Shown: positions 1-64,000 of the stretch, one piece after another
Numbering within the stretch: position 1 is the first letter of the stretch
Layout of the letters: every line of letters begins with the position of its first letter
Assembly: GCA_051294905.1 (NCBI GenBank)
Contig: CM119371.1
Location: 38,070,001 to 38,134,000 of the forward strand
Reading direction: 5' to 3'
Source: Botryllus schlosseri
Lineage: Eukaryota
Length of the DNA: 64,000 nt
Program-made: the position numbers and the translations under genes
The notes under the pieces: model-generated
The model's input: only the letters and a program-made list of their open reading frames with translations
Told to the model about the DNA's origin: nothing
The model's database searches: none

Positions 1-282
1 GTTTCCGCATACGACATGCAACCAGAGTTCAAAAAACTAGTTGACAATATTGAACGACCACAGACATCTGATTGACTTCAATAGCTGTTGTAAATAAATT
101 CATTGAATACTGTTTTTGGTCTCTATGCTTTAAACTTAAAGTTTACATTAAATACAATTGATTCCTTGTATAGGTGGATAAATACGCGATTAAGGCATAA
201 TGCATATAATCTGTAATCCGGCCCGCCAAGAGCTTCATTTTCCCATATCTGGCCCGCCGATCGGAGAAGTTGCCCGCCCCTG
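1..282 (+). mobile_element. 3' end of a Charlie-like hAT element (transposase C-terminus + right TIR)
   Basis: Frame 1 reads VSAYDMQPEFKKLVDNIERPQTSD*; GGCCCGC subterminal motifs; ends GTTGCCCGCCCCTG; same family end as 4090-4243. Confidence 0.7.
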
Positions 283-2727
283 CTTTAGGACAAACATGAA
301 TCTCTCAAGATGCGGTATAAACCTAGGCAATTTAAACTACATACAATCAACGCAACATAAAATGAATTATTCGACAAAACACAGCTTAAATGATTGTAAC
401 AGCGACCAAACAGCCTGCCCAACACCGCCGCCAAACAAGTTTGCTGCGCATTCAAGCAAAGTGTGATTGTTGACACTTCTGCTCGTTGTGTTTCCACACG
501 TAAAAACTGATCATCATGCGCCATAAATCAGAAATATACATTGACGAGTATCGAAGGTGCACTTCTTTCGTAAATAACTCTTTGATTCAGCTGTTAGCCG
601 TACCTCCACTTATTCTATGTTCGTATTATCGACAAGACATAGCGAGAAACAATCATTACTTTCCTATATACTGTTGGTGCAAGTGGCGCTAGGCAAAATC
701 GAGTACCTGAGTGATTCTGAATCACGTAATGTGCTTCGAGTCGAGTCGAGTAATCGAGTATCTCTCATTATGACGTCATAACGGAATGTGATATGTGAAA
801 GTTCAAATATGTACCTTTTACGCGACGACAAAGAATAGAATGCATTTTATCCATCACATTAAAGATACTTTGGTATTTTTTCGACAATACCGATTTCATT
901 GCACTTGGTGACGATGTTGTGGGATGATCATGACTTCGAAAATGTGCTCATTCCAGTAAAGTTCGTAGCTTTGTACTATATGTTTCGTATGCTACGATAC
1001 GGTCAATCAAGGTTTCAAGACTTCACCAGTGAACATTAGTATCGAAACTAAAATTCTCGTTGATAAATTAACTTTCAGTGGCGAGGAGCGTTTAATTTCA
1101 GTACTCAAAAAATCTTCTTTTACTACTCGATTCAGATTTGAATACTCGAATCATTGTGCCCATAGCCCTGGTTGCAAGTCTAAATTTTGGGAAACCGCTG
1201 GAGAAATTTCGGGGACCGTTTCGGTCCCCAAAACACCTTACAGAAAATAAGTCTACCGATATTCTCAATTGTGAGAGCATCGCTTGAGGCCGTTGAAATA
1301 CTTTGGTCCAGCGGTGCACAATTGCGGGTGCGTCGATCATCGGTATCGGCGCTGACCCTTTCCGCGCCAGAATACACCTAGACATGTGAAGTGCGCGGCC
1401 AATAGGATCATGCTATCATGGTATGTCGCCTAGACCAAAATTTTATTGTAGTTCAAATTGCTCAAGGACACTGCTTCTAACGCATATATCCTATGCCGAC
1501 CTCTACAAATATGAGCTATGAAATGCAAATGAGGGAAAAGAACCCAACTCCACACCTTTGAAGATTATTTGCACCGATTTGTTTCTCCATCCAGAACAAT
1601 TGGTATGATATATTAAAGTTTGGTTTGAGCTCGAAATTGGGGTCTACAATGTACTGTAGCTAACTCCTCAATAATTCCACACGCGGTAATCTCCCATAAT
1701 GGATTGGCCGCGAATTTCCAATTGGAATATACCCTGAAATCGAATCACTAGATTATGTCCACTATAGCTCAGCCAAGCTTTGAAAACTGGAAATATTCAC
1801 GGCTCAGTAAATTTGTTAGATAAATATCGAGAAATTCGACTCAATAACAATGTAGAGAATATGTACGCCAAAGAGGCGACATCGTTTCTCGCAACTACAA
1901 CGTCCTGCCGAATCGCTGTTTTGATAACATTCAAGGCTGTTTAGAAGCAGATCGAGTAAAATCATGCAACACAGTTTCCTTAAAACGCCATCGCAACTCG
2001 ATGCGCAGTGAATAAGCGTTCACCCTGCTCCTATAAGTCGCCACGCCATGATGTCGAGTCGACAATATGTACATGCGATAATAGGTATAATAATATATAT
2101 TTTACATATGTATATCATTGCGTACACGATAGCTCCTACGTAGCGATAGCGCCTACGTAGAATGGTGGTGGTATCAAGTGGGCGGCACCGCCAATCTGAA
2201 TGGAAACTTGAAAAATAAAAAAGGGATTATTAGGTTGGGTGCTTCCGCCACACTGCTGCGCTGCTCGATGTGGGGTAGGTTCCTCCTACACCTGTGCTGC
2301 TCGGAGATGAAAATTGGCCGAATATTATGAAAAGAAGGATCGACTTCAGAATGCGAAATCTCAAAAAAACTCAGTGTTGTTTTCTATGCTGACTTGCTTG
2401 AAATTGTCTCACCGTGACAGCCATATTCTTTGCCCCGGCTGGGCTCATAATAACCTTCACTATTCGTATGCTTCTCACAACAACAAATCGTACGATAAAC
2501 TTTATTTATTTATCTTTATTCATCTTACTCGGCGAAATTAGGGTAATTTCCAAGTCGCCCCCGTTCTGTAAGGCAACATGATGGCGTATGTGTTTGAGCT
2601 CGTCGACCTTTCTTGTTAGGCTTTTCAATCTCTTGAATTATAGTCAGTTCTGTAGATTGTTATTCAGGTCAAGTGCGAACATGAATCGTGTTCAATCATT
2701 GCTACGTAGGCTACACTGCCTCAGGAG

Positions 2728-4243
2728 CAGGGGCGGGCAACGTACGGCCCGCAAACCCGACCCGGCCCGCAACGGGATATTGAGTGGTCCGCAGACAGTT
2801 TGTAGTCTTATATGATAGTGTGGCCCGTGGCTATGAGTCTGCCGCAATCCCCCACTACTTGCTGTTACTATTACTGTTTTTGAAGATAAAAAGGAAAGAT
2901 ACAGAACATCCTCAACTCAGAAATTCCGAATGACTTTCAGATCGGGCGTTTTTAGTTGATGTCTTTGAACAGATGAATTGAACACCAGACGTCAAGGGAA
3001 GGTTACGAAATGCTCTCAGCGGCGAAGGCATTCAAGGTGAAGCTAACACTGTTTTCTCGACAGCTCAAGTCAGAATATTCCGACAAATTTTCCAACGCTC
3101 TAAATCAGGGGTGTCAAACATACGGCCCGCGGGCCGCATCCGACCGCCACTCGATTTCATCCGGCCCGCGAAGCAATTCTGAGTAGATCGAAAAAATTGC
3201 CTGTATTATTCAGCACATCTCTAACAATTATTGTGATTTTTAGAATATGCTACATCCATCAAATAATCCCTCAAGACAGCAAATGTCATTATAACCATCT
3301 GACACCTAATCCCAGGAAGGCTCAAAAGTGCACACTGCGTTCAGAGTTTTGTTGAAAAATTGACCAAAACGTAGTTAGTCACAGAAGCGAAAACTTCAAT
3401 GCGAAACCGTGATATGCAGGTTACATGAGAAATATACTAGTCACACAAAAACAGACTTCAAATATCTGTGGTCGCACTGCTGCATGATTTCTGACTTCTG
3501 AAAAAGATTCGGCCTTCAGATAAACCCGAATCTCGAATAAATAATAATGGAGCTATCCCTACGCCCGCATTCACTGATAAATCTATTGTATACCTCTTAA
3601 CGCATACGCAGAATTACCGCCATGATACGACCAAAACAAAGGAAGCATAGACATATCTCAGCTTATATCGTCGTTAGGGCCACTTTTTAGCCGTATATAC
3701 CTGTATTCAACCGGTTATTAATCGCATTTTTGCCAATTCCATTGTTCGCGAATAAAGTTGTTGCTAGGATAGTATACCCTGTGTTCCGTAATGTTATGTA
3801 ATTTACTATTGTATATATAGGCTTTTAATAAAGTATGCAAGTGCAAAACAAGGTCATGGATTTTCAGGCAACATTGTGAAATAGGGCCTACATTTGACTG
3901 ATCCGGCCGCGAGCGATATGAAGGTTTGAATCCGGCCCGCGGCGCCAGTTGAGTTTGACACCCTTGCTCTGTCACCACAATGATGACAGCCGAGAAGGAC
4001 ACCAATTCGATACCTGCATCAGACAATGAATTTGGTCGTCGTTTTGTGGATTTTAGGAAACTTTCTTCTGAGTTTAATATCGTAAACATAACTTACAGCT
4101 TACATTAAATACGATTTATTCTTTGTACAGGTGAATAAATCGGCGAATAATGTATCGATTCAGGAATCCGGCCCTGGCGTACCAAGTAGGCCTACTTCAT
4201 TTTCCCATATCAGGCACGCTTGCTGGAGAAGTTGCCGCCCCTG
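2728..4243 (+). mobile_element. Decayed Charlie-like hAT element with transposase remnants, interrupted by a MITE
   Basis: TIRs CAGGGGCGGGCAAC / GTTGCCGCCCCTG; remnants FLVDVFEQMN, MLSAAKAFKVKLTLFSRQL and NEFGRRFVDF. Confidence 0.8.
3106..3966. mobile_element. Non-autonomous Charlie-like MITE nested in the 2728-4243 element
   Basis: TIRs CAGGGGTGTCAAAC / GTTTGACACCCTTG; GGCCCGC subterminal repeats; TSD only partly preserved (CTCT). Confidence 0.8.
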
Positions 4244-4389
4244 CTTTAGAGTAAACATTAGAGGTGAAGAGACTCGGTACTTATTAGCCTAGAAAATGTA
4301 CATTGATCCAATCGTACTTGAGATGGAAACGCACTCGCACTTTTTCTCTTGCGCATTTTGATCAAAATGAATAGCTGGCGTTTAGCAAT

Positions 4390-4510
4390 GATGAGGACCG
4401 CGGAATGCGAACGTAATTTTAGCACATTGAAACGAATCGAGCCTTTTCTTAGAAACAGGATTTGTCAAGGTAGGCTAGGTGCGTTGGCTGTGCTCTCGAT
4501 TCACAGCGAT
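4390..4510 (+). pseudogene. hAT transposase dimerization-domain fragment
   Basis: TAECERNFSTLKRIEPFLRNRICQGRLGALAVLSIH. Confidence 0.75.
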
Positions 4511-4619
4511 GCCAAATCACGCTCAGCCCTTGCCCCACAACTCGATATCGTCATGAGCCGTCACTGCAGTTTGTGAATTCGTCGGCCATCCGACAGTCGA
4601 CGAGCATGTCCATTGTCCA

Positions 4620-4960
4620 TGTCCACATCCAAGTCGAAATACAAGCAGTTTCTACTAAATGAATACTAGTCCGCCCTCAAGATTACCGGACCAAGATCTG
4701 ACCTATCGATCTCGCCTTCCGTGACATGCTACTCCATTTTTTGTCGTTTGCTTATCTATAGCCTACTATCTTCTTTTACTTTTCATTCGGTGTGTATGCC
4801 TCGTCTTAACATCGCCTAGGCCCTATAGGCCAAAGTGGGTGTTTGATTCCAAAGAATACTCCAAGTCGCTTCGATACCTTCCTATCTTTTCATTGTATCG
4901 CAATTTTTGTGGTGTATCGAACGGATGAAAATTGCTGATGAACCGAACCGAATTCAGATA
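4620..4960 (+). mobile_element. CR1/L2-type LINE 3' fragment, same family as 8908-9838
   Basis: Matches the reverse complement of ~8930-9230 (atgtccacat-caagtcgaaatac...ccaagtcgcttcgataccttc). Further copies at ~28390-28520 (-) and ~33120-33370 (+). Confidence 0.7.
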
Positions 4961-5128
4961 CACCGTCGAATTTGCAATATGTCCGGTATGGTTGCTACCG
5001 TTTACCTTTAGTGTGTACTCCTAAGCTTGAGAGGCGTGTGTGAAGTGTGAATGCTGTGAACAGTGTGCACCGTGCTGTGAAGGGCCCCGTGAAGGCTTCC
5101 AAGGCAAGGTGAAGTCATCACTCATCAG

Positions 5129-6411
5129 TAGGCCTGTTTATTTTTGGATATTGGGTTTTATTTTTGGAGATTCTCCAAAAATAAGTTTTGAAAACATCCA
5201 AAAATAAGATTTTTTTGGACGATGATTTTTCAGGTTTTTCAGTGAAATGAACAAGTCAGAGCGATGTAAACAACCAGGAAACTCATAAAACACACAAAAA
5301 ATAGCCTGTGTGTTAGGGAAGGGGTCACCGAAACGCTAAAACTAGTTCCACTCATTCCACTCCACGTTTCTGCTGACCTTGCCTTCCCGCCCCCTCCGTC
5401 TTTGTACTCCTATAAGTTTCACAGTACGGCACGTAGAGAAGACGGGCAGGCAGCTTGAGTGAGGCAAATGGAACGGCCAAACCAAATACGGCCACCTCTG
5501 TCACAATCACTTCGTCTACACGGGACGGGACTGATTGGATACCGCAGACGGCCACAGAACTTGATCCAGGAGATGGAAAGTGCGTGACCCAAGTCTGTTA
5601 ACGCCCATTGCTTGTCAATGAAGAAGATGGCCTCTTAGTTGACTGGACACCCTACCAAACTCCTTGATGTTATGGACGAGAAAAGTCCTGCATGTGCACC
5701 TTCGCTGCAGTGGTGATTCCAACTGATCGTTCTCGATCGCATGGTCCCAGAGCTGAGCAGCAACACCGTCACGAAGCTTCAGGGTATTGGCAGTCTAATC
5801 GAGGAGCAGCAAGTGCTCCAGCGCCTGGTCGAACGTCTTCGAGCCAGTCCAGATGAGGACTGGGACAACGACGCACGCCACAAGGAAGGTTTTCTGGTCA
5901 GACGGTGTTGGCCGTTGGGTTGTCCAGTTCAATGAGGCACGCAACTTCGTGGAGGATCAGAGGGTTTCAAGCGCATCACTGACGAGCGCTTGTCAGGAGC
6001 AAAGCTTGGAAGATTGAGGAGTTTGGAGAGTTAGCCATCCATCCGTTTTTGAACCCCTAGGCTCAATGTTTCCCACAGTTGCGACGGTCGAGGTCTCGAA
6101 AATCAAGTTGGAGAAGGGTATCGGCCGCGCGCCTCTCTCTGATTTTTCTTTAGAGGGTATTCTCCAGGCCAACAACTTGATTTTTTGACAGATGTATTTG
6201 AAAGTTATATCAAGATCACTGATGATGTCGATGTGTTAGAGGACTTGAATACATGATAATAACATACGCTCGGTGGAGTTTTCCAGTAGTAATAGGGCTA
6301 AAAACACGTTCATTTCTTATTTTTGGAGATTCTCCAAAAATAAAATTTGAAAACATCCAAAACTAAGCTATTTTTGTTATTTTTGGAGAAATCCAAAAAT
6401 AAACAGGCCTG
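5129..6411. mobile_element. Non-autonomous TIR DNA transposon with 8-bp TSD (hAT or P superfamily)
   Basis: TIRs (T/C)AGGCCTGTTTATTTTTGGAT; perfect TSD CTCATCAG (5121-5128, 6412-6419); TTTTTGGA/TCCAAAAA subterminal repeats. Confidence 0.88.
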
Positions 6412-6691
6412 CTCATCAGTCATCACACAAAATTAGGTCACACAAAATCGAGCGTTCCAACTAAAGGTTATCGGTGACGTACACAACGGAGGTATCACCA
6501 TATTGCGGAAGCCAAGGAGGAGCCGGATTTGGATACTCAAAATTCACATACAATATAAAATTATGCGGTAACTCTTGCAGTACGAAATTTCATACGGATC
6601 GGCCGTCGCAATCGTGTCCAAAATTATATTTATGATGAGGCGAATGTATATATTTCAACGAAATATGCAAAAGCAATAACGCCAGACAACT

Positions 6692-7440
6692 GATAAAAAC
6701 GATTTTGTAACCCACTTTTGACCATTACACAAGATGTAACAGCGCGTGAACTCTATTTTTGCCATATTTCATCGAGATCCAATGCCTCAATTGGGTCAAA
6801 ATTCGTCCCCCCCCCCCCTCACCCCCCATCGCCGGATTCACGACAGATAACCGAGAAAACAATTTTGTAACCGACTTCTGACTAATACACAAGATGTATC
6901 AGCGCGTGAAATCTATTTTTACCATATTTCATCGAGATCCAATGCCTCAATTGGGTCAAAATTCGTCCCCCCCCTCACCCCCCATCGCCGGATTCACGAC
7001 AGATAACCGAGAAAACAATTTTGTAACCGACTTCTGACTAATACACAAGATGTATCAGCGCGTGAAATCTATTTGTACCAAATTTCATTGAGATACGATG
7101 TCCTAATAGGGTCAAAATTCGCCCCCTCCCCAATCACCGGATTCACGTCAGATAACCAAGAAAACACTTTTGTAACCGACTTCTGACTAATACACAAGAT
7201 GTATCATTGTGTTAACTCTATTTGTGCCAAATGTCATTGATATCCAATGTCCCAATAGGGTCAAAATTCTCCCCCCCCCCCCTCGCCTCCATAACCGGAT
7301 TCACGTAAGATAACCAAGAAAACAATTTTTTAACCGACTTCTGACCATTACACAAGCTGTATCAGCATGTGAACTCTATTTTTGACAAATTTCATCGAGA
7401 TCCAATGTCCCAATAGGGTCAAAATTCACCCCCTCACTTC
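6692..7440. repeat. Tandem repeat, ~5 units of ~150-158 bp
   Basis: Unit starts ~6692, 6846, 7002, 7151, 7309 (gataaccgagaaaacaattttgtaaccgacttctgac...aaatttcatcgagatccaatg...ccggattcacg); inverted monomer at ~8745-8892. Confidence 0.9.
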
Positions 7441-7859
7441 CTCATCAATTAGAAGGAAGGAAGGATAATGGATGAATTTCAGAGTTTCATATGAAAAACT
7501 GGTTCTGGCAACCGATTCCCCTGGATAAGAAAGGGTCGTGGCGACCCGGAGATCTTTCATTTTAACCGGGTTTAAACTTTGGTCTCCACGTTGCATCTTA
7601 CTCGCAGATTTCACGATACGATAGTGAATTGATTTAATAAAAATGTACTACATTTACGAGTGCACTTCGTTTCGTGGGAGGATAGCAGGTCTCAAAATAA
7701 AGTCGGCGTACTTTTCGACATGAACTACAAATAGGAATTCGATAATATCTCAGTAATATTTGCTCTGAATCCAGCCGGGACCAGCGACATCGTTTGAATT
7801 TAGTAGAGTTGTTTCTTTTCAAATGGTAGCATTCCTATTGCGACGGTTAGGGGTTAGGG

Positions 7860-8600
7860 CAGTGGTTCTCAACCGGGGGTCCGCGAAGCAATTTCAGGGG
7901 GTCCGCGAGACCTCAAATTGATTGATAACCCAATTTTTGTTTAGTTTTTATTTGAGAAAGCATGAGGCAGTTCGCACCACAACTGCTAAAATCTCATGAC
8001 TCATATCATCATAATAATCGTCTGACATGAAATATCATACTGTGCAAATGCATTTTAATTGCCAAATTGCCAATAACCTACTGATACAAACATATTGCCG
8101 TTTAGAAACGTTTTGTTGGCGTTTGTGGATAAAATAAATATATGGAGATAGTTAGGCCAGTCAGGCTGACTCGTAATGTTTACAAACCCTTTCGATTTGA
8201 AGTTGTCATCTGTCTTATCATATTCATGAACAGTCGTTAAAAAATAAAAATTTCTGAGGTATTTTACCTGATTTTTCCCAATGAAGGGATTGAAACCTCG
8301 TCACGAAATCCATTTCATCCTGTGATATACATAACTAGTATTTCAGAATAACTTTAAGATGAGATGCCAGACAAAAATGACGAGGCTGGACTTGATATAT
8401 TCATTAAAAATATGTTTCTTCATTTTGGTACCATTACTACCATATGACTGTTTGTTGAGAGACACCAAAAGTGTCATCGGAAGCGTTACGCGTTAATATT
8501 ATGCTACATTAGCCTCCATCTATCTTTGTGGAGATGGATTTTCGGCACTCGGTCATATCAAATCGAAGGCGCGGATTTTCAATACACGACTACGTACTTC
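7860..8600 (+). mobile_element. Truncated Charlie-like hAT element with dimerization-domain remnant
   Basis: Left end CAGTGGTTCTCAACCGGGGGTCCGCG; remnant ASIYLCGDGFSALGHIKSKAR near 8510-8575. Confidence 0.7.
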
Positions 8601-8907
8601 AAGAAATACTGCTACAAAATTAGCTTTGATATAATATAAGTCTACCCAATTTCTACATAAATAGTATGATGTTACTTTCAAGAAAATATATCTTTTTGCT
8701 GTTTATCACAAGCCTACAGTTCATATTTGCACAGGACAGATGATCGGTTATCTGACGTGAATCCGGTGATGGCGGGTGAGGAAGCTGGGCGAATTTTGAC
8801 CATATTGGGACATTGGATCTCGATGAAATTTGGCACAAATAGAGTTCACATGCCGATACATCTTGTGTAATGGTCAGAATTCGAGTACAAAGCAGTGTTG
8901 GGATCAA

Positions 8908-9838
8908 TCAATCAATCAATCAGGTTTATTAATATTTTCATCGTTTCAAAACATCACAAGACTGCGATACAATGAAAAGATAAGAAGGTGTCGAAACAAC
9001 TTGGAGTAGCCTTTAAGATCAGACACCCACCTTAGCCTAGGCGAAGTAAATAAGAGGCATGCACACTGAATGAAAAGTAATGCAGAGAATATAAGACGCA
9101 AGCGACAAAATGAGATGGCATGTGGTGGAGAGCGAGGTCGATGTTAGGTCGTGGTCCGGTAATCCTGAAGACTGGCTATAGTATTGATTTAGAAGAAATT
9201 GCATGTATTTCGACTTGAATGCGGACATGCTCGACGACTGTCGGATATAGCCGGCGAGATGCTGTTCCACAATTGGGGTCCGGCATACTTGATAGAGCAA
9301 TGCGTTTTCTTGTATTCAGTCCTGATCATATGGTAGTTGTTCTTCGTTGACGCGCGTGTGCTGTACTTGTGCGCTTTTATCTCCGAGGTGAAGAGTCGTT
9401 GAAATTTGAAGGACATTGACCGCGATGGAACTGATACATAAACTTGGCAATTTCTAGCTTCCTCATATCTTCTAAGTTTAGAACACCAAATCTTTTGAGA
9501 AGCGATTTATCAGTTGCACATCCAGACCCCCGTATGGCTTTGGCAATGATACGGATGATCCGGTGTTGAAGTTTTGCAGTGGGTCAATTGTATTCTTGCA
9601 GGCAGCACCGCAACAAAGAATTCCGTATTGTAACTTTGATAGGAATAGAGTGTTGAAGAGTATCAACAGCACGCAGACTGGCAGAGTGGCGGCGAAATAG
9701 ACCACATATCTTCGATAGTTGTGGTTTGAGTGATTGTATGTGACTCTTCCAGGACATGTCCGAATCCAGTAAAACACCAAGGTATTTGGCATTTTTAGTG
9801 TTGGAAATTGGTTGACCAGCGATGTCAACGGTTAGGTT
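8908..9838 (-). mobile_element. 5'-truncated CR1/L2-type LINE (ORF2 C-terminal remnant, 3' UTR, (TTGA)n tail)
   Basis: Frameshifted remnants NAKYLGVLLD, LFNTLFLSKLQYGILCCGAACK, HKYSTR and SIKYAGPQLWNSI; microsatellite tail at ~8903-8922. Confidence 0.85.
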
Positions 9839-10842
9839 ATCAAGTCAGTACCTTCGAGTCACGAGTCATTTCGAGTCATTGCACATTTTGACTCGAATCA
9901 AGTCAAGTCAATCGAATATCGAAGCTGACTCGAGTCAAGTCGAGTCAAGTCAAGTCAAGTCACGAGTCAAGTCACGATTCAAGTCAAATTGCCTTTTCAA
10001 AGTATGAGGCATGATTACGTCGTTACATTTTGCTAGCTGTCTGAAATACAGATTGATAGGGTCATTGATTCTGAACGAATATAGAGTTAAATATACCATA
10101 TACATGCAAGAAGGCGCTGTATCGCTCACATTTTCGTAGAACTGGTAAACTACGTAACTAATTGCATAGCCTTCTGCGTCTTTAAGAGGTCTGCGCAGAG
10201 GTGGCTGGAATAGAACCACATGGCGCTCGACAATAGAAACCGAGCTAGCGCAACGCGGGCTTTAGCTCGAAGACGCCCACGACCGCCCCCGCTGGAGGCG
10301 CTTAACAAGGGCCCAAAACGGATTATCTTGATGTTCTTTTGTTTCCTGTTTTCTTTTGCCCTTTTATTTAATTATTTAATTGAAAGTCGATATATATATA
10401 TAATTCATCAGTGAGACTGAAATTGCTGAAAATAGGACCAAATCATCCTCATTTCTTAAATTTGAGACCAAATTTGTCTAATTTTTTTGTAGTGTAGCGA
10501 TTTGTCATCCGGTTTAGCGCCAAAAAATATGGATCTAGCGCCTAGCGATAAATCTAGCGATTTTTGAAAAAGTATTTAGCGACTATTTAGCGCTTTTTTA
10601 CCCAAAATAACTAATAAAGATCAGTTCTGGCCGACGACTGCATTGGCTATACCGGTCACCAAAGTGCGGAATCCGATGATATATAATTATAAATTTCTAA
10701 CCTACGGATAGATAGAAGATACGCAACTCCTGGCGGTTACGCATGGGCAAACAGTGTCTCTCCTTGCTGAATAATCCAGAGATGCCACTCCTGGGTTTTT
10801 CCACCCAGATCTGGGTTTTTTTAGCATCACCTGGGTTTCTGG

Positions 10843-11796
10843 CAGTGTTGGGATGACTCGAGTCATGACTTGACTCGAGTCAGACTCGAGTCACGATTTT
10901 CGTATGACTTGACTTGACTCGAGTCACTTTGCAAAAATGACTTGACTTGACTTGACTCGACGCCTCAGAAATGCGGATTGACTCGTGACTCGGAGCAAAA
11001 TTCACGAGTCAATTTCAAGTCATTAAGTAAACGGTGTCGATTAAATCACCCTATATTATGTATGTTTTGGTTGTCAGCGATACGCCGGTGTCACTTGCGA
11101 GAGCAACCAGTCTTCAATCATTATAAGTTTCACTGATCATCCATTGTTACATCACAAATAAATTGACCGCTTACGAAACCATCACACCTACATTGTCGTA
11201 GTAGCAGTAGATTTATCTAATCGCATCGTATCTCTGTTTCTTAGGCAGCTTAGTGCTTACATTGCGCAGTGCTCACCTTTACCAACACTCTTGTATGATT
11301 TAAATCGAACGAATATAGTTTATGCCTTTATATTCTCACAGAGGTGTAGGTCGGTAGTGCCTATTGTACCATACAAATTTGTTCAACTTCTCGAGGCTTC
11401 GTATTCGATCCTTTATATTGGCTGATAAAATCAGACTTGGCATGTAGCTCACGTTACTCACGTATTTTATTATCAGTTCTACGTGTGCGTGAGCGATAAA
11501 ACACCTTTTTGAATGAGTATTTAACTTTATAATCGTCATTTGATTCAAGATAAATGGCCAATTAATCTATCCTTCACACAGTTAGCACACAGTCACACAG
11601 TTGGGTCATCACATATAGCCTACTTCGAAAATTCAATTTGACTCGAATCGTGACTTGACTCGTGACTTGACTTGACTTGACTCGACTTGACTCGAGTCAC
11701 CTCCAAAAAACGAGTGACTTGACTTGACTCGAGTCAAAATGTGCAATGACTCGAGATGACTCGTGACTCGAAGGTAGTGACTTGATCCCAACACTG
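10843..11796. mobile_element. hAT MITE, CAGTGTTGGGAT family rich in GACTCGAGTC
   Basis: TIRs CAGTGTTGGGAT / ATCCCAACACTG; perfect TSD GTTTCTGG. Partial copies at 8893/9839-9990 and ~26935-27731. Confidence 0.92.
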
Positions 11797-12812
11797 GTTT
11801 CTGGGTTTTTATTCTTGAAATCTGGTTTTTTTTCAACATCCAGTTCGCCAGGTCAGTTTTACGCTCAAAAATTAAATATTAGATTAGTATGGTCGAAATA
11901 TCGTAAAATCCACGCACTTCAGTTCGCCATTGTCGATGGATTTTGCTGTTATTGTAAGTAACGACAAAGTGTTGAGAATCTATTTCACTACTAAAATAAG
12001 AGGCTTCCGCTTGATGCGATGGAGCTTCATTGAATGGTAACTTCCACGTCGCAGAAAGTCATGTTCATATAGGACGATTGCCAGTAGCGAACTCGGCTCT
12101 TGGTGAACAATTCGGCATGTATCGATAAATATCATGTAACTGTATGGTATGCACAAGCTCATGAACAGACCAGGTGATGATCCGACTAATATAATCCTAT
12201 TGTTATCTGGGTATATTTATAGTTCCAACTGGGACACTCAGAGAGAGAGAGAGAGAGAGAGTTCGTTAGTTGGACACCCCTAGGGGCCCTAGCAAGTTAA
12301 TCAGAGGCATTGGTTATCAGCACATTCGAACCCTAACCCTGAATTTCATGATTTGGCAGTTATTTATTTCCTTTTCCACTACACATTGGTCTGTGATTAT
12401 TCCAAATAAAAGTGATTGTCGTAGGATTAATCAATCGAAAGCTACTTTCAATCCGTTCAGGTCGCTGAAAATACATGAAATCATCATTAGAAATAGGGAA
12501 TGGATGGCATTGCATTGAACTTTCGCAGCGCGATGATATAAATAGTACCGGTACACTATCAAGTATTCACGTTGCGCCCCAATTGTTTATTGCGATGTGT
12601 CGAGAGGAAAACAACATGTTTTTTGTGCGATTCGCAGTGTTAACCAAGCAAAATGTGTATTATGAACTGTTGTAAATTCAATATCAAAGGCTTCAATGAC
12701 TGTAAGAGTGTATCCGACGACTATCAGGCTCCACTTTCACAGCTATCTCGTGTCTTTTGAGTGAAATATAGGATCTGGGTTTATTACGCCTCCACATCTG
12801 GGTTTTTCGACG

Positions 12813-13999
12813 AGGGTTGGTTCGATTATGTTCACAATAAGAGCAATTCTGTTCACAATAAGAGCAGTCTCATGTTCACAATAAGAGCAGTCATGTTCAC
12901 AATAAGAGCAGTCTCATGTTCACAATAAGAGCAGTCGTAGTATTCACAATAACATCAGCCGCAGCACCACCATATCCCCCGGACACGATGTCCGAGTGGC
13001 AACATAGTCCGAACACAACCCAGACATGATGTCCGAACACCCCCAGACACGATGTCCGAACGCCCCCCCCCCCAGACACACCCCAGACATAATGTCCGAA
13101 CACCCCCCAGACATCCTCCATACACGATGTCCGAACTCACCACGCCCCAGACATGATGTCCGAGTTTCAACGCAGTCCGAACACAACCCAGACATGATGT
13201 CCGAACACCCCAGACACGATGTCCGAGTGTCAACGCAGTTCGAACACACTCCTGACATGATGCCCGAACACCCCCAGACACGATGTCCGAGTGTCAACGC
13301 AGTCCGAACACACTCCAGACACGATGTCCGAACGCACCCCCCCCCCAGACACGACGTCCGAGTGTCAACGCAGTCCGAACACACTCCTGACATGATGTCC
13401 GAACGACCCCAGACACGATGTCCGAGTGTCAACGCAGTCCGAACACACTCCTGACATGATGTCCGAACACCCCCAGACACGATGTCCGAGTGTCAGTGCA
13501 GTCCGAACACACCCCAGACACGATGTCCGAACGCCCCCCCCCCCCAGACACGATGTCCGAGTGTCAACGCAGTCCGAACACAACCCAGACATGATGTCCG
13601 AACACCCCAGACACGATGTCCGAGTGTCAACGCAGTTCGAACAAACTCCTGACATGATGCCCGAATACCCCCAGACACGATGTCCGAGTGTCAACGCAGT
13701 CCGAACACACCCCAGACACGATGTCCGAGTGTCAACGCAGTCCGAACACACTCCTGACATGATGTCCGAACGACCCCAGACATCATGTCTGGGTTGTGTT
13801 CGGACTATGTTGCCACTCGGACATCGTGTCCGGGGGATATGGTGGTGCTGCGGCTGATGTTATTGTGAATACAACGACTGCTCTTATTGTGAACATGAGA
13901 CTGCTCTTATTGTGAACATGACTGCTCTTATTGTGAACATGAGACTGCTCTTATTGTGAACAGAATTGCTCTTATTGTGAACATAATCGAACCAACCCT
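12813..13999. mobile_element. Foldback-like element: ~220-bp TIRs around a GC-rich minisatellite
   Basis: Arms 12813-13033 and 13779-13999 are near-perfect inverted copies, each with 5x TGTTCACAATAAGAGCA. The core is tandem CAGACACGATGTCCGA(GTGTCAACGCAGTCCGAACAC) variants. Confidence 0.88.
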
Positions 14000-16399
14000 G
14001 TAGGGTTTTTCCGAAATATCCCAGTGGCATCTCTGGAATAATCTAAAAGTAGCATAATTGTCAGTGCTACATCTGGCGACCTGCATGAGTGCTGAAATTT
14101 AATATAATTGGCCATGATCGAAAGCTAGTGTCGCAGTGATTTCGAAGTTACAAAATAAAATCTCGTCAGGACAATGGAACCATGCACCCCGAAACAGCCT
14201 TCAAAGTCTGAAAATCGGCATTGCTTCATCAATGGCACCGCCGCAACACAATGAACATAACGATGACCAATTTCGTCAAGCGAGTGTTCTGATCAATGCC
14301 GATTTTCAGACTTTGGGGGCTGTTTTGAGGTCGTTCCACTGTCTTGACCAGAATATAATTCGTATTGTCGGTATCAGTGTGACACTAGCTTTCGCTTAAG
14401 ACCAGATTAATAAAATTTCATACCCCGGGTTGGTCCTCGGATTATTTTCTTAAGGTCTCTACTTATAGTGGCTGGCAAACCCGGTTCAAGTCGTGTTGTG
14501 TCGGGTCAAGTCGCATTTCGTACACGTGTGTCAAGTCGCATGTCGTGTTCAAGTACTCCACCACAGTTTAGAGAAGTCAAGCGCATTTCCACCGTACATC
14601 GCATAACGTATTCACGGACGCATCGAGCAAGGCACGCTTATATAGTGAGCGGTTATGCCTGCAAACCTGGTCGGTGGTCACGTATAGCGATCATTGCGCA
14701 AAGCGATCTGCTTTATCGAAATGCACTGCACGTTTCGTCTCGCTTGGAGATGAGTACTACGTATTATGAACTAGAAATATGATAAGTGACTTTGGCCCCA
14801 GACGAGTAAAATATAGCTGAGAAGAATGTATTGATATATTGGTTCAATTTAACACCTTTAGCAATTAATGCAGATTTAGCGCTATTTTTTAGCGCTTTTT
14901 TCTCAATATTTAGCGATTTTTGACACCAGTTTTAGCGATTTTCTTCCATCCGGAGATGGCAACACTGCTACAAACTACCAATGCTATGTCATTGAAATCT
15001 GAATGCTCTATCGAGTGCTGTTCAAATTATGTAGCGCCATAGTATTTATATGAAATAATTGTAGCTGTGTAATCGTATTACAAGGAGTAACAGTAGTTTG
15101 AATCCAGAGTGGAATTGGTGGCAACGTCACGCCACACGCTCAACCTTTTGCTTCATTGCTGAATTATTCTATGCACGAAACGGTCGAAACCCATCTGTCA
15201 CGCGCAACTTATTGGCGGAAACAACCATTGAAATGACTCACTATCGATGAGTTTGGACTGAATCCGAACAGTGTATATCAAAAAGTCGATCTGAAAAATG
15301 AGATGGTGGATCAGATTTATTCGGAAATATGATGATGGATGGTATTTATTTATAAATGGGGAGCCACAGAAGAAGGAAGTGTCCAAAGTAAGGTTGTTTC
15401 TTTCGGAAAAACGACTTCTTGAAGGTCCAAAATCACTACACTTGTAATCCTATTCTTATTCTAGAGTCCTTATCTTCAACCTTCTGATTTTTTATAGCTT
15501 CTGATGTTCTCCTCGTGTCATGAGATAAATAAATAGTTTTCCTGTCTAACAGTAAGCCATCGCCCATGATGATGTAAAATTTTAACCAAAAACGAAACAT
15601 TTAATATGGCAGGCTCGAACAGGACTGATCTATCAGATTTCAACTTGAACAAACTACTGTATTTTCAAAATGACAACGCAACGTTTCCGTTGGATAGTTA
15701 CAATGTAGTAAAATTAAAAGTCGTCTCTTAGATATGTTATAGATAATACAACCGTTTTTCATTTACTCGGAATCGCTTCGTACGTATGTTTGACACCCCT
15801 GGGGTAGAGGGTTTTTTGGTTCAACCCCCTGTCTACACGTAACACGGCCACTGCCTTTATGAGACCGAACTTGTCTAGCGTTCAATATGTGGTCATCCAT
15901 TGTATTATATGCATGAATTCTAACACACTACTGAGCGCTTGTGTTTTATTTATTTAATTAGTCAGTTTTTTCATGAACTACAGTTGTTGTAATTCGCCCT
16001 TATGAAATCTCGGTTAATTTTTTTGAATAAATCCTGCGTGATGAGAGCTTTTCTGCATAGAATAATTCAGTAATTGAACAGAAAGTTCTGCGTGACGTTG
16101 CCACTAATTCCACTCGGCGTAATTCGATTCAATGATATTTGTTCTGTTGGCAGCTGAAGCCACAAGTTTCCTGAACTGTGCGTCAACAACAGTGTTAAAA
16201 TAACAAATCCAGTCCAACATTATTTTCACCCAAAACAATGAATGCCTCGCCCTGGGGTTCGTGTAAACCCCAGTTAAAGAAACACTGCTCAAAGTAAAGC
16301 CAACTCACTAAACTCCTGAAAGGTTGACTGCTGTTTTGTCATTCATTGTGTATATTCATATTTCAGATTGATTCTTTTAGTTGAACGATTGATCGAAAC

Positions 16400-16516
16400 A
16401 TGAAAGTTTTGGTCTTTGTCGTTATGCTGGTCGGGGTAACAGCAGCCTCACACTTGATTGGAGGTTATGGCCGGGAGAAAGCACCAACCAAAGAAATCGA
16501 AACGCTTTTCCAATCT
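16400..16516 (+). CDS. Cystatin exon 1 (signal peptide + N-terminal GG trunk and helix)
   Basis: ATG at 16400, hydrophobic stretch VLVFVVMLVGV, donor TCT|gtgagt. Confidence 0.9.
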
Positions 16517-19500
16517 GTGAGTCTTTATTGATTATTAGTGCCCTGTCATCTGACTGGAAACCTTACAGTGGCACATTACGAGAATGGTATTGCAGTGTGT
16601 TAGTGTGATGTATCAATAGGACCAAGCACAGTGATTTGAGTAGGTGTAGGCTAACTTTAATTGTAACGATCAGAGTCTGGTAGTTCGAGATTATTATTCC
16701 AAACACTGAAATTGTGTGCCCTTTTCACTGGGAGTTATATTATAAACAAGAATATTATATGTTTCAACTTTCAATATCGTCAATACTTTTAAGACTTCAT
16801 AAGCAATGATACTCGGATACTCGACTTAACCTAAGCCTTGTACTTCATTCAAAATCTCATCACTAGGTAATTGATCATACCTAGCCTTATATATCAGTTC
16901 TTTGAAACGTGATTTATATTATTTTGTCTTCGATTATGGTGACACGTACAATTTTGCGATGCTAGTGCAAAATCGAGTACCAGACTTGCTTAAAGAATAA
17001 TTACCCCTCACTATGATACCATGTCTTTGTTGACTTGAATCACAATCTGCCAACCTGGCCATTGTGTAGGATACAATCAAGAAATAATAATCATGTTCAT
17101 TTAACCAACTGCTTGCCTTTTTATTTAATTTTCATGCTGGTGACGTCATAAAACGACTGTTAACACACAAAGGTATTATGACTAATTTTCTATTCTCTTC
17201 TAGTTGCTGAAGATTACCCCTGGCTAGTGTCAGCCGAAAATATTTGGGTTCATTTCAATATGAATAGGCCTATATAAGCGTAAGACCTTGGTAGCTTCAA
17301 CACCCTATTTAACGTGCACTTACAAATGAATATGACTTTATTAGTTAGTGTAACTATATACCGGTACCAAAGTCTTACGTTTATATATATCGTCTGCTAT
17401 CGGTGCAACAAAGTATTCAAATATGTATATAGCAATTGTACAGCCTAGCATTCGACTGCTATGCACAAATCGTTCTCCTTTTTATGCGATCTAAAATAAA
17501 ATAACACCAGTCACCGTAATTACGCTGAATATTTTCGAATAATTGTAAGCAGAGTTCCATTATTCTATGAAGTCATAACTAAGCAAGTTTTTGTTGCACT
17601 ACAATTGTGAGAAAGGTGCACTTAATTTTAACAAAATTTGCAGTAAAAAGTCGCATTTTTGCGCAATCCACTAAGAAAACAAGTGTCCTCACTGACAACT
17701 AGCACTCTAGCCTTATTCAATCAGTCACGGAACCATTATTTTGCGCAACAATCTCTTATCAGTCTTCACCAGCGCATGAGAAATAAAAAGGTGAACGCCG
17801 AGAGTAACAGCTGACAGCTCCTATACTATTGCAAGCCAGCTGCGTCATAGATAACATTGAGATGCAGCTAATATATCACATCTATAGGAGTACTAGCCTA
17901 TTGTTATGCAAATCAAAGAAAATCAAACCATACTAGATCTCGTTTTATAGCATGTTTTTTAAATCATTCCTTTACATTTTGTGCAATATTTGATAAAAGT
18001 TGCAATCAAAAGTTGCAGTGTAAAATTCCTACTAACAGCTTGAAACATCATACCACATAAATTCTGAGTAGACCTACTTGGAAATCTGCCGGAAGCTGTA
18101 AAAAAATTTGCAAAAACTTGCCCTAGTCATAACAATGCTTCTTTAAAATGCTGCGGTTTAATCACAATAATGACATATCTAAGCGCAGCCTCATGCGGTA
18201 TTTGGTTTTGTTGATACAACCAAAGCTTCCACGGTTGTAAAAAATGTTGAATCGATAATTTTTGTTGGTGAAATAGTTCTGACAGTAGGTGCTAAAAATC
18301 GACTCTCACTTGATCTTGCTTGCTTTCACACCTTATTCAACGTCCACTTGCAAAGTAATAATAAATTTTATTTTTTCACTTCACCTGATGAAGGAGCCGC
18401 ACTTCGAAAGCTCGTGTAATAAATATTATTATTACTTTGCAAGTGGACGTTACATAAGGTGTGAAAGCAAGCAAGATCTTATTATTATCTACATCATCTG
18501 CTGTCGGTTCAACAGTAACTCTTGTTCTAATTTAATTTGGAAAAGCTGAAACTTTTCCAGTTGTCCAAGTTTTCAAGGTGTGAACCTTACCGTGATTTGT
18601 TCAGGTGTTGGAGGAAGTCGCAGAAAGTTGGAACGGAGAGATTTGCGACCCCAAAGTGATCTCGTACAAGTCACAAGTCGTCGCAGGGACAAACTACAAA
18701 CTGGTGGTAAGTGTCTCTCTTGTGTGGAAGGCCTTTTAATTAAGCTACATTGTAGTCGAGTGCAGGTTGTAACCAAATCACGAGGTCCAACGTCACAAGT
18801 CGGTCTCACTTTTATAGTTTTGACTCGAGTCAAGTCGAGTCATTTTCAATTCACCACCAAGTCAAGTCCAAGTGTTTAATGCCGAGTCTGGGTCATAGTG
18901 TTTGGACTCGAGCACGAGTCCAAGTCATTGTGTTCAGTTTTGAGTTCAACCCGCTTCTTTCAACTTTGCTCGAGTGATATAGAATGGCTCGCATTCATAA
19001 TACGGTATCTTAATTTTCCTTAGTCCAAACAGTTTCCGGCCTTACTTTTCAAGTATCAGGACTGATTGACGAAATGTGTACCAATAATATGGTGACTTTA
19101 CTATTCTTCGAAGTAACAATGAAATGTCCGTCTTGGCCGTCCTAGTCTCGAGTCATATGACTTGAATCGAGTCGTGCACAATGACTCGAGTACAAGTCTA
19201 GTCTAGTCGAGTCACCAAACAATCGCGACTCGAGTCATTACCAAGGTTGTAACCGAGTCACGAGGCTCCGAATCACAAGTCAATCTAACTTTTATAGTTT
19301 TGACTCGAGTCAAGTCGAGCCATTTTCAATTCACCACAGAGTCAAGTCGAGTCCAAGTCCGAGTCATAGTGTTGTGACTCGAATCAGAGTCCAAATCATT
19401 GTGTTCACGGTTCAGTTTTGAGTTCAATCCGGTTCAACCCACTTTTTTCAACTCTACTCGGGTGATGTAGATGGCTCGTATTCATAATATCGTAATTTTC

Positions 19501-20060
19501 CTCAGCCTTAACAGTTTCTGGCCCTATTTTCCAAGTATCAGGACTGACAGACGAAATACCAAATGCGGTTGTTGACTTTTATTCTTCTAAATTACAGTGA
19601 AATGTCTGTCTTGGCCGTCCTAGTTTCGATGACTCGGTTCGAGTCATGCACAATGACTCGAGTACAAGTCTAGTCATTTTACGCATTTGAGAAATGAGTC
19701 AAGTCGAGTCGTCGAAAAATCACGACTCGAGTCATTACAACCTTGACGTGATGTAGAATTGGCAATGTATTCTTTGTGGTTTCATAAACGGTACATATTC
19801 TAACTTTCCACATCTTTCATACTATTTTACGTCAAAATTAGTGATACTCAATTGCCCCCGCTCTAATGACTCGGGTTACTATTTCGGCTGACTGCAGTCT
19901 CGATATGTATTAGTATTTTCCCCTACCATGTAGTCTCAAAGCTTATTCTGTGTTCCAGGTCGACATGTGTGAAGACAAATTTGCGACGGTAACCATATTC
20001 AAGCCCTTACCCTACACTAGGGAGCCTCCTACTCTTACTAGCGTGGTTCCTCTCAAATGA
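16400..20060 (+). CDS. Stefin-type (type 1-like) cystatin with N-terminal signal peptide; 3 coding exons 16400-16516, 18605-18706, 19959-20060; 106 aa
   Basis: Spliced product MKVLVFVVMLVGVTAASHLIGGYGREKAPTKEIETLFQS|VLEEVAESWNGEICDPKVISYKSQVVAGTNYKLV|VDMCEDKFATVTIFKPLPYTREPPTLTSVVPLK*. It has the N-terminal Gly, QVVAG and a second-loop LP. Both introns are GT-AG phase 0, as in vertebrate CSTA/CSTB. AATAAA lies at 20243. Confidence 0.93.
18605..18706 (+). CDS. Cystatin exon 2 (QVVAG loop)
   Basis: Acceptor tttgttcag|GTG; encodes SYKSQVVAGTNYKLV; donor GTG|gtaagt. Confidence 0.95.
18763..19745. mobile_element. Head-to-tail dimer of the CAGGGTTGTAA MITE family in cystatin intron 2
   Basis: Copy 1 starts caggttgtaacc at 18763; copy 2 starts caaggttgtaacc at 19242 and ends ttacaaccttg; GACTCGAGTC arrays throughout. 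Confidence 0.82.
19959..20060 (+). CDS. Cystatin exon 3 (second loop, stop)
   Basis: Acceptor tgttccag|GTC; encodes IFKPLPYTREPPTLTSV; TGA at 20058-20060. Confidence 0.92.
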   Translation, partial: VDMCEDKFATVTIFKPLPYTREPPTLTSVVPLK

Positions 20061-20242
20061 TGAATGTTCATGCTGCAAGCTTTGTCAGTGTTTATAAGTT
20101 CCATTACCGTCTGCAATGTGTACTGACTGGTGGTCTCTTCGAAAGTGTGATTTCATTGTTGCGTTTGAGTGAATGTTTCGTCAACAATGTCTCCTACAGT
20201 TTCTTCATTATTTGTTACCTGGATAATGACATGTAACCCTGC

Positions 20243-20248
20243 AATAAA
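20243..20248 (+). promoter_or_regulatory. Probable polyadenylation signal of the cystatin gene
   Basis: AATAAA ~180 nt after the stop, followed by a T/GT-rich tract. Confidence 0.6.
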
Positions 20249-20521
20249 ACCATATATCCTTTGTTTTTGTTGTAATGAGATGCTTTGATTGGGATCAAAG
20301 AGTCCCGGGTGTTAGAATGATGTCGTTCTGATCCTCTTTAAATCCGTCTACCAGTCGCGGTTATAATATGGCGTCATCTGCTGGGGGCCTGCCAGTGTTA
20401 GCACACTCAAGCCACTGTAAAAGCCGGAACATCAGAACATCAGCTCCGTCTTCGCCCAGAATATCAGAAATTTCATGCCGGTGACGTCATAACTTACGAA
20501 TCGATTGTTGATACACAACGT

Positions 20522-20896
20522 TAGGGTTACCATGCGTCCTCAATTAGGAGGATTTGTCCTCCTTTTTCAGGTTTTTGAAAATGTCCTCCTTTTTGAGATT
20601 TTGTCCTCTTTGAGAATTTTGGTGAAATATAGGGCAAAATTCGACTAAGATACAATAAATCAGCACTGAAGTAACGCTTCGGCGGCCATTTCGGGAGCTG
20701 AGCCGGAAAGTTGACCTTTTTTTTAGTCAACCAACTGATAATGTGAAAGAAAAACTGTATTTTGGGCGCTGAGCGAGAAAGTTGATCTTTTTAGTGAAAA
20801 ATGTACCATTTTTTCAAGATTTCCCTCCGGTATTCTAAGTTTTGAAGATTTGGAAAAAGTTTCCTCATTTCCCGATTCCAAAATATGGTAACCCTA
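20522..20896. mobile_element. hAT MITE, TAGGGTTACCAT family (Blackjack-like ends)
   Basis: TIRs TAGGGTTACCAT / ATGGTAACCCTA; perfect TSD CACAACGT. Confidence 0.9.
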
Positions 20897-21759
20897 CACA
20901 ACGTTCTTTCCAGTTCTCTACTACTGCTACGAACAACACATTAATATTCGCAATTTATTCACTCTAAGCTTTTCAACTTGGAGTGAATAAATTGCGAATA
21001 TGAATGCGTTGTTCGTTGCAATACTCAAATTCTGTACCACAAGGAACCTATTTAAATTCTCTACTCTGACTATTACCCCTGGTGTCAGCTGAAAATATTT
21101 GGGTTCATTTCAATATAAATACATTATTCAATTGTATATTGAAGGTCTGTACCTCCAAGAAGCTCTTCGAGGATGATCAGTAACGAAAAACTTCGACTTT
21201 TCCCGATCACTTTAGTAGGTTTTGCTTATACCTAGCACTAGTTTTACACACAATACAGAGTTCTTTACGAAAAACCCGGCGTTGAATACTTACCTGGAAA
21301 ACGCTTCGTACTTGAGTAACAACTTGCGGCATTACTCGAGTACGAACGATGACTACTATTTATCCACCTTTGTCCGAATATTAACAACCCCAATCAACCG
21401 GTGTTTTTGCGGCTGCGATTCTAATCTGCGATATTCTGATTTGAGGTCAAATCATGTCAATGATATTCGGACGAAGACAATTCTGCGTCAGCATTGATCG
21501 TGTAAATAGAGCTGAACAATCGGACTATTGTCAGCTTTTCCAAATTATATTATAATTGTAATTCTTGCTACACTGTTTTTTTCAAATTAGAACGAAAGTA
21601 CGAAAAAAAAAATATTACGAAAAATTGAAAATATAGGTAACGCAAGCTCAGTGACGTGCGGTGAGGTTCATGCAGTGGCGTAGCAGCCACTTGGCGGTTC
21701 TGGCTCTGCGCCAGGGGCGGCAAAATGAGGCTGTACACTATTAGAGAGAGAGAGAGATC

Positions 21760-22243
21760 GCATTCTTTTTCGCCGGCACCATCGGACTTTATAGTAAAGT
21801 CTGTTCACTCACACAATACCAGATTTTCTTCCCAAGGTAACATCTATTTTCATCGACCCGCAAGTAACCTCACAAAGAAATCGATCGACTATGCCGGTCC
21901 TGTCATATGGAATGCTATACCCTCATCAATACGGGACCTCCCATACCATTCCTTCAAAAAGGAATTATTCAGTCACCTCATCTCCCACACCAAATTTTTT
22001 TAGTTTCTTCAGTATTTTATTTTTATGCTGAGCTGAATTGATTGATCCCAACCAATGCATCCAAATTTATGACACGATATCTGTATTTGTTAATGCAGGG
22101 TGTGATCAGACTATAGTTGACCCTACCCAGAGTCATATCGGTCACACCCTGTCCTATACCGTTAAGTTCATTTATTGTTGTTTCATGTGCCAATGATGTT
22201 TCCTTTACGGTTGGACAAATCAATAAATATCTCTCTCTCTCTC
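21760..22243 (+). mobile_element. CR1/L2-type LINE 3' fragment (second family)
   Basis: HSHNTRFSSQGNIYFHRPASNLTKKSIDYAGPVIWNAIPSSIR-SFKKEL*, then AATAAA and (CT)n. Confidence 0.8.
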
Positions 22244-22246
22244 TAG

Positions 22247-22408
22247 ACTGTACCCCCGTTTTTTTTCTCCTACGTGATTGCTGAGCGCCTAGCGGGATAA
22301 CCGCGGATACCAGTTTTCGAGTCTTTGGTCTGACCCGGCCGGGGATCGAACCCACGACGTACCGATCAAGAAACGCGACGCATCACCATTACACTATTTC
22401 GCTCGGCA
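22247..22408 (-). mobile_element. tRNA-derived SINE
   Basis: On the - strand: A-box-like TAGTGTAATGG, B-box GGTTCGATCCC, then GGTCAGACCAAAGACT core; second degenerate copy at ~52640-52752. Confidence 0.78.
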
Positions 22409-23828
22409 CAGTGTGCACACTGCACAGCCAGCTAAAAGAAGCGTAATTGGTAGTCCTATAGCTGGCGTCCCGTGAGCTAAAGGTCTCAATTGGAAGCTAT
22501 AGTGTCGCGCTGATTCCAAAAACACGAATTAATATGTTAACATGGCGACGGAGACACTCCGAAATAGCCGTCAAGGCCGATTGTTCAGAAAGTTGCTACC
22601 TTTTCGTACAAACCAACATGACGCCTCTAGGGCGAACACAAATTAAGATATGATCATATGAGGTTGTTCAACTTGAGATTTTAAAAGGGTTAGGAGGTTG
22701 GTGCGGAGCAGTGAAACCACGTTTGATAGTGGTGCAACAGCGTTTGATGCTTTACAATGGTTAGTTAATGCAAAGCTACTTGATTCGACACCTTATTTAT
22801 GCTCGTGTCTGAAACTTTTTCTGACCATTGGTGAGGAGCTTCTCAAAGCTCAAACTGATTTAGTCTTATTTACGTTCTACCATGAATGATGATCGGCTAT
22901 CAGCTCTATCCATTCTGTCTATAGAAAGAGACTACGTTCAAAAACTTGAATTTGAGGATATTATTGCTGATTTTACTTTGAGGCGGCTGTTGATTTTCTA
23001 TTTGCACAATACATTCGTTCGCTATTTCTTGTCTTTATTATTTTTGGCCTTATTAACGTTGTGACGGTGAGGCTGAGACGCGGCATATTAGTGGTATTTA
23101 TTTTTATTAACAAGATTGCTTGAACGTGAATCTATGTCGAAATATGCTGCGGTCAACTTAGGGGGGCGGCATTTTAAGCGAGAGCCAGGGGCGGCAGCAC
23201 ATGCTGCTACGCCAGTGGGTTCATGGCTGGTGAGGCACGTCCCCCCTCCCCCTACATACACAAACACGCACGCACGTAACAATAGCAGCGGGTATAGAGA
23301 GCATTTTCTTTGCACACTGGTAGCCGTGGCAATTCCATATTCTACTATACATGTAGGACTGGTCGCTATTGTGCTAAATGGGCAGGTTTAGACTGATAAT
23401 AATTACCATTTCTTCAAGTACCGGTATAAATTAATCTAAGCACAGGAAAATAGCATCCTCAATTACAAATTTTTTTCAGTAAAAAAAACACTAGATTTGT
23501 CGAATTTCGAAAGGAAATGCACTAGGACACTAGGTCAAGTCAAAATACACTAGATCTAATGTAAAAGCACTAGGAGTGGCACCTCTGACCACAAACAACG
23601 ACAACGCAGCCTGTGTAAGTATAGCTATCACATACCACAATTAGGGGTTAGAGGTATTGCAGTCGAACACAGCCTAAAGGACACAAACGACGACAATGCG
23701 GCCTATGCAAGTAGATGTCACATACCACAATTTAACGTCGTTATATGGATGGAAAATACATAACAGCTAGAAAGGAATGTATTGGCTCCGCATTACGTAT
23801 TAACCGTTGTTACTATATCATTCCTACA

Positions 23829-26402
23829 TAGGGTTCTGGTAAATATCAGGCTGATTTAAATCAGTGTGATTTAAATCAGGTTTTTTCCTTTGATTTTTGA
23901 TTTTAATTCCACCGTTCTGATTTATTTGATTTTTTGGTTTTTATTATTTTTCGAAAGATGCGTGAATATAGTTTATTTATAGACAACCTTATGTATTGTG
24001 CATAAACCGGACATTATTTTTCGCCACCGGTACCGGTACAGTTCAGCGAATCGAAAGCAAACCGTGAAAATTGCGCTCGCGGTGATTGTGATAGTGCTTT
24101 GCTGTGGATTCGCTGTGTTCGTGGTTATTTTTTGACCACTGTGCTGTGATGGTGGGAGGGCGAGACCCAGAAAACGAAACTCAATGTGGAGTCTATATCG
24201 GGAGATTCCCGCATCTCTGATGCCAAAGCGATACAAAAACGCCGTTGCGGTGTTGATATGATGCGTCAAGTAGCTAGAATGCATAAACACACGCAGGTAA
24301 GATTCCATATTATTATTATTGTGAGTAAAACCAATTCATGAACTCGCTTGAATACTGGTAATGCGTTGACAGGACATGGGCAGATAACCGCATTGCTACC
24401 GAATTCTCTTTGCATAGCTAAGATAAGAACCCTTGAAGGATACTGGTATGATAGGCAATTATTACTATTACTTACGTTTTACAACGCGTCAAATTAAATA
24501 TCCATACGTGCTTTTGTGTCTCGTATAATAGCCTACTTTCTTTGGATCCACAACAACATGACCATCAACAAATGGTGTTCCCCATAAACATGTCAAAGCT
24601 TATGGCGTTAATAATTAGTTAATTTTAGGGTATCATACAATTAGGGTTGGGATATTGTATGTATATGGATAGGATTAGAGTTGAGGATAGGGTTAGGTTG
24701 GGGTTATGGCTAGGTTGGGGTATCTTGGTCTTGGGCAAGGGTAATAAATGCTCGTACGATACCGTAACCATGAGTCAATGATAACAACAACAAGGGGAAC
24801 CTTGATTTGTGATGGTCATGTTGTGGATAAGTAAGTATACACTATACCCCAGCTGGGCTCCCTTGACCCCTTTTGGTCAATGGTGTCTAATAAATTGAGT
24901 GTGGACTATGGTGTATCATACTAGCAAACTAGATTACTTGACCAAAACATAAAGAGGCAAAGAGCCCCGACTGATATGTAAATGTACCAGAATACAAAAT
25001 GTTTTGCTTATTTTATCGTTGAAATCAATGATGATATAACGGTATTCAGAAGGAAATGGCAGGTAGGGTATGTGTAAAATGCCTACAATATTTATATTGC
25101 GGCAGTTGAACAACACTGCGAGCAAAAAAGTAATGTGACGACTATTCGATACTGGCAATCATAACTATGTGACTTCATTGCAAATAATTTGCATTCCTTG
25201 ATGCTATGTCACCACCCAAAACTATAATACGTTACCAATTTGACCATCATGGTTCCTAATCAAAACAACAAGAATTGCAGTTCGTTTGGTACCCCAACGT
25301 TTAATTCAGAGTTGCAAAGTGACATGATGGAATCGTAAATCTTGCATTTTTTTACAGCCATCTCAGAATTGGACAATACCTCCGCTGGGCTAATCCTATC
25401 AGGCTGGACGTGGCTCAAACTTGAGGTAAAAAAGACTGCCGCTTTTACTGCTGATGAAAAGAGTCTGGTTTTATCAAAGATGCACCGAAGAACAAAACTA
25501 CGTCGATGACCATCATCAAGATGCCTGGGTTCTAGATCCCCGAGTTAAAGGTTGTGGCTTGAACATGAATGGCAAAAGGAATCGGGCCTAGAAATTATTT
25601 TCAAAGATAGAACCAAGCTTCAATGATGATTCTGCTAGTAACCTCATCAAGCACTGGTTCTACTATATTGTCGTAAAGATGGTGAGTCTACCTGTGTGAA
25701 CCTAACACTGCATGTCTCTGATATTTCCCTGATTTTTTAGATATTTTTTATTCAGAATCCTGTATCTGGGCACCATATCTAACATCGCAGCTGGCATTAA
25801 TCTGCATGGATCTAGCTGTTGTTTCTCAAGAAATTCCCAAACTCGCCAGGACTGTTATTTCGTGCGTTTCACATGCTGCGTCTTTTGAAAGGCTTTGGTC
25901 ATGTGGAGCAGTAACTGCAACCAAGAGTTGTAATCGCCTAACACACACAAATGTTGGAGTGATGCTGCGAGTGGAAGATCACATCGTGGATATTGACTCT
26001 GGTATTGGCAAAGCAGATAAGGCGATGAGAAAGAAAAACGCTTTGCTGGCAGAGACCACTCCAGACATCAACAGCTATGCTCATGATGATGATGCTACTG
26101 CTACGATTGCTTCTGATTTGACGCGACATGTTGGCTTGATATTAGAGTAGATATCGGACGATTCTAGCCACCAACTGTTTCCCTGTAGGGTTGAACTCTT
26201 GAACATTTTCCACTCTGCGGATGAAGATTTAGAGCCTCGAATTATTCAGTTGATGAGATTTGCATCAGCACCTTGATTGGCATGGTTTTTGATCGTCCCA
26301 AGTTCATCGTTTTAGTAAAAAAATCAAAAAAATCATGGTTTTTATTATTGTTCGATTTAATCGATTCGAATCGGAGGCAAATTGATATTTACCGGAACCC
26401 TA
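23829..26402 (+). mobile_element. Defective hAT element with transposase remnant
   Basis: TIRs TAGGGTTCTGGTAAATATC / GATATTTACCGGAACCCTA; perfect TSD TTCCTACA; remnant PKLARTVISCVSHAASFERLWS...KSCNRL (25806-26150). Confidence 0.88.
24547..24826. mobile_element. Small inverted-repeat element with TTAGGG-like core
   Basis: Ends TCCACAACAACATGACCATCA / TGATGGTCATGTTGTGGA; internal ttaggg/gttggg-rich tract. Confidence 0.65.
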
Positions 26403-29400
26403 TTCCTACAAGACTGTGGGATTCCGAAATCGATAGCGCGTTTCACTGCGCTTCGATTGTCCAATTGTCAGCGAATAGTGCATAAGGCTGATTCGTATGT
26501 GCCTCACCTGGCTATTGTTTCTCTGCGATGGCATTGTCTGTAATATAAAGTCGAATGTCACCTTCATTGGCGATTTTGGGGGGGTTCTGGTGCTCTGACA
26601 CTGCTAATATTTGGATTTTCGGAATAAGTGTGACGATAGCATTTGATCGATACCAGTTATTTTGAATTCTGAGCTATTTATGATGAATTGCAATGTCGCA
26701 GGTGAGGCACGACCCGCCCGTGCCTCACCTGTGCCTCACCTCCTCTTTCGCGCTGTATTTTTGAAATTAATTATGCAAATTGATGATGTTGGGTGAAAAA
26801 ATGTTCAAATTTAGGCATTTATGAACATCGATGTAAAACATCGAGCGTTTTCACGATTTTCACTTACTCACCCAGACGACAGGCCGAGGCACTGCCTCAT
26901 TGGACCGCACGTCACTGCGCAAAGCTAGGGTGGAGGTGACTCGATTCAAGTCACGAGTGAATTCACTAGTCGAGTCAAGTTTAATTTTCAAAGCAGGCGA
27001 CATTATTCAAAGTCATTGCATTATGGTAACTGGATGGCGAGTCCCCATTTATCCTGAATCGAGGAACAAATAAGGAGTAGATTATATACACGCAAAAAAA
27101 GGCGCTCACGCATACGCATAACTGCTAAACTACACAAGTAGCGGTAGCCCCAGTCTAGTATATGAGCCAAAATACAGGATAAAATACGAAACCAGAGAAA
27201 GTGCAAAAAAGGATATGGTGCAATACTCTACCCACCTGTAGGCTACATATCCAAGATATACAATTATAAACGTACAACGATATCCGTGCGATTTAAATCA
27301 TGCAAGACTGTTCGTTGAGGTGAGCACTGGGCAATGTGAGCAGTTTATAGCACAGCAATACATTGCTAGTATATTACTTTATTACTAGTTTACGACAACG
27401 TATAAGCTGTGAGCTCCGATCACTGCATTTGCGATCAATTTATTTGTGATATTACAAACGCTTGGTAAAACATACGTACAATTATTGAGTGATTGATTGC
27501 TCTCACTGGTCAGGTCACACCAGCGTATCGTTAACAGTACGAACATATAAAAGATACAGCGATTTAGTCGACATCGATTACTTGAGGACTTGAAATTGAC
27601 TCGTGAATTTTGCTTCGAGTCATGAGTCAATCCAAATTTCTGAAACGTCGAGTCCAGTCAAGTCATTTTTGCAAAGTGACTCGAGTCAAGTCAAGTCATA
27701 GTGAGAGGTGACTCGAGTCATCCCAACACTGCAACACTGGTTACGCTACAATTTATTCTAGTTGTCCAAGTCGCACGTAACATCAAACGCCGCGTATAAT
27801 CGCCCACAGCAGCAAACATCAAACCGTCATGCAGGCGAGACACGGAACGCAGAAGTCGCAAGCTCATAGCGTTTCTCAAGCGGCTGTTTCTCTGTCGCCA
27901 TGCAACCGGATGAGTGACGTCGCTCATTCTCGTTTTACGCGGCAGATCAAATCACAGCTGATCGTCGGAGATATTGAGCCGCAATTACGACGGACAGCAT
28001 CCGTAATAGTGTAGGACTATCGATAACTGACCTACTAAGCGTAGGTATAAGGTAGTTATTTGTAGTTGCAGCCTACGGTCGAGTGTTCAGTAGCGACCAG
28101 TCTTGTGAGAAGGTTAACGACATCGTTTGTGTCTTAAATCTGCTAAACATGTCACGCTCGCATGCGATGGTTCATGCATTGTATAGAATTGAAGCAACGT
28201 AGGCTACTATACTATATATTGCAAGTGCATCGTATCTAGGAGTCAGCCTTTTCAGTGTCTTTTGGATATCCCTTCTTATCGCTGCTTTTGTTTGGCAAAT
28301 CGTCGATTGAGTCAGTTCAGTTTGTTCGTCACTTACTCACTTCATCAGTTCGAAGCACCACAAGATTACTACGAATTGGAGTAGTCTTTCGATCAGACAC
28401 CCACCTTGACGCAGAATATGAAAGAGGCATACTCACGTAAAGAACAGTAACAGAAGATATAATGAAAAGAATAGGCGATGTAAAATGAAGTAGCATATGT
28501 GGTGGTAAGCGAAGTCCATACGTTAGCGGTTCCCAAACCTTTTATGGTCGCGACCTCAAATTTCGATTTGAAAATGTTCCGCCACCACACCTCTCAGTTT
28601 GGAGTGCTGATTACTAGAAAAATGGTCAGCATCATCGCCCAAACCCATACTTACTGTCCTGTCCTGTGTATGAATCATATAGTATTATAGGCCTACTGTT
28701 AACACGTAGCACTACCGGTCAGCTAGTAATATTCCCGGAAGGAAAAATTACCGTCCTATTGGTTTCTATGCTCCCGACACTTTAATTTTCATACTAATGG
28801 ACAGACACCAACCTTACGTTATAGTAGGTGGCGCTTTAAAATGACGCTTCGACTGATCTGATGCCTTGTTTAGCGGGTTCGCATTCCTCAGAGGTCGTGT
28901 GTTTCTTCTATTTTGAAAAATGAAATAAAATATTCAGCCTAATAGACATTCTTGTAATAGTCATTGTTATTTAATTTTCGTCTCCGCGACCCCAGAGAAT
29001 AGGAAACGACCCCATTGGGGTCGCGAACCCTAGTTTAGAATGCTCCTGCGTTGGGCCGTGATATCGAGCGCTACATTACAGGCGTGGGCAAAGTTCGCCT
29101 CTATCATCCTCTGACTGCGACTCTTTAATGATTGCACAATGCACATGCGTTTCGTCGTTTTGCTAGAGAGGTTTAACCTGATTATATATTGATGCATTTT
29201 ATCATATAATAACAATATGCATATGCCGTTATCGTGTTGTTTCTTTCCTCGTGGTTTACGAAAGACTTGTAAAATTTAGGGGTAGGTGGCGCTACAGAGT
29301 TAAAACCTTGCAACTGAATTCTCGAATCGAGTTCACATAAACGTTTCACCCGCAACAATGGTGCTTGTTCATCAATCAATTAAAAATCATTGTGTTCAAA

Positions 29401-29922
29401 AATGAACTTGATTATAATTAGTCACGCTACCGCAGGTCACCATCATTTCCGGGCTAGTAATTGTGAATGCGGCTCTTCCCTTTTAATTGTAAAGTCTAGC
29501 AATAGCTGCAGAGTTTGGCCAAGAATACGTCGTCGGGCGATAATTGCAAGAAAAGAAAGTATGAACAGGAAAATAGAACAGTACCTTGAAACGTCATTAT
29601 TACGAAACAAAACTAAAAAAGTTGCCACGAGTTGCCCAACGAAGACAGATATACGGAGTAATAAGATTACCGTGCTGAAATTTTCCTTAAATGCTTAAAA
29701 GCGCTTGAAGGAACTGCTCCACACTGCTTTGACGTCATATCAGCCTGATTTCAAACACCTTACAGCCCAGGTGGAGATGGAGACACACCCTGTCACCACA
29801 CGCACAACAATAAACTTCAATCGATAGCCTACATGGGTTTGTGACGTACTAAATGCGTATTTTTGTGTTGTTGCTCTTAGCTAGGATATTTGATAAGCGG
29901 CTCGCGCATGACGCAGTTCTGC

Positions 29923-30334
29923 CAGGGTTACCATACGTCCTCTTTTAACAGGATTTGTCCTTTTTCTTACTTTTTTGAAAGGGTTCTCGGAGGACGCCCA
30001 AATGCCCTCTTTTTTGAGATTTTACATTCTTTTCTGAGAATTTCGGTTAAATATAGGGCAAAATTCGACTGAGATACACTAAATCAGCACTAAAGTAACG
30101 CTCCGCCGGCTATGTCGGGAGCTGAGCCGGAAAGCTGACCTATTTTTTTTTAATCAACCAACTGATAACGACAGTATTTTGGGACCTGAGCCAGAAAGAT
30201 GACCTTTTTTTTAGTCAACCGACCACGAAGTGCAAAAAAATTGCCATTTTTTTTGGATTTTCCTCCGGTGTTGCAAGTCTTGAAAATTTTGAAAAAGTGT
30301 CCTCTTTTCAGATTTCCAAAATATGGTAACCCTA
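29923..30334. mobile_element. hAT MITE, same family as 20522-20896
   Basis: TIRs CAGGGTTACCATA / TATGGTAACCCTA; perfect TSD AGTTCTGC; colinear internal sequence. Confidence 0.9.
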
Positions 30335-32168
30335 AGTTCTGCCCACCCCTGCTCTATAGTATTCAACGATACTCTTGGAGGTACAGAACTTCAATATACA
30401 ATTGCAATATATATTCAATTGTATCTAGTATTAATTCAAGAGAATCTATTTGCATTTTGATCAATGAATTTGAACTCTTGGTACATAAACTTGGCGGATA
30501 CAGATACACAGTCCGTCCGTCCGTCCGTCCTACTTGATAGAGCGATGCGTTTCCGTCTCAATATATAGCTTCATTTTCTAGGACCGGGATCGCTTTACTA
30601 TCTGACGTTAGAACTTTATCATCCAAACATAGACGGATCTCATTTGTCACGCATTTAATCCTGGAACATGCAATTAGAGGGCTTATTAAAGTCAATTCGC
30701 GCCGAATTTGTAGGCGATGTTACCTCGACAAATAAACGCCAAAGGAGAAATGACAGTGTTTACTTGAAAATACTTTTGTTTGCCGATGAGATGGGTCGGC
30801 GAGCAAAATGCCGATTCTCAATTTTCTTGACAGAGTGGTAGGCTATTGTCTGTTTAGGATGGAGCTTATATATTTATTTACGTCAGCTTTTCAGCATTCC
30901 TAATTACTGAACACTTGCGTCGTATCTCCAAAGATCGGTGAACTGAAAATTATCCGCCTCTCATAATAGCAACGAGCTATGAACAGATCTTTGACAGCAC
31001 GGAAGTAGGGTATCGGTTTTCAGTTGTTGAATGCATATATAGTTGTTATAAATGTTTCGTCTTGATATTCATAAGCTCATGGGCGAGCTGTTTTTTCTCA
31101 CTATATTGTGGTAACGAAGGCAAATACACGTTGAAAGCGTATTTTGTTGCGAAGACATTCATCTGATGGTGATTTATTGCAAAGTGAGAAAGAATATTCT
31201 ATGCTGAGATCGCCGATTCAAGACCAACGCGGGCGTGGCAAATTCCATTTCGGTCCGCAAATATTGGAAAATATCTTCATAAGAATGCTGGACCCTTCGG
31301 CCGGAGGCCATTGTTTGCTAAACCATAGAATTTCAATGTACGACATTCTCGATTCGCTAAACTTTGCAACTGTATTACGGACTATATGAGAATAGTATGG
31401 AACAGCACTCAGATTCAGAGGTATAGTTTTGCGATCGTTACGTCAATATATGTAGTCATTGTCCTGCTAGGCAAACTTATATAGGTTTGGAGTAGCCTAG
31501 TTAGTTATGATATGGTTACGTCTGACCGTATTTAAATGGTATTTTTCTCCGCGACTTGTAATTTCAAACATTCTACGCGGCGCTTAGAGGCCTCAAGACT
31601 ATTTATTTATTTATCATGATGTGTATTTTTAAATCATTCCTTGAAGCGACGGGCTGCTGATCTTCCGACTGAAAGATCGCCCTCTAATTTGGGTTCAACG
31701 AATTAGTACAGAAAGTAAAGTACCAAGAACGCGCGCAGCAATTTATGAGAGCTAAACGCTGTAGTTCGTGAAATATCGCAATTTCAACTTGTACCCAACA
31801 AAACGGGATATAATCAGCTTCATGTGTAATTTGTTACATAGCTATCTGAATGCGGAGCATGGCGGCTCGCTACGGTGGAGTTGTAAAGCGGTCGCAAATC
31901 GCTCGCGTTGCAGTTTGTCAGTGTTTTGAAAGGCTTCGATCCATTTAGTTCTTGGTCACGCCTTGCATTTCAAACACCTTGATCTTCAAGGCAAGAGGAT
32001 TATTAGTATCCGGCGAGGTCGTTTCGTTCAGGGTGTTGTGTAGATGTTACAATGTAGTAATGGATGAATCCCGATAGCAACGACCAACGCTTTGACGTAA
32101 TATTATGTGTCCTGTCGATGATTAGGTTTTAGCCGATACCCGATACTTCTGGTACTTTTGCTGACGTC

Positions 32169-32278
32169 ATGGGACGTAAACTAGACCTCGGAGAACTTAC
32201 CGAAGAAGAGGAGAAAACTATTTTGAACGTCATCCAGCGTGATTATGATGTAAGAAGAGTCGAATCGCACCGAATCGA
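32169..32278 (+). CDS. MYRIP: MYRIP-like exon 1 (Slp homology domain SHD1 helix)
   Basis: MGRKLDLGELTEEEEKTILNVIQRDYDVRRVESHRI; donor GA|gtgagt, phase 2. Confidence 0.93.
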
Positions 32279-35200
32279 GTGAGTGATATGGTTTATGATA
32301 AAATATATTATATCTACTCGCTAATCTCCCAGTCTCGGATTTTATCGTTATGAAACCTTGGGTGAGTTTGAAAGCATTTCGTAATCATGTCGGCTGTGAG
32401 TAGTAAAGTCCACGAAAGTAACAATAATAGTGACATCGCTGATAGTGTCATCTTCATTGAGATCAACTTGATGAACTGTTTATCTTCGGCTCACATTGAG
32501 GTTGATTTTTTAGCAGCGAGTGGGCGCTGTTTTAGTCCCGCCCACAAAGTCAATACGACAGCACTTGGTTATGACTCGGAGATGTTTGCCTTCACATTCC
32601 ACGACATCTGCTATTGTGTGAGGTGAACGTGCAATATATCAACTTTTCTCTGGTCAACATCTCGGATCGAACACTGCCTGTGAAATATGTCACGGCCGGA
32701 TTATGATCGCCGGCAGCATCGTCACTCAACAATATAGCACTGGAACGGGATTGGATATATTCGTGTACGCCGCGCAGTGCCTAAATTCTTTTTCATGTTG
32801 ATGTCATCATAGGCCAATGAACAAATTAGTAACAAATGCTAGTCAGTGCTCGAGATTACCGGACGATGATCTGATAAATCCGGCCAAAAAAATCCGCTTT
32901 ACCGATTCCAAACCCAAATCCGTGCTTATCAGTATCAGTTTATTAATATTTTCACCATTTCAAATCATCACAAGACTGCGATACAATGAAAAGATAGGAA
33001 GACGCACGCCTCTCTGTTACATCACCCAGGCCCAGTTCGGCGCGTGATTTCATAGACTACTCCAAGTGGTTTCTATGCCTTCCAATCAATTTATTGTATC
33101 GCTGTGCGGTGTTTCTCCTAGCATGTCCACATTCAAGTCGAAATACATGCAATTTCTACTGAATCAATACAATACTAGTCAGCCCCCAGGTTTACCGGAC
33201 CACGACCTGACATATCGATCTCGCCTTCCGTCACATGTAACCTCATTTTGTCGCTTGTCTTTTTTGCATTGTCTTCATTTATTTTTCATTCAGTGTACAC
33301 TGTGCAATGTGTATGCCTCCTCTTTACATCGCCTAGACCAGGTTAGTGTCTGATTTCAAAGACTACTCATTAGTGAACAATAGATTGCATTGAACAATAA
33401 ACTCAACTCTCTCTAAACTGCTAGCTCTCTCTCGCTCATGCCTGCGCGCGTAATTTGTTATGATCAGCACAACAACACTGCAGTGGGATACGATTATACG
33501 AATGTAATAGGGGGGTGTCTGCTTGTTGCTAATAAGAAATAACTATATAGTTATATTGAACGTTGATTCTGTTTGTCACTGACTCTATACCAGTGTACTG
33601 TTGTATTGAAATTTATCTTCTGTGATTTGAGGCAACTGAATGAAGATGTCAATAAAGAGGAAGTGGTCCGCAACGATGCCGAAGTCTCCGATCTTTGTGC
33701 GAAATGCGGGAGCAAATTTGTGTGGCTGATAAATCCCAAGGTAAATCAGGAATATATTACCATTTATTGGCTGTTGTGATGCGTGGGATTGATTGCCATT
33801 GCACACGAGACACTCATTGGATAGCTCAAGTTATTGTTTGTGTTTTGAAGGAGAAAACGTTTAAAATCTGTAAATATTTCAATCCATGCACTTGGGGCGT
33901 CGGGCCATTACATGTTTGTGTGGAAAGCCGACCCAATTCCGATAAGATAAAAATTAATGAGTTGCTTCCGAATTTAATCTTGTTGTGTTTTAGTTGATTA
34001 GTTTCAGATTTTTAAACGTCAGTTCTATTTCTAGTTCTGAGTTCTGAAAAGTCCGATGACCTATAGTTCTGGTTGTAGTTGCGCATTTTGATAAGTGAGT
34101 AGATATATATATATATATATTGTTGCATATTATAAAAAATCGAGTCGTTCGTAAAAGTCTGGTAATGAATGCTCCTATGATACCCTAGCCGTAAACTGAT
34201 TATATAAACACCGTGGGCAACCCTGATTGGCAGCCTGTTTGGAATCAGTGTCCTGTGCTCACACTATATTTCATTTTTTAATTATTTTTTATTAAATTAC
34301 TTTAACTTGGAAAATCATCGCTGCTCACCTGATACATCAGGCAAAAAGGCCAGCGATTCCAATCAGGATTGGCAGGGTTGTAACCAAGTCTCAAGGCTCT
34401 GGGTCTCAAGTCAATCTCACTTAATTGTAGTTTTGACTCGAGTCAAGTCGAGTCATTTTCAATTCACCACCGAGTCAAGTCGGAGTCCAAGTCAGCGAGC
34501 AGAGGTTCTAGTCCTAGTCATGGTATTATGACTCGAGTCCCGAGTTCAAGTCATTGTGTTGACAGATCAGTTTCCAGTTGAATCTTGTTAAACCCACTTT
34601 TGTAACTCTTTTGATGATATCAAATGGCTTGCATTTATAATACCGGTATGCTGATTATCCTCACTTTTAACAGTTTCTGGTCGCATTTTCAAGCACCAGT
34701 ACTAATAGACGAAATCACAATAAGGTGGTTACTTTACTATTCTCCGAGATTACAATGAAATGTCGGTCTTGGCCGTCAGAGTCTCGAGTCATATGACTTG
34801 GTTCGAGTCATGCGCAATGACTCGAGTCCAAGTCAAGTAAATACACAAATTGACTCGAATCGAGTCATTTCCGTAATTTGAGGAAATGACTCGAGTCAAG
34901 CCGAGTCATCAGAAAATCGTGACTCGAGTCTGACTCGAGTCATTACAACCCTGCTGATTGGTAATGATCACGTTGCTCCCAATAATACACATATCTCGTA
35001 TCTAGAGTGGAATTAGTGGCGACGTGACGCACAACTTTCTGTTTAATTACCTAATTATTCTATGCAGAAAATCTCTCATCACACAGGATTTATTTCAAAA
35101 AATGAACCGAGGTTCCATGGGGTCTCTTATGCCTGTTACGTAGAAAAGAATGCTGAAAAATCGTTATAATTCTTTTCCCAGTCTCAATGCGACGGATGCG

Positions 35201-38200
35201 AATTGTTCTTTTGCAAGAACAAGATCGATTGCATAACCTACGACAAAGTCTCAAAGAAATGCTTTTGCACAGCCTGCGTGAAGCAAAGGTTTGGTGAAAT
35301 TCTCTCCTCTTAGCCTACATAATCGTTGTAAATACTTTGAGTAAGAAATATCATATTCTGTAATTGGCCGTGAGTAAGCAAAACTTTTTTTATGGTACAA
35401 AGTTTTGTGTTATTGTATTGTAAGGCAACGATCTTAACAATCTGCTAGACATTTGGTAAATTGGACGGTGTGATGATCAGTCATTATATGCAACAAAAAT
35501 ATATAAACTATGCGCTAGGGACAGTATTATCATTTATGGTGACTGGTTACCATGCAGGTTTGACCCGAAACCAATTTACAGAATTTGTGTTGGGTCGAAC
35601 GCAGACTTGTACCAACTATCAATCAGTGAACCCACTACTGTTTCTTTGAGTAGTTCTAATTCCAATTGCGGATTTTAGAAAAAATTAGTTGCCTAACAAC
35701 TAGAAAACATGTGTCGTCGCTTGACGTGATGCTGGTGTTCTGCTGTGTAATGTTCTTGCTGCCATTGCTAGCTCAGAGTCATCACTAATAACAGTGGCGG
35801 AGCCGGGGTTGGGTTTTGGGGTTCTCAGGAGGGTTGTAACCAAGTCACTGGGTTCCAAGTCATAAGTTAATCTTACTTTTATAGTTTTGACTCGAGTCAG
35901 GTCGAGTCATTTTCAATTCACCACAGAGTCCAAGTCATCGAGCAGAGGTTTGAGTCCGAGTCATGGTATTATGACTCGAGTCCGAGTCCAATTTATTGTA
36001 TTGACTGCTCAGTTTCCAGTTAAAGTCATGTTAAACCCACTTTTTATAACTGTTTGGTGATATCGAATGATTCACATTAATAATATACTAATTCTCCTCA
36101 CTTTTAGAAGTGTCTGGTCGCATTTTCGATTACCAGTACCAATAGACGAAATCCCAATAGTATGGTTACTTTCCTATTCTTCGAAATTACAATGAAATGT
36201 CGGTCTTGGCCGTCTGAGTCTCGAGTCATTCACAATGACTCGAGTCCATGTCGAGTCAATACACAGATCGAGTCGAGTCATTTCCGTATTTTGAGGAAAT
36301 GACTCGAGTCAAATCGAGTCATTAGAAAATCGTGACTCTAGTCGAGTCATGACTCGAGTCATTACAACCCTGGTTCTCGGAACCCCTTCCATTTCAAACT
36401 CGGAACCCCTTTCTTGTGAAATAGGAATTCTATCTCCAATATTTCTTAGCTCATTTGCAATCCAGTAACTTGTATTATCAGAAATTATTTAATTGTGGTA
36501 TCAGATTTTTAAAGATCGTTAATTCTAGTTCAGTTTGCAATTTTTGAAAACGGATTGTTCTAGTTGCGCGATTTGAAAATCCAGTATCGCAGTTTGCCCA
36601 ATTCGGCACGGACAACCTTTTTTCAAGTCAGCTTGACAGTACGCAACTACGTTACCGCATTAGTTTACAAAGTCATATTGAAATAAACTCAAATATTTTC
36701 GACTGTCACGCAATAGGGGTAATCACTGGCAACTTTCAAGGTTTATTTGGATACGATTTTATTATTCAATTGTATACTGAAGTTCTCTACCTCCGAGAGT
36801 CTTTTTTGAAAAGTAGTTGATCAGAACGGACAACGAAATATGAAACTGTAGTAGGAAGCGGGGTTGTTGTAACCAAGTCACAAGGCTCTGAGTCACAAGT
36901 CAATCTCACTTTTATAGTTTTGACTCGAGTCAAGTCGAGTCATTTTCAATTCTCCACCGAGTCAGGTCCCAGTCAGCGAGCAGAGGGTCGGGTCCGAGTC
37001 ATGGTATTATGACTCGAGTCGAAGTCGTTGCGTTGAATGCTCAGTTTCGATTAAGTCTTGTTAAAGCCACTTTTTATAACTCTGTTTGTTGATATCGAAT
37101 GGTTCACATTTAAAATATAGGCCTACTAATTTTCTTCAATTTTAACAGTTTCTGGTTGCATTTTCAAGTACCAGTACCAATAGGCAAAATACCTACAGTG
37201 TGGTTATATTACTATTCTTCGAAATTGCAATGAAACATCGGTCTGAAACTCGAGTCATATGACTGGGTCCGAGTCATGCGCAAGCACAATGACTCAAGTC
37301 CAAGTCGAGTCAATACATCGATTGACTCAAGTCGAGTCATTTCCGTATTTTGAGAAAATGACTCGAGTCAAGTCGAGTCATCAGAAAATCGCGAGTCTAG
37401 TCATGACTCGAGTCATTACGACTCTGCTAGAAAGATACACACGTTAGTGGATTCACAGCAATCCACAGCATTGCCATAAAGGTATGGTAAAAAAATACCA
37501 GATGATCCTTAATGCGATTAAGAACTGGCGTTATATTCTTTGTGGTCGGTGTAGCATAAAAGTTACATATTTAAACTTTACATATACTGTTGCGATGTCA
37601 TAATGTGTGATACTTGAACACTCGATGTACAAGACAATAATAATGTGATTGTCAATCTGCATCCTCCTCTTACATCGAAAATTTGTTCGGAAAGTTTATT
37701 TAGATGAATTTGAATTTATTTTTGTTGTCATTTATAAATTATTGTTATATCAGGCTACTAATTATAACAATGTAAATGGTTTGAAATCGATTCCGCAGAA
37801 ATCTTGCCACGCTGGCCGGCGAATGGTTTTATTCCAAATTGAAAGGGAAATTCAGGCGGCACGGCGGCGCCAAAGTGTCTCGAGAAATACAGAAGCGAAG
37901 GAAATCTCAGAAACCAGAAAGCGGCGAGTTTTCATAAAAAAATTTGAATTTTTTTATATCAATTTGAAAAAAAACAACAGAATACTTATGTGTTACAGAA
38001 TCGTCGCCACCCCTGCAAAGACAGAACGCAGATCACTCGAGCGGTAAGTCGTATGTTGTGGAAACCCGGGGTTGTAATCACTCAAGTCGTGACCAGAGTC
38101 TGTCTCGAGGCGCAAATTTTCAACGACTCGACTCTCAAGAGTAGAGCTATTCCAAGAAGTCATCGTTTTGTACTCAAGTAGAAGTAACAGTAACAATGAA

Positions 38201-41200
38201 AGCTCCTATTCCAGTAGAAGTATCGATATCCCAGCAAGTGAAAGAGTGGATATTCTAGGCCTAGTTTTGGTTGTAGCTGAAAACTGAATTTTGCGCAGAG
38301 TAGTCCTGACTCGTAGCCATTTCAGGAAGTAGGCAAGATATGAGTATAATATGGATCGAGTATTAATTTGGTGAAATTCTTTGGGTTGATCACTACTTAA
38401 CAGGTATGCCATTTCCACAAACGTGGGTTGCTTTGTACTACCTGTTTCGTGTGCTACCATACGACCGATCGAGGTTTACAGCCTTCCGCAGTGGGAAATT
38501 GCATCAAAACCATGATTCTCCTTGATAAATTGACTCCTTCCAGCAAGATGCGTGTAATTTAAAGGGGCACTGCACTCTAAAAATGTCGCGGTCTTAAAAT
38601 TGAAGGGCAAAACGAAATAGAAATTTTGGCCGCAGCCATTTCTTCAGAACGCCGCCGTAATGGAGCTGCAATTTATTGAAATTTCCACAGGACCATCACG
38701 CTCCAGCAGTCGCGCAGAGATCGAAGTTCATAAGGTCGTCAGCCGATGTTATGAAGGAAATATGTCGTACACGCCAAGGTGGTTTAGATACCGCTTTGAA
38801 CGGAAGATGTCCAGTCAGGAGATTTATGTCAAAATCGGGCCTTGTATATTCTATTTCTTTAGGACAGGAATATATCATGTCCTATTCTTATGTATAAAAC
38901 ATTGTTAGACATGTTCTACTTCTGTCCTAAAGAAATAGAATACACTAGGCCCGATTCTGACATGAATCTCCTGACTGGACATCTTCCGTTGACGCGGTAT
39001 CTAGACCACCTTGCCGTGTACGACATATTCCTTTCATAACATCGGCTGACGACTATATAAAGTTCGATCTCTGCGTGACTGCTGGAGCGTGATGGTCCTG
39101 TGGAAATTTAAGTAAATTGCAGCTCTTTCACGGTATCGTTCTGAAGAAAATGGCTGCGGCCAAAATTTTTAGTTCGTTTTGCCTTTCAATTTGAGACCAC
39201 ATCATTGTTAGAGTGCAGTGCCCCTTCAAGTACTAGAAAAAAATCTATCTCTTTGCTCGTCTCGACTCATCAGAATTAATACTAAACTCAGATTCGAATC
39301 ATTCAGTGACTCGGTTTTACTCAGCGCTAATCACGAATGTGAGGGATTCACCAAGCAGAGTTCTATGACGGGAGTGGAACGGGACTTGAACTGGAGACTT
39401 AACAGTAATATAGATATGACTGGACTTGACTTGGACTAGGAATTGACTCGGTGGCGAATTACTTGTGGTAGAAATTACTTGTGAATAGAAACCTCGTGAC
39501 TTGGTGGCAGGGTTGTAACCTAGTCGCAAGGGTTCCGAGTCACATATCAAACTCAATTTATACTTATGACTCGAGTCGAGTCGAGTTATTTTTGAATCAC
39601 CACCTAGTCAAGTTCAAGTAGAGGACGGGTTCTGAGTCATTGTGTTTTGACTCGAGTCAGAGTCCAAGTCGTTCTGTGCACTGTTCATTTTATAGTTCAA
39701 TCCAGGTCAACCCACTGTTATCAACTTTGCTCGACGGATATAGAATGGCTCGCATTGATAATATAGTAATTTTCCTCAGGCTAAACCGTTTCTGACCCTA
39801 TTTTCCAAGTATCAGGATCGATAGACGAAATACTAATGATGTTGTGATTACTATACTTCGAAGTTAACGAGGAAATGTCTGTGTTGGCCGTCCTAGTCTC
39901 GAGTTATACGACTTGCCGAGTCAATGAAAAAATTGACTCTAGTCGAGTCAATTTATGCATTTCAGAAAGGGACTCGAGTCAGGTCGAGTCTCCAAAATAT
40001 CGCGACTGGTGTTGAGTCATGACTCGAGTCACGCTTGGTCGCAAGCCTGCCATAAGCATATCTGATGTTTCAGAGTCTCAGACGTCAACTGCTGATTCTA
40101 GCCCCGCGTCAATTCGACACTCACCCGCCATTGTTTTGTCACACGAAGAAACAATAGAGGTAATGTTATTCAAACTAGTGCAGGCCGAAGTAGAAATTGA
40201 CATATCGTGCTGTGTAGTAATATGATAATGCACGCTCCATCAGGAATTGTCTTGTCTGCTGCAATTGTAGTACCATACTGTTTGAAGACAGCGAAACCAT
40301 AGTGTCATGCAATGATGTGGACACAGCAAAATCGAACGACTCTCTGCGTTTGGGTTACGGCATACTTTTCATTCGGCCAAAGTGCCCCTTCAAATATGCA
40401 AATCCAACTCGAGTGCTAACGATAAGACATAAGAGGTATCGTTTCTCATCACAAGTAATGTGAATCTCTGCTCACATCCAAGGAGTACATGCCTACATTG
40501 CTTTGATTGGAAATTGCAAATGAGAGGCCTGAATAGTACTGAGATAGTTTCAAAGAGTATGTTTGGCCGAGGGCTACCATACCCATAGAAACTGTACTTC
40601 AGAACTGCGCTTCAGTAAGCTGTACGAGTACGCGAACCTACTCTTTTTTATTTTACATGCAGGAGTCTCATGTGGAAGCGGACATGTCGACACGGGCCGT
40701 GACTGACATGCAGGTACAGACGGACAGACAGCAAGCAGACGACTATCTGGCTGCTATCAAAGCAGAGCTCGAAATGGCAATTTCCGCATTGTTGTTGCCA
40801 AAATTGGAGGAATGTGAGACTATTTTTTTGCTGTTATTATAGCCATGTACGCTAGGACGGTGGTTCTTGACCTTTTTGACCATGCGGAGCGGTAAAACTT
40901 CAAAAATCAAAGTTAGACCTAATTTTAATTACGACAAATGTAGGCACCTGAAATGTAGCATTGGAAACTTTATTTAATGCTGGCTACTTGATAGTATATA
41001 TTGGTACGTGGTTGTATTGAAGTTTCTTCAAGGTGAAGCTCGCCATGTCCTGTTAAAGACCTCTCACTAACTTGATTGCGAATGTTCGGTATCATTTTAA
41101 AGAAATGCGACTTTGATGTTTGCTATAGTTTCTGTTATACTGCCAAGTGTCGCTTGATTGCACTGTCGGAATTTCAAAATCTCTGTATCTCTCACGCTGA

Positions 41201-44200
41201 ACTCGTCTGAAACAAGTTGTAAGCTACTTTTAGACAGTTTCGTACGCCGTTGTGTCGTACGCCCGAAGTATATGGTGAACTCTTAATTACGATGACACGC
41301 AGAAAACTAACTTTGCAACTTCTGAATCAATTTAAAATTTAATGTTTCATTTCTCTACTGACTGGACAGTGGACAAACGTCCACCTTGCTTTTTGAAATT
41401 GGAACTAAAGCACTGCAATAGGGTATCTTAGCCAATTATCACATCGTTGGCTAGCAGTAAATACAATTATGCCAATAAAACAATAGTTGGTTATCTATAT
41501 CCTGAGCGTTGAATGTAGTTTCCGAAGTCGTTCGCAATAGGACTAAATCTGTTCAATGTCAATTCCTTGATAAGATTAAATCAAGATAATATTATGTTAT
41601 GGAATAGCCAAGCTATTCTGGTAGTGAATTGAAAATGCCAAGCTGCAAGCTACAGATTGTAGTTTCATGTTACGGTTTACATATGCAGAAGTTTACGGTA
41701 ATCTGATCCAGTAAAAGGCAAATTTTACTTTCAGTGAAACAGTCGCACCATCAATCCGAAGTGGAACGTAGCGAGAAAATAGAGTCCGCGGTTCGTCTGG
41801 CGGAGGAGATGATCGACAGGGCTTTGGAAAGCGCGAAAGCGAAGCAGAGTCTGGAGGTTGGTTCGTAGCGGGCTTGTAAAAAATACTATTTAAAAAGGCC
41901 ATATCTGGAACTACTCGCTTTTCAAAATACTTTACTAGAAGTAGAACTAGAATTAGCCTACTTATTTTTTTAAAATATGCAGCTAGAACTAGATCTGGAA
42001 CTACTAACCGTTCAAAATTCGTAACTAGGAGTAGAACTAGAATTACTGAACTTTCAAAATTCGCAACGATAACCACATCTAGAACTGCTCAATTTTCAAA
42101 ATTCGCAACTAGAACTGGATCTAGAACTACTCGATTCTCGAAATGCGCAATTTAACTAGAACTGCAACTGGTCACTTTTCAAAATTCGCAACAACAACTG
42201 CATCTAGAACCGCTCCATTCTCAAAATGTGCAACTGGAACTTTAACTTTAACAAGGTACTCACTTTTCCAAATACGCAACTGGAGCGAGATCTAGAACCA
42301 CCCACTTATCAAAATTTCTAATTAAAACTAGATCTATTGCTACTCACTTTTCAAAATTTGCCACTAAAACTAGATCTAGAACTACTCACTTTTCAAAGTT
42401 CACATCTAGAACATTATCTCGAACTACTCATATTTCAAAATGCGCAACTGAACACTAGAATTACTTTGTTTCAAAATACGCTACCAGTACTAGAACTACT
42501 AACTTTTCAAAACACCCAAATGGAACTAGTCAGTTTTCGAAATTTGCAACTAGAACTACATTTAGAAACTGCCCAATTTTCAAAATGCATAACTAGAACG
42601 GTAACCACTCACTTTTAGAAATTTGCAAATAGAACTAGAACTGCTTGCTCTTCAAAAAGTACACAAGCACACCATTTTAAAAATTCGCAACTAGAACTAG
42701 AACTAGAAATGCTAGAAAAATAACCGTAGTTAGTTGACAGCCGTAAAAGCGAGATCGGTAGTTTGCACAAGTTTGTCAACCTGTAGATGACGTCACCTCT
42801 GCATGCCTTGTGTCGTCACACAGTCGCTCTTTTCTCAGTCGGACGGCGGAAACTTCCTTCTGGCGAAATATCTTTCCGACAGCCGGCAGGAACTCGTCAG
42901 GAACGTGACAAGCCAAATGCATGACCAGGTCTTCTTACTAACCACTTCTGCTTTTCACTCGAGTAGTTTAGAGTAGTTCTACATTTAGATTGGCTTTAAC
43001 ACTTTTTGGTCAAGTACTCAAGTAGGTAGTGTCAACTTGCGCTACTCAGGGGGACTGGCGCCTATAAATTTGATAACTTATCGAAATTTTCAAATTTTTT
43101 CGGTTGGAAATCCTAACATGGTACCCTTGTTCTTATATCATGGCCTTGTCTCACCAAACAAAATGAGCAAAATTGCAAAATTACATTCTTACTGAGCATG
43201 CCGCCAGTATTTTCTTTTACTGCGAAACTGTTTTTCTCACTCGTAAAATTTCGTTGTCTCGCTGCATCATAAACCGAGGATTTGTACGAAATTTCTGTCG
43301 TAAATGACTCGCTGATTTTTGCAAAGCCAACATTCAAATCTATGTTTTGCTAATTTTTGTTCGGCCTAGGTATGCCATGCTTTGAGCTACAGAACTTTTT
43401 AATAAAATATTGAATTTTGAAATTTCAAAACTAATTTTCGCCGAGATGAGTTGCACATAATCCTTCAAACTTTAGCAACAAGTAGGACTGTTCTGTTACT
43501 TCCTAAAACAGAGTGACTGCAAAAGGAGAGACACAATTTTAAGGTACGGTGTTCGACGTTTCATATCACTATTTCTTTTGTCAAATCCAAATTTTGTGGG
43601 CTAGAACTATTATTTGTTATATTTTGTTTGAAGCATAGCAGCACCTTGCATCTGTGAAAGTTTCAAGGTGATGAGGGTGCCGCTTCACGAGATAGCTCTG
43701 CGAAACCGTGTTTCTCACACGTAAAATTTCGTTATCTCGCTTCATCGTAAACGAGGATTTGTACGAAATTCCTGTCGTAAATGACTCGCTGATTTTGTAA
43801 AAGACAACGTTCATATCTATATTTTACAAATTTTCGTTTCGCAGAACATAACTTCACGGTGAAATTTTGAAAAACAATATTGAAATTTGGAATTTCAAAA
43901 CGAAATTTCTCCAAGATCAGCTGCACGTAATCCTTCCAACCTTAGCAACATGTAGGACTGTCCTACTACGGTACTTCCTAAAACAGACGGTAGATAGGAA
44001 ATGGGACACTACGATTTTTAGGTACGGGGTTTGGCATGTCAGAGCACTATTTCTTTTATCAAATCCAAATTTTTGGGGGCTATAACTACAATTTTTGATA
44101 TTCTGTTTATAGCATAGCGACACCTTGCAGCTGTGAAAATTTCAAGGTGATGGAAGTAGCTCTTTTCGAGATAGCTTTGTTGAGGTGCTAGTCTGCTTGA

Positions 44201-47200
44201 AAGTGACGAAAACTAATTCTATTAACCACTGCCACATTCTACACTGCTTACTCTAGTAGTTTTGAATGGCTGTTCTCAACCTTTGCAGCTTGTTCTGTGC
44301 AAAATTTTTCAAAGTTGTCAGCAATGATACTTAAGTAGCAGTACAAGTACCGTGCCACTAAATTCTGAAAACTCAAGTAGCTTCTTTCAAGTTGGTATGA
44401 CGATGGTTCCCACTTGTAATTTCTACTCGGAAGTTTTTACTCAAGACGTTCAGAGTATTTTTACTCAAGTTTTGGTAATTTGCTTTGTTGTCAACTGGAA
44501 ATTCGCATCTACTTTTCTTAGGACGCGAAAAGTGGACGAGAAGTTTCGACGATGACCGAGACGTCGGACTCTGAAATCGAGTCGAGTCTGGTGAGAAGTT
44601 TGAGTCCGGACTCGGTGAGGAGGACGCAGGACGTCGTGCTGCAGAAAAACCAGCTCGTTGCTCGGGCCGACATCGACAATGCACTCGGAGAGATTTTCGG
44701 TATGAACTTGACAACCAATTACCAATAATATACTTGGTCTGATATCACAGGGGGCCATGGGACAGGATGCTTTGGCAAGGTTTTCAGTATAAATAGCGGA
44801 AAGATTAGGGTTACCATATTTTTGCGACACAAATTCCGGACGCTCGTCGGCGCCCACTAGTGGATTTTAAAATAAGGTATGAGCATATTGTCGATCACTA
44901 TGACGTCACACCAGCAATGCTTTGTCTATCGACTAGAGGTGGTCACGATCCGGTTCAGGAGTATATGGTTGTGTGTTGTAAGTTGTAACCAGGTCCTAAG
45001 CCCCATTTTTTCAGCCCATCATCAACAAATAAACACTAATTTTTGGCCCACCATAGTGTAATCGATGCAACTTCTGGGGGCTTACTATATGCATATGGTC
45101 GGTAAATGATTTGAATGAATTATGTCAATAATACTGGTTCTTCCACATATTACTATACAATTTTGATCCTCTCTCCGCCCACATGATCAGATTTAGCAGT
45201 ACACAGCTAGCTGGTGGAGGAGGCTGACTTCGAAAATGCAAGAAGCGTAATTATACATTGTTAAGTCATGTTCGTGTCACACCGACAAGCTTATTTATCA
45301 GCCTAAAGCCTGAGATTACTGTACCACTGAGCTATATAAACACCCTAAATCCGGTGGCTTCGCACCTTTTATGGGCGCGACTCCATTTTCAATTTGCCGT
45401 GGCCTAGCTCCAAATTTTATAAGCTGATTACTAATTAAAGGTCCGCAAATTTACCTAGACTTACTCACAGCCGAATTTGAAAGCTGATTACTTTCAACAT
45501 CATCGTGAACCCCAGAGGCCTAGAATAAAGGCAAACTAACCCAGGTTTAGAACCACTATCTTTGAACAAAGCATCAAATAAACGGCGATTATAATTGAAC
45601 TTATTTCTGTAAATGAACGCAATTTTTTGCGAGGGTGGTAGTCCCCATATTAAATCTAATATACGTGATGCTGTATCGCGCGCAGCGCGAAGAAAAATTT
45701 CACGAAGCATAAATCTAGCCAAAGTAATGTTGTTTATGTTGATTTACGAGAAAATCATGATTTTACTTGAAGCCTTCAAAATTCCGGACATTTGGGCATA
45801 TTTCAGAAATTCCTCCCGGACGCAGTTTTAACAGTGAAATTCCGGACATGTCTGGGAAATTCCGGACGTATGGCAACCCTAGGAAAGATGAATGGGAGAT
45901 CGGCAGTCCACAACACATTCGATGTATCCAACTTGCAGAGGGACAGGTTCAACCAATGAACCTGGAACCTAGTGCAAGGAGAGAGATGTGATATGGAGGA
46001 TGGAATTCTCATTTCAGATTAGAAGGTTGTGTACCAGGTCACTGCTCTGTGTGTTCAGTCAGGGTTTGAGAAGGAGCCCATCTTGTTACAGGAAGGAGAG
46101 ATTGTTTTTTAGACATGAAGAAACTGTTCAGTGCAGGATAATTCAGCTGTTTCATAGGGATTTGCAATGACAGTATGCAGATTGAAAGAAGTTTTGTCAT
46201 ATTGGGATTGAAAGAACAAGGTTTCTAGAGCAAATTGCCTGAAGTCATTCACTGTCATGAGCGTTTATATATTGGCAATACAGATTTATTCATAACATTC
46301 AATAGTGAGGTCAGAGATTGGTACGTGTGCTAGGGCACCTATTATGCTGAAAAGTAAGTAACCGAGGAGAGACGGGGATCATTAGATGTGAAATTATTTT
46401 TATGGAGTTACCAGGGTTTGAAACAGGTCTCCTAGAGCAGTGCTCTTCAGCCGGGCGTACCGTGCCAGAAATACTCGAGGGTTCACCACTTCTAAGGGAT
46501 ACAAGTGCAAGTGATGAAGACCTTTTTTAGTCATCACTATGTTAGTGAAGGCAAGAGTGTTTATTTATAGTTGTCACGGTTATTGTTGAACACTACTGTA
46601 ATGGGGCGTATAGTTTTTTGTGAATGTTGAAATGGTGTACTATTCTGAAAAAGGCGGAAGTCCGCTGTCCTAGCACACCGTGCACAGAAAAGTGAAAAAG
46701 CTGCACTGAGGTGATGTCAGAGAAAGATAAATCCTATATATGCTAAATTAAGCTGTCATATTGCTGAATACATGGCTCATTTTACTTTCTAAATCGTAGA
46801 ATGGAATGTGAAATGGGTATAATTATGAAACACTCGCGACCATAAGTCAATCGCCTGAATGACAGTTATCACGCAGACTGTTTATATTGGCTTGCATTTT
46901 GGCTCAAGTCCACTATTTTTGTAAATAGGTGAGGGTCGTTTTCCTGATTAATAGTAGCTTATGTCCCAATACAGCTTTAAAAATATGATCATTTCAGCTA
47001 TAAAAATAACATGAAATGAATCTTCATGTCTCAACTTTCTCATCAAAAAGATATTAGTCTGGTCCCTCATTGACCCAAGTCAATTTATTTCAAGTTAACT
47101 TGTTTTGAGTCAATTTTTAGGTTAATTTGTTCCGAGTCAATCTGCGAGTCAAGTTGTTACAACTTGATTCACGAGTCCATTTGCTCTGTTTAGATGGTTC

Positions 47201-50200
47201 GAGCTCGCCACAACAATTCAGAACTTCCATCACTTTCACCGCCATCGATCGCCAGCCAGAAAGCATGTGTGACGTCACAGAGGACGACAATTGGACGTTT
47301 TCGGGGTTACGAATTTCGTCGGACCCCGAAGTTTCAGAGTCGACCAGAGACGACTCAAATGGGGAGCAGCATATTCCGGCAACTCAAGTTTGGTCCGTTT
47401 TCTTTTTTTTTAATTTTACTTTTTGCTTAGATTTCCAATTCTGCGTGACAGGCGGTCAAACGTGACAGACACACCTCAATCCCTGTCGAGCTCGAAATTT
47501 GAAATCGTAGACGATCTGCCCCGGAAACAACCAAGGCCAATTGATGTCGCCGACAGCCCTGCGCTGATCCGGTCCATGAGTCAGGAAATTGATCACATGG
47601 CTCCAAACGAAGAGGTCAGACAATTTTGGTTACGGTTTGTCTATAGATTACTAGTCCACAGATAGATATGCAACTCCCGTTGTTGCACTTCGTCAAGCAG
47701 TTTCATTTACTAGTGAGCAATATGAAGGCAGCATGCGCAAGAAGTTAATGCAACTGATCTTAATCGAAAGATAGTTTCGCACTAATTTGGAAAATACCAA
47801 TCAAATGTAGTCATTGCATTAGAAACGGCCCTCAAATTATGAAATCGACATTGTTCTAACAACGGGAGCGGCGTTACACGATAACCATAACAATGCCTAA
47901 TTTCTTCAAGCAATTGTTCGGAATAATGCAGATTTTCAGACTTTGAAGGGTGTTTCGGGGTGGTTACATTGCCCTTACCAGATGCGCTTGTGTATCTATC
48001 CTTAGGTTAGTAATCTATAGTTTGACAGGCTTTTACTTCGGTGAACATGCCCATTATTTAAATCTGTAAATTTTCCTTCAGCCTGGATCTGTGGCTCCCC
48101 CTGGTGTTGTCGAAGAATTGATCCGCCCTGTCGATCGCGACGTCGTTGATTCATCCCCGGCCCAGGACACGTGAGTTTGAAATTGAATAAAATCAAATGA
48201 AAAACGAATTTGTGACAAGGCATCAAAACAGAGGCTCCTACAAGAAATAATATGAAATCAAACATCTTAATGTTCCGCTAGACTGTCTTGAACTGCCGAA
48301 GGCAAACTCGAACTTGCACTGTGCCTGCTATTGCGCAGTGTAGAGCTCATGTACTAGATCCATTTGGAGTTCTTGGAATGAATTAGAACATGGGCCACCA
48401 AATCAAAATTAGCCAATTTTTCAACCTGGTAGGTTGGCGTTGCCGACGAAAACAGCAATATCGAAGGCAAAGGTTCTAAAATACTGCCGAGTCCCACAAT
48501 CCACCTTTATCGTTCAGAATATGTCCTGGTGTGCTACATCCAGCCCACAGGCAGCGAGTTTGACCCTTGAATTAGAACATAGGAAATAAATTGGTTTGGC
48601 GCGAATTCCAATGCTTTATTGTAAGATCTCTTCATCGTAGAATGTCATTAACAGGCTTGACCTTAACGACGGAAGGGAATGGATTCAGTCGTTTAGTTTG
48701 TTATCATGTAACAATAATTTTACTGGTAGTTACCGTATTGTAAGATTCAATTTACGTATATAATTAAGGCAGAGGGATAGGAAATACTAAGTACATGATA
48801 CAGTCCGATGCAACTCTGTTGTAGCACCTCACGTCATCCGGGGTGATAAAGTAGCGGGTCGGGTGTATCAGCCTCTCATTTTCTGCAGCAGATACCGGTA
48901 ATGCTTAAAATTGATGAAAATGATGAAAAATTGCAGAATATCGCAAGATGACGCCAACTTCATGGCTGACAACGACGACCTGGACGAAAAATTCTCTCTG
49001 ATTTTGGCTGCCGAGGCTCGGACTGGAGCAGAAAAAGAGACGCAATCGCACGTTTCCGTGACAACCGAAATGACCAGCAAAACACCCGATGTGAGTTTTG
49101 TGACAGTTTTGGTTCTCGGCTGTTTTAGCTCAGGGCACAATTTCAAAAATAATTTTGCGGATCAGAAATATTACACTGCTTTTCCAATATTATTATTATT
49201 AGGCACAGTTCTATTGAAGTTTCTGCGAGTCTTGTTATAAACCACTAACTTTATTTTGATCGTTCGGTTTTTCCCGACATGGCCATCCTAGGTAGAGCTT
49301 GAGAGCAGAGTCTAAACTTGGTTTGTGCGGTCACGTGAAGGTAAATTACGGAGATCAGACGGTAAGTTATTCCATATAGTGACACCAATAAACATGATTG
49401 AATTTTGCACAAGACTGGTAGAGTGGTGACAGGAACAGGCAGGAAAATCTTTTGCAATGCTGGGAATATCCTAAGGTGTGTGGAACTGATTAGTGATTAC
49501 CAAAGTATAGTGGTAGTTCACCCAGTATATCAGCACTGTCAGTCATCAATACAAACTCGATGGAAGAGACTGCGTCTGGGCTATATAAGTAGCCAGTTTA
49601 ACTGCTCAGGACATTCAGTCAAACTTGCTATTGCTATACTTTAGTTCTGCTACTTATCTGACTGAATGATAGGAAACCGAGCTCCTGCAAGAAAGTTAAA
49701 CAAATGAGCTATTAGAAAAGATAGCTGCGAGAAAGTCCAAAGCAGCACGGCAGTCTTACAGTTCCCTGGTTGGTTCAGGCTTCAGGCTGGCCCTGTGGTA
49801 GAATAGGTAGCTGCAGTGAAAACAAGCTTAGAATGACAGACTTTTACAAACTACTGGATTGTCAAATTGCGCAACTCGCAATATGAATTGTTGATGAGCT
49901 AAAAATGTTTGAGATCGAATCGGCATTTCAAAGGGTCGGGGTTTCTAGATGGGATGGGTTTAACTAACTAGATGGGCAGTCTGTACAAGTGTTGGGATCA
50001 AGTCACTACCTTCTATTCACGAGTCATTGCTCGTTTTGACTCGAGTCAAGTCATTCGATTTGTGAAGGTGACACGAGTCAAGTCACTCAGTCATTTCGAA
50101 GTTCGATATATGATTCTAGCTATTGCATCTTGCAAGATGGATGTAGTACATATTGATCTACTATTAACTGTGAATCGAGTAACGAATATCGTGTTAATTG

Positions 50201-53200
50201 CACATTCAATGGCTCGCATATATGTAGACCTGCTGAGCCACGTCGGCAACAGTCCACCAAATAGGTAATAGAATATGAAACCTCAGAAAGTTGAAACTAA
50301 TTAATACGATGTAACACACAATCCACCAACACATCCATACGATACAACAATTGAGGCCTGAACCAATCGTTGACGAGTAATCTAAATCTGTAAACTAATA
50401 TAGTGTATCAGTGTGATTCAAATAACGCAATGGGTTCGTTAAGATTTGCACTGAGCAGTTCACTGCTATAGATAGAACACTACTAATCTGCGCCAACAAA
50501 AGCTCTAATCTAGGAGTTCTCAAAGTGCGGGCCACGGAGCTATTTGGAAAATCTTAGAAATAATGTAAGTTTAGTAATATTTGATGTGTTAATAGCTAAA
50601 AAAATAAATTCTTATTAGTTGATTATACGTAGGCTACATAAAGCTTTTCATCCGACTCTGATGAGACGTAGTGGTACGTATGGAGTCAGCATTTCAAGTC
50701 TAAAATGGGAGGCAGAAAAGGCGGCTTATTGCACTGGCTATGACTACATATCGCTAACAGCATCTAAACTAATATGCGCGTATATAATACCTGGAAGGTA
50801 ATGCTGAAGTAACCAAGTATTCCGGCAGGGTCATAATGTCGTATGCCATTGAAAGGGGTGTGCAATAAACTCGGAATGAAGTGTAATTGATGTATAAATT
50901 TATTGTACTTCGGCAGGTCGTATTATTGTAAGTTAAAAATGGCCATAATGACAAATTATTAGCAACTTCTGGTGGAGGTATACTGCACCACTGCAACGAA
51001 TAGTAATGGATTGGGGATTCAGCGGAGCGCATTAATATTTGCAGTCTGTTTAAAATGTCATGCCTGGAAATCAATGTAGGGCCTACATAATGTGAGAGTC
51101 ACATGAATTGATAGTGGATGGAATATTCCGACATCGCAACTTCAGTTGGTTCAGTACGTGACATACAATGTACATTGTAGGCTATACAGCATGCATATAA
51201 TCTGAAGATCTTTCTCCGCTCCTCTGTAGTACCCCGTAAGCAATGAATTGTTTGAAGCTAGCTCAGACTGATTATACCATTCCCCTCAATAGTGAAACTA
51301 AAATTCCAGTCACACAGTGTATACGGGAATCCGATCATTGTGTTTCGCGAAGCGAATGGAGCAGCGGACGATCATAAAATACTCAAAAGTTTGAGCATAT
51401 GATCTACCAGAGCCGTAACTGCCGAACCCCAATCATGAGAGATAGAAGGGGCCCAAGATTATTTCGTTGGTCGATTGTTGGAAGATAATCATTGAACTTG
51501 AAAATTTTCGCCGCTCCGCGCGACTTCATGCTCCGACATGTTTATATTTTGATTTCATCATTAAATAAGAAGAAAAATGCGCATATTTTAAAGAAATAGG
51601 CATATCGGCGCCGTCGATTACCACGCATTGAACAGGATTATGACTTTAAGATTAGAGGTGGGCCAAAGCACATTTTCAACCAGGAAAATGGGCCACGGCC
51701 AAGAAAGGGCTGAGAACCCCTGCTCTAATCACTTCGTTTCCGGTCAATATATTTGTGACATACTGGCTGAGTAAAACCGGGCGGCGCAATCGTTGCTCGC
51801 ACTGATCGTATCCGCGTTTCGAGAACATGTAGCCTACTTATAGGAACAGCGATTTAGGCGACACCGATTACTAGACTTGTAATTTGCTCGAAAATTTTGC
51901 TTCGAGAAACTAGTCAATTCACACCGCACCGAGTCAAGTAATTTCTGCAAAGTGACTCAAGTCAAGTCATCAGAAAAAGTTAAGTCGTCCCAACACTGGT
52001 CTGTATACAGACGTGGTGTGTATATATTCTCCCATGTAACTTTAAAATCCGATCTAAAAGTCATTTTATGCCAAAGTGTGAGTTGTATTATGTCATAGGG
52101 GGCCATACTTTTGTGGCTCAAATTCTGCACCCATTCTTTAGCACCCACTAGTGTAATTATACTGCTAGAAAAATCGATTACTAGGTAGGGTCACCATACG
52201 TCCTCCTTTAGGTAATAGGGACACGCCGATAATATTCCTCTCATTGGGCGGGGGCTGATAGTTATGAAGGTCGTGCCAGTTGTCAAGTGTGAAGTATTCA
52301 CCAGATAATTGCATATTGTACTCCACCAATTAAGGGTAATCCGAGAATAATCAATGAAAAACTCAAATAACTCCACTTCTAGTTGTTATAATTGACTCAA
52401 ATTTGTTTTGCATCGTCTTTGAAGACAGCTCAACAATTCTTTGGGGTTGACAGAAAAAGTTGAATTTTTTTTTGATTTTCCGAACAAATTGAAAATTTTA
52501 ATTGGATCTGTGGAGCCTGATACTTGTCAGAATTGAACCAAATTTGGTGTGCCGCTTTTCTAGGCTATCTTGACAACTTAAACCCTGAATGGCTGGAATC
52601 CAGAAAAAAGTTATCTTTAAACAACCCTACTGCCCATGTCATCCTGATAATGCCGAGTGCCAAGCGGAGGATCCATGTATACCGGTTTTACTAATCGGGT
52701 CTTTGGTCTGACCAGGCCAGGGATTGAACCCACGAGCTACCGATCCGGAAGCCATTACGCTGTCTTGGAATTCCATTTTTGCTTAAAAAAATTGATTAGA
52801 GTTACCATATAAATAGGATTACCATATTTTGAGATACGGAAAGGGGGATCTCTTTTCACAGGGTACACAAATAGCGGACGAGAAAATGGGCGATTTTTAT
52901 ACTTATAGAGCTAATTTAGTTCTGTTGGTCAACACGACTCCCGAAATATCCGTCGCCCGTGGGTTCGGCCCAACATTTCACGTTTTTCGTGGTCTATTTG
53001 ACCATTTTAGGCTTAAAAGAAGGACAAATTGCCAAAAAGGAGGACAAATCCTCCTGAAGGAGAACGTATTGTAACCCTACATAGAAATGAGACACATAGC
53101 CACTGGAATTACGTTAAAGTAATTGAAACTATGTCCATGCAATTGAAATCTTTTCCGTACTTTTATAGTAAATGCGTAATTGCCCCGAGTTGTTTGTAAT

Positions 53201-56200
53201 GTTGTTGACTAAATACAGCAGATGTATGGTTATGACATAGCCAGCAAACATCTTCATATTTAGGAAGTCGAAAAGTTGTTGGCCGGCCGTTTGGACCCGT
53301 AAACTTCATGTCACCTCCACCTGTTTCTTTGTCGTTTTCCATTACAAGACCTGCAAACCAGTCACTATCGTCTATTGCAGCTGCGTATCCACTTGGTCTT
53401 AAAGTAACGGCACAGGGTTGACTGCGACATGCGAACTGCAGAATGCGAAATATAAGCATAGCTAGCTTTCATCAATGCCCCACTATATACTTGGGTTACC
53501 ATATTTTCGTGGGCCGAATTCCGGACACTCTTTATCGCCCCCTGGCTGGTTTCAAAATGACGTATGAACGCATATGACGTCACACTGACAATGCTTTGCC
53601 TATCGATTGTATACAGGGCTGGGTTCTTTAACAAGCGCTTTTATGCTATTTCGAATTTGAGCTCTAGTGATTGCTAGGGTCGGTGTTCTCTTCTGGTCTG
53701 CAACAGACTTCTTCATGTGCCATATGAAATTGTCTGGCCCGTCGGCCATGTGTTTGATAGCCCTGCTGTACTGTTAGGTCGGTGCAGATATGTGACTCTG
53801 TGTTGTAGCCAGACCGAAACAACACTTCTGTGCCAACTCCCGCCCCAAAAACACTGGTCTGAACTGAGGCCCACAGGGTGATCGATACAACTTCAGGTTA
53901 GCTTACTATATGCGACTGGTTGTTAAATTTTGTGAATGCATTCTGTCCGTAAATTGGTTTTTCGATATATCACTATAAAATTTTTAGCCTCTCTCAGCCC
54001 ACGTGATCAAAGTTAGCGGTAGAACTGATGGAGATGATGACTTTGAGAATGCAGGAAACGTAATTGTACATCGCTAAGACATGCTCATGTCACGCGCAGG
54101 CGCGTAGACAGGGGGAGGTAATCGGTGTCCAATATCCCCCGTTCCCAAGCTCAAATACCCCTCCTTCCTGGTATATCTTAGTATAATTGCTCATTCGTGA
54201 TTAGATTGCTCGATTCTCATTCGTGGTTATGAGCGTTTTCACAGAACAGTATATGCGACGAAACCCATTTATCTCCTATTCATCTCCCGTCTGTGACTGA
54301 CAGCGGGACTAATTAGTGTATCGTTTTACATTGCACCCGAAGATCTCGCCACTCGCCATTGCGTGTGCATAAGCACGTTACCTAAGGTTGTAGGCCTATT
54401 ATTAGAGAAACCTGCAGTACCATAACAGATTGTCACTGTAGCGGTCGATGCAACGACTTGTTGCAAGACACGCTGGTCGTATAGTGCTTGATTGGAGTCG
54501 ATGCTACGGCCACAGTTCCTGTTGTACGCACTAGCCAAGTGACGAATGACCGCTCTGAGATCACTTGCAATTTTGATCACACACGCAGATCCAAGGAGCT
54601 TTCTTCAATAGCTCAGAACAGCCAAATAGTAGTAATTAGTGGTCAGAAACGTGTAGATTTACCAGGATCAAATCATACTGCAATATATTAACAAATACAG
54701 AAAGAACAAACTGAAATGAATCTAATTTGTAGATTTAGCGAGGACAGGGCTACACTCATTGAAATCAATATATGTAACAGTAAATAGCGCGTAGCGCGAA
54801 GAAAATTTCCAAGTAGCATAAATCTTCAAAATAAGATATTGTTTATGTTGATTTACGAAAACATTTTCATCTCCCTTCAAGCCTTCAGAAGTCCGGACAT
54901 TTAGGCATATTTCAGCGTTTCCTTCAGGACGCCGTTTAAATATGGAATACGGACATGTCCGGGAAAGTCCGAACGTATGGCAACCATAATATAAACTCAA
55001 GTTGTTATGCTTGTGGGCTGCTTTTAACTTCTACTGGAACATTGTTGTCGGCATAACCATTTACTTCCTCCACGTCGGAATATTTCATTTATGAGCGATA
55101 TTGACGTAAGGATACAGGACGGAGCCCGTGTAACGCGGTGGCTGCCCGTATTTTTTAAAACAAACAAGATGTAGTGTGATTATTCATTGCTAGTTAGTCG
55201 TGAACACAAATTGTACGATTGCTAATTTAGTCAGCCTTCAACCAAATCTTCATTTATACTTCCACTGGAAGTAGTTCTTTCCTAGGTATTGGAAATCGCT
55301 ACTTATGCTCATAAGCAAGTGGAACTCTACATCTACTTGCGTACCGACGAAGTCTACTGATCGACTAATACGATGGAGCTTGTTCAGAGTTTGTGGTCTA
55401 TCTAGCTGGCGATTGCGTCGCACTGTTTAGCTGTATTTTATCAAAATTTATTGCCAAGACACAGTTCTATACCTTTCTATATTAAGCGTTTCATTTCGAA
55501 TGAGCTGCTATAAATCATAAAACAAGTTTGGTGGTTCTCTGATGTCAATAATATACTACGCTTCTGATGCATGTGCTGTGATGTAGACAAATTTAGGGGT
55601 ATCAGTTCGTTGTTAGTGTTTGGTTGCAAGTTGTGCTTGTTCTGATATTCACTTGAATATGCTCAGTCAAGCGGCCTATGCCAGACAAGTCAATATGGAA
55701 ACAGCAAACCAGTACACAAAAGAAAACACCATTGATACACCTACAGATGTGCAAAAGCGGGGCGCGCTCAGCACAAGAATGCAGTCCTCAATATGAGGGA
55801 AACATTATGGGAGTAATTGCCACTTCACGAACAGCCGCCTGGGTATCTTCAAGTATTGCATAGCAGTAGGAATCTGAGTTTATTACCAAACGTTGACTGC
55901 AATCGCGACATTTTCCATAGAGGAAAGATTGCTCTTGGCATTGTGCGTGTATTTACCAATTATGCATTGATTAAAATTACCAGTATATCATATAGGAGAG
56001 TAATGTCAGGCGAGTAATCCCCTCGATTTGAAATTCAGAATGCTTCAAGCTCTTCGAGCTCTTCAAGCTCCTCAAGCTCCTCGAGTGCGGATTCTGACAT
56101 AATGGCGGGAAAACCGATCGATCTGATTATGGCAGAATTGAGGCAGGCGGGTTTGGAAATTCACCGCGGAAATTTCAGGAAATCTGCAGACAAAGGAGTG

Positions 56201-59200
56201 GGGAAAATCGTGAGTTTCTCATATATTGGAATATTTCCTGTTGTCACATGAACTGATTCCAGGACGGAACACCTATCTCGAAAACTGATGACGTCACAAA
56301 AGCTTTTGAGAGCTCTTCTTCGTCTTCTAGTGGAGATTCTGAAAAAGGAGTAAGAAATATTGTGAATTTCTTCCTATATTCAAATTCATCCCTTTGACAT
56401 TAACCTGATTGCAGGACGTACGACCAGTCTGGAAAACTGATGACATCACAAAGTCACTGATATTGAAGACTGACGAGGTCGCAAAGGATGTTGAAAGCTC
56501 TTCTTCATCTTCATCTTCTTCTGGTGGAGAATCTGAAAAAGGAGAAAGGAAGATTGTGAGTTTTTTCTTATATTCAAAGTTATTTCGGTCTCACATTAAA
56601 CTGATTTCAGGATGTAACACCCATCTGGAAAACTGATGACGTCACAAAGTCACTAATATTGAAGACTGATGACGCCACAAAAGCTGTTGAAAGCTCTTCT
56701 TCGTCTTCTAGTGGAGATTCTGAAAAAGCAGAAAGAAAGATTGTGAGTTTTTTCTTTTATTTAAATTTATATCTATCACAAAATACACTGATTACAGGAC
56801 GTAACACCCATCTGGAAAACTGATCATGTCACAAAGTCACTAATATTGAAGACTGATGACGCCACAAACGCTGTTGAAAGCTCTTCTTCGTCTTCTAGTG
56901 GAGAGTCTGAAAAAGAAGGAAGGAAGATTGTGAGTTTTTTCTCATATTCAAAGTTATTTCTCTTTCACATTAAACTAATTGCAGGATGTAACACCCATCT
57001 GGAAAACTGATGACGTCACAAAGTCACTAATATTGAAGACTGATGACGTCACAAAGGATGTTGAGAGCTCTTCTTCGTCTTCTAGTGGAGATTCTGAAAA
57101 AGAAGGAAGGAAGATTGTGAGTTTTTTCTCATATTCAAAGTTATTTCTCTCTCACATTAAACTGATTTCAGGATGTAACACCCATCTGGAAAACTGATGA
57201 TATCACAAAGTCACTAATATTGAAGACTAATGACGCCACAAAAGCTGTTGAAAGCTCTTCTTCATCTTCATCTTCTTCTGGTGGAGATTCTGAAAAAGGA
57301 GAAAGGAAGATTGTGAGTTTTTTCTCATATTCAAAGTTATTTCTCTCTCACATTAAACTAATTTCAGGATGTAACACCCATCTGGAAAACTGATGACGTC
57401 ACAAAGTCACTACTATTGAAGACTGATGACGCCACAAAAGCTGTTGAAAGCTCTTCTTCGTCATCTTCTTCTAGTGGAGATTCTGAAAAAGAAGGAAGAA
57501 AGATTGTGAGTTTCTTCTTATATTCAAATTCATCCCTCTCTGACATTAAATTGATTGCAGGACGAACGACCAATCTGGAAAACTGATGACGTCACAAAGT
57601 CACTAATATTAAAGACTGATCACGTCACAAAGGATGTTGGGAGCTCTTCTTCGTCTTCTAGTGGAGATTCTGAAAAAGGAGAAAGGAAGATTGTGAGTTT
57701 TTTCTTATATTCAAAGTTATTTCTCTCTCACATTAAACTGATTTCAGGATGTAACACCCATCTGGAAAACTGATGACGTCACAAAGTCACTAATATTGAA
57801 GACTGAGGACGTCACAAAGGATGTTGAGAGCTCTTCTTCGTCATCTTCTTCTAGTGGAGATTCTGAAAAAGAAGGAAGAAAGATTGTGAGTTTCTTCTTA
57901 TATTCAAATTCATCCCTCTCTGACATCAGACTGATTGCAGCACGTACGACCAATCTGGAAAACTGATAATGTCACAAAGTCACTAATATTGAAGACTGAT
58001 GACGTCACAAAGGATGTTGAGAGCTCTTCTTCGTCTTCTAGTGGATATTCTGAAAAAGTCGAAAGAAAGATTGTGAGTTATTTTTCTAACCTAATTTATA
58101 TCTATCTCACAGTAAATTGATTGACAGGACGTAACACCTATCTGGAAAACTGACGACGTCACAAAGTCACTAAGATTGAAGACTGATGATGTCACAAAGG
58201 GTGTTGAAAGCTCTTCTTCGTCTTCTAGTGGGGAGTCTGAAAAAGAAGGAAGAAAGATTGTGAGTTTTTTCTGATATTCAATTTTATTTATCGATCACAA
58301 TGAAGTGATTGTAGGACCTACCGCCTATCCTGAAGGCTGGTGACGTTACAAAGGCGGTTGAGATCTCATCTTCGTCTTCTTCAAGTGGAGAGTCTGACAA
58401 TGGCAAAAGAACGATTGTAAGTTTTTTCTTTCAATCAAATTCATTTATCTGTCGAACTAAACTGATTACAAAGGCTGTCGCGAACTCTTCGCCGTTTCCA
58501 AGCGAGCGCGAAATTGCTGATAAGTCCTTGGACTCATCTTCAAAGCTGAAGATTGCTGAAAGACCGCGAAAAGTCAATATCGTGAAGAAAGCTGTAAGAT
58601 TTTTTTTTATTTTCAACCAAAGTATTTTTACAACGATTCTTTTTCTTTCAGGGTGACATAATTCTGGAGGTTGAGAAATCCTGCTCTTCGTCATCCTCTA
58701 GTGGATCTTCGAGACGCGACAGCTTGGAGGAAGTCATCGAGAACGTATATCTGAACTTTTATTTCACTTTTGTCGAGATTATAATGTCACAAAATATTTC
58801 AGGTCCAGCCCTTCGATCGGACGAAATCGATTCAAAAATCTCGATCCAGCTCTTCGTCTGCCTCCAGTGACTCCTCGAAGCCACCGAGCGCCAAAAGCCA
58901 AGAGGAAGTGAGTCCAATCACATTTCAACATGACACTGATGTTATAACAGTATTTACAAGCGAGGAACATTAATGAAGGCAACATTTCTTCACCTGATGG
59001 AATTTTATAAAACGACTGGACAACGTATCAATACAAATATAAATCAATTATTAACGACAACAAAGTAAGCATAAAAGGAAATGGAACCCATCATCTATGG
59101 GAATATGGAATGAAATTACAACAGCCGGAAAAATACAAGTCATCTATGTATCAGTGGTTCTCTGACTGCGACCAATCCTTGATGCGTGGTGACTTCAATT

Positions 59201-61568
59201 TGTGCTGAAACTTCCCCCTTTCAATAATGTTGTTAACCTAACTATAATTCGATTTGAAATGTCATAATTGCGTCGTACCACCAACACGCTGATGGTAGAT
59301 TTTGACCGATACCGAACCTTGCACTAATCAGAAGATGTCCTTGAATGAAGTGTAGCTTAACTGATGAATGGGTGTATGTCATTGGTTTTTGTTTTAGATG
59401 ATTTATGGTCAGGTACGTTTGAGCTAAGGTCAAGTGAATTAGGCACCCAAATCGTTAAAATACCTACATGTTACGAGCTACATATGGTACATACATACAT
59501 ATGAGCATTGCATATGGTTATGTTTAACGAAACATTCAACTGGACGTTTTTCGTGCTACGCGCGATTTACCTTCAGCTCATAAAGAATTGCATGGTGCAT
59601 AGTCTGAATTTTATATTTGGAAGTGTTTCAACAGCCATAACACCTTCCATGATACCAAACGGAATTGCAAACATTCTTGATCCTCATCTAATAATTTTGA
59701 TGTGACGATATAGGGGGGTGCGAAATTTTTCACTGTCATCAAGGGTATCTCGTCGAAAAGAGTTTAAGAACCACTGCTCTAGAACTTGTGTTCTTGACAC
59801 GTGGAAATTTTATCATCACATATTGAGAGTTATATCCTCTCGTAGTTTGGCACTGTTAGATGTGAACCATAACTGTCGACACCAAAGTAAACTTGACTGA
59901 ATACAGACTGATTTTGCAGCATACAATGAGCTACCGTGCTAGCTTTGCTATTGTGGTCCCTGAACAAGAACTGGTCTTGACGAATAATGGTTTATTTAGC
60001 TGATATCAATGGTCATAACAATATCTCGGAGATCTGCGAAGACTTCTGAAGCACTTTAGCGATCCACGCTAAAAATTGGTGTAAGAACCCCCGCTTTAGA
60101 AGCTAACTTATGGAAGAAAAACATGATTTTGACACAGCAATACCAATTGTTTCTATATGTCGTTACCTGTGAAAGATTGTTATCAAATTTTATTGCCACT
60201 ATGATAAATATTGCCTCAATTTGAATAGGACACCATTCCGGCAATATCCAAGAGCCTGTTATCTGATGGAGAACGAAAAATTGTGAGTTTTCCAATTGTG
60301 AATTTTCACATTCCAAATTGTGCCATGTCTGATTGACTGATTTTAGGCCGTCACGAGCTCTTCGTCATCAGCTAGCGGCCAAGTGGACGAGGTGAGTGTT
60401 TTCACACTCGCAGAGCGCACCATGACTTTTTAATTGCGCGTTCCAGAGCTCTGTCGCAATCCGAATGATAAATTCCAAAACGGTCACGATTTTGTCAGAG
60501 GCTATCGAGAAATCTTCTTCGTCGTCCTCCAGTAGCTCGTCGAAACCCGAAGACTTCGAGAGAATTCACAAACTCAACCAAGCCGAAGAAGCTGTGAGTC
60601 AGAGATTTACTGAAAATACATAATTAATTTGGTTCAATCCATTACTTAATCCGATCGCGAATCCAATAGCAACAGAAATCTGTTCAAATGTAGCATGAAA
60701 ACTAGAAAGTATCAGAAATTTTGGATCCAAAGCCATATTTAATTAGTTTCATGTTTAAAGCAAAGTGCATAACCTTTATTGGCAAAAACGATTGTAAATT
60801 TGATAACGAAATCCTGCTTCAATATATTCCTAAATTCCATCTAAATTCGATCGGTTTTCTTTCAAGTCCAAACTGATTGCTACCGCCACGGTTATTTTTT
60901 CAGATTCTCGTCAATTCCGCTACTACGTTCGCGATGGGCGAGAAACTCGATGAAACGGAACGCAGAGTCAATGAAGCGGAACGCAGCGACGCGTCAATCA
61001 AAGCCGTGATGAACGACATCGAGTTGGAGATCGACAGAGCAGAGAAGCAAGTCGCAGATATCAGACGAGGGGTAAGTGCTAAATGCGGAAACTGTCAGAT
61101 TTACAATAAATCCAAATATTCTGGCAATTTAATTGCTTACGTAGTTGGTCGAGGGGTTCCACTTAATGAAACTGCCTGACGATGACTACGTTCAAGATCT
61201 TTCATTTCTGCATGTCCTTGTTACTTGCGTAGAGATTTTGGGCGATATCGCAATTAGTTTTTGACTACCTCGCCGAATTTGATAAGATTATAGTGTTGAT
61301 GTGTCTCATATGTAGCTTTCAAAAATATGACACAAAGAATCGTACCCTCATGTCATGACATCACATTACGGTGTGATGCGTACGTTCCTGATCAACCTCA
61401 TTAGTTTCACGGGAGCACTACATATATACGGCCAGGCCCCCCCCCCCAGATGGGGGTGCCTCTAAATTGTAAAATGCGCGTTATTAAATTTGTTTCACGC
61501 TTCAGCGAACACCGATCACGGACAGAGCCGGACAGACTTCGAGACTTCGGACCGTAAGACGCAAATAA
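32169..61568 (+). CDS. MYRIP: MYRIP/melanophilin (Slac2)-like Rab27 effector, ~35 exons, ~1414 aa in my model
   Basis: Phase-consistent exons: 32169-32278, 33632-33740, 35182-35288, 37799-37923, 37999-38043, 40074-40159, 40663-40813, 41735-41856, 42839-42928, 44522-44699, 47194-47392, 47452-47614, 48082-48170, 48937-49090, 56039-56209, 12 repeat exons 56263-58416, 58474-58593, 58652-58744, 58803-58907, 60229-60282, 60347-60391, 60447-60593, 60904-61071, 61506-61568. Diagnostic segments: N-terminus MGRKLDLGELTEEEEKTILNVIQRDYDVRR, Zn finger CAKC/CDGC/C..C/CTAC, GEWFY-RHGGAKV, AVRLAEEMIDRAL, C-terminal coiled coil. The last exon and the 47392/47452 junction are less certain. The symbol marks the family; orthology to MYRIP versus MLPH is untested. 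Confidence 0.85.
33632..33740 (+). CDS. MYRIP: MYRIP-like exon 2 (first Zn-finger Cys pair)
   Basis: QLNEDVNKEEVVRNDAEVSDLCAKCGSKFVWLINPK; donor AAG|gtaaat; acceptor is GAG. Confidence 0.85.
34373..34953. mobile_element. CAGGGTTGTAA-family MITE (GACTCGAGTC-rich)
   Basis: TIRs CAGGGTTGTAA / TTACAACCCTG; diverged TSD AGGATTGG/CTGATTGG. Confidence 0.85.
35182..35288 (+). CDS. MYRIP: MYRIP-like exon 3 (Zn finger)
   Basis: SQCDGCELFFCKNKIDCITYDKVSKKCFCTACVKQR; acceptor ttttcccag, donor gtttgg. Confidence 0.9.
35829..36372. mobile_element. CAGGGTTGTAA-family MITE nested near the end of a CAGTGGCGGAG element
   Basis: TSD GTTCTCAG/GTTCTCGG; colinear with 34373-34953. Confidence 0.85.
36859..37426. 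mobile_element. CAGGGTTGTAA-family MITE
   Basis: Colinear with 34373-34953; diverged TSD GTAGGAAG/CTAGAAAG. Confidence 0.8.
37799..37923 (+). CDS. MYRIP: MYRIP-like exon 4 (SHD2, GEWF motif)
   Basis: NLATLAGEWFYSKLKGKFRRHGGAKVSREIQKRRK; probable GC donor gcgagt. Confidence 0.9.
38563..39225. mobile_element. Palindromic Kolobok/T2-like MITE
   Basis: TTAA|AGGGGCACTGCACTCTAA ... TTAGAGTGCAGTGCCCCT|TCAA; arms of ~315 bp are inverted copies around a short spacer. Confidence 0.85.
39508..40033. mobile_element. CAGGGTTGTAA-family MITE nested in an older, oppositely oriented relative (~38067-40049)
   Basis: Left TIR CAGGGTTGTAACC; TSD CTTGGTGG/CTTGGTCG; right TIR eroded. Confidence 0.75.
41735..42928 (+). 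CDS. MYRIP: MYRIP-like exons 8-9 (41735-41856, 42839-42928), probably within the myosin-binding region
   Basis: IESAVRLAEEMIDRALESAKAKQSLE|SDGGNFLLAKYLSDSRQELVRNVTSQMHDQ resembles the recalled vertebrate MYRIP segment ALRVAEEAIEEAI...ASYLRDHKEEL. Confidence 0.75.
41895..42720. repeat. Degenerate ~36-42 bp minisatellite in MYRIP intron 8
   Basis: About 20 copies of TAGAACT(AGATCTAGAACT)ACTCACTTTTCAAAATTCGCAAC; short inverted relatives at ~34020-34095 and ~36520-36580. Confidence 0.85.
43215..44178. repeat. Two diverged tandem ~480-bp units, probably TE-internal
   Basis: aaatttcgtt-tctcgct-catc-taaac-gaggatttgtacgaaatt-ctgtcgtaaatgactcgctgatttt recurs at ~43246 and ~43724; both units end tttcaaggtgatg...gagatagct. 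Confidence 0.8.
44806..45881. mobile_element. hAT non-autonomous element (TAGGGTTACC ends, TCCGGAC subterminal motifs)
   Basis: TIRs TAGGGTTACCATA / TATGGCAACCCTA; perfect TSD GGAAAGAT; diverged homologue at 53491-54988. Confidence 0.88.
49987..51998. mobile_element. CAGTGTTGGGA-family hAT MITE with nested Charlie-like element
   Basis: Ends AAGTGTTGGGATC / GTCCCAACACTG; TSD GTCTGTAC/GTCTGTAT. Confidence 0.82.
50511..51722. mobile_element. Charlie-like non-autonomous hAT nested in 49987-51998
   Basis: Ends TAGGAGTTCTCAA / CTGAGAACCCCTG; perfect TSD CTCTAATC. Confidence 0.85.
52814..53079. mobile_element. TAGGGTTAC-family MITE
   Basis: Ends TAGGATTACCATA / TATTGTAACCCTA; TSD CATATAAA/CATAGAAA. 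Confidence 0.75.
53491..54988. mobile_element. Diverged copy of the 44806-45881 element with internal insertions
   Basis: Colinear blocks (tatgacgtcacac, atcgat-caacttc, gtttatgttgatttacga, cgtatggcaacc). Confidence 0.75.
56263..58416 (+). repeat. Tandem array of 12 coding exon+intron units (~187-196 bp period) inside the MYRIP-like gene
   Basis: Exons at 56263-56361, 56415-56555, 56611-56742, 56798-56929, 56985-57116, 57172-57312, 57368-57505, 57561-57692, 57748-57885, 57941-58072, 58128-58259, 58315-58416. All are phase 0 with 53-55 nt GT-AG introns. Consensus DVTPIWKTDDVTKSLILKTDDVTKDVESSSSSSSGDSEKEGRKI. Confidence 0.92.
60904..61071 (+). CDS. MYRIP: MYRIP-like C-terminal coiled-coil exon
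   Basis: ILVNSATTFAMGEKLDETERRVNEAERSDASIKAVMNDIELEIDRAEKQVADIRRG; acceptor tttttcag, donor gtaagt. Confidence 0.85.
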
Positions 61569-64000
61569 TCAAATCCACAAATCAAATTTACGAGTGTTAC
61601 TGATTTATCATCTTCGTATTGTATTCATGCATTTGTTTGATGAATGAAGATACTTTACCACATTAATTGAAAAAATGAAACTAATGAAAGAAATCAATTG
61701 AAATTATGAACTACTCTGATTGGTGGAAACGGTAGAATTGTGACACGAAATCAATGAATATTTTGAAAGAAACGTGAATTATAAACTTAGCTGGAAAAGA
61801 TTGAAAATTTTAACACCACTCCAATTGGTAGCAATGGTAGAGAACGCGAATAAATGACAAAACATTTGAAATCACTGGTGAGCGAGTGTTATCAATTCGT
61901 CGTCATCATTGATTTACTCGATCGCAGCGGTTCTTGAATTCGGGTCTTGATTCTGCGACATGATTCTGAGATCAACTCCCCTTGCCAGAGATTTTCGTTG
62001 ACGGTTGAATTTCTTTTCTTGTTATATTGGAAATTCAAGCCTCATTAGTTGGTAGTGAAGGCTGTGTGATCCGAAAGTGTATCCCTTTGTCAACCCTTTG
62101 GAATTGTTGTGATAAGTACTGTTGTGATGTTGGTGTATATCGGTAATCAGGGCTGTAACTACCTCGCCCGAAACTCTCGACTAGGGATGGGCCCAAAATT
62201 AATTCGTAAATGAATAGGACATGAAGTAGAATATTCGTGGGCAGAGTTGTGCAACTAGACATTTTTCTTTGCTATTCGCGCAATTTGGTGTTGCTATATT
62301 TAATATTTTGTCTCAATTATTTTAACGCAGAGCGAACGTTTGTAGTTGTATAATTGTATATCTGACTCCAAGATGTATTATTGACTCCAAGAAGGCTGCG
62401 TTTACAATTCGCTGCGTGTTCCTCTTCCGTTCGACTGTCTATTGCACACGAATTCGATGAATCACACGGACGAATATATTTTGTTTCTGTCTCCACAACT
62501 CGTAATTTTATTGCCAATCACGTATGGTTCAAAATGCAGTATATATTTCTCGCAATTAGCGAAGTACTTATGAATGTCTATCGACTTCCGAACCGGCTAA
62601 TAATCATGCATGTATATCGACTTCCGAACTAGCTAATAATCATCAATGTCTCTACGTGGTATTACACACGTACATCTCGAATATCCACGAGCGATTACAT
62701 GCACCAAACATCGTACGATTTATCGTCTTATCAGTATTCACACTCCCTATTGCTCAAATCTTAAATGGCGTGAACAATATATTTCGTTGAAAGTTCCCCC
62801 TTGCTACCAAAAGAACTTGGTGTAAAAAAAAAACGAATATATTGTTCAAAATGTTCGGTTATAAATTCCCCCCTTTCAGCAAAAGAACTTCGTGTAAAAA
62901 AAAACCGAACATATCGTTCAAAACGTCATACCTAGGGTCATAACTAATCATAGCGACTGGAGACAGTTAACAATTTTATATGCAGGGGAAAAGTAACTAA
63001 TAAAACGAAATACCATCATAACATAGTATTCGGCTGATCTTGAAATGACTCGAAGTAACATCATTCTGTTTATGCAGACTACTGAAATACAAATCCACGA
63101 CATTAGGCGCTCAAAAAACACAAACATCACTTAATACCTCAAAACAATACATACATGATATAACGGCAACATTAAAGGATACATTACATTGGGCATTCAG
63201 AAAACCGATAATATCACTCGCACACGAACTAATTAGCAAGATACTGTTATGGGTATAAAAAAAATCGAATATTCACCTGCAATAATTTTATTCTAAATTG
63301 ATATAAAACTTCCTAATTCATATCACGTAGCATTTAACATTGGTATATACCGACAGAACGAGAGTGTGCCCTATTTATTGTATTACATGCAAAGCAATGT
63401 TTGCAAATATCATGCACTACCGCGGTGCATATTTCTCAATGATATACTCAACATAAGGGTATCGTCGTATGGTAGAGGCCTAATATCTCTTCATAAGGCT
63501 TGCAATATATCATCATTCATCACACATACATATCAAGCTATTCAGCTATTGGATGCATCATGGCATCGAATAAATAGGGTAGCCTTCTTGCCACGGGTTT
63601 ACCCGCACACATCTCTTATCAAAACATCATGCTATATAAGCACCTGCGTCCTACAGCTCTAGCAGCGGAGGATTAGACTCCCAGGAAATGCGACCCCTAC
63701 CTGGGTTTAGAAACCAATGATTGCAAGTTACTTTACAAAACTATACTTTGTCAATATCCCAATAACAGTAACCAACTAACGTCGTAGCGCAAGAGAATAA
63801 AATCGATCTACCTTAAATTTTTCTAATCCGTGTGATACATGCTTGGAGCACCACTGTCCGCAAATCTGCCAAGCTTCTGCAATTTACGAGCATTTTCTGA
63901 CACTGCAGACGTTGTCTTCATCATTGTCTCCTCTCTGGCGTATTGATCATCGAAAGCACAACCCCGCTGCATTTCTTCCTGGCAATAACGTATAGTCGTT

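Follow-up and report, generated by a model that had tools for sequence, protein, structure and literature searches.

A twelve-unit exon cassette array in a Slac2-type Rab-effector gene of Botryllus schlosseri, probably encoding a disordered spacer

The gene and its Rab-binding head

The window analysed here, a 64,000-nucleotide stretch of Botryllus schlosseri contig CM119371.1 (assembly GCA_051294905.1), carries on its forward strand a gene with a Rab-binding head, a long, serine-rich body and, within that body, an array of twelve tandem exon cassettes. A joined model of 33 exons encodes 1386 aa with 0 stops; one of these exons (40057-40159) was picked by frame alone. Splicing was followed in RNA contigs from three studies (sets X6, X9 and X11). 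A gene on the minus strand was considered and rejected, as the RNA joints are GT..AG on the + strand. Four exons make up the head:

32169..32278, + strand: exon 1, start codon and SHD1 helix (FYVE_2 positions 2-31 at 32193-32282)
33632..33740, + strand: exon 2, first part of the zinc knuckle (joint 33740 to 35182 in 4/4 RNA runs)
35182..35288, + strand: exon 3, remaining zinc-finger Cys ligands (weak FYVE_2 match, positions 70-105, E 0.0077)
37799..37927, + strand: exon 4, SHD2 motif (X9 RNA contig 37797-37897; 3' end from frame and GT only)

The SHD1 helix is N-terminal and begins at the initiator methionine, with an in-frame stop 13 codons upstream of the ATG. Among solved structures, exon 1 is best matched by melanophilin (2zet_C residues 8-43, E 4.6e-6); in the ESM Atlas it returned a lead only (0.89; 13% of the cluster's members have FYVE_2). 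The same exon is 78% identical to residues 1-36 of a Styela clava protein, XP_039253023.1 (1687 aa), which NCBI names "titin homolog isoform X7". Exon 2 matches residues 45-82 of this protein and exon 3 residues 82-118, the latter at 68% identity. Exons 2-3 contribute nine Cys residues, and their sequence points to a Cys-rich zinc finger that separates SHD1 from SHD2; a solved-structure search with the zinc-finger exon gave nothing relevant. The sole solved match of exon 4 is again melanophilin (residues 126-149, E 0.0085). None of the 70 C2 matches in the genome falls on contig CM119371.1; at three other FYVE_2 loci, C2 exons lie 7-13 kb downstream. Judged by its sequence, this is a Slac2-type gene, Slac2 proteins being Slp homologues that lack C2 domains: SHD1, zinc finger and SHD2 are present and C2 is absent. 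Word-indexed protein searches with the array unit, the zinc-finger exon ORF and the exon-1 ORF found no match.

The original prediction had called the gene MYRIP-like and had placed a putative myosin-binding region upstream of the array. What stands is the Slac2-type head, with its matches to melanophilin 2zet_C and no C2; the C-terminal half of the claim fell away. Rab_eff_C, the Pfam family that covers the myosin-binding and actin-binding regions of MyRIP and melanophilin, was not found in 177 + strand ORFs of the window or 143 ORFs downstream of it, nor, decisively, in the 1687-aa Styela clava protein at E up to 0.1, and a profile search of the genome gave no match either, a weak result in that its controls were also silent. 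Since no Rab_eff_C homology was found, the myosin-binding region is only assumed.

According to the available part of PMC4760305, MyRIP consists of a Rab-binding head, a myosin-binding middle and an actin-binding tail. Like the vertebrate Rab27 effectors melanophilin (Slac2-a) and MyRIP (Slac2-c), the gene has a head of SHD1, zinc finger and SHD2 starting from the first methionine, no C2 and a long body with coiled-coil-like parts. Unlike them, it shows no Rab_eff_C match and no myosin-binding or actin-binding motif, and its body is about twice as long and holds a 517-aa exon-cassette array. A literature search for melanophilin or MyRIP with a tandem repeat, serine-rich region or exon duplication found nothing relevant. 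The contig depth of head exons relative to body exons varies between runs, so some transcripts may be isoforms without the Rab-binding head.

Body exons and the Styela clava orthologue

Nine exons of the model, listed with their support, lead from the helical part of the body to the array:

40663..40813, + strand: helical exon, conserved in the orthologue (residues 274-310, 65%; X6 and X9 contigs)
41735..41856, + strand: helical exon, conserved in the orthologue (residues 311-351, 56%; frame open)
42839..42928, + strand: exon (joint 42928 to 44522 in 3/4 runs)
44522..44699, + strand: exon (joint to 47194; orthologue residues 397-482)
47194..47392, + strand: exon (adjacent pieces of X11 RNA contig)
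47452..47614, + strand: exon (59-nt intron removed in X11 contig; joint 47614 to 48082)
48082..48170, + strand: exon (joints on both sides in 3/4 runs)
48937..49090, + strand: exon (joint 49090 to 56039, GT..AG, in X6 and X11, skipping 6948 nt)
56039..56209, + strand: exon with a 14-Ser run and a helical motif (joint 56209 to 56263 in X9, X11)

RNA joints are unbroken from exon 42839 through the 49090 to 56039 joint into the array. Between exon 4 and 40663 a further RNA contig covers 38167-38401, whose inclusion would put a stop in frame. Exons 40663 and 44522 had no match in solved-structure searches, and no paralogues of the middle exons were found elsewhere in the genome. The exon directly ahead of the array, 56039-56209, is an extra copy of a motif exon at 64932-65009 (65% identical); it matches the orthologue solely at residues 984-1017 and nothing in the ESM Atlas. 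The array is followed by seven exons:

58474..58593, + strand: phase 0-0 exon after the array (RNA joints)
58652..58744, + strand: phase 0-0 Ser-run exon, weakly unit-like (RNA joints; local tblastn to the unit, E ~5e-4)
58803..58907, + strand: phase 0-0 Ser-run exon (RNA joints)
60229..60282, + strand: small phase 0-0 exon with a unit-like end (joint 58907 to 60229; sequence, frame)
60347..60391, + strand: small phase 0-0 Ser-run exon (sequence, frame)
60447..60593, + strand: exon with a 10-Ser run (orthologue residues 873-935, 43%)
60904..61071, + strand: coiled-coil-like exon, not the gene's last (RNA contig piece 60904-61070)

The last of these had been taken for a C-terminal coiled coil. 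Its matches are weak and of tropomyosin type only, and it does not end the gene: in window-extended coordinates, matches to the orthologue reach 74921 at the least. The idea that open exons form a simple chain from 64932 to 70256 was discarded, every splice combination tried being closed. A second tandem pair, of two copies, lies at 69668-70272.

Ten exon matches are collinear with the Styela clava protein, from its residue 1 to 1513 and at 43-78% identity, a collinearity that spans the Rab-binding head and reaches beyond the window. FYVE_2 is the sole Pfam domain of that protein (81 bits, residues 9-131; no C2), and its full head matches melanophilin 2zet_C at E 3.2e-16 as against 0.0024 for rabphilin. 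It thus resembles the Botryllus gene in having a Slac2-type head with FYVE_2 only, and differs in lacking the array: the unit was not found in it (best E 0.63). The helical motif, too, occurs once in it and twice in the Botryllus gene. Between shared anchors the interval measures 916 aa here and 390 aa in Styela clava (526 shorter), and Styela clava residues 483-872 find no match in the Botryllus gene. The comparison is with isoform X7 only, and longer Styela clava isoforms might contain related cassettes.

Structure, expression and divergence of the array

The array and its units are laid out as follows:

56263..58416, + strand: entire array, 12 exon cassettes and 11 internal introns (Tandem Repeats Finder, open frame, identity, genome matches)
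56263..56361, + strand: unit 1 exon, 99 nt, degenerate, one sub-repeat (entry joint in RNA contigs)
56415..56555, + strand: unit 2 exon, 141 nt
56611..56742, + strand: unit 3 exon, 132 nt
56798..56929, + strand: unit 4 exon, 132 nt
56985..57116, + strand: unit 5 exon, 132 nt
57172..57312, + strand: unit 6 exon, 141 nt
57368..57505, + strand: unit 7 exon, 138 nt
57561..57692, + strand: unit 8 exon, 132 nt
57748..57885, + strand: unit 9 exon, 138 nt
57941..58072, + strand: unit 10 exon, 132 nt (RNA joint 58072 to 58128)
58128..58259, + strand: unit 11 exon, 132 nt (RNA joint 58259 to 58315)
58315..58416, + strand: unit 12 exon, 102 nt, degenerate (exit joint 58416 to 58474)

Together the unit exons sum to 1551 nt or 517 aa, with 0 stops in frame and 28 and 80 in the other two. 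Base-shuffled versions of the joined exons (2000 shuffles) have 35 stops on average and never fewer than 17, so the open frame is more than chance. All donors are GT (12/12: ten GTGAGT, one GTGAAT, one GTAAGT) and all acceptors AG; array introns measure 53, 53, 55 (ten times) and 57 nt, and a CTRAY branch-like motif is kept in 9/12 of them. Every cassette is of phase 0-0, and any unit skipped or added therefore keeps the frame. Tandem Repeats Finder reports a period of 187 (10.7 copies, 84% matches) and a second, two-unit period of 380 (5.3 copies) that fits better, at 88% matches. Within the 495.5-Mb genome all matches to the unit lie inside the array, 11/11 at the DNA and 12/12 at the protein level.

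The original prediction had set out twelve exon and intron units at 56263-58416, and these proved correct to the base; its GT-AG sites, phase 0, lack of in-frame stops and 517 aa were likewise borne out. The two degenerate units it saw at the flanks are units 1 and 12, which are short because one copy of an 11-residue internal sub-repeat is missing. That length variants differ only by Ser codons is true of the 138-nt exons, which have two extra ones, and untrue of the 141-nt exons, where extra Ser codons come with a Ser-to-Gly change that gives GG. Ten units had been described as near-identical; the core exons are rather similar, with pairwise identities of 85.5-98.5% and a mean of 90.7%. The 55-nt introns had been described as homogenised, and a comparison of exon with intron divergence, proposed as a check, speaks against this: introns (three types; mean identity 81.3%, range 68-98%) are less alike than exons and have diverged about as much as synonymous sites, and are thus not specially homogenised.

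The cassettes preserve the frame, as predicted, and are expressed: RNA contigs show splicing into unit 1, from unit 10 to 11 and 11 to 12, and from unit 12 to the exon beyond. These joints, all GT..AG, are among the 15 of 51 listed. The entry joint (56209 to 56263) occurs in 2/3 RNA-contig runs (X9, X11), the unit 10-11 joint (58072 to 58128) in 2/3 (X6, X11), and the unit 11-12 joint (58259 to 58315) and exit joint (58416 to 58474) in 3/3. A single RNA contig runs from unit 11 through unit 12 into the exon that follows, and RNA contigs cover 4/4 array bins in X6, X9 and X11. None of the eight unit-to-unit junctions from unit 2 to unit 10 appears among the 15 of 51 joints listed; raw RNA run X23 yielded 0 joints, 296/299 of its reads fitting only in part. 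Two contigs jump within the array, from 56357 to 56798 (X9) and from 56556 to 57175 (X11), which may reflect collapsed repeats, the skipping of units or a difference between alleles. Mutually exclusive splicing was rejected, as units 10-12 are co-included in RNA contigs.

Across unit exons pS is 0.221 and pN 0.083, a pN/pS of 0.37. Conservation along the unit is highest in three segments: the P-I-W-K-T-D start, the serine run and the G-x-S-E-K..R-K-I tail. Units 1, 7 and 9 form a clade with support 97/94. Frame, RNA evidence and pN/pS led us to reject a non-coding satellite; derivation of the unit from the exon after the downstream motif copy was also rejected, the two being without similarity. 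The array probably grew, by unequal crossing-over in one-unit and two-unit steps, from one serine-run module resembling others in this gene. Silent and intronic sites would later have drifted, with the peptide under moderate purifying selection.

Interpretation of the array

The array peptide is rich in Ser (22%), Lys (12.6%) and Asp (11.8%) and contains 17 minimal S/T-x-x-D/E sites; each symmetric exon encodes one repeat in which serine/acidic and basic segments alternate. An AlphaFold2 model of one unit, of low confidence and built on an alignment of 12 similar rows, reaches pLDDT 61.8, with a helix at residues 10-23 and the serine run below 50. A Pfam scan of the unit-bearing ORF gave no match. 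The array is thus predicted to be a mostly disordered alternation of serine/acidic and lysine-rich stretches, each bearing a short, helix-prone hydrophobic motif. Lying between the Rab-binding head and the coiled-coil exon, it would lengthen the adaptor's flexible body and supply many potential phosphorylation sites. Our preferred reading, which we regard as probable, is that twelve tandem copies of a phase-0 exon and its intron of about 55 nt are spliced into a Slac2-type Rab-effector mRNA and encode a disordered, phosphorylatable spacer; its work as spacer and phosphorylation target is what we infer from this peptide.

Arrays of this design are already known. The nucleolar proteins Treacle (TCOF1) and Nopp140 have a LisH head and are not vesicle adaptors; their repeats are disordered and rich in CK2-type sites, and the likeness is one of design only, with no Pfam match to them on the unit-bearing or flanking ORFs. 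In both, acidic serine clusters alternate with basic stretches as in the array, and in Treacle the central repeats number 11, span exons 6A-16 and carry CK2 sites (PMC9133508, in the part available). Exon-per-repeat arrays of serine, acidic and basic segments thus have a precedent in Treacle, and tandem exon duplication is an ordinary way for linkers to grow. Symmetric exons that encode disorder are frequently duplicated in tandem, the ameloblastin repeats being an example (accessible text of PMC3632108). The array agrees with these cases in its similar, same-phase successive exons and predicted disorder, and departs from them in an exon and intron unit of merely 187 nt and a two-unit higher-order period.

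Could the array be a multivalent binding platform and not a passive spacer? Each unit places a Trp/Leu/Ile patch beside an acidic serine run, and twelve copies might bind a partner (motor, actin, kinase or scaffold) with high avidity under the control of phosphorylation. This appears possible though rather doubtful. The three best-conserved segments of the unit and its pN/pS argue for it, as does the helix-prone hydrophobic segment of the AlphaFold2 model, and short motifs repeated within tandem exon repeats are a known theme (same excerpt of PMC3632108). No known motif or family was matched, however, with Pfam empty for the unit-bearing ORF, and the unit's absence from the Styela clava protein would make any partner site lineage-specific.

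Somewhat less likely is an expansion that is nearly neutral, a functionless insertion tolerated in a disordered region. A long, serine-rich, poorly conserved gene body, the unmatched orthologue residues 483-872 and the second, two-copy tandem pair at 69668-70272 all fit this idea, but the exons are more conserved than the introns, pN/pS is 0.37, and all 12 units have kept their splice sites and avoided stops and frameshifts despite silent divergence of about 20%.

We consider it improbable that the cassettes are used alternatively, giving mRNAs with subsets of units and graded lengths among which the full 12-unit protein is rare. The uniform 0-0 phase would allow it, the two contig jumps connect non-adjacent units, RNA contigs end precisely on several of the gene's exon borders, a pattern that branching splice paths would be expected to give, and the Styela clava record is itself an isoform X7. 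Against this, units 10, 11 and 12 are consecutively joined in RNA contigs, short-word assembly can be expected to jump between units that are 90% identical, and canonical donors and acceptors (12/12) and the branch-like motif (9/12 introns) persist throughout.

That the copy number is an assembly artefact is hardly credible: the assembly was probably built from DNA runs X1-X4 themselves, but a mean difference of 9% among units, together with three types of intron and three lengths of exon, does not look like a stuttered assembly, RNA contigs from other samples repeat unit-specific junctions at both array ends, and the assembly holds its 495.5 Mb in only 219 contigs.

Returning to the spacer reading, a bolder extension would make the array a lineage-specific, copy-number-variable and alternatively spliced phospho-switch that turns a Rab27-type adaptor into a Treacle-like multivalent scaffold tuning the tethering of vesicles to the actin cortex. 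We hold this to be a long shot; if true, cassette choice and kinase activity would set length and charge, and thereby tune the distance and tightness at which secretory or pigment vesicles are tethered.

Nothing here overturns current knowledge. The locus offers a clean, expressed case of a disordered linker that grows by duplication of an exon and intron unit, in one-unit and two-unit steps, with a peptide under measurable constraint and a close relative without the array. It also draws attention to a tunicate Rab-effector family, called "titin homolog" in public annotation, in which a melanophilin-like head precedes a serine-rich body of great length. MYRIP is reported to be very poorly conserved outside vertebrates (bioRxiv 10.1101/591974, in the portion available), and where authors have found MYRIP and melanophilin hard to trace there, this gene is a concrete candidate from a non-vertebrate chordate. 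If the number of units varies among individuals or transcripts, the array would provide a natural length series for the effect of linker length on vesicle tethering.

The array and its transcription

Twelve tandem exons had been claimed at 56263-58416 (+), and the analysis bears them out. Cut at its repeated donors and acceptors, the interval yields exons of 99, 141, 132, 132, 132, 141, 138, 132, 138, 132, 132 and 102 nt, with introns of 53 or 55 nt in between and GT..AG at every boundary; a CTRAY motif is kept 10-12 nt ahead of the AG in nine of 12 introns. Joined, these exons make 1551 nt (517 aa) with 0 stops, against 28 and 80 in the other two frames and a mean of 35 (minimum 17) in 2000 shuffles of the joined-exon bases. 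Every exon within 56039-61071 has phase 0-0, and since the cassettes are symmetric, any loss or gain of units by splicing or recombination would leave the frame intact. Across the 495.5-Mb, 219-contig genome, unit matches are confined to the array (DNA 11/11, protein 12/12).

Expression was followed in spliced RNA contigs from three runs of three studies (X6, X9 and X11), compared over 44001-64000; no joints came from X23, a run of raw RNA reads.

Exons and RNA joints of the array gene (+ strand)
32169-32278: exon 1, with the first ATG following an in-frame stop; SHD1 helix
33632-33740 and 35182-35288: exons joined in 4/4 RNA runs; together they hold nine Cys
37799-37927: exon with the SHD2 motif
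42928 to 44522, 44699 to 47194, 47614 to 48082, 48170 to 48937: upstream joints in RNA contigs
47393-47451: 59-nt intron in RNA contigs
49090 to 56039: joint across a 6948-nt intron, linking the array upstream; RNA contigs
56209 to 56263: joint into unit 1, GT..AG, 2/3 runs
58072 to 58128: joint from unit 10 to 11, GT..AG, 2/3 runs
58259 to 58315: joint from unit 11 to 12, GT..AG, 3/3 runs
58416 to 58474: joint out of the array, GT..AG, 3/3 runs

Transcripts that skip the array or end upstream of it had been named as grounds for rejecting the original prediction; the RNA joints, which enter the array, cross units 10-12 and exit, speak against that case. Among the 15 of 51 RNA joints listed, none lies between units 2 and 10; all four array bins are covered by contigs in 3/3 runs, and units 11 and 12 stand in direct succession with the following exon in a single X9 contig. 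Five junctions 3' of the array, as far as 58907 to 60229, are also GT..AG joints in RNA contigs. Two contigs leap between non-neighbouring units (56357 to 56798 and 56556 to 57175); with units about 90% alike, such leaps may stem from differing alleles, skipped exons or repeats collapsed in assembly.

The 33-exon model is stop-free and encodes 1386 aa, including an exon picked by frame alone (40057-40159). An X6 contig at 38167-38402 is spliced at both ends, with a stop at 38285 in the frame of exon 4; it may be an alternative exon whose isoform would be short and contain the head alone, or an extended version of a coding exon that also has an earlier donor. Introns 1-3 (32500-37800) show RNA contig depths in thousands with many non-GT..AG jumps; these mark a repeat family that is transcribed, very abundant and also found again in the ORF lists. 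Elsewhere in the window, a 64/199-nt tandem array (13118-13728) lies between 23-nt repeat arrays at 12828-12952 and 13860-13984; because their consensus units look mutually reverse-complementary, 12828-13984 may represent a mobile element whose inverted ends are repetitive.

One gene of Slac2 type

Exon 1, used as query in an exhaustive HMMER search, retrieved 15 proteins at E <=0.001. The best, a 1687-aa protein of Styela clava (XP_039253023.1) that is 78% identical over its first 36 residues, is publicly named "titin homolog isoform X7". This looks like an automatic misnomer: FYVE_2 is its single Pfam domain (81 bits, residues 9-131), and for its head the E value is 3.2e-16 with melanophilin as against 0.0024 with rabphilin-3A. 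Searched against the window plus 30 kb downstream, this orthologue gives ten collinear matches.

Orthologue residues and match position (coordinates above 64000 lie downstream of the window)
1-36: 32169 (+)
45-82: 33639 (+)
82-118: 35179 (+)
117-207: 37794 (+)
274-310: 40705 (+)
311-351: 41728 (+)
397-482: 44531 (+)
873-935: 60444 (+)
992-1017: 64935 (+)
1470-1513: 74790 (+)

Their collinearity places Rab-binding exons, array and post-array exons in one gene, which extends at least 11 kb beyond the window end. The coiled-coil exon at 60904-61071, once taken for C-terminal, is therefore internal.

The original prediction called the gene MYRIP-like, which holds for its head alone. Among solved structures, exon 1 matches melanophilin chain 2zet_C best (E 4.6e-6), with Slp2-a behind (about 0.05), and the SHD2 exon matches melanophilin only (E 0.0085); the SHD1 helix is a main contact in the melanophilin-Rab27B structure, as part of PMC11231147 describes. 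The head is thus of the melanophilin/MyRIP kind, but the body has no Rab_eff_C homology, nor does a Pfam scan of the full-length orthologue find Rab_eff_C or C2, and so we class the gene as Slac2-type rather than as a MyRIP orthologue. An excerpt of bioRxiv 10.1101/591974 calls MYRIP very poorly conserved outside vertebrates, with which this absence agrees. MyRIP itself runs from a Rab-binding head through a myosin-binding middle to an actin-binding tail (PMC4760305, in part), and in Ciona, genes are annotated as Mlph and as MyRip (PMC4164782, in part).

Slac2 type is also indicated by the lack of C2 exons: 0 of 70 genome C2 matches fall on the array gene's contig, unlike three other FYVE_2 loci with same-strand C2 exons 7-13 kb downstream (contig C2, 12060490-12071523 (-); contig C9, 19876932-19885075 (-); contig C10, 21491211-21504836 (+)), which probably represent the B. 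schlosseri genes of rabphilin / Slp / RIM type. Contig C14 carries another first exon of SHD1 type (4040001-4080000; L004 about 5043-5150), which shares 44% identity with exon 1 and has no C2 exon within megabases among the genome C2 matches. On the same strand, 8.7 kb downstream, a single 4674-aa open frame (joined coordinates 13895-27916) is packed with acidic Ser/Thr repeats of 78 nt (26 aa) set apart by Lys-rich spacers. If this is one gene, as it putatively is, its long repetitive body would sit in one giant exon rather than in cassettes.

Origin and history of the array

The array unit was not found in isoform X7 of the orthologue (best E 0.63). Between the anchors at 44695 and 60444 the B. 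schlosseri model holds 916 aa and the orthologue 390, and this surplus of 526 aa nearly equals the array's 517 aa. By this comparison the array would be extra in the B. schlosseri gene, with the reservation that isoform X7 alone was compared and other isoforms may hold cassettes. In the exon directly before the array (56039-56209) lies a helical motif whose sole orthologue match is at residues 984-1017, the place of a second copy about 8.7 kb downstream (64932-65009, 65% identity); because only the downstream position is matched, the upstream copy also appears extra. Neither copy matched a Pfam family.

The introns had been thought homogenised, a view the divergences overturn. Identity among the ten core exons is 85.5-98.5% (mean 90.7%) and among array introns 68-98% (mean 81.3%), so that introns have diverged about as far as silent sites (pS 0.221). 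Replacement divergence is lower (pN 0.083; pN/pS 0.37, indicative only, as pairs are non-independent), and variable sites number 12, 10 and 19 by codon position. The introns drift as silent sites do, while the peptide is held.

Array intron types
Type a: after units 2, 4, 5, 6, 8
Type b: after units 1, 7, 9
Type c: after units 3, 10

A distinct exon subtype follows type b introns, giving two-unit blocks 1-2, 7-8 and 9-10. These explain why Tandem Repeats Finder scores a 380-nt period (5.3 copies, 88% matches) slightly better than one of 187 nt (10.7 copies, 84%). The sole supported clade in the unit tree comprises units 1, 7 and 9 (97/94). As units 1 and 12 miss one of two 11-residue sub-repeats, the 44-residue unit itself goes back to an internal duplication. 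Outside the array, Ser-run modules are found at five further places, with 17 runs of >=5 Ser in the modelled 1200 aa. Downstream, a two-exon Ser-rich unit forms a tandem pair at 69668-70272 (79% identity over 274 nt), a duplication that probably belongs to the array gene.

A predicted spacer

The array is rich in Ser (22%), Lys (12.6%), Asp (11.8%) and Thr (9.9%), with a net charge of -19 and 17 minimal CK2-type sites. Modelled by AlphaFold2 from a 12-row alignment, a single unit has low confidence (pLDDT 61.8), with a helix at residues 10-23 and the Ser run below 50. The likeliest functional reading is that the array would act as a long, flexible, phosphorylatable spacer within the body of a vesicle adaptor; its main functional rival is a multivalent motif array. 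Similar in design are the central repeats of Treacle, where 11 repeats over exons 6A-16 combine acidic Ser clusters bearing CK2 sites with basic stretches between them (PMC9133508, in part). The array also conforms to a general rule, stated in an excerpt of PMC3632108, of tandem duplication among symmetric exons that encode disorder. The observation behind the original prediction is confirmed and its interpretation partly supported: the array gene is a further case of an already known kind of system.
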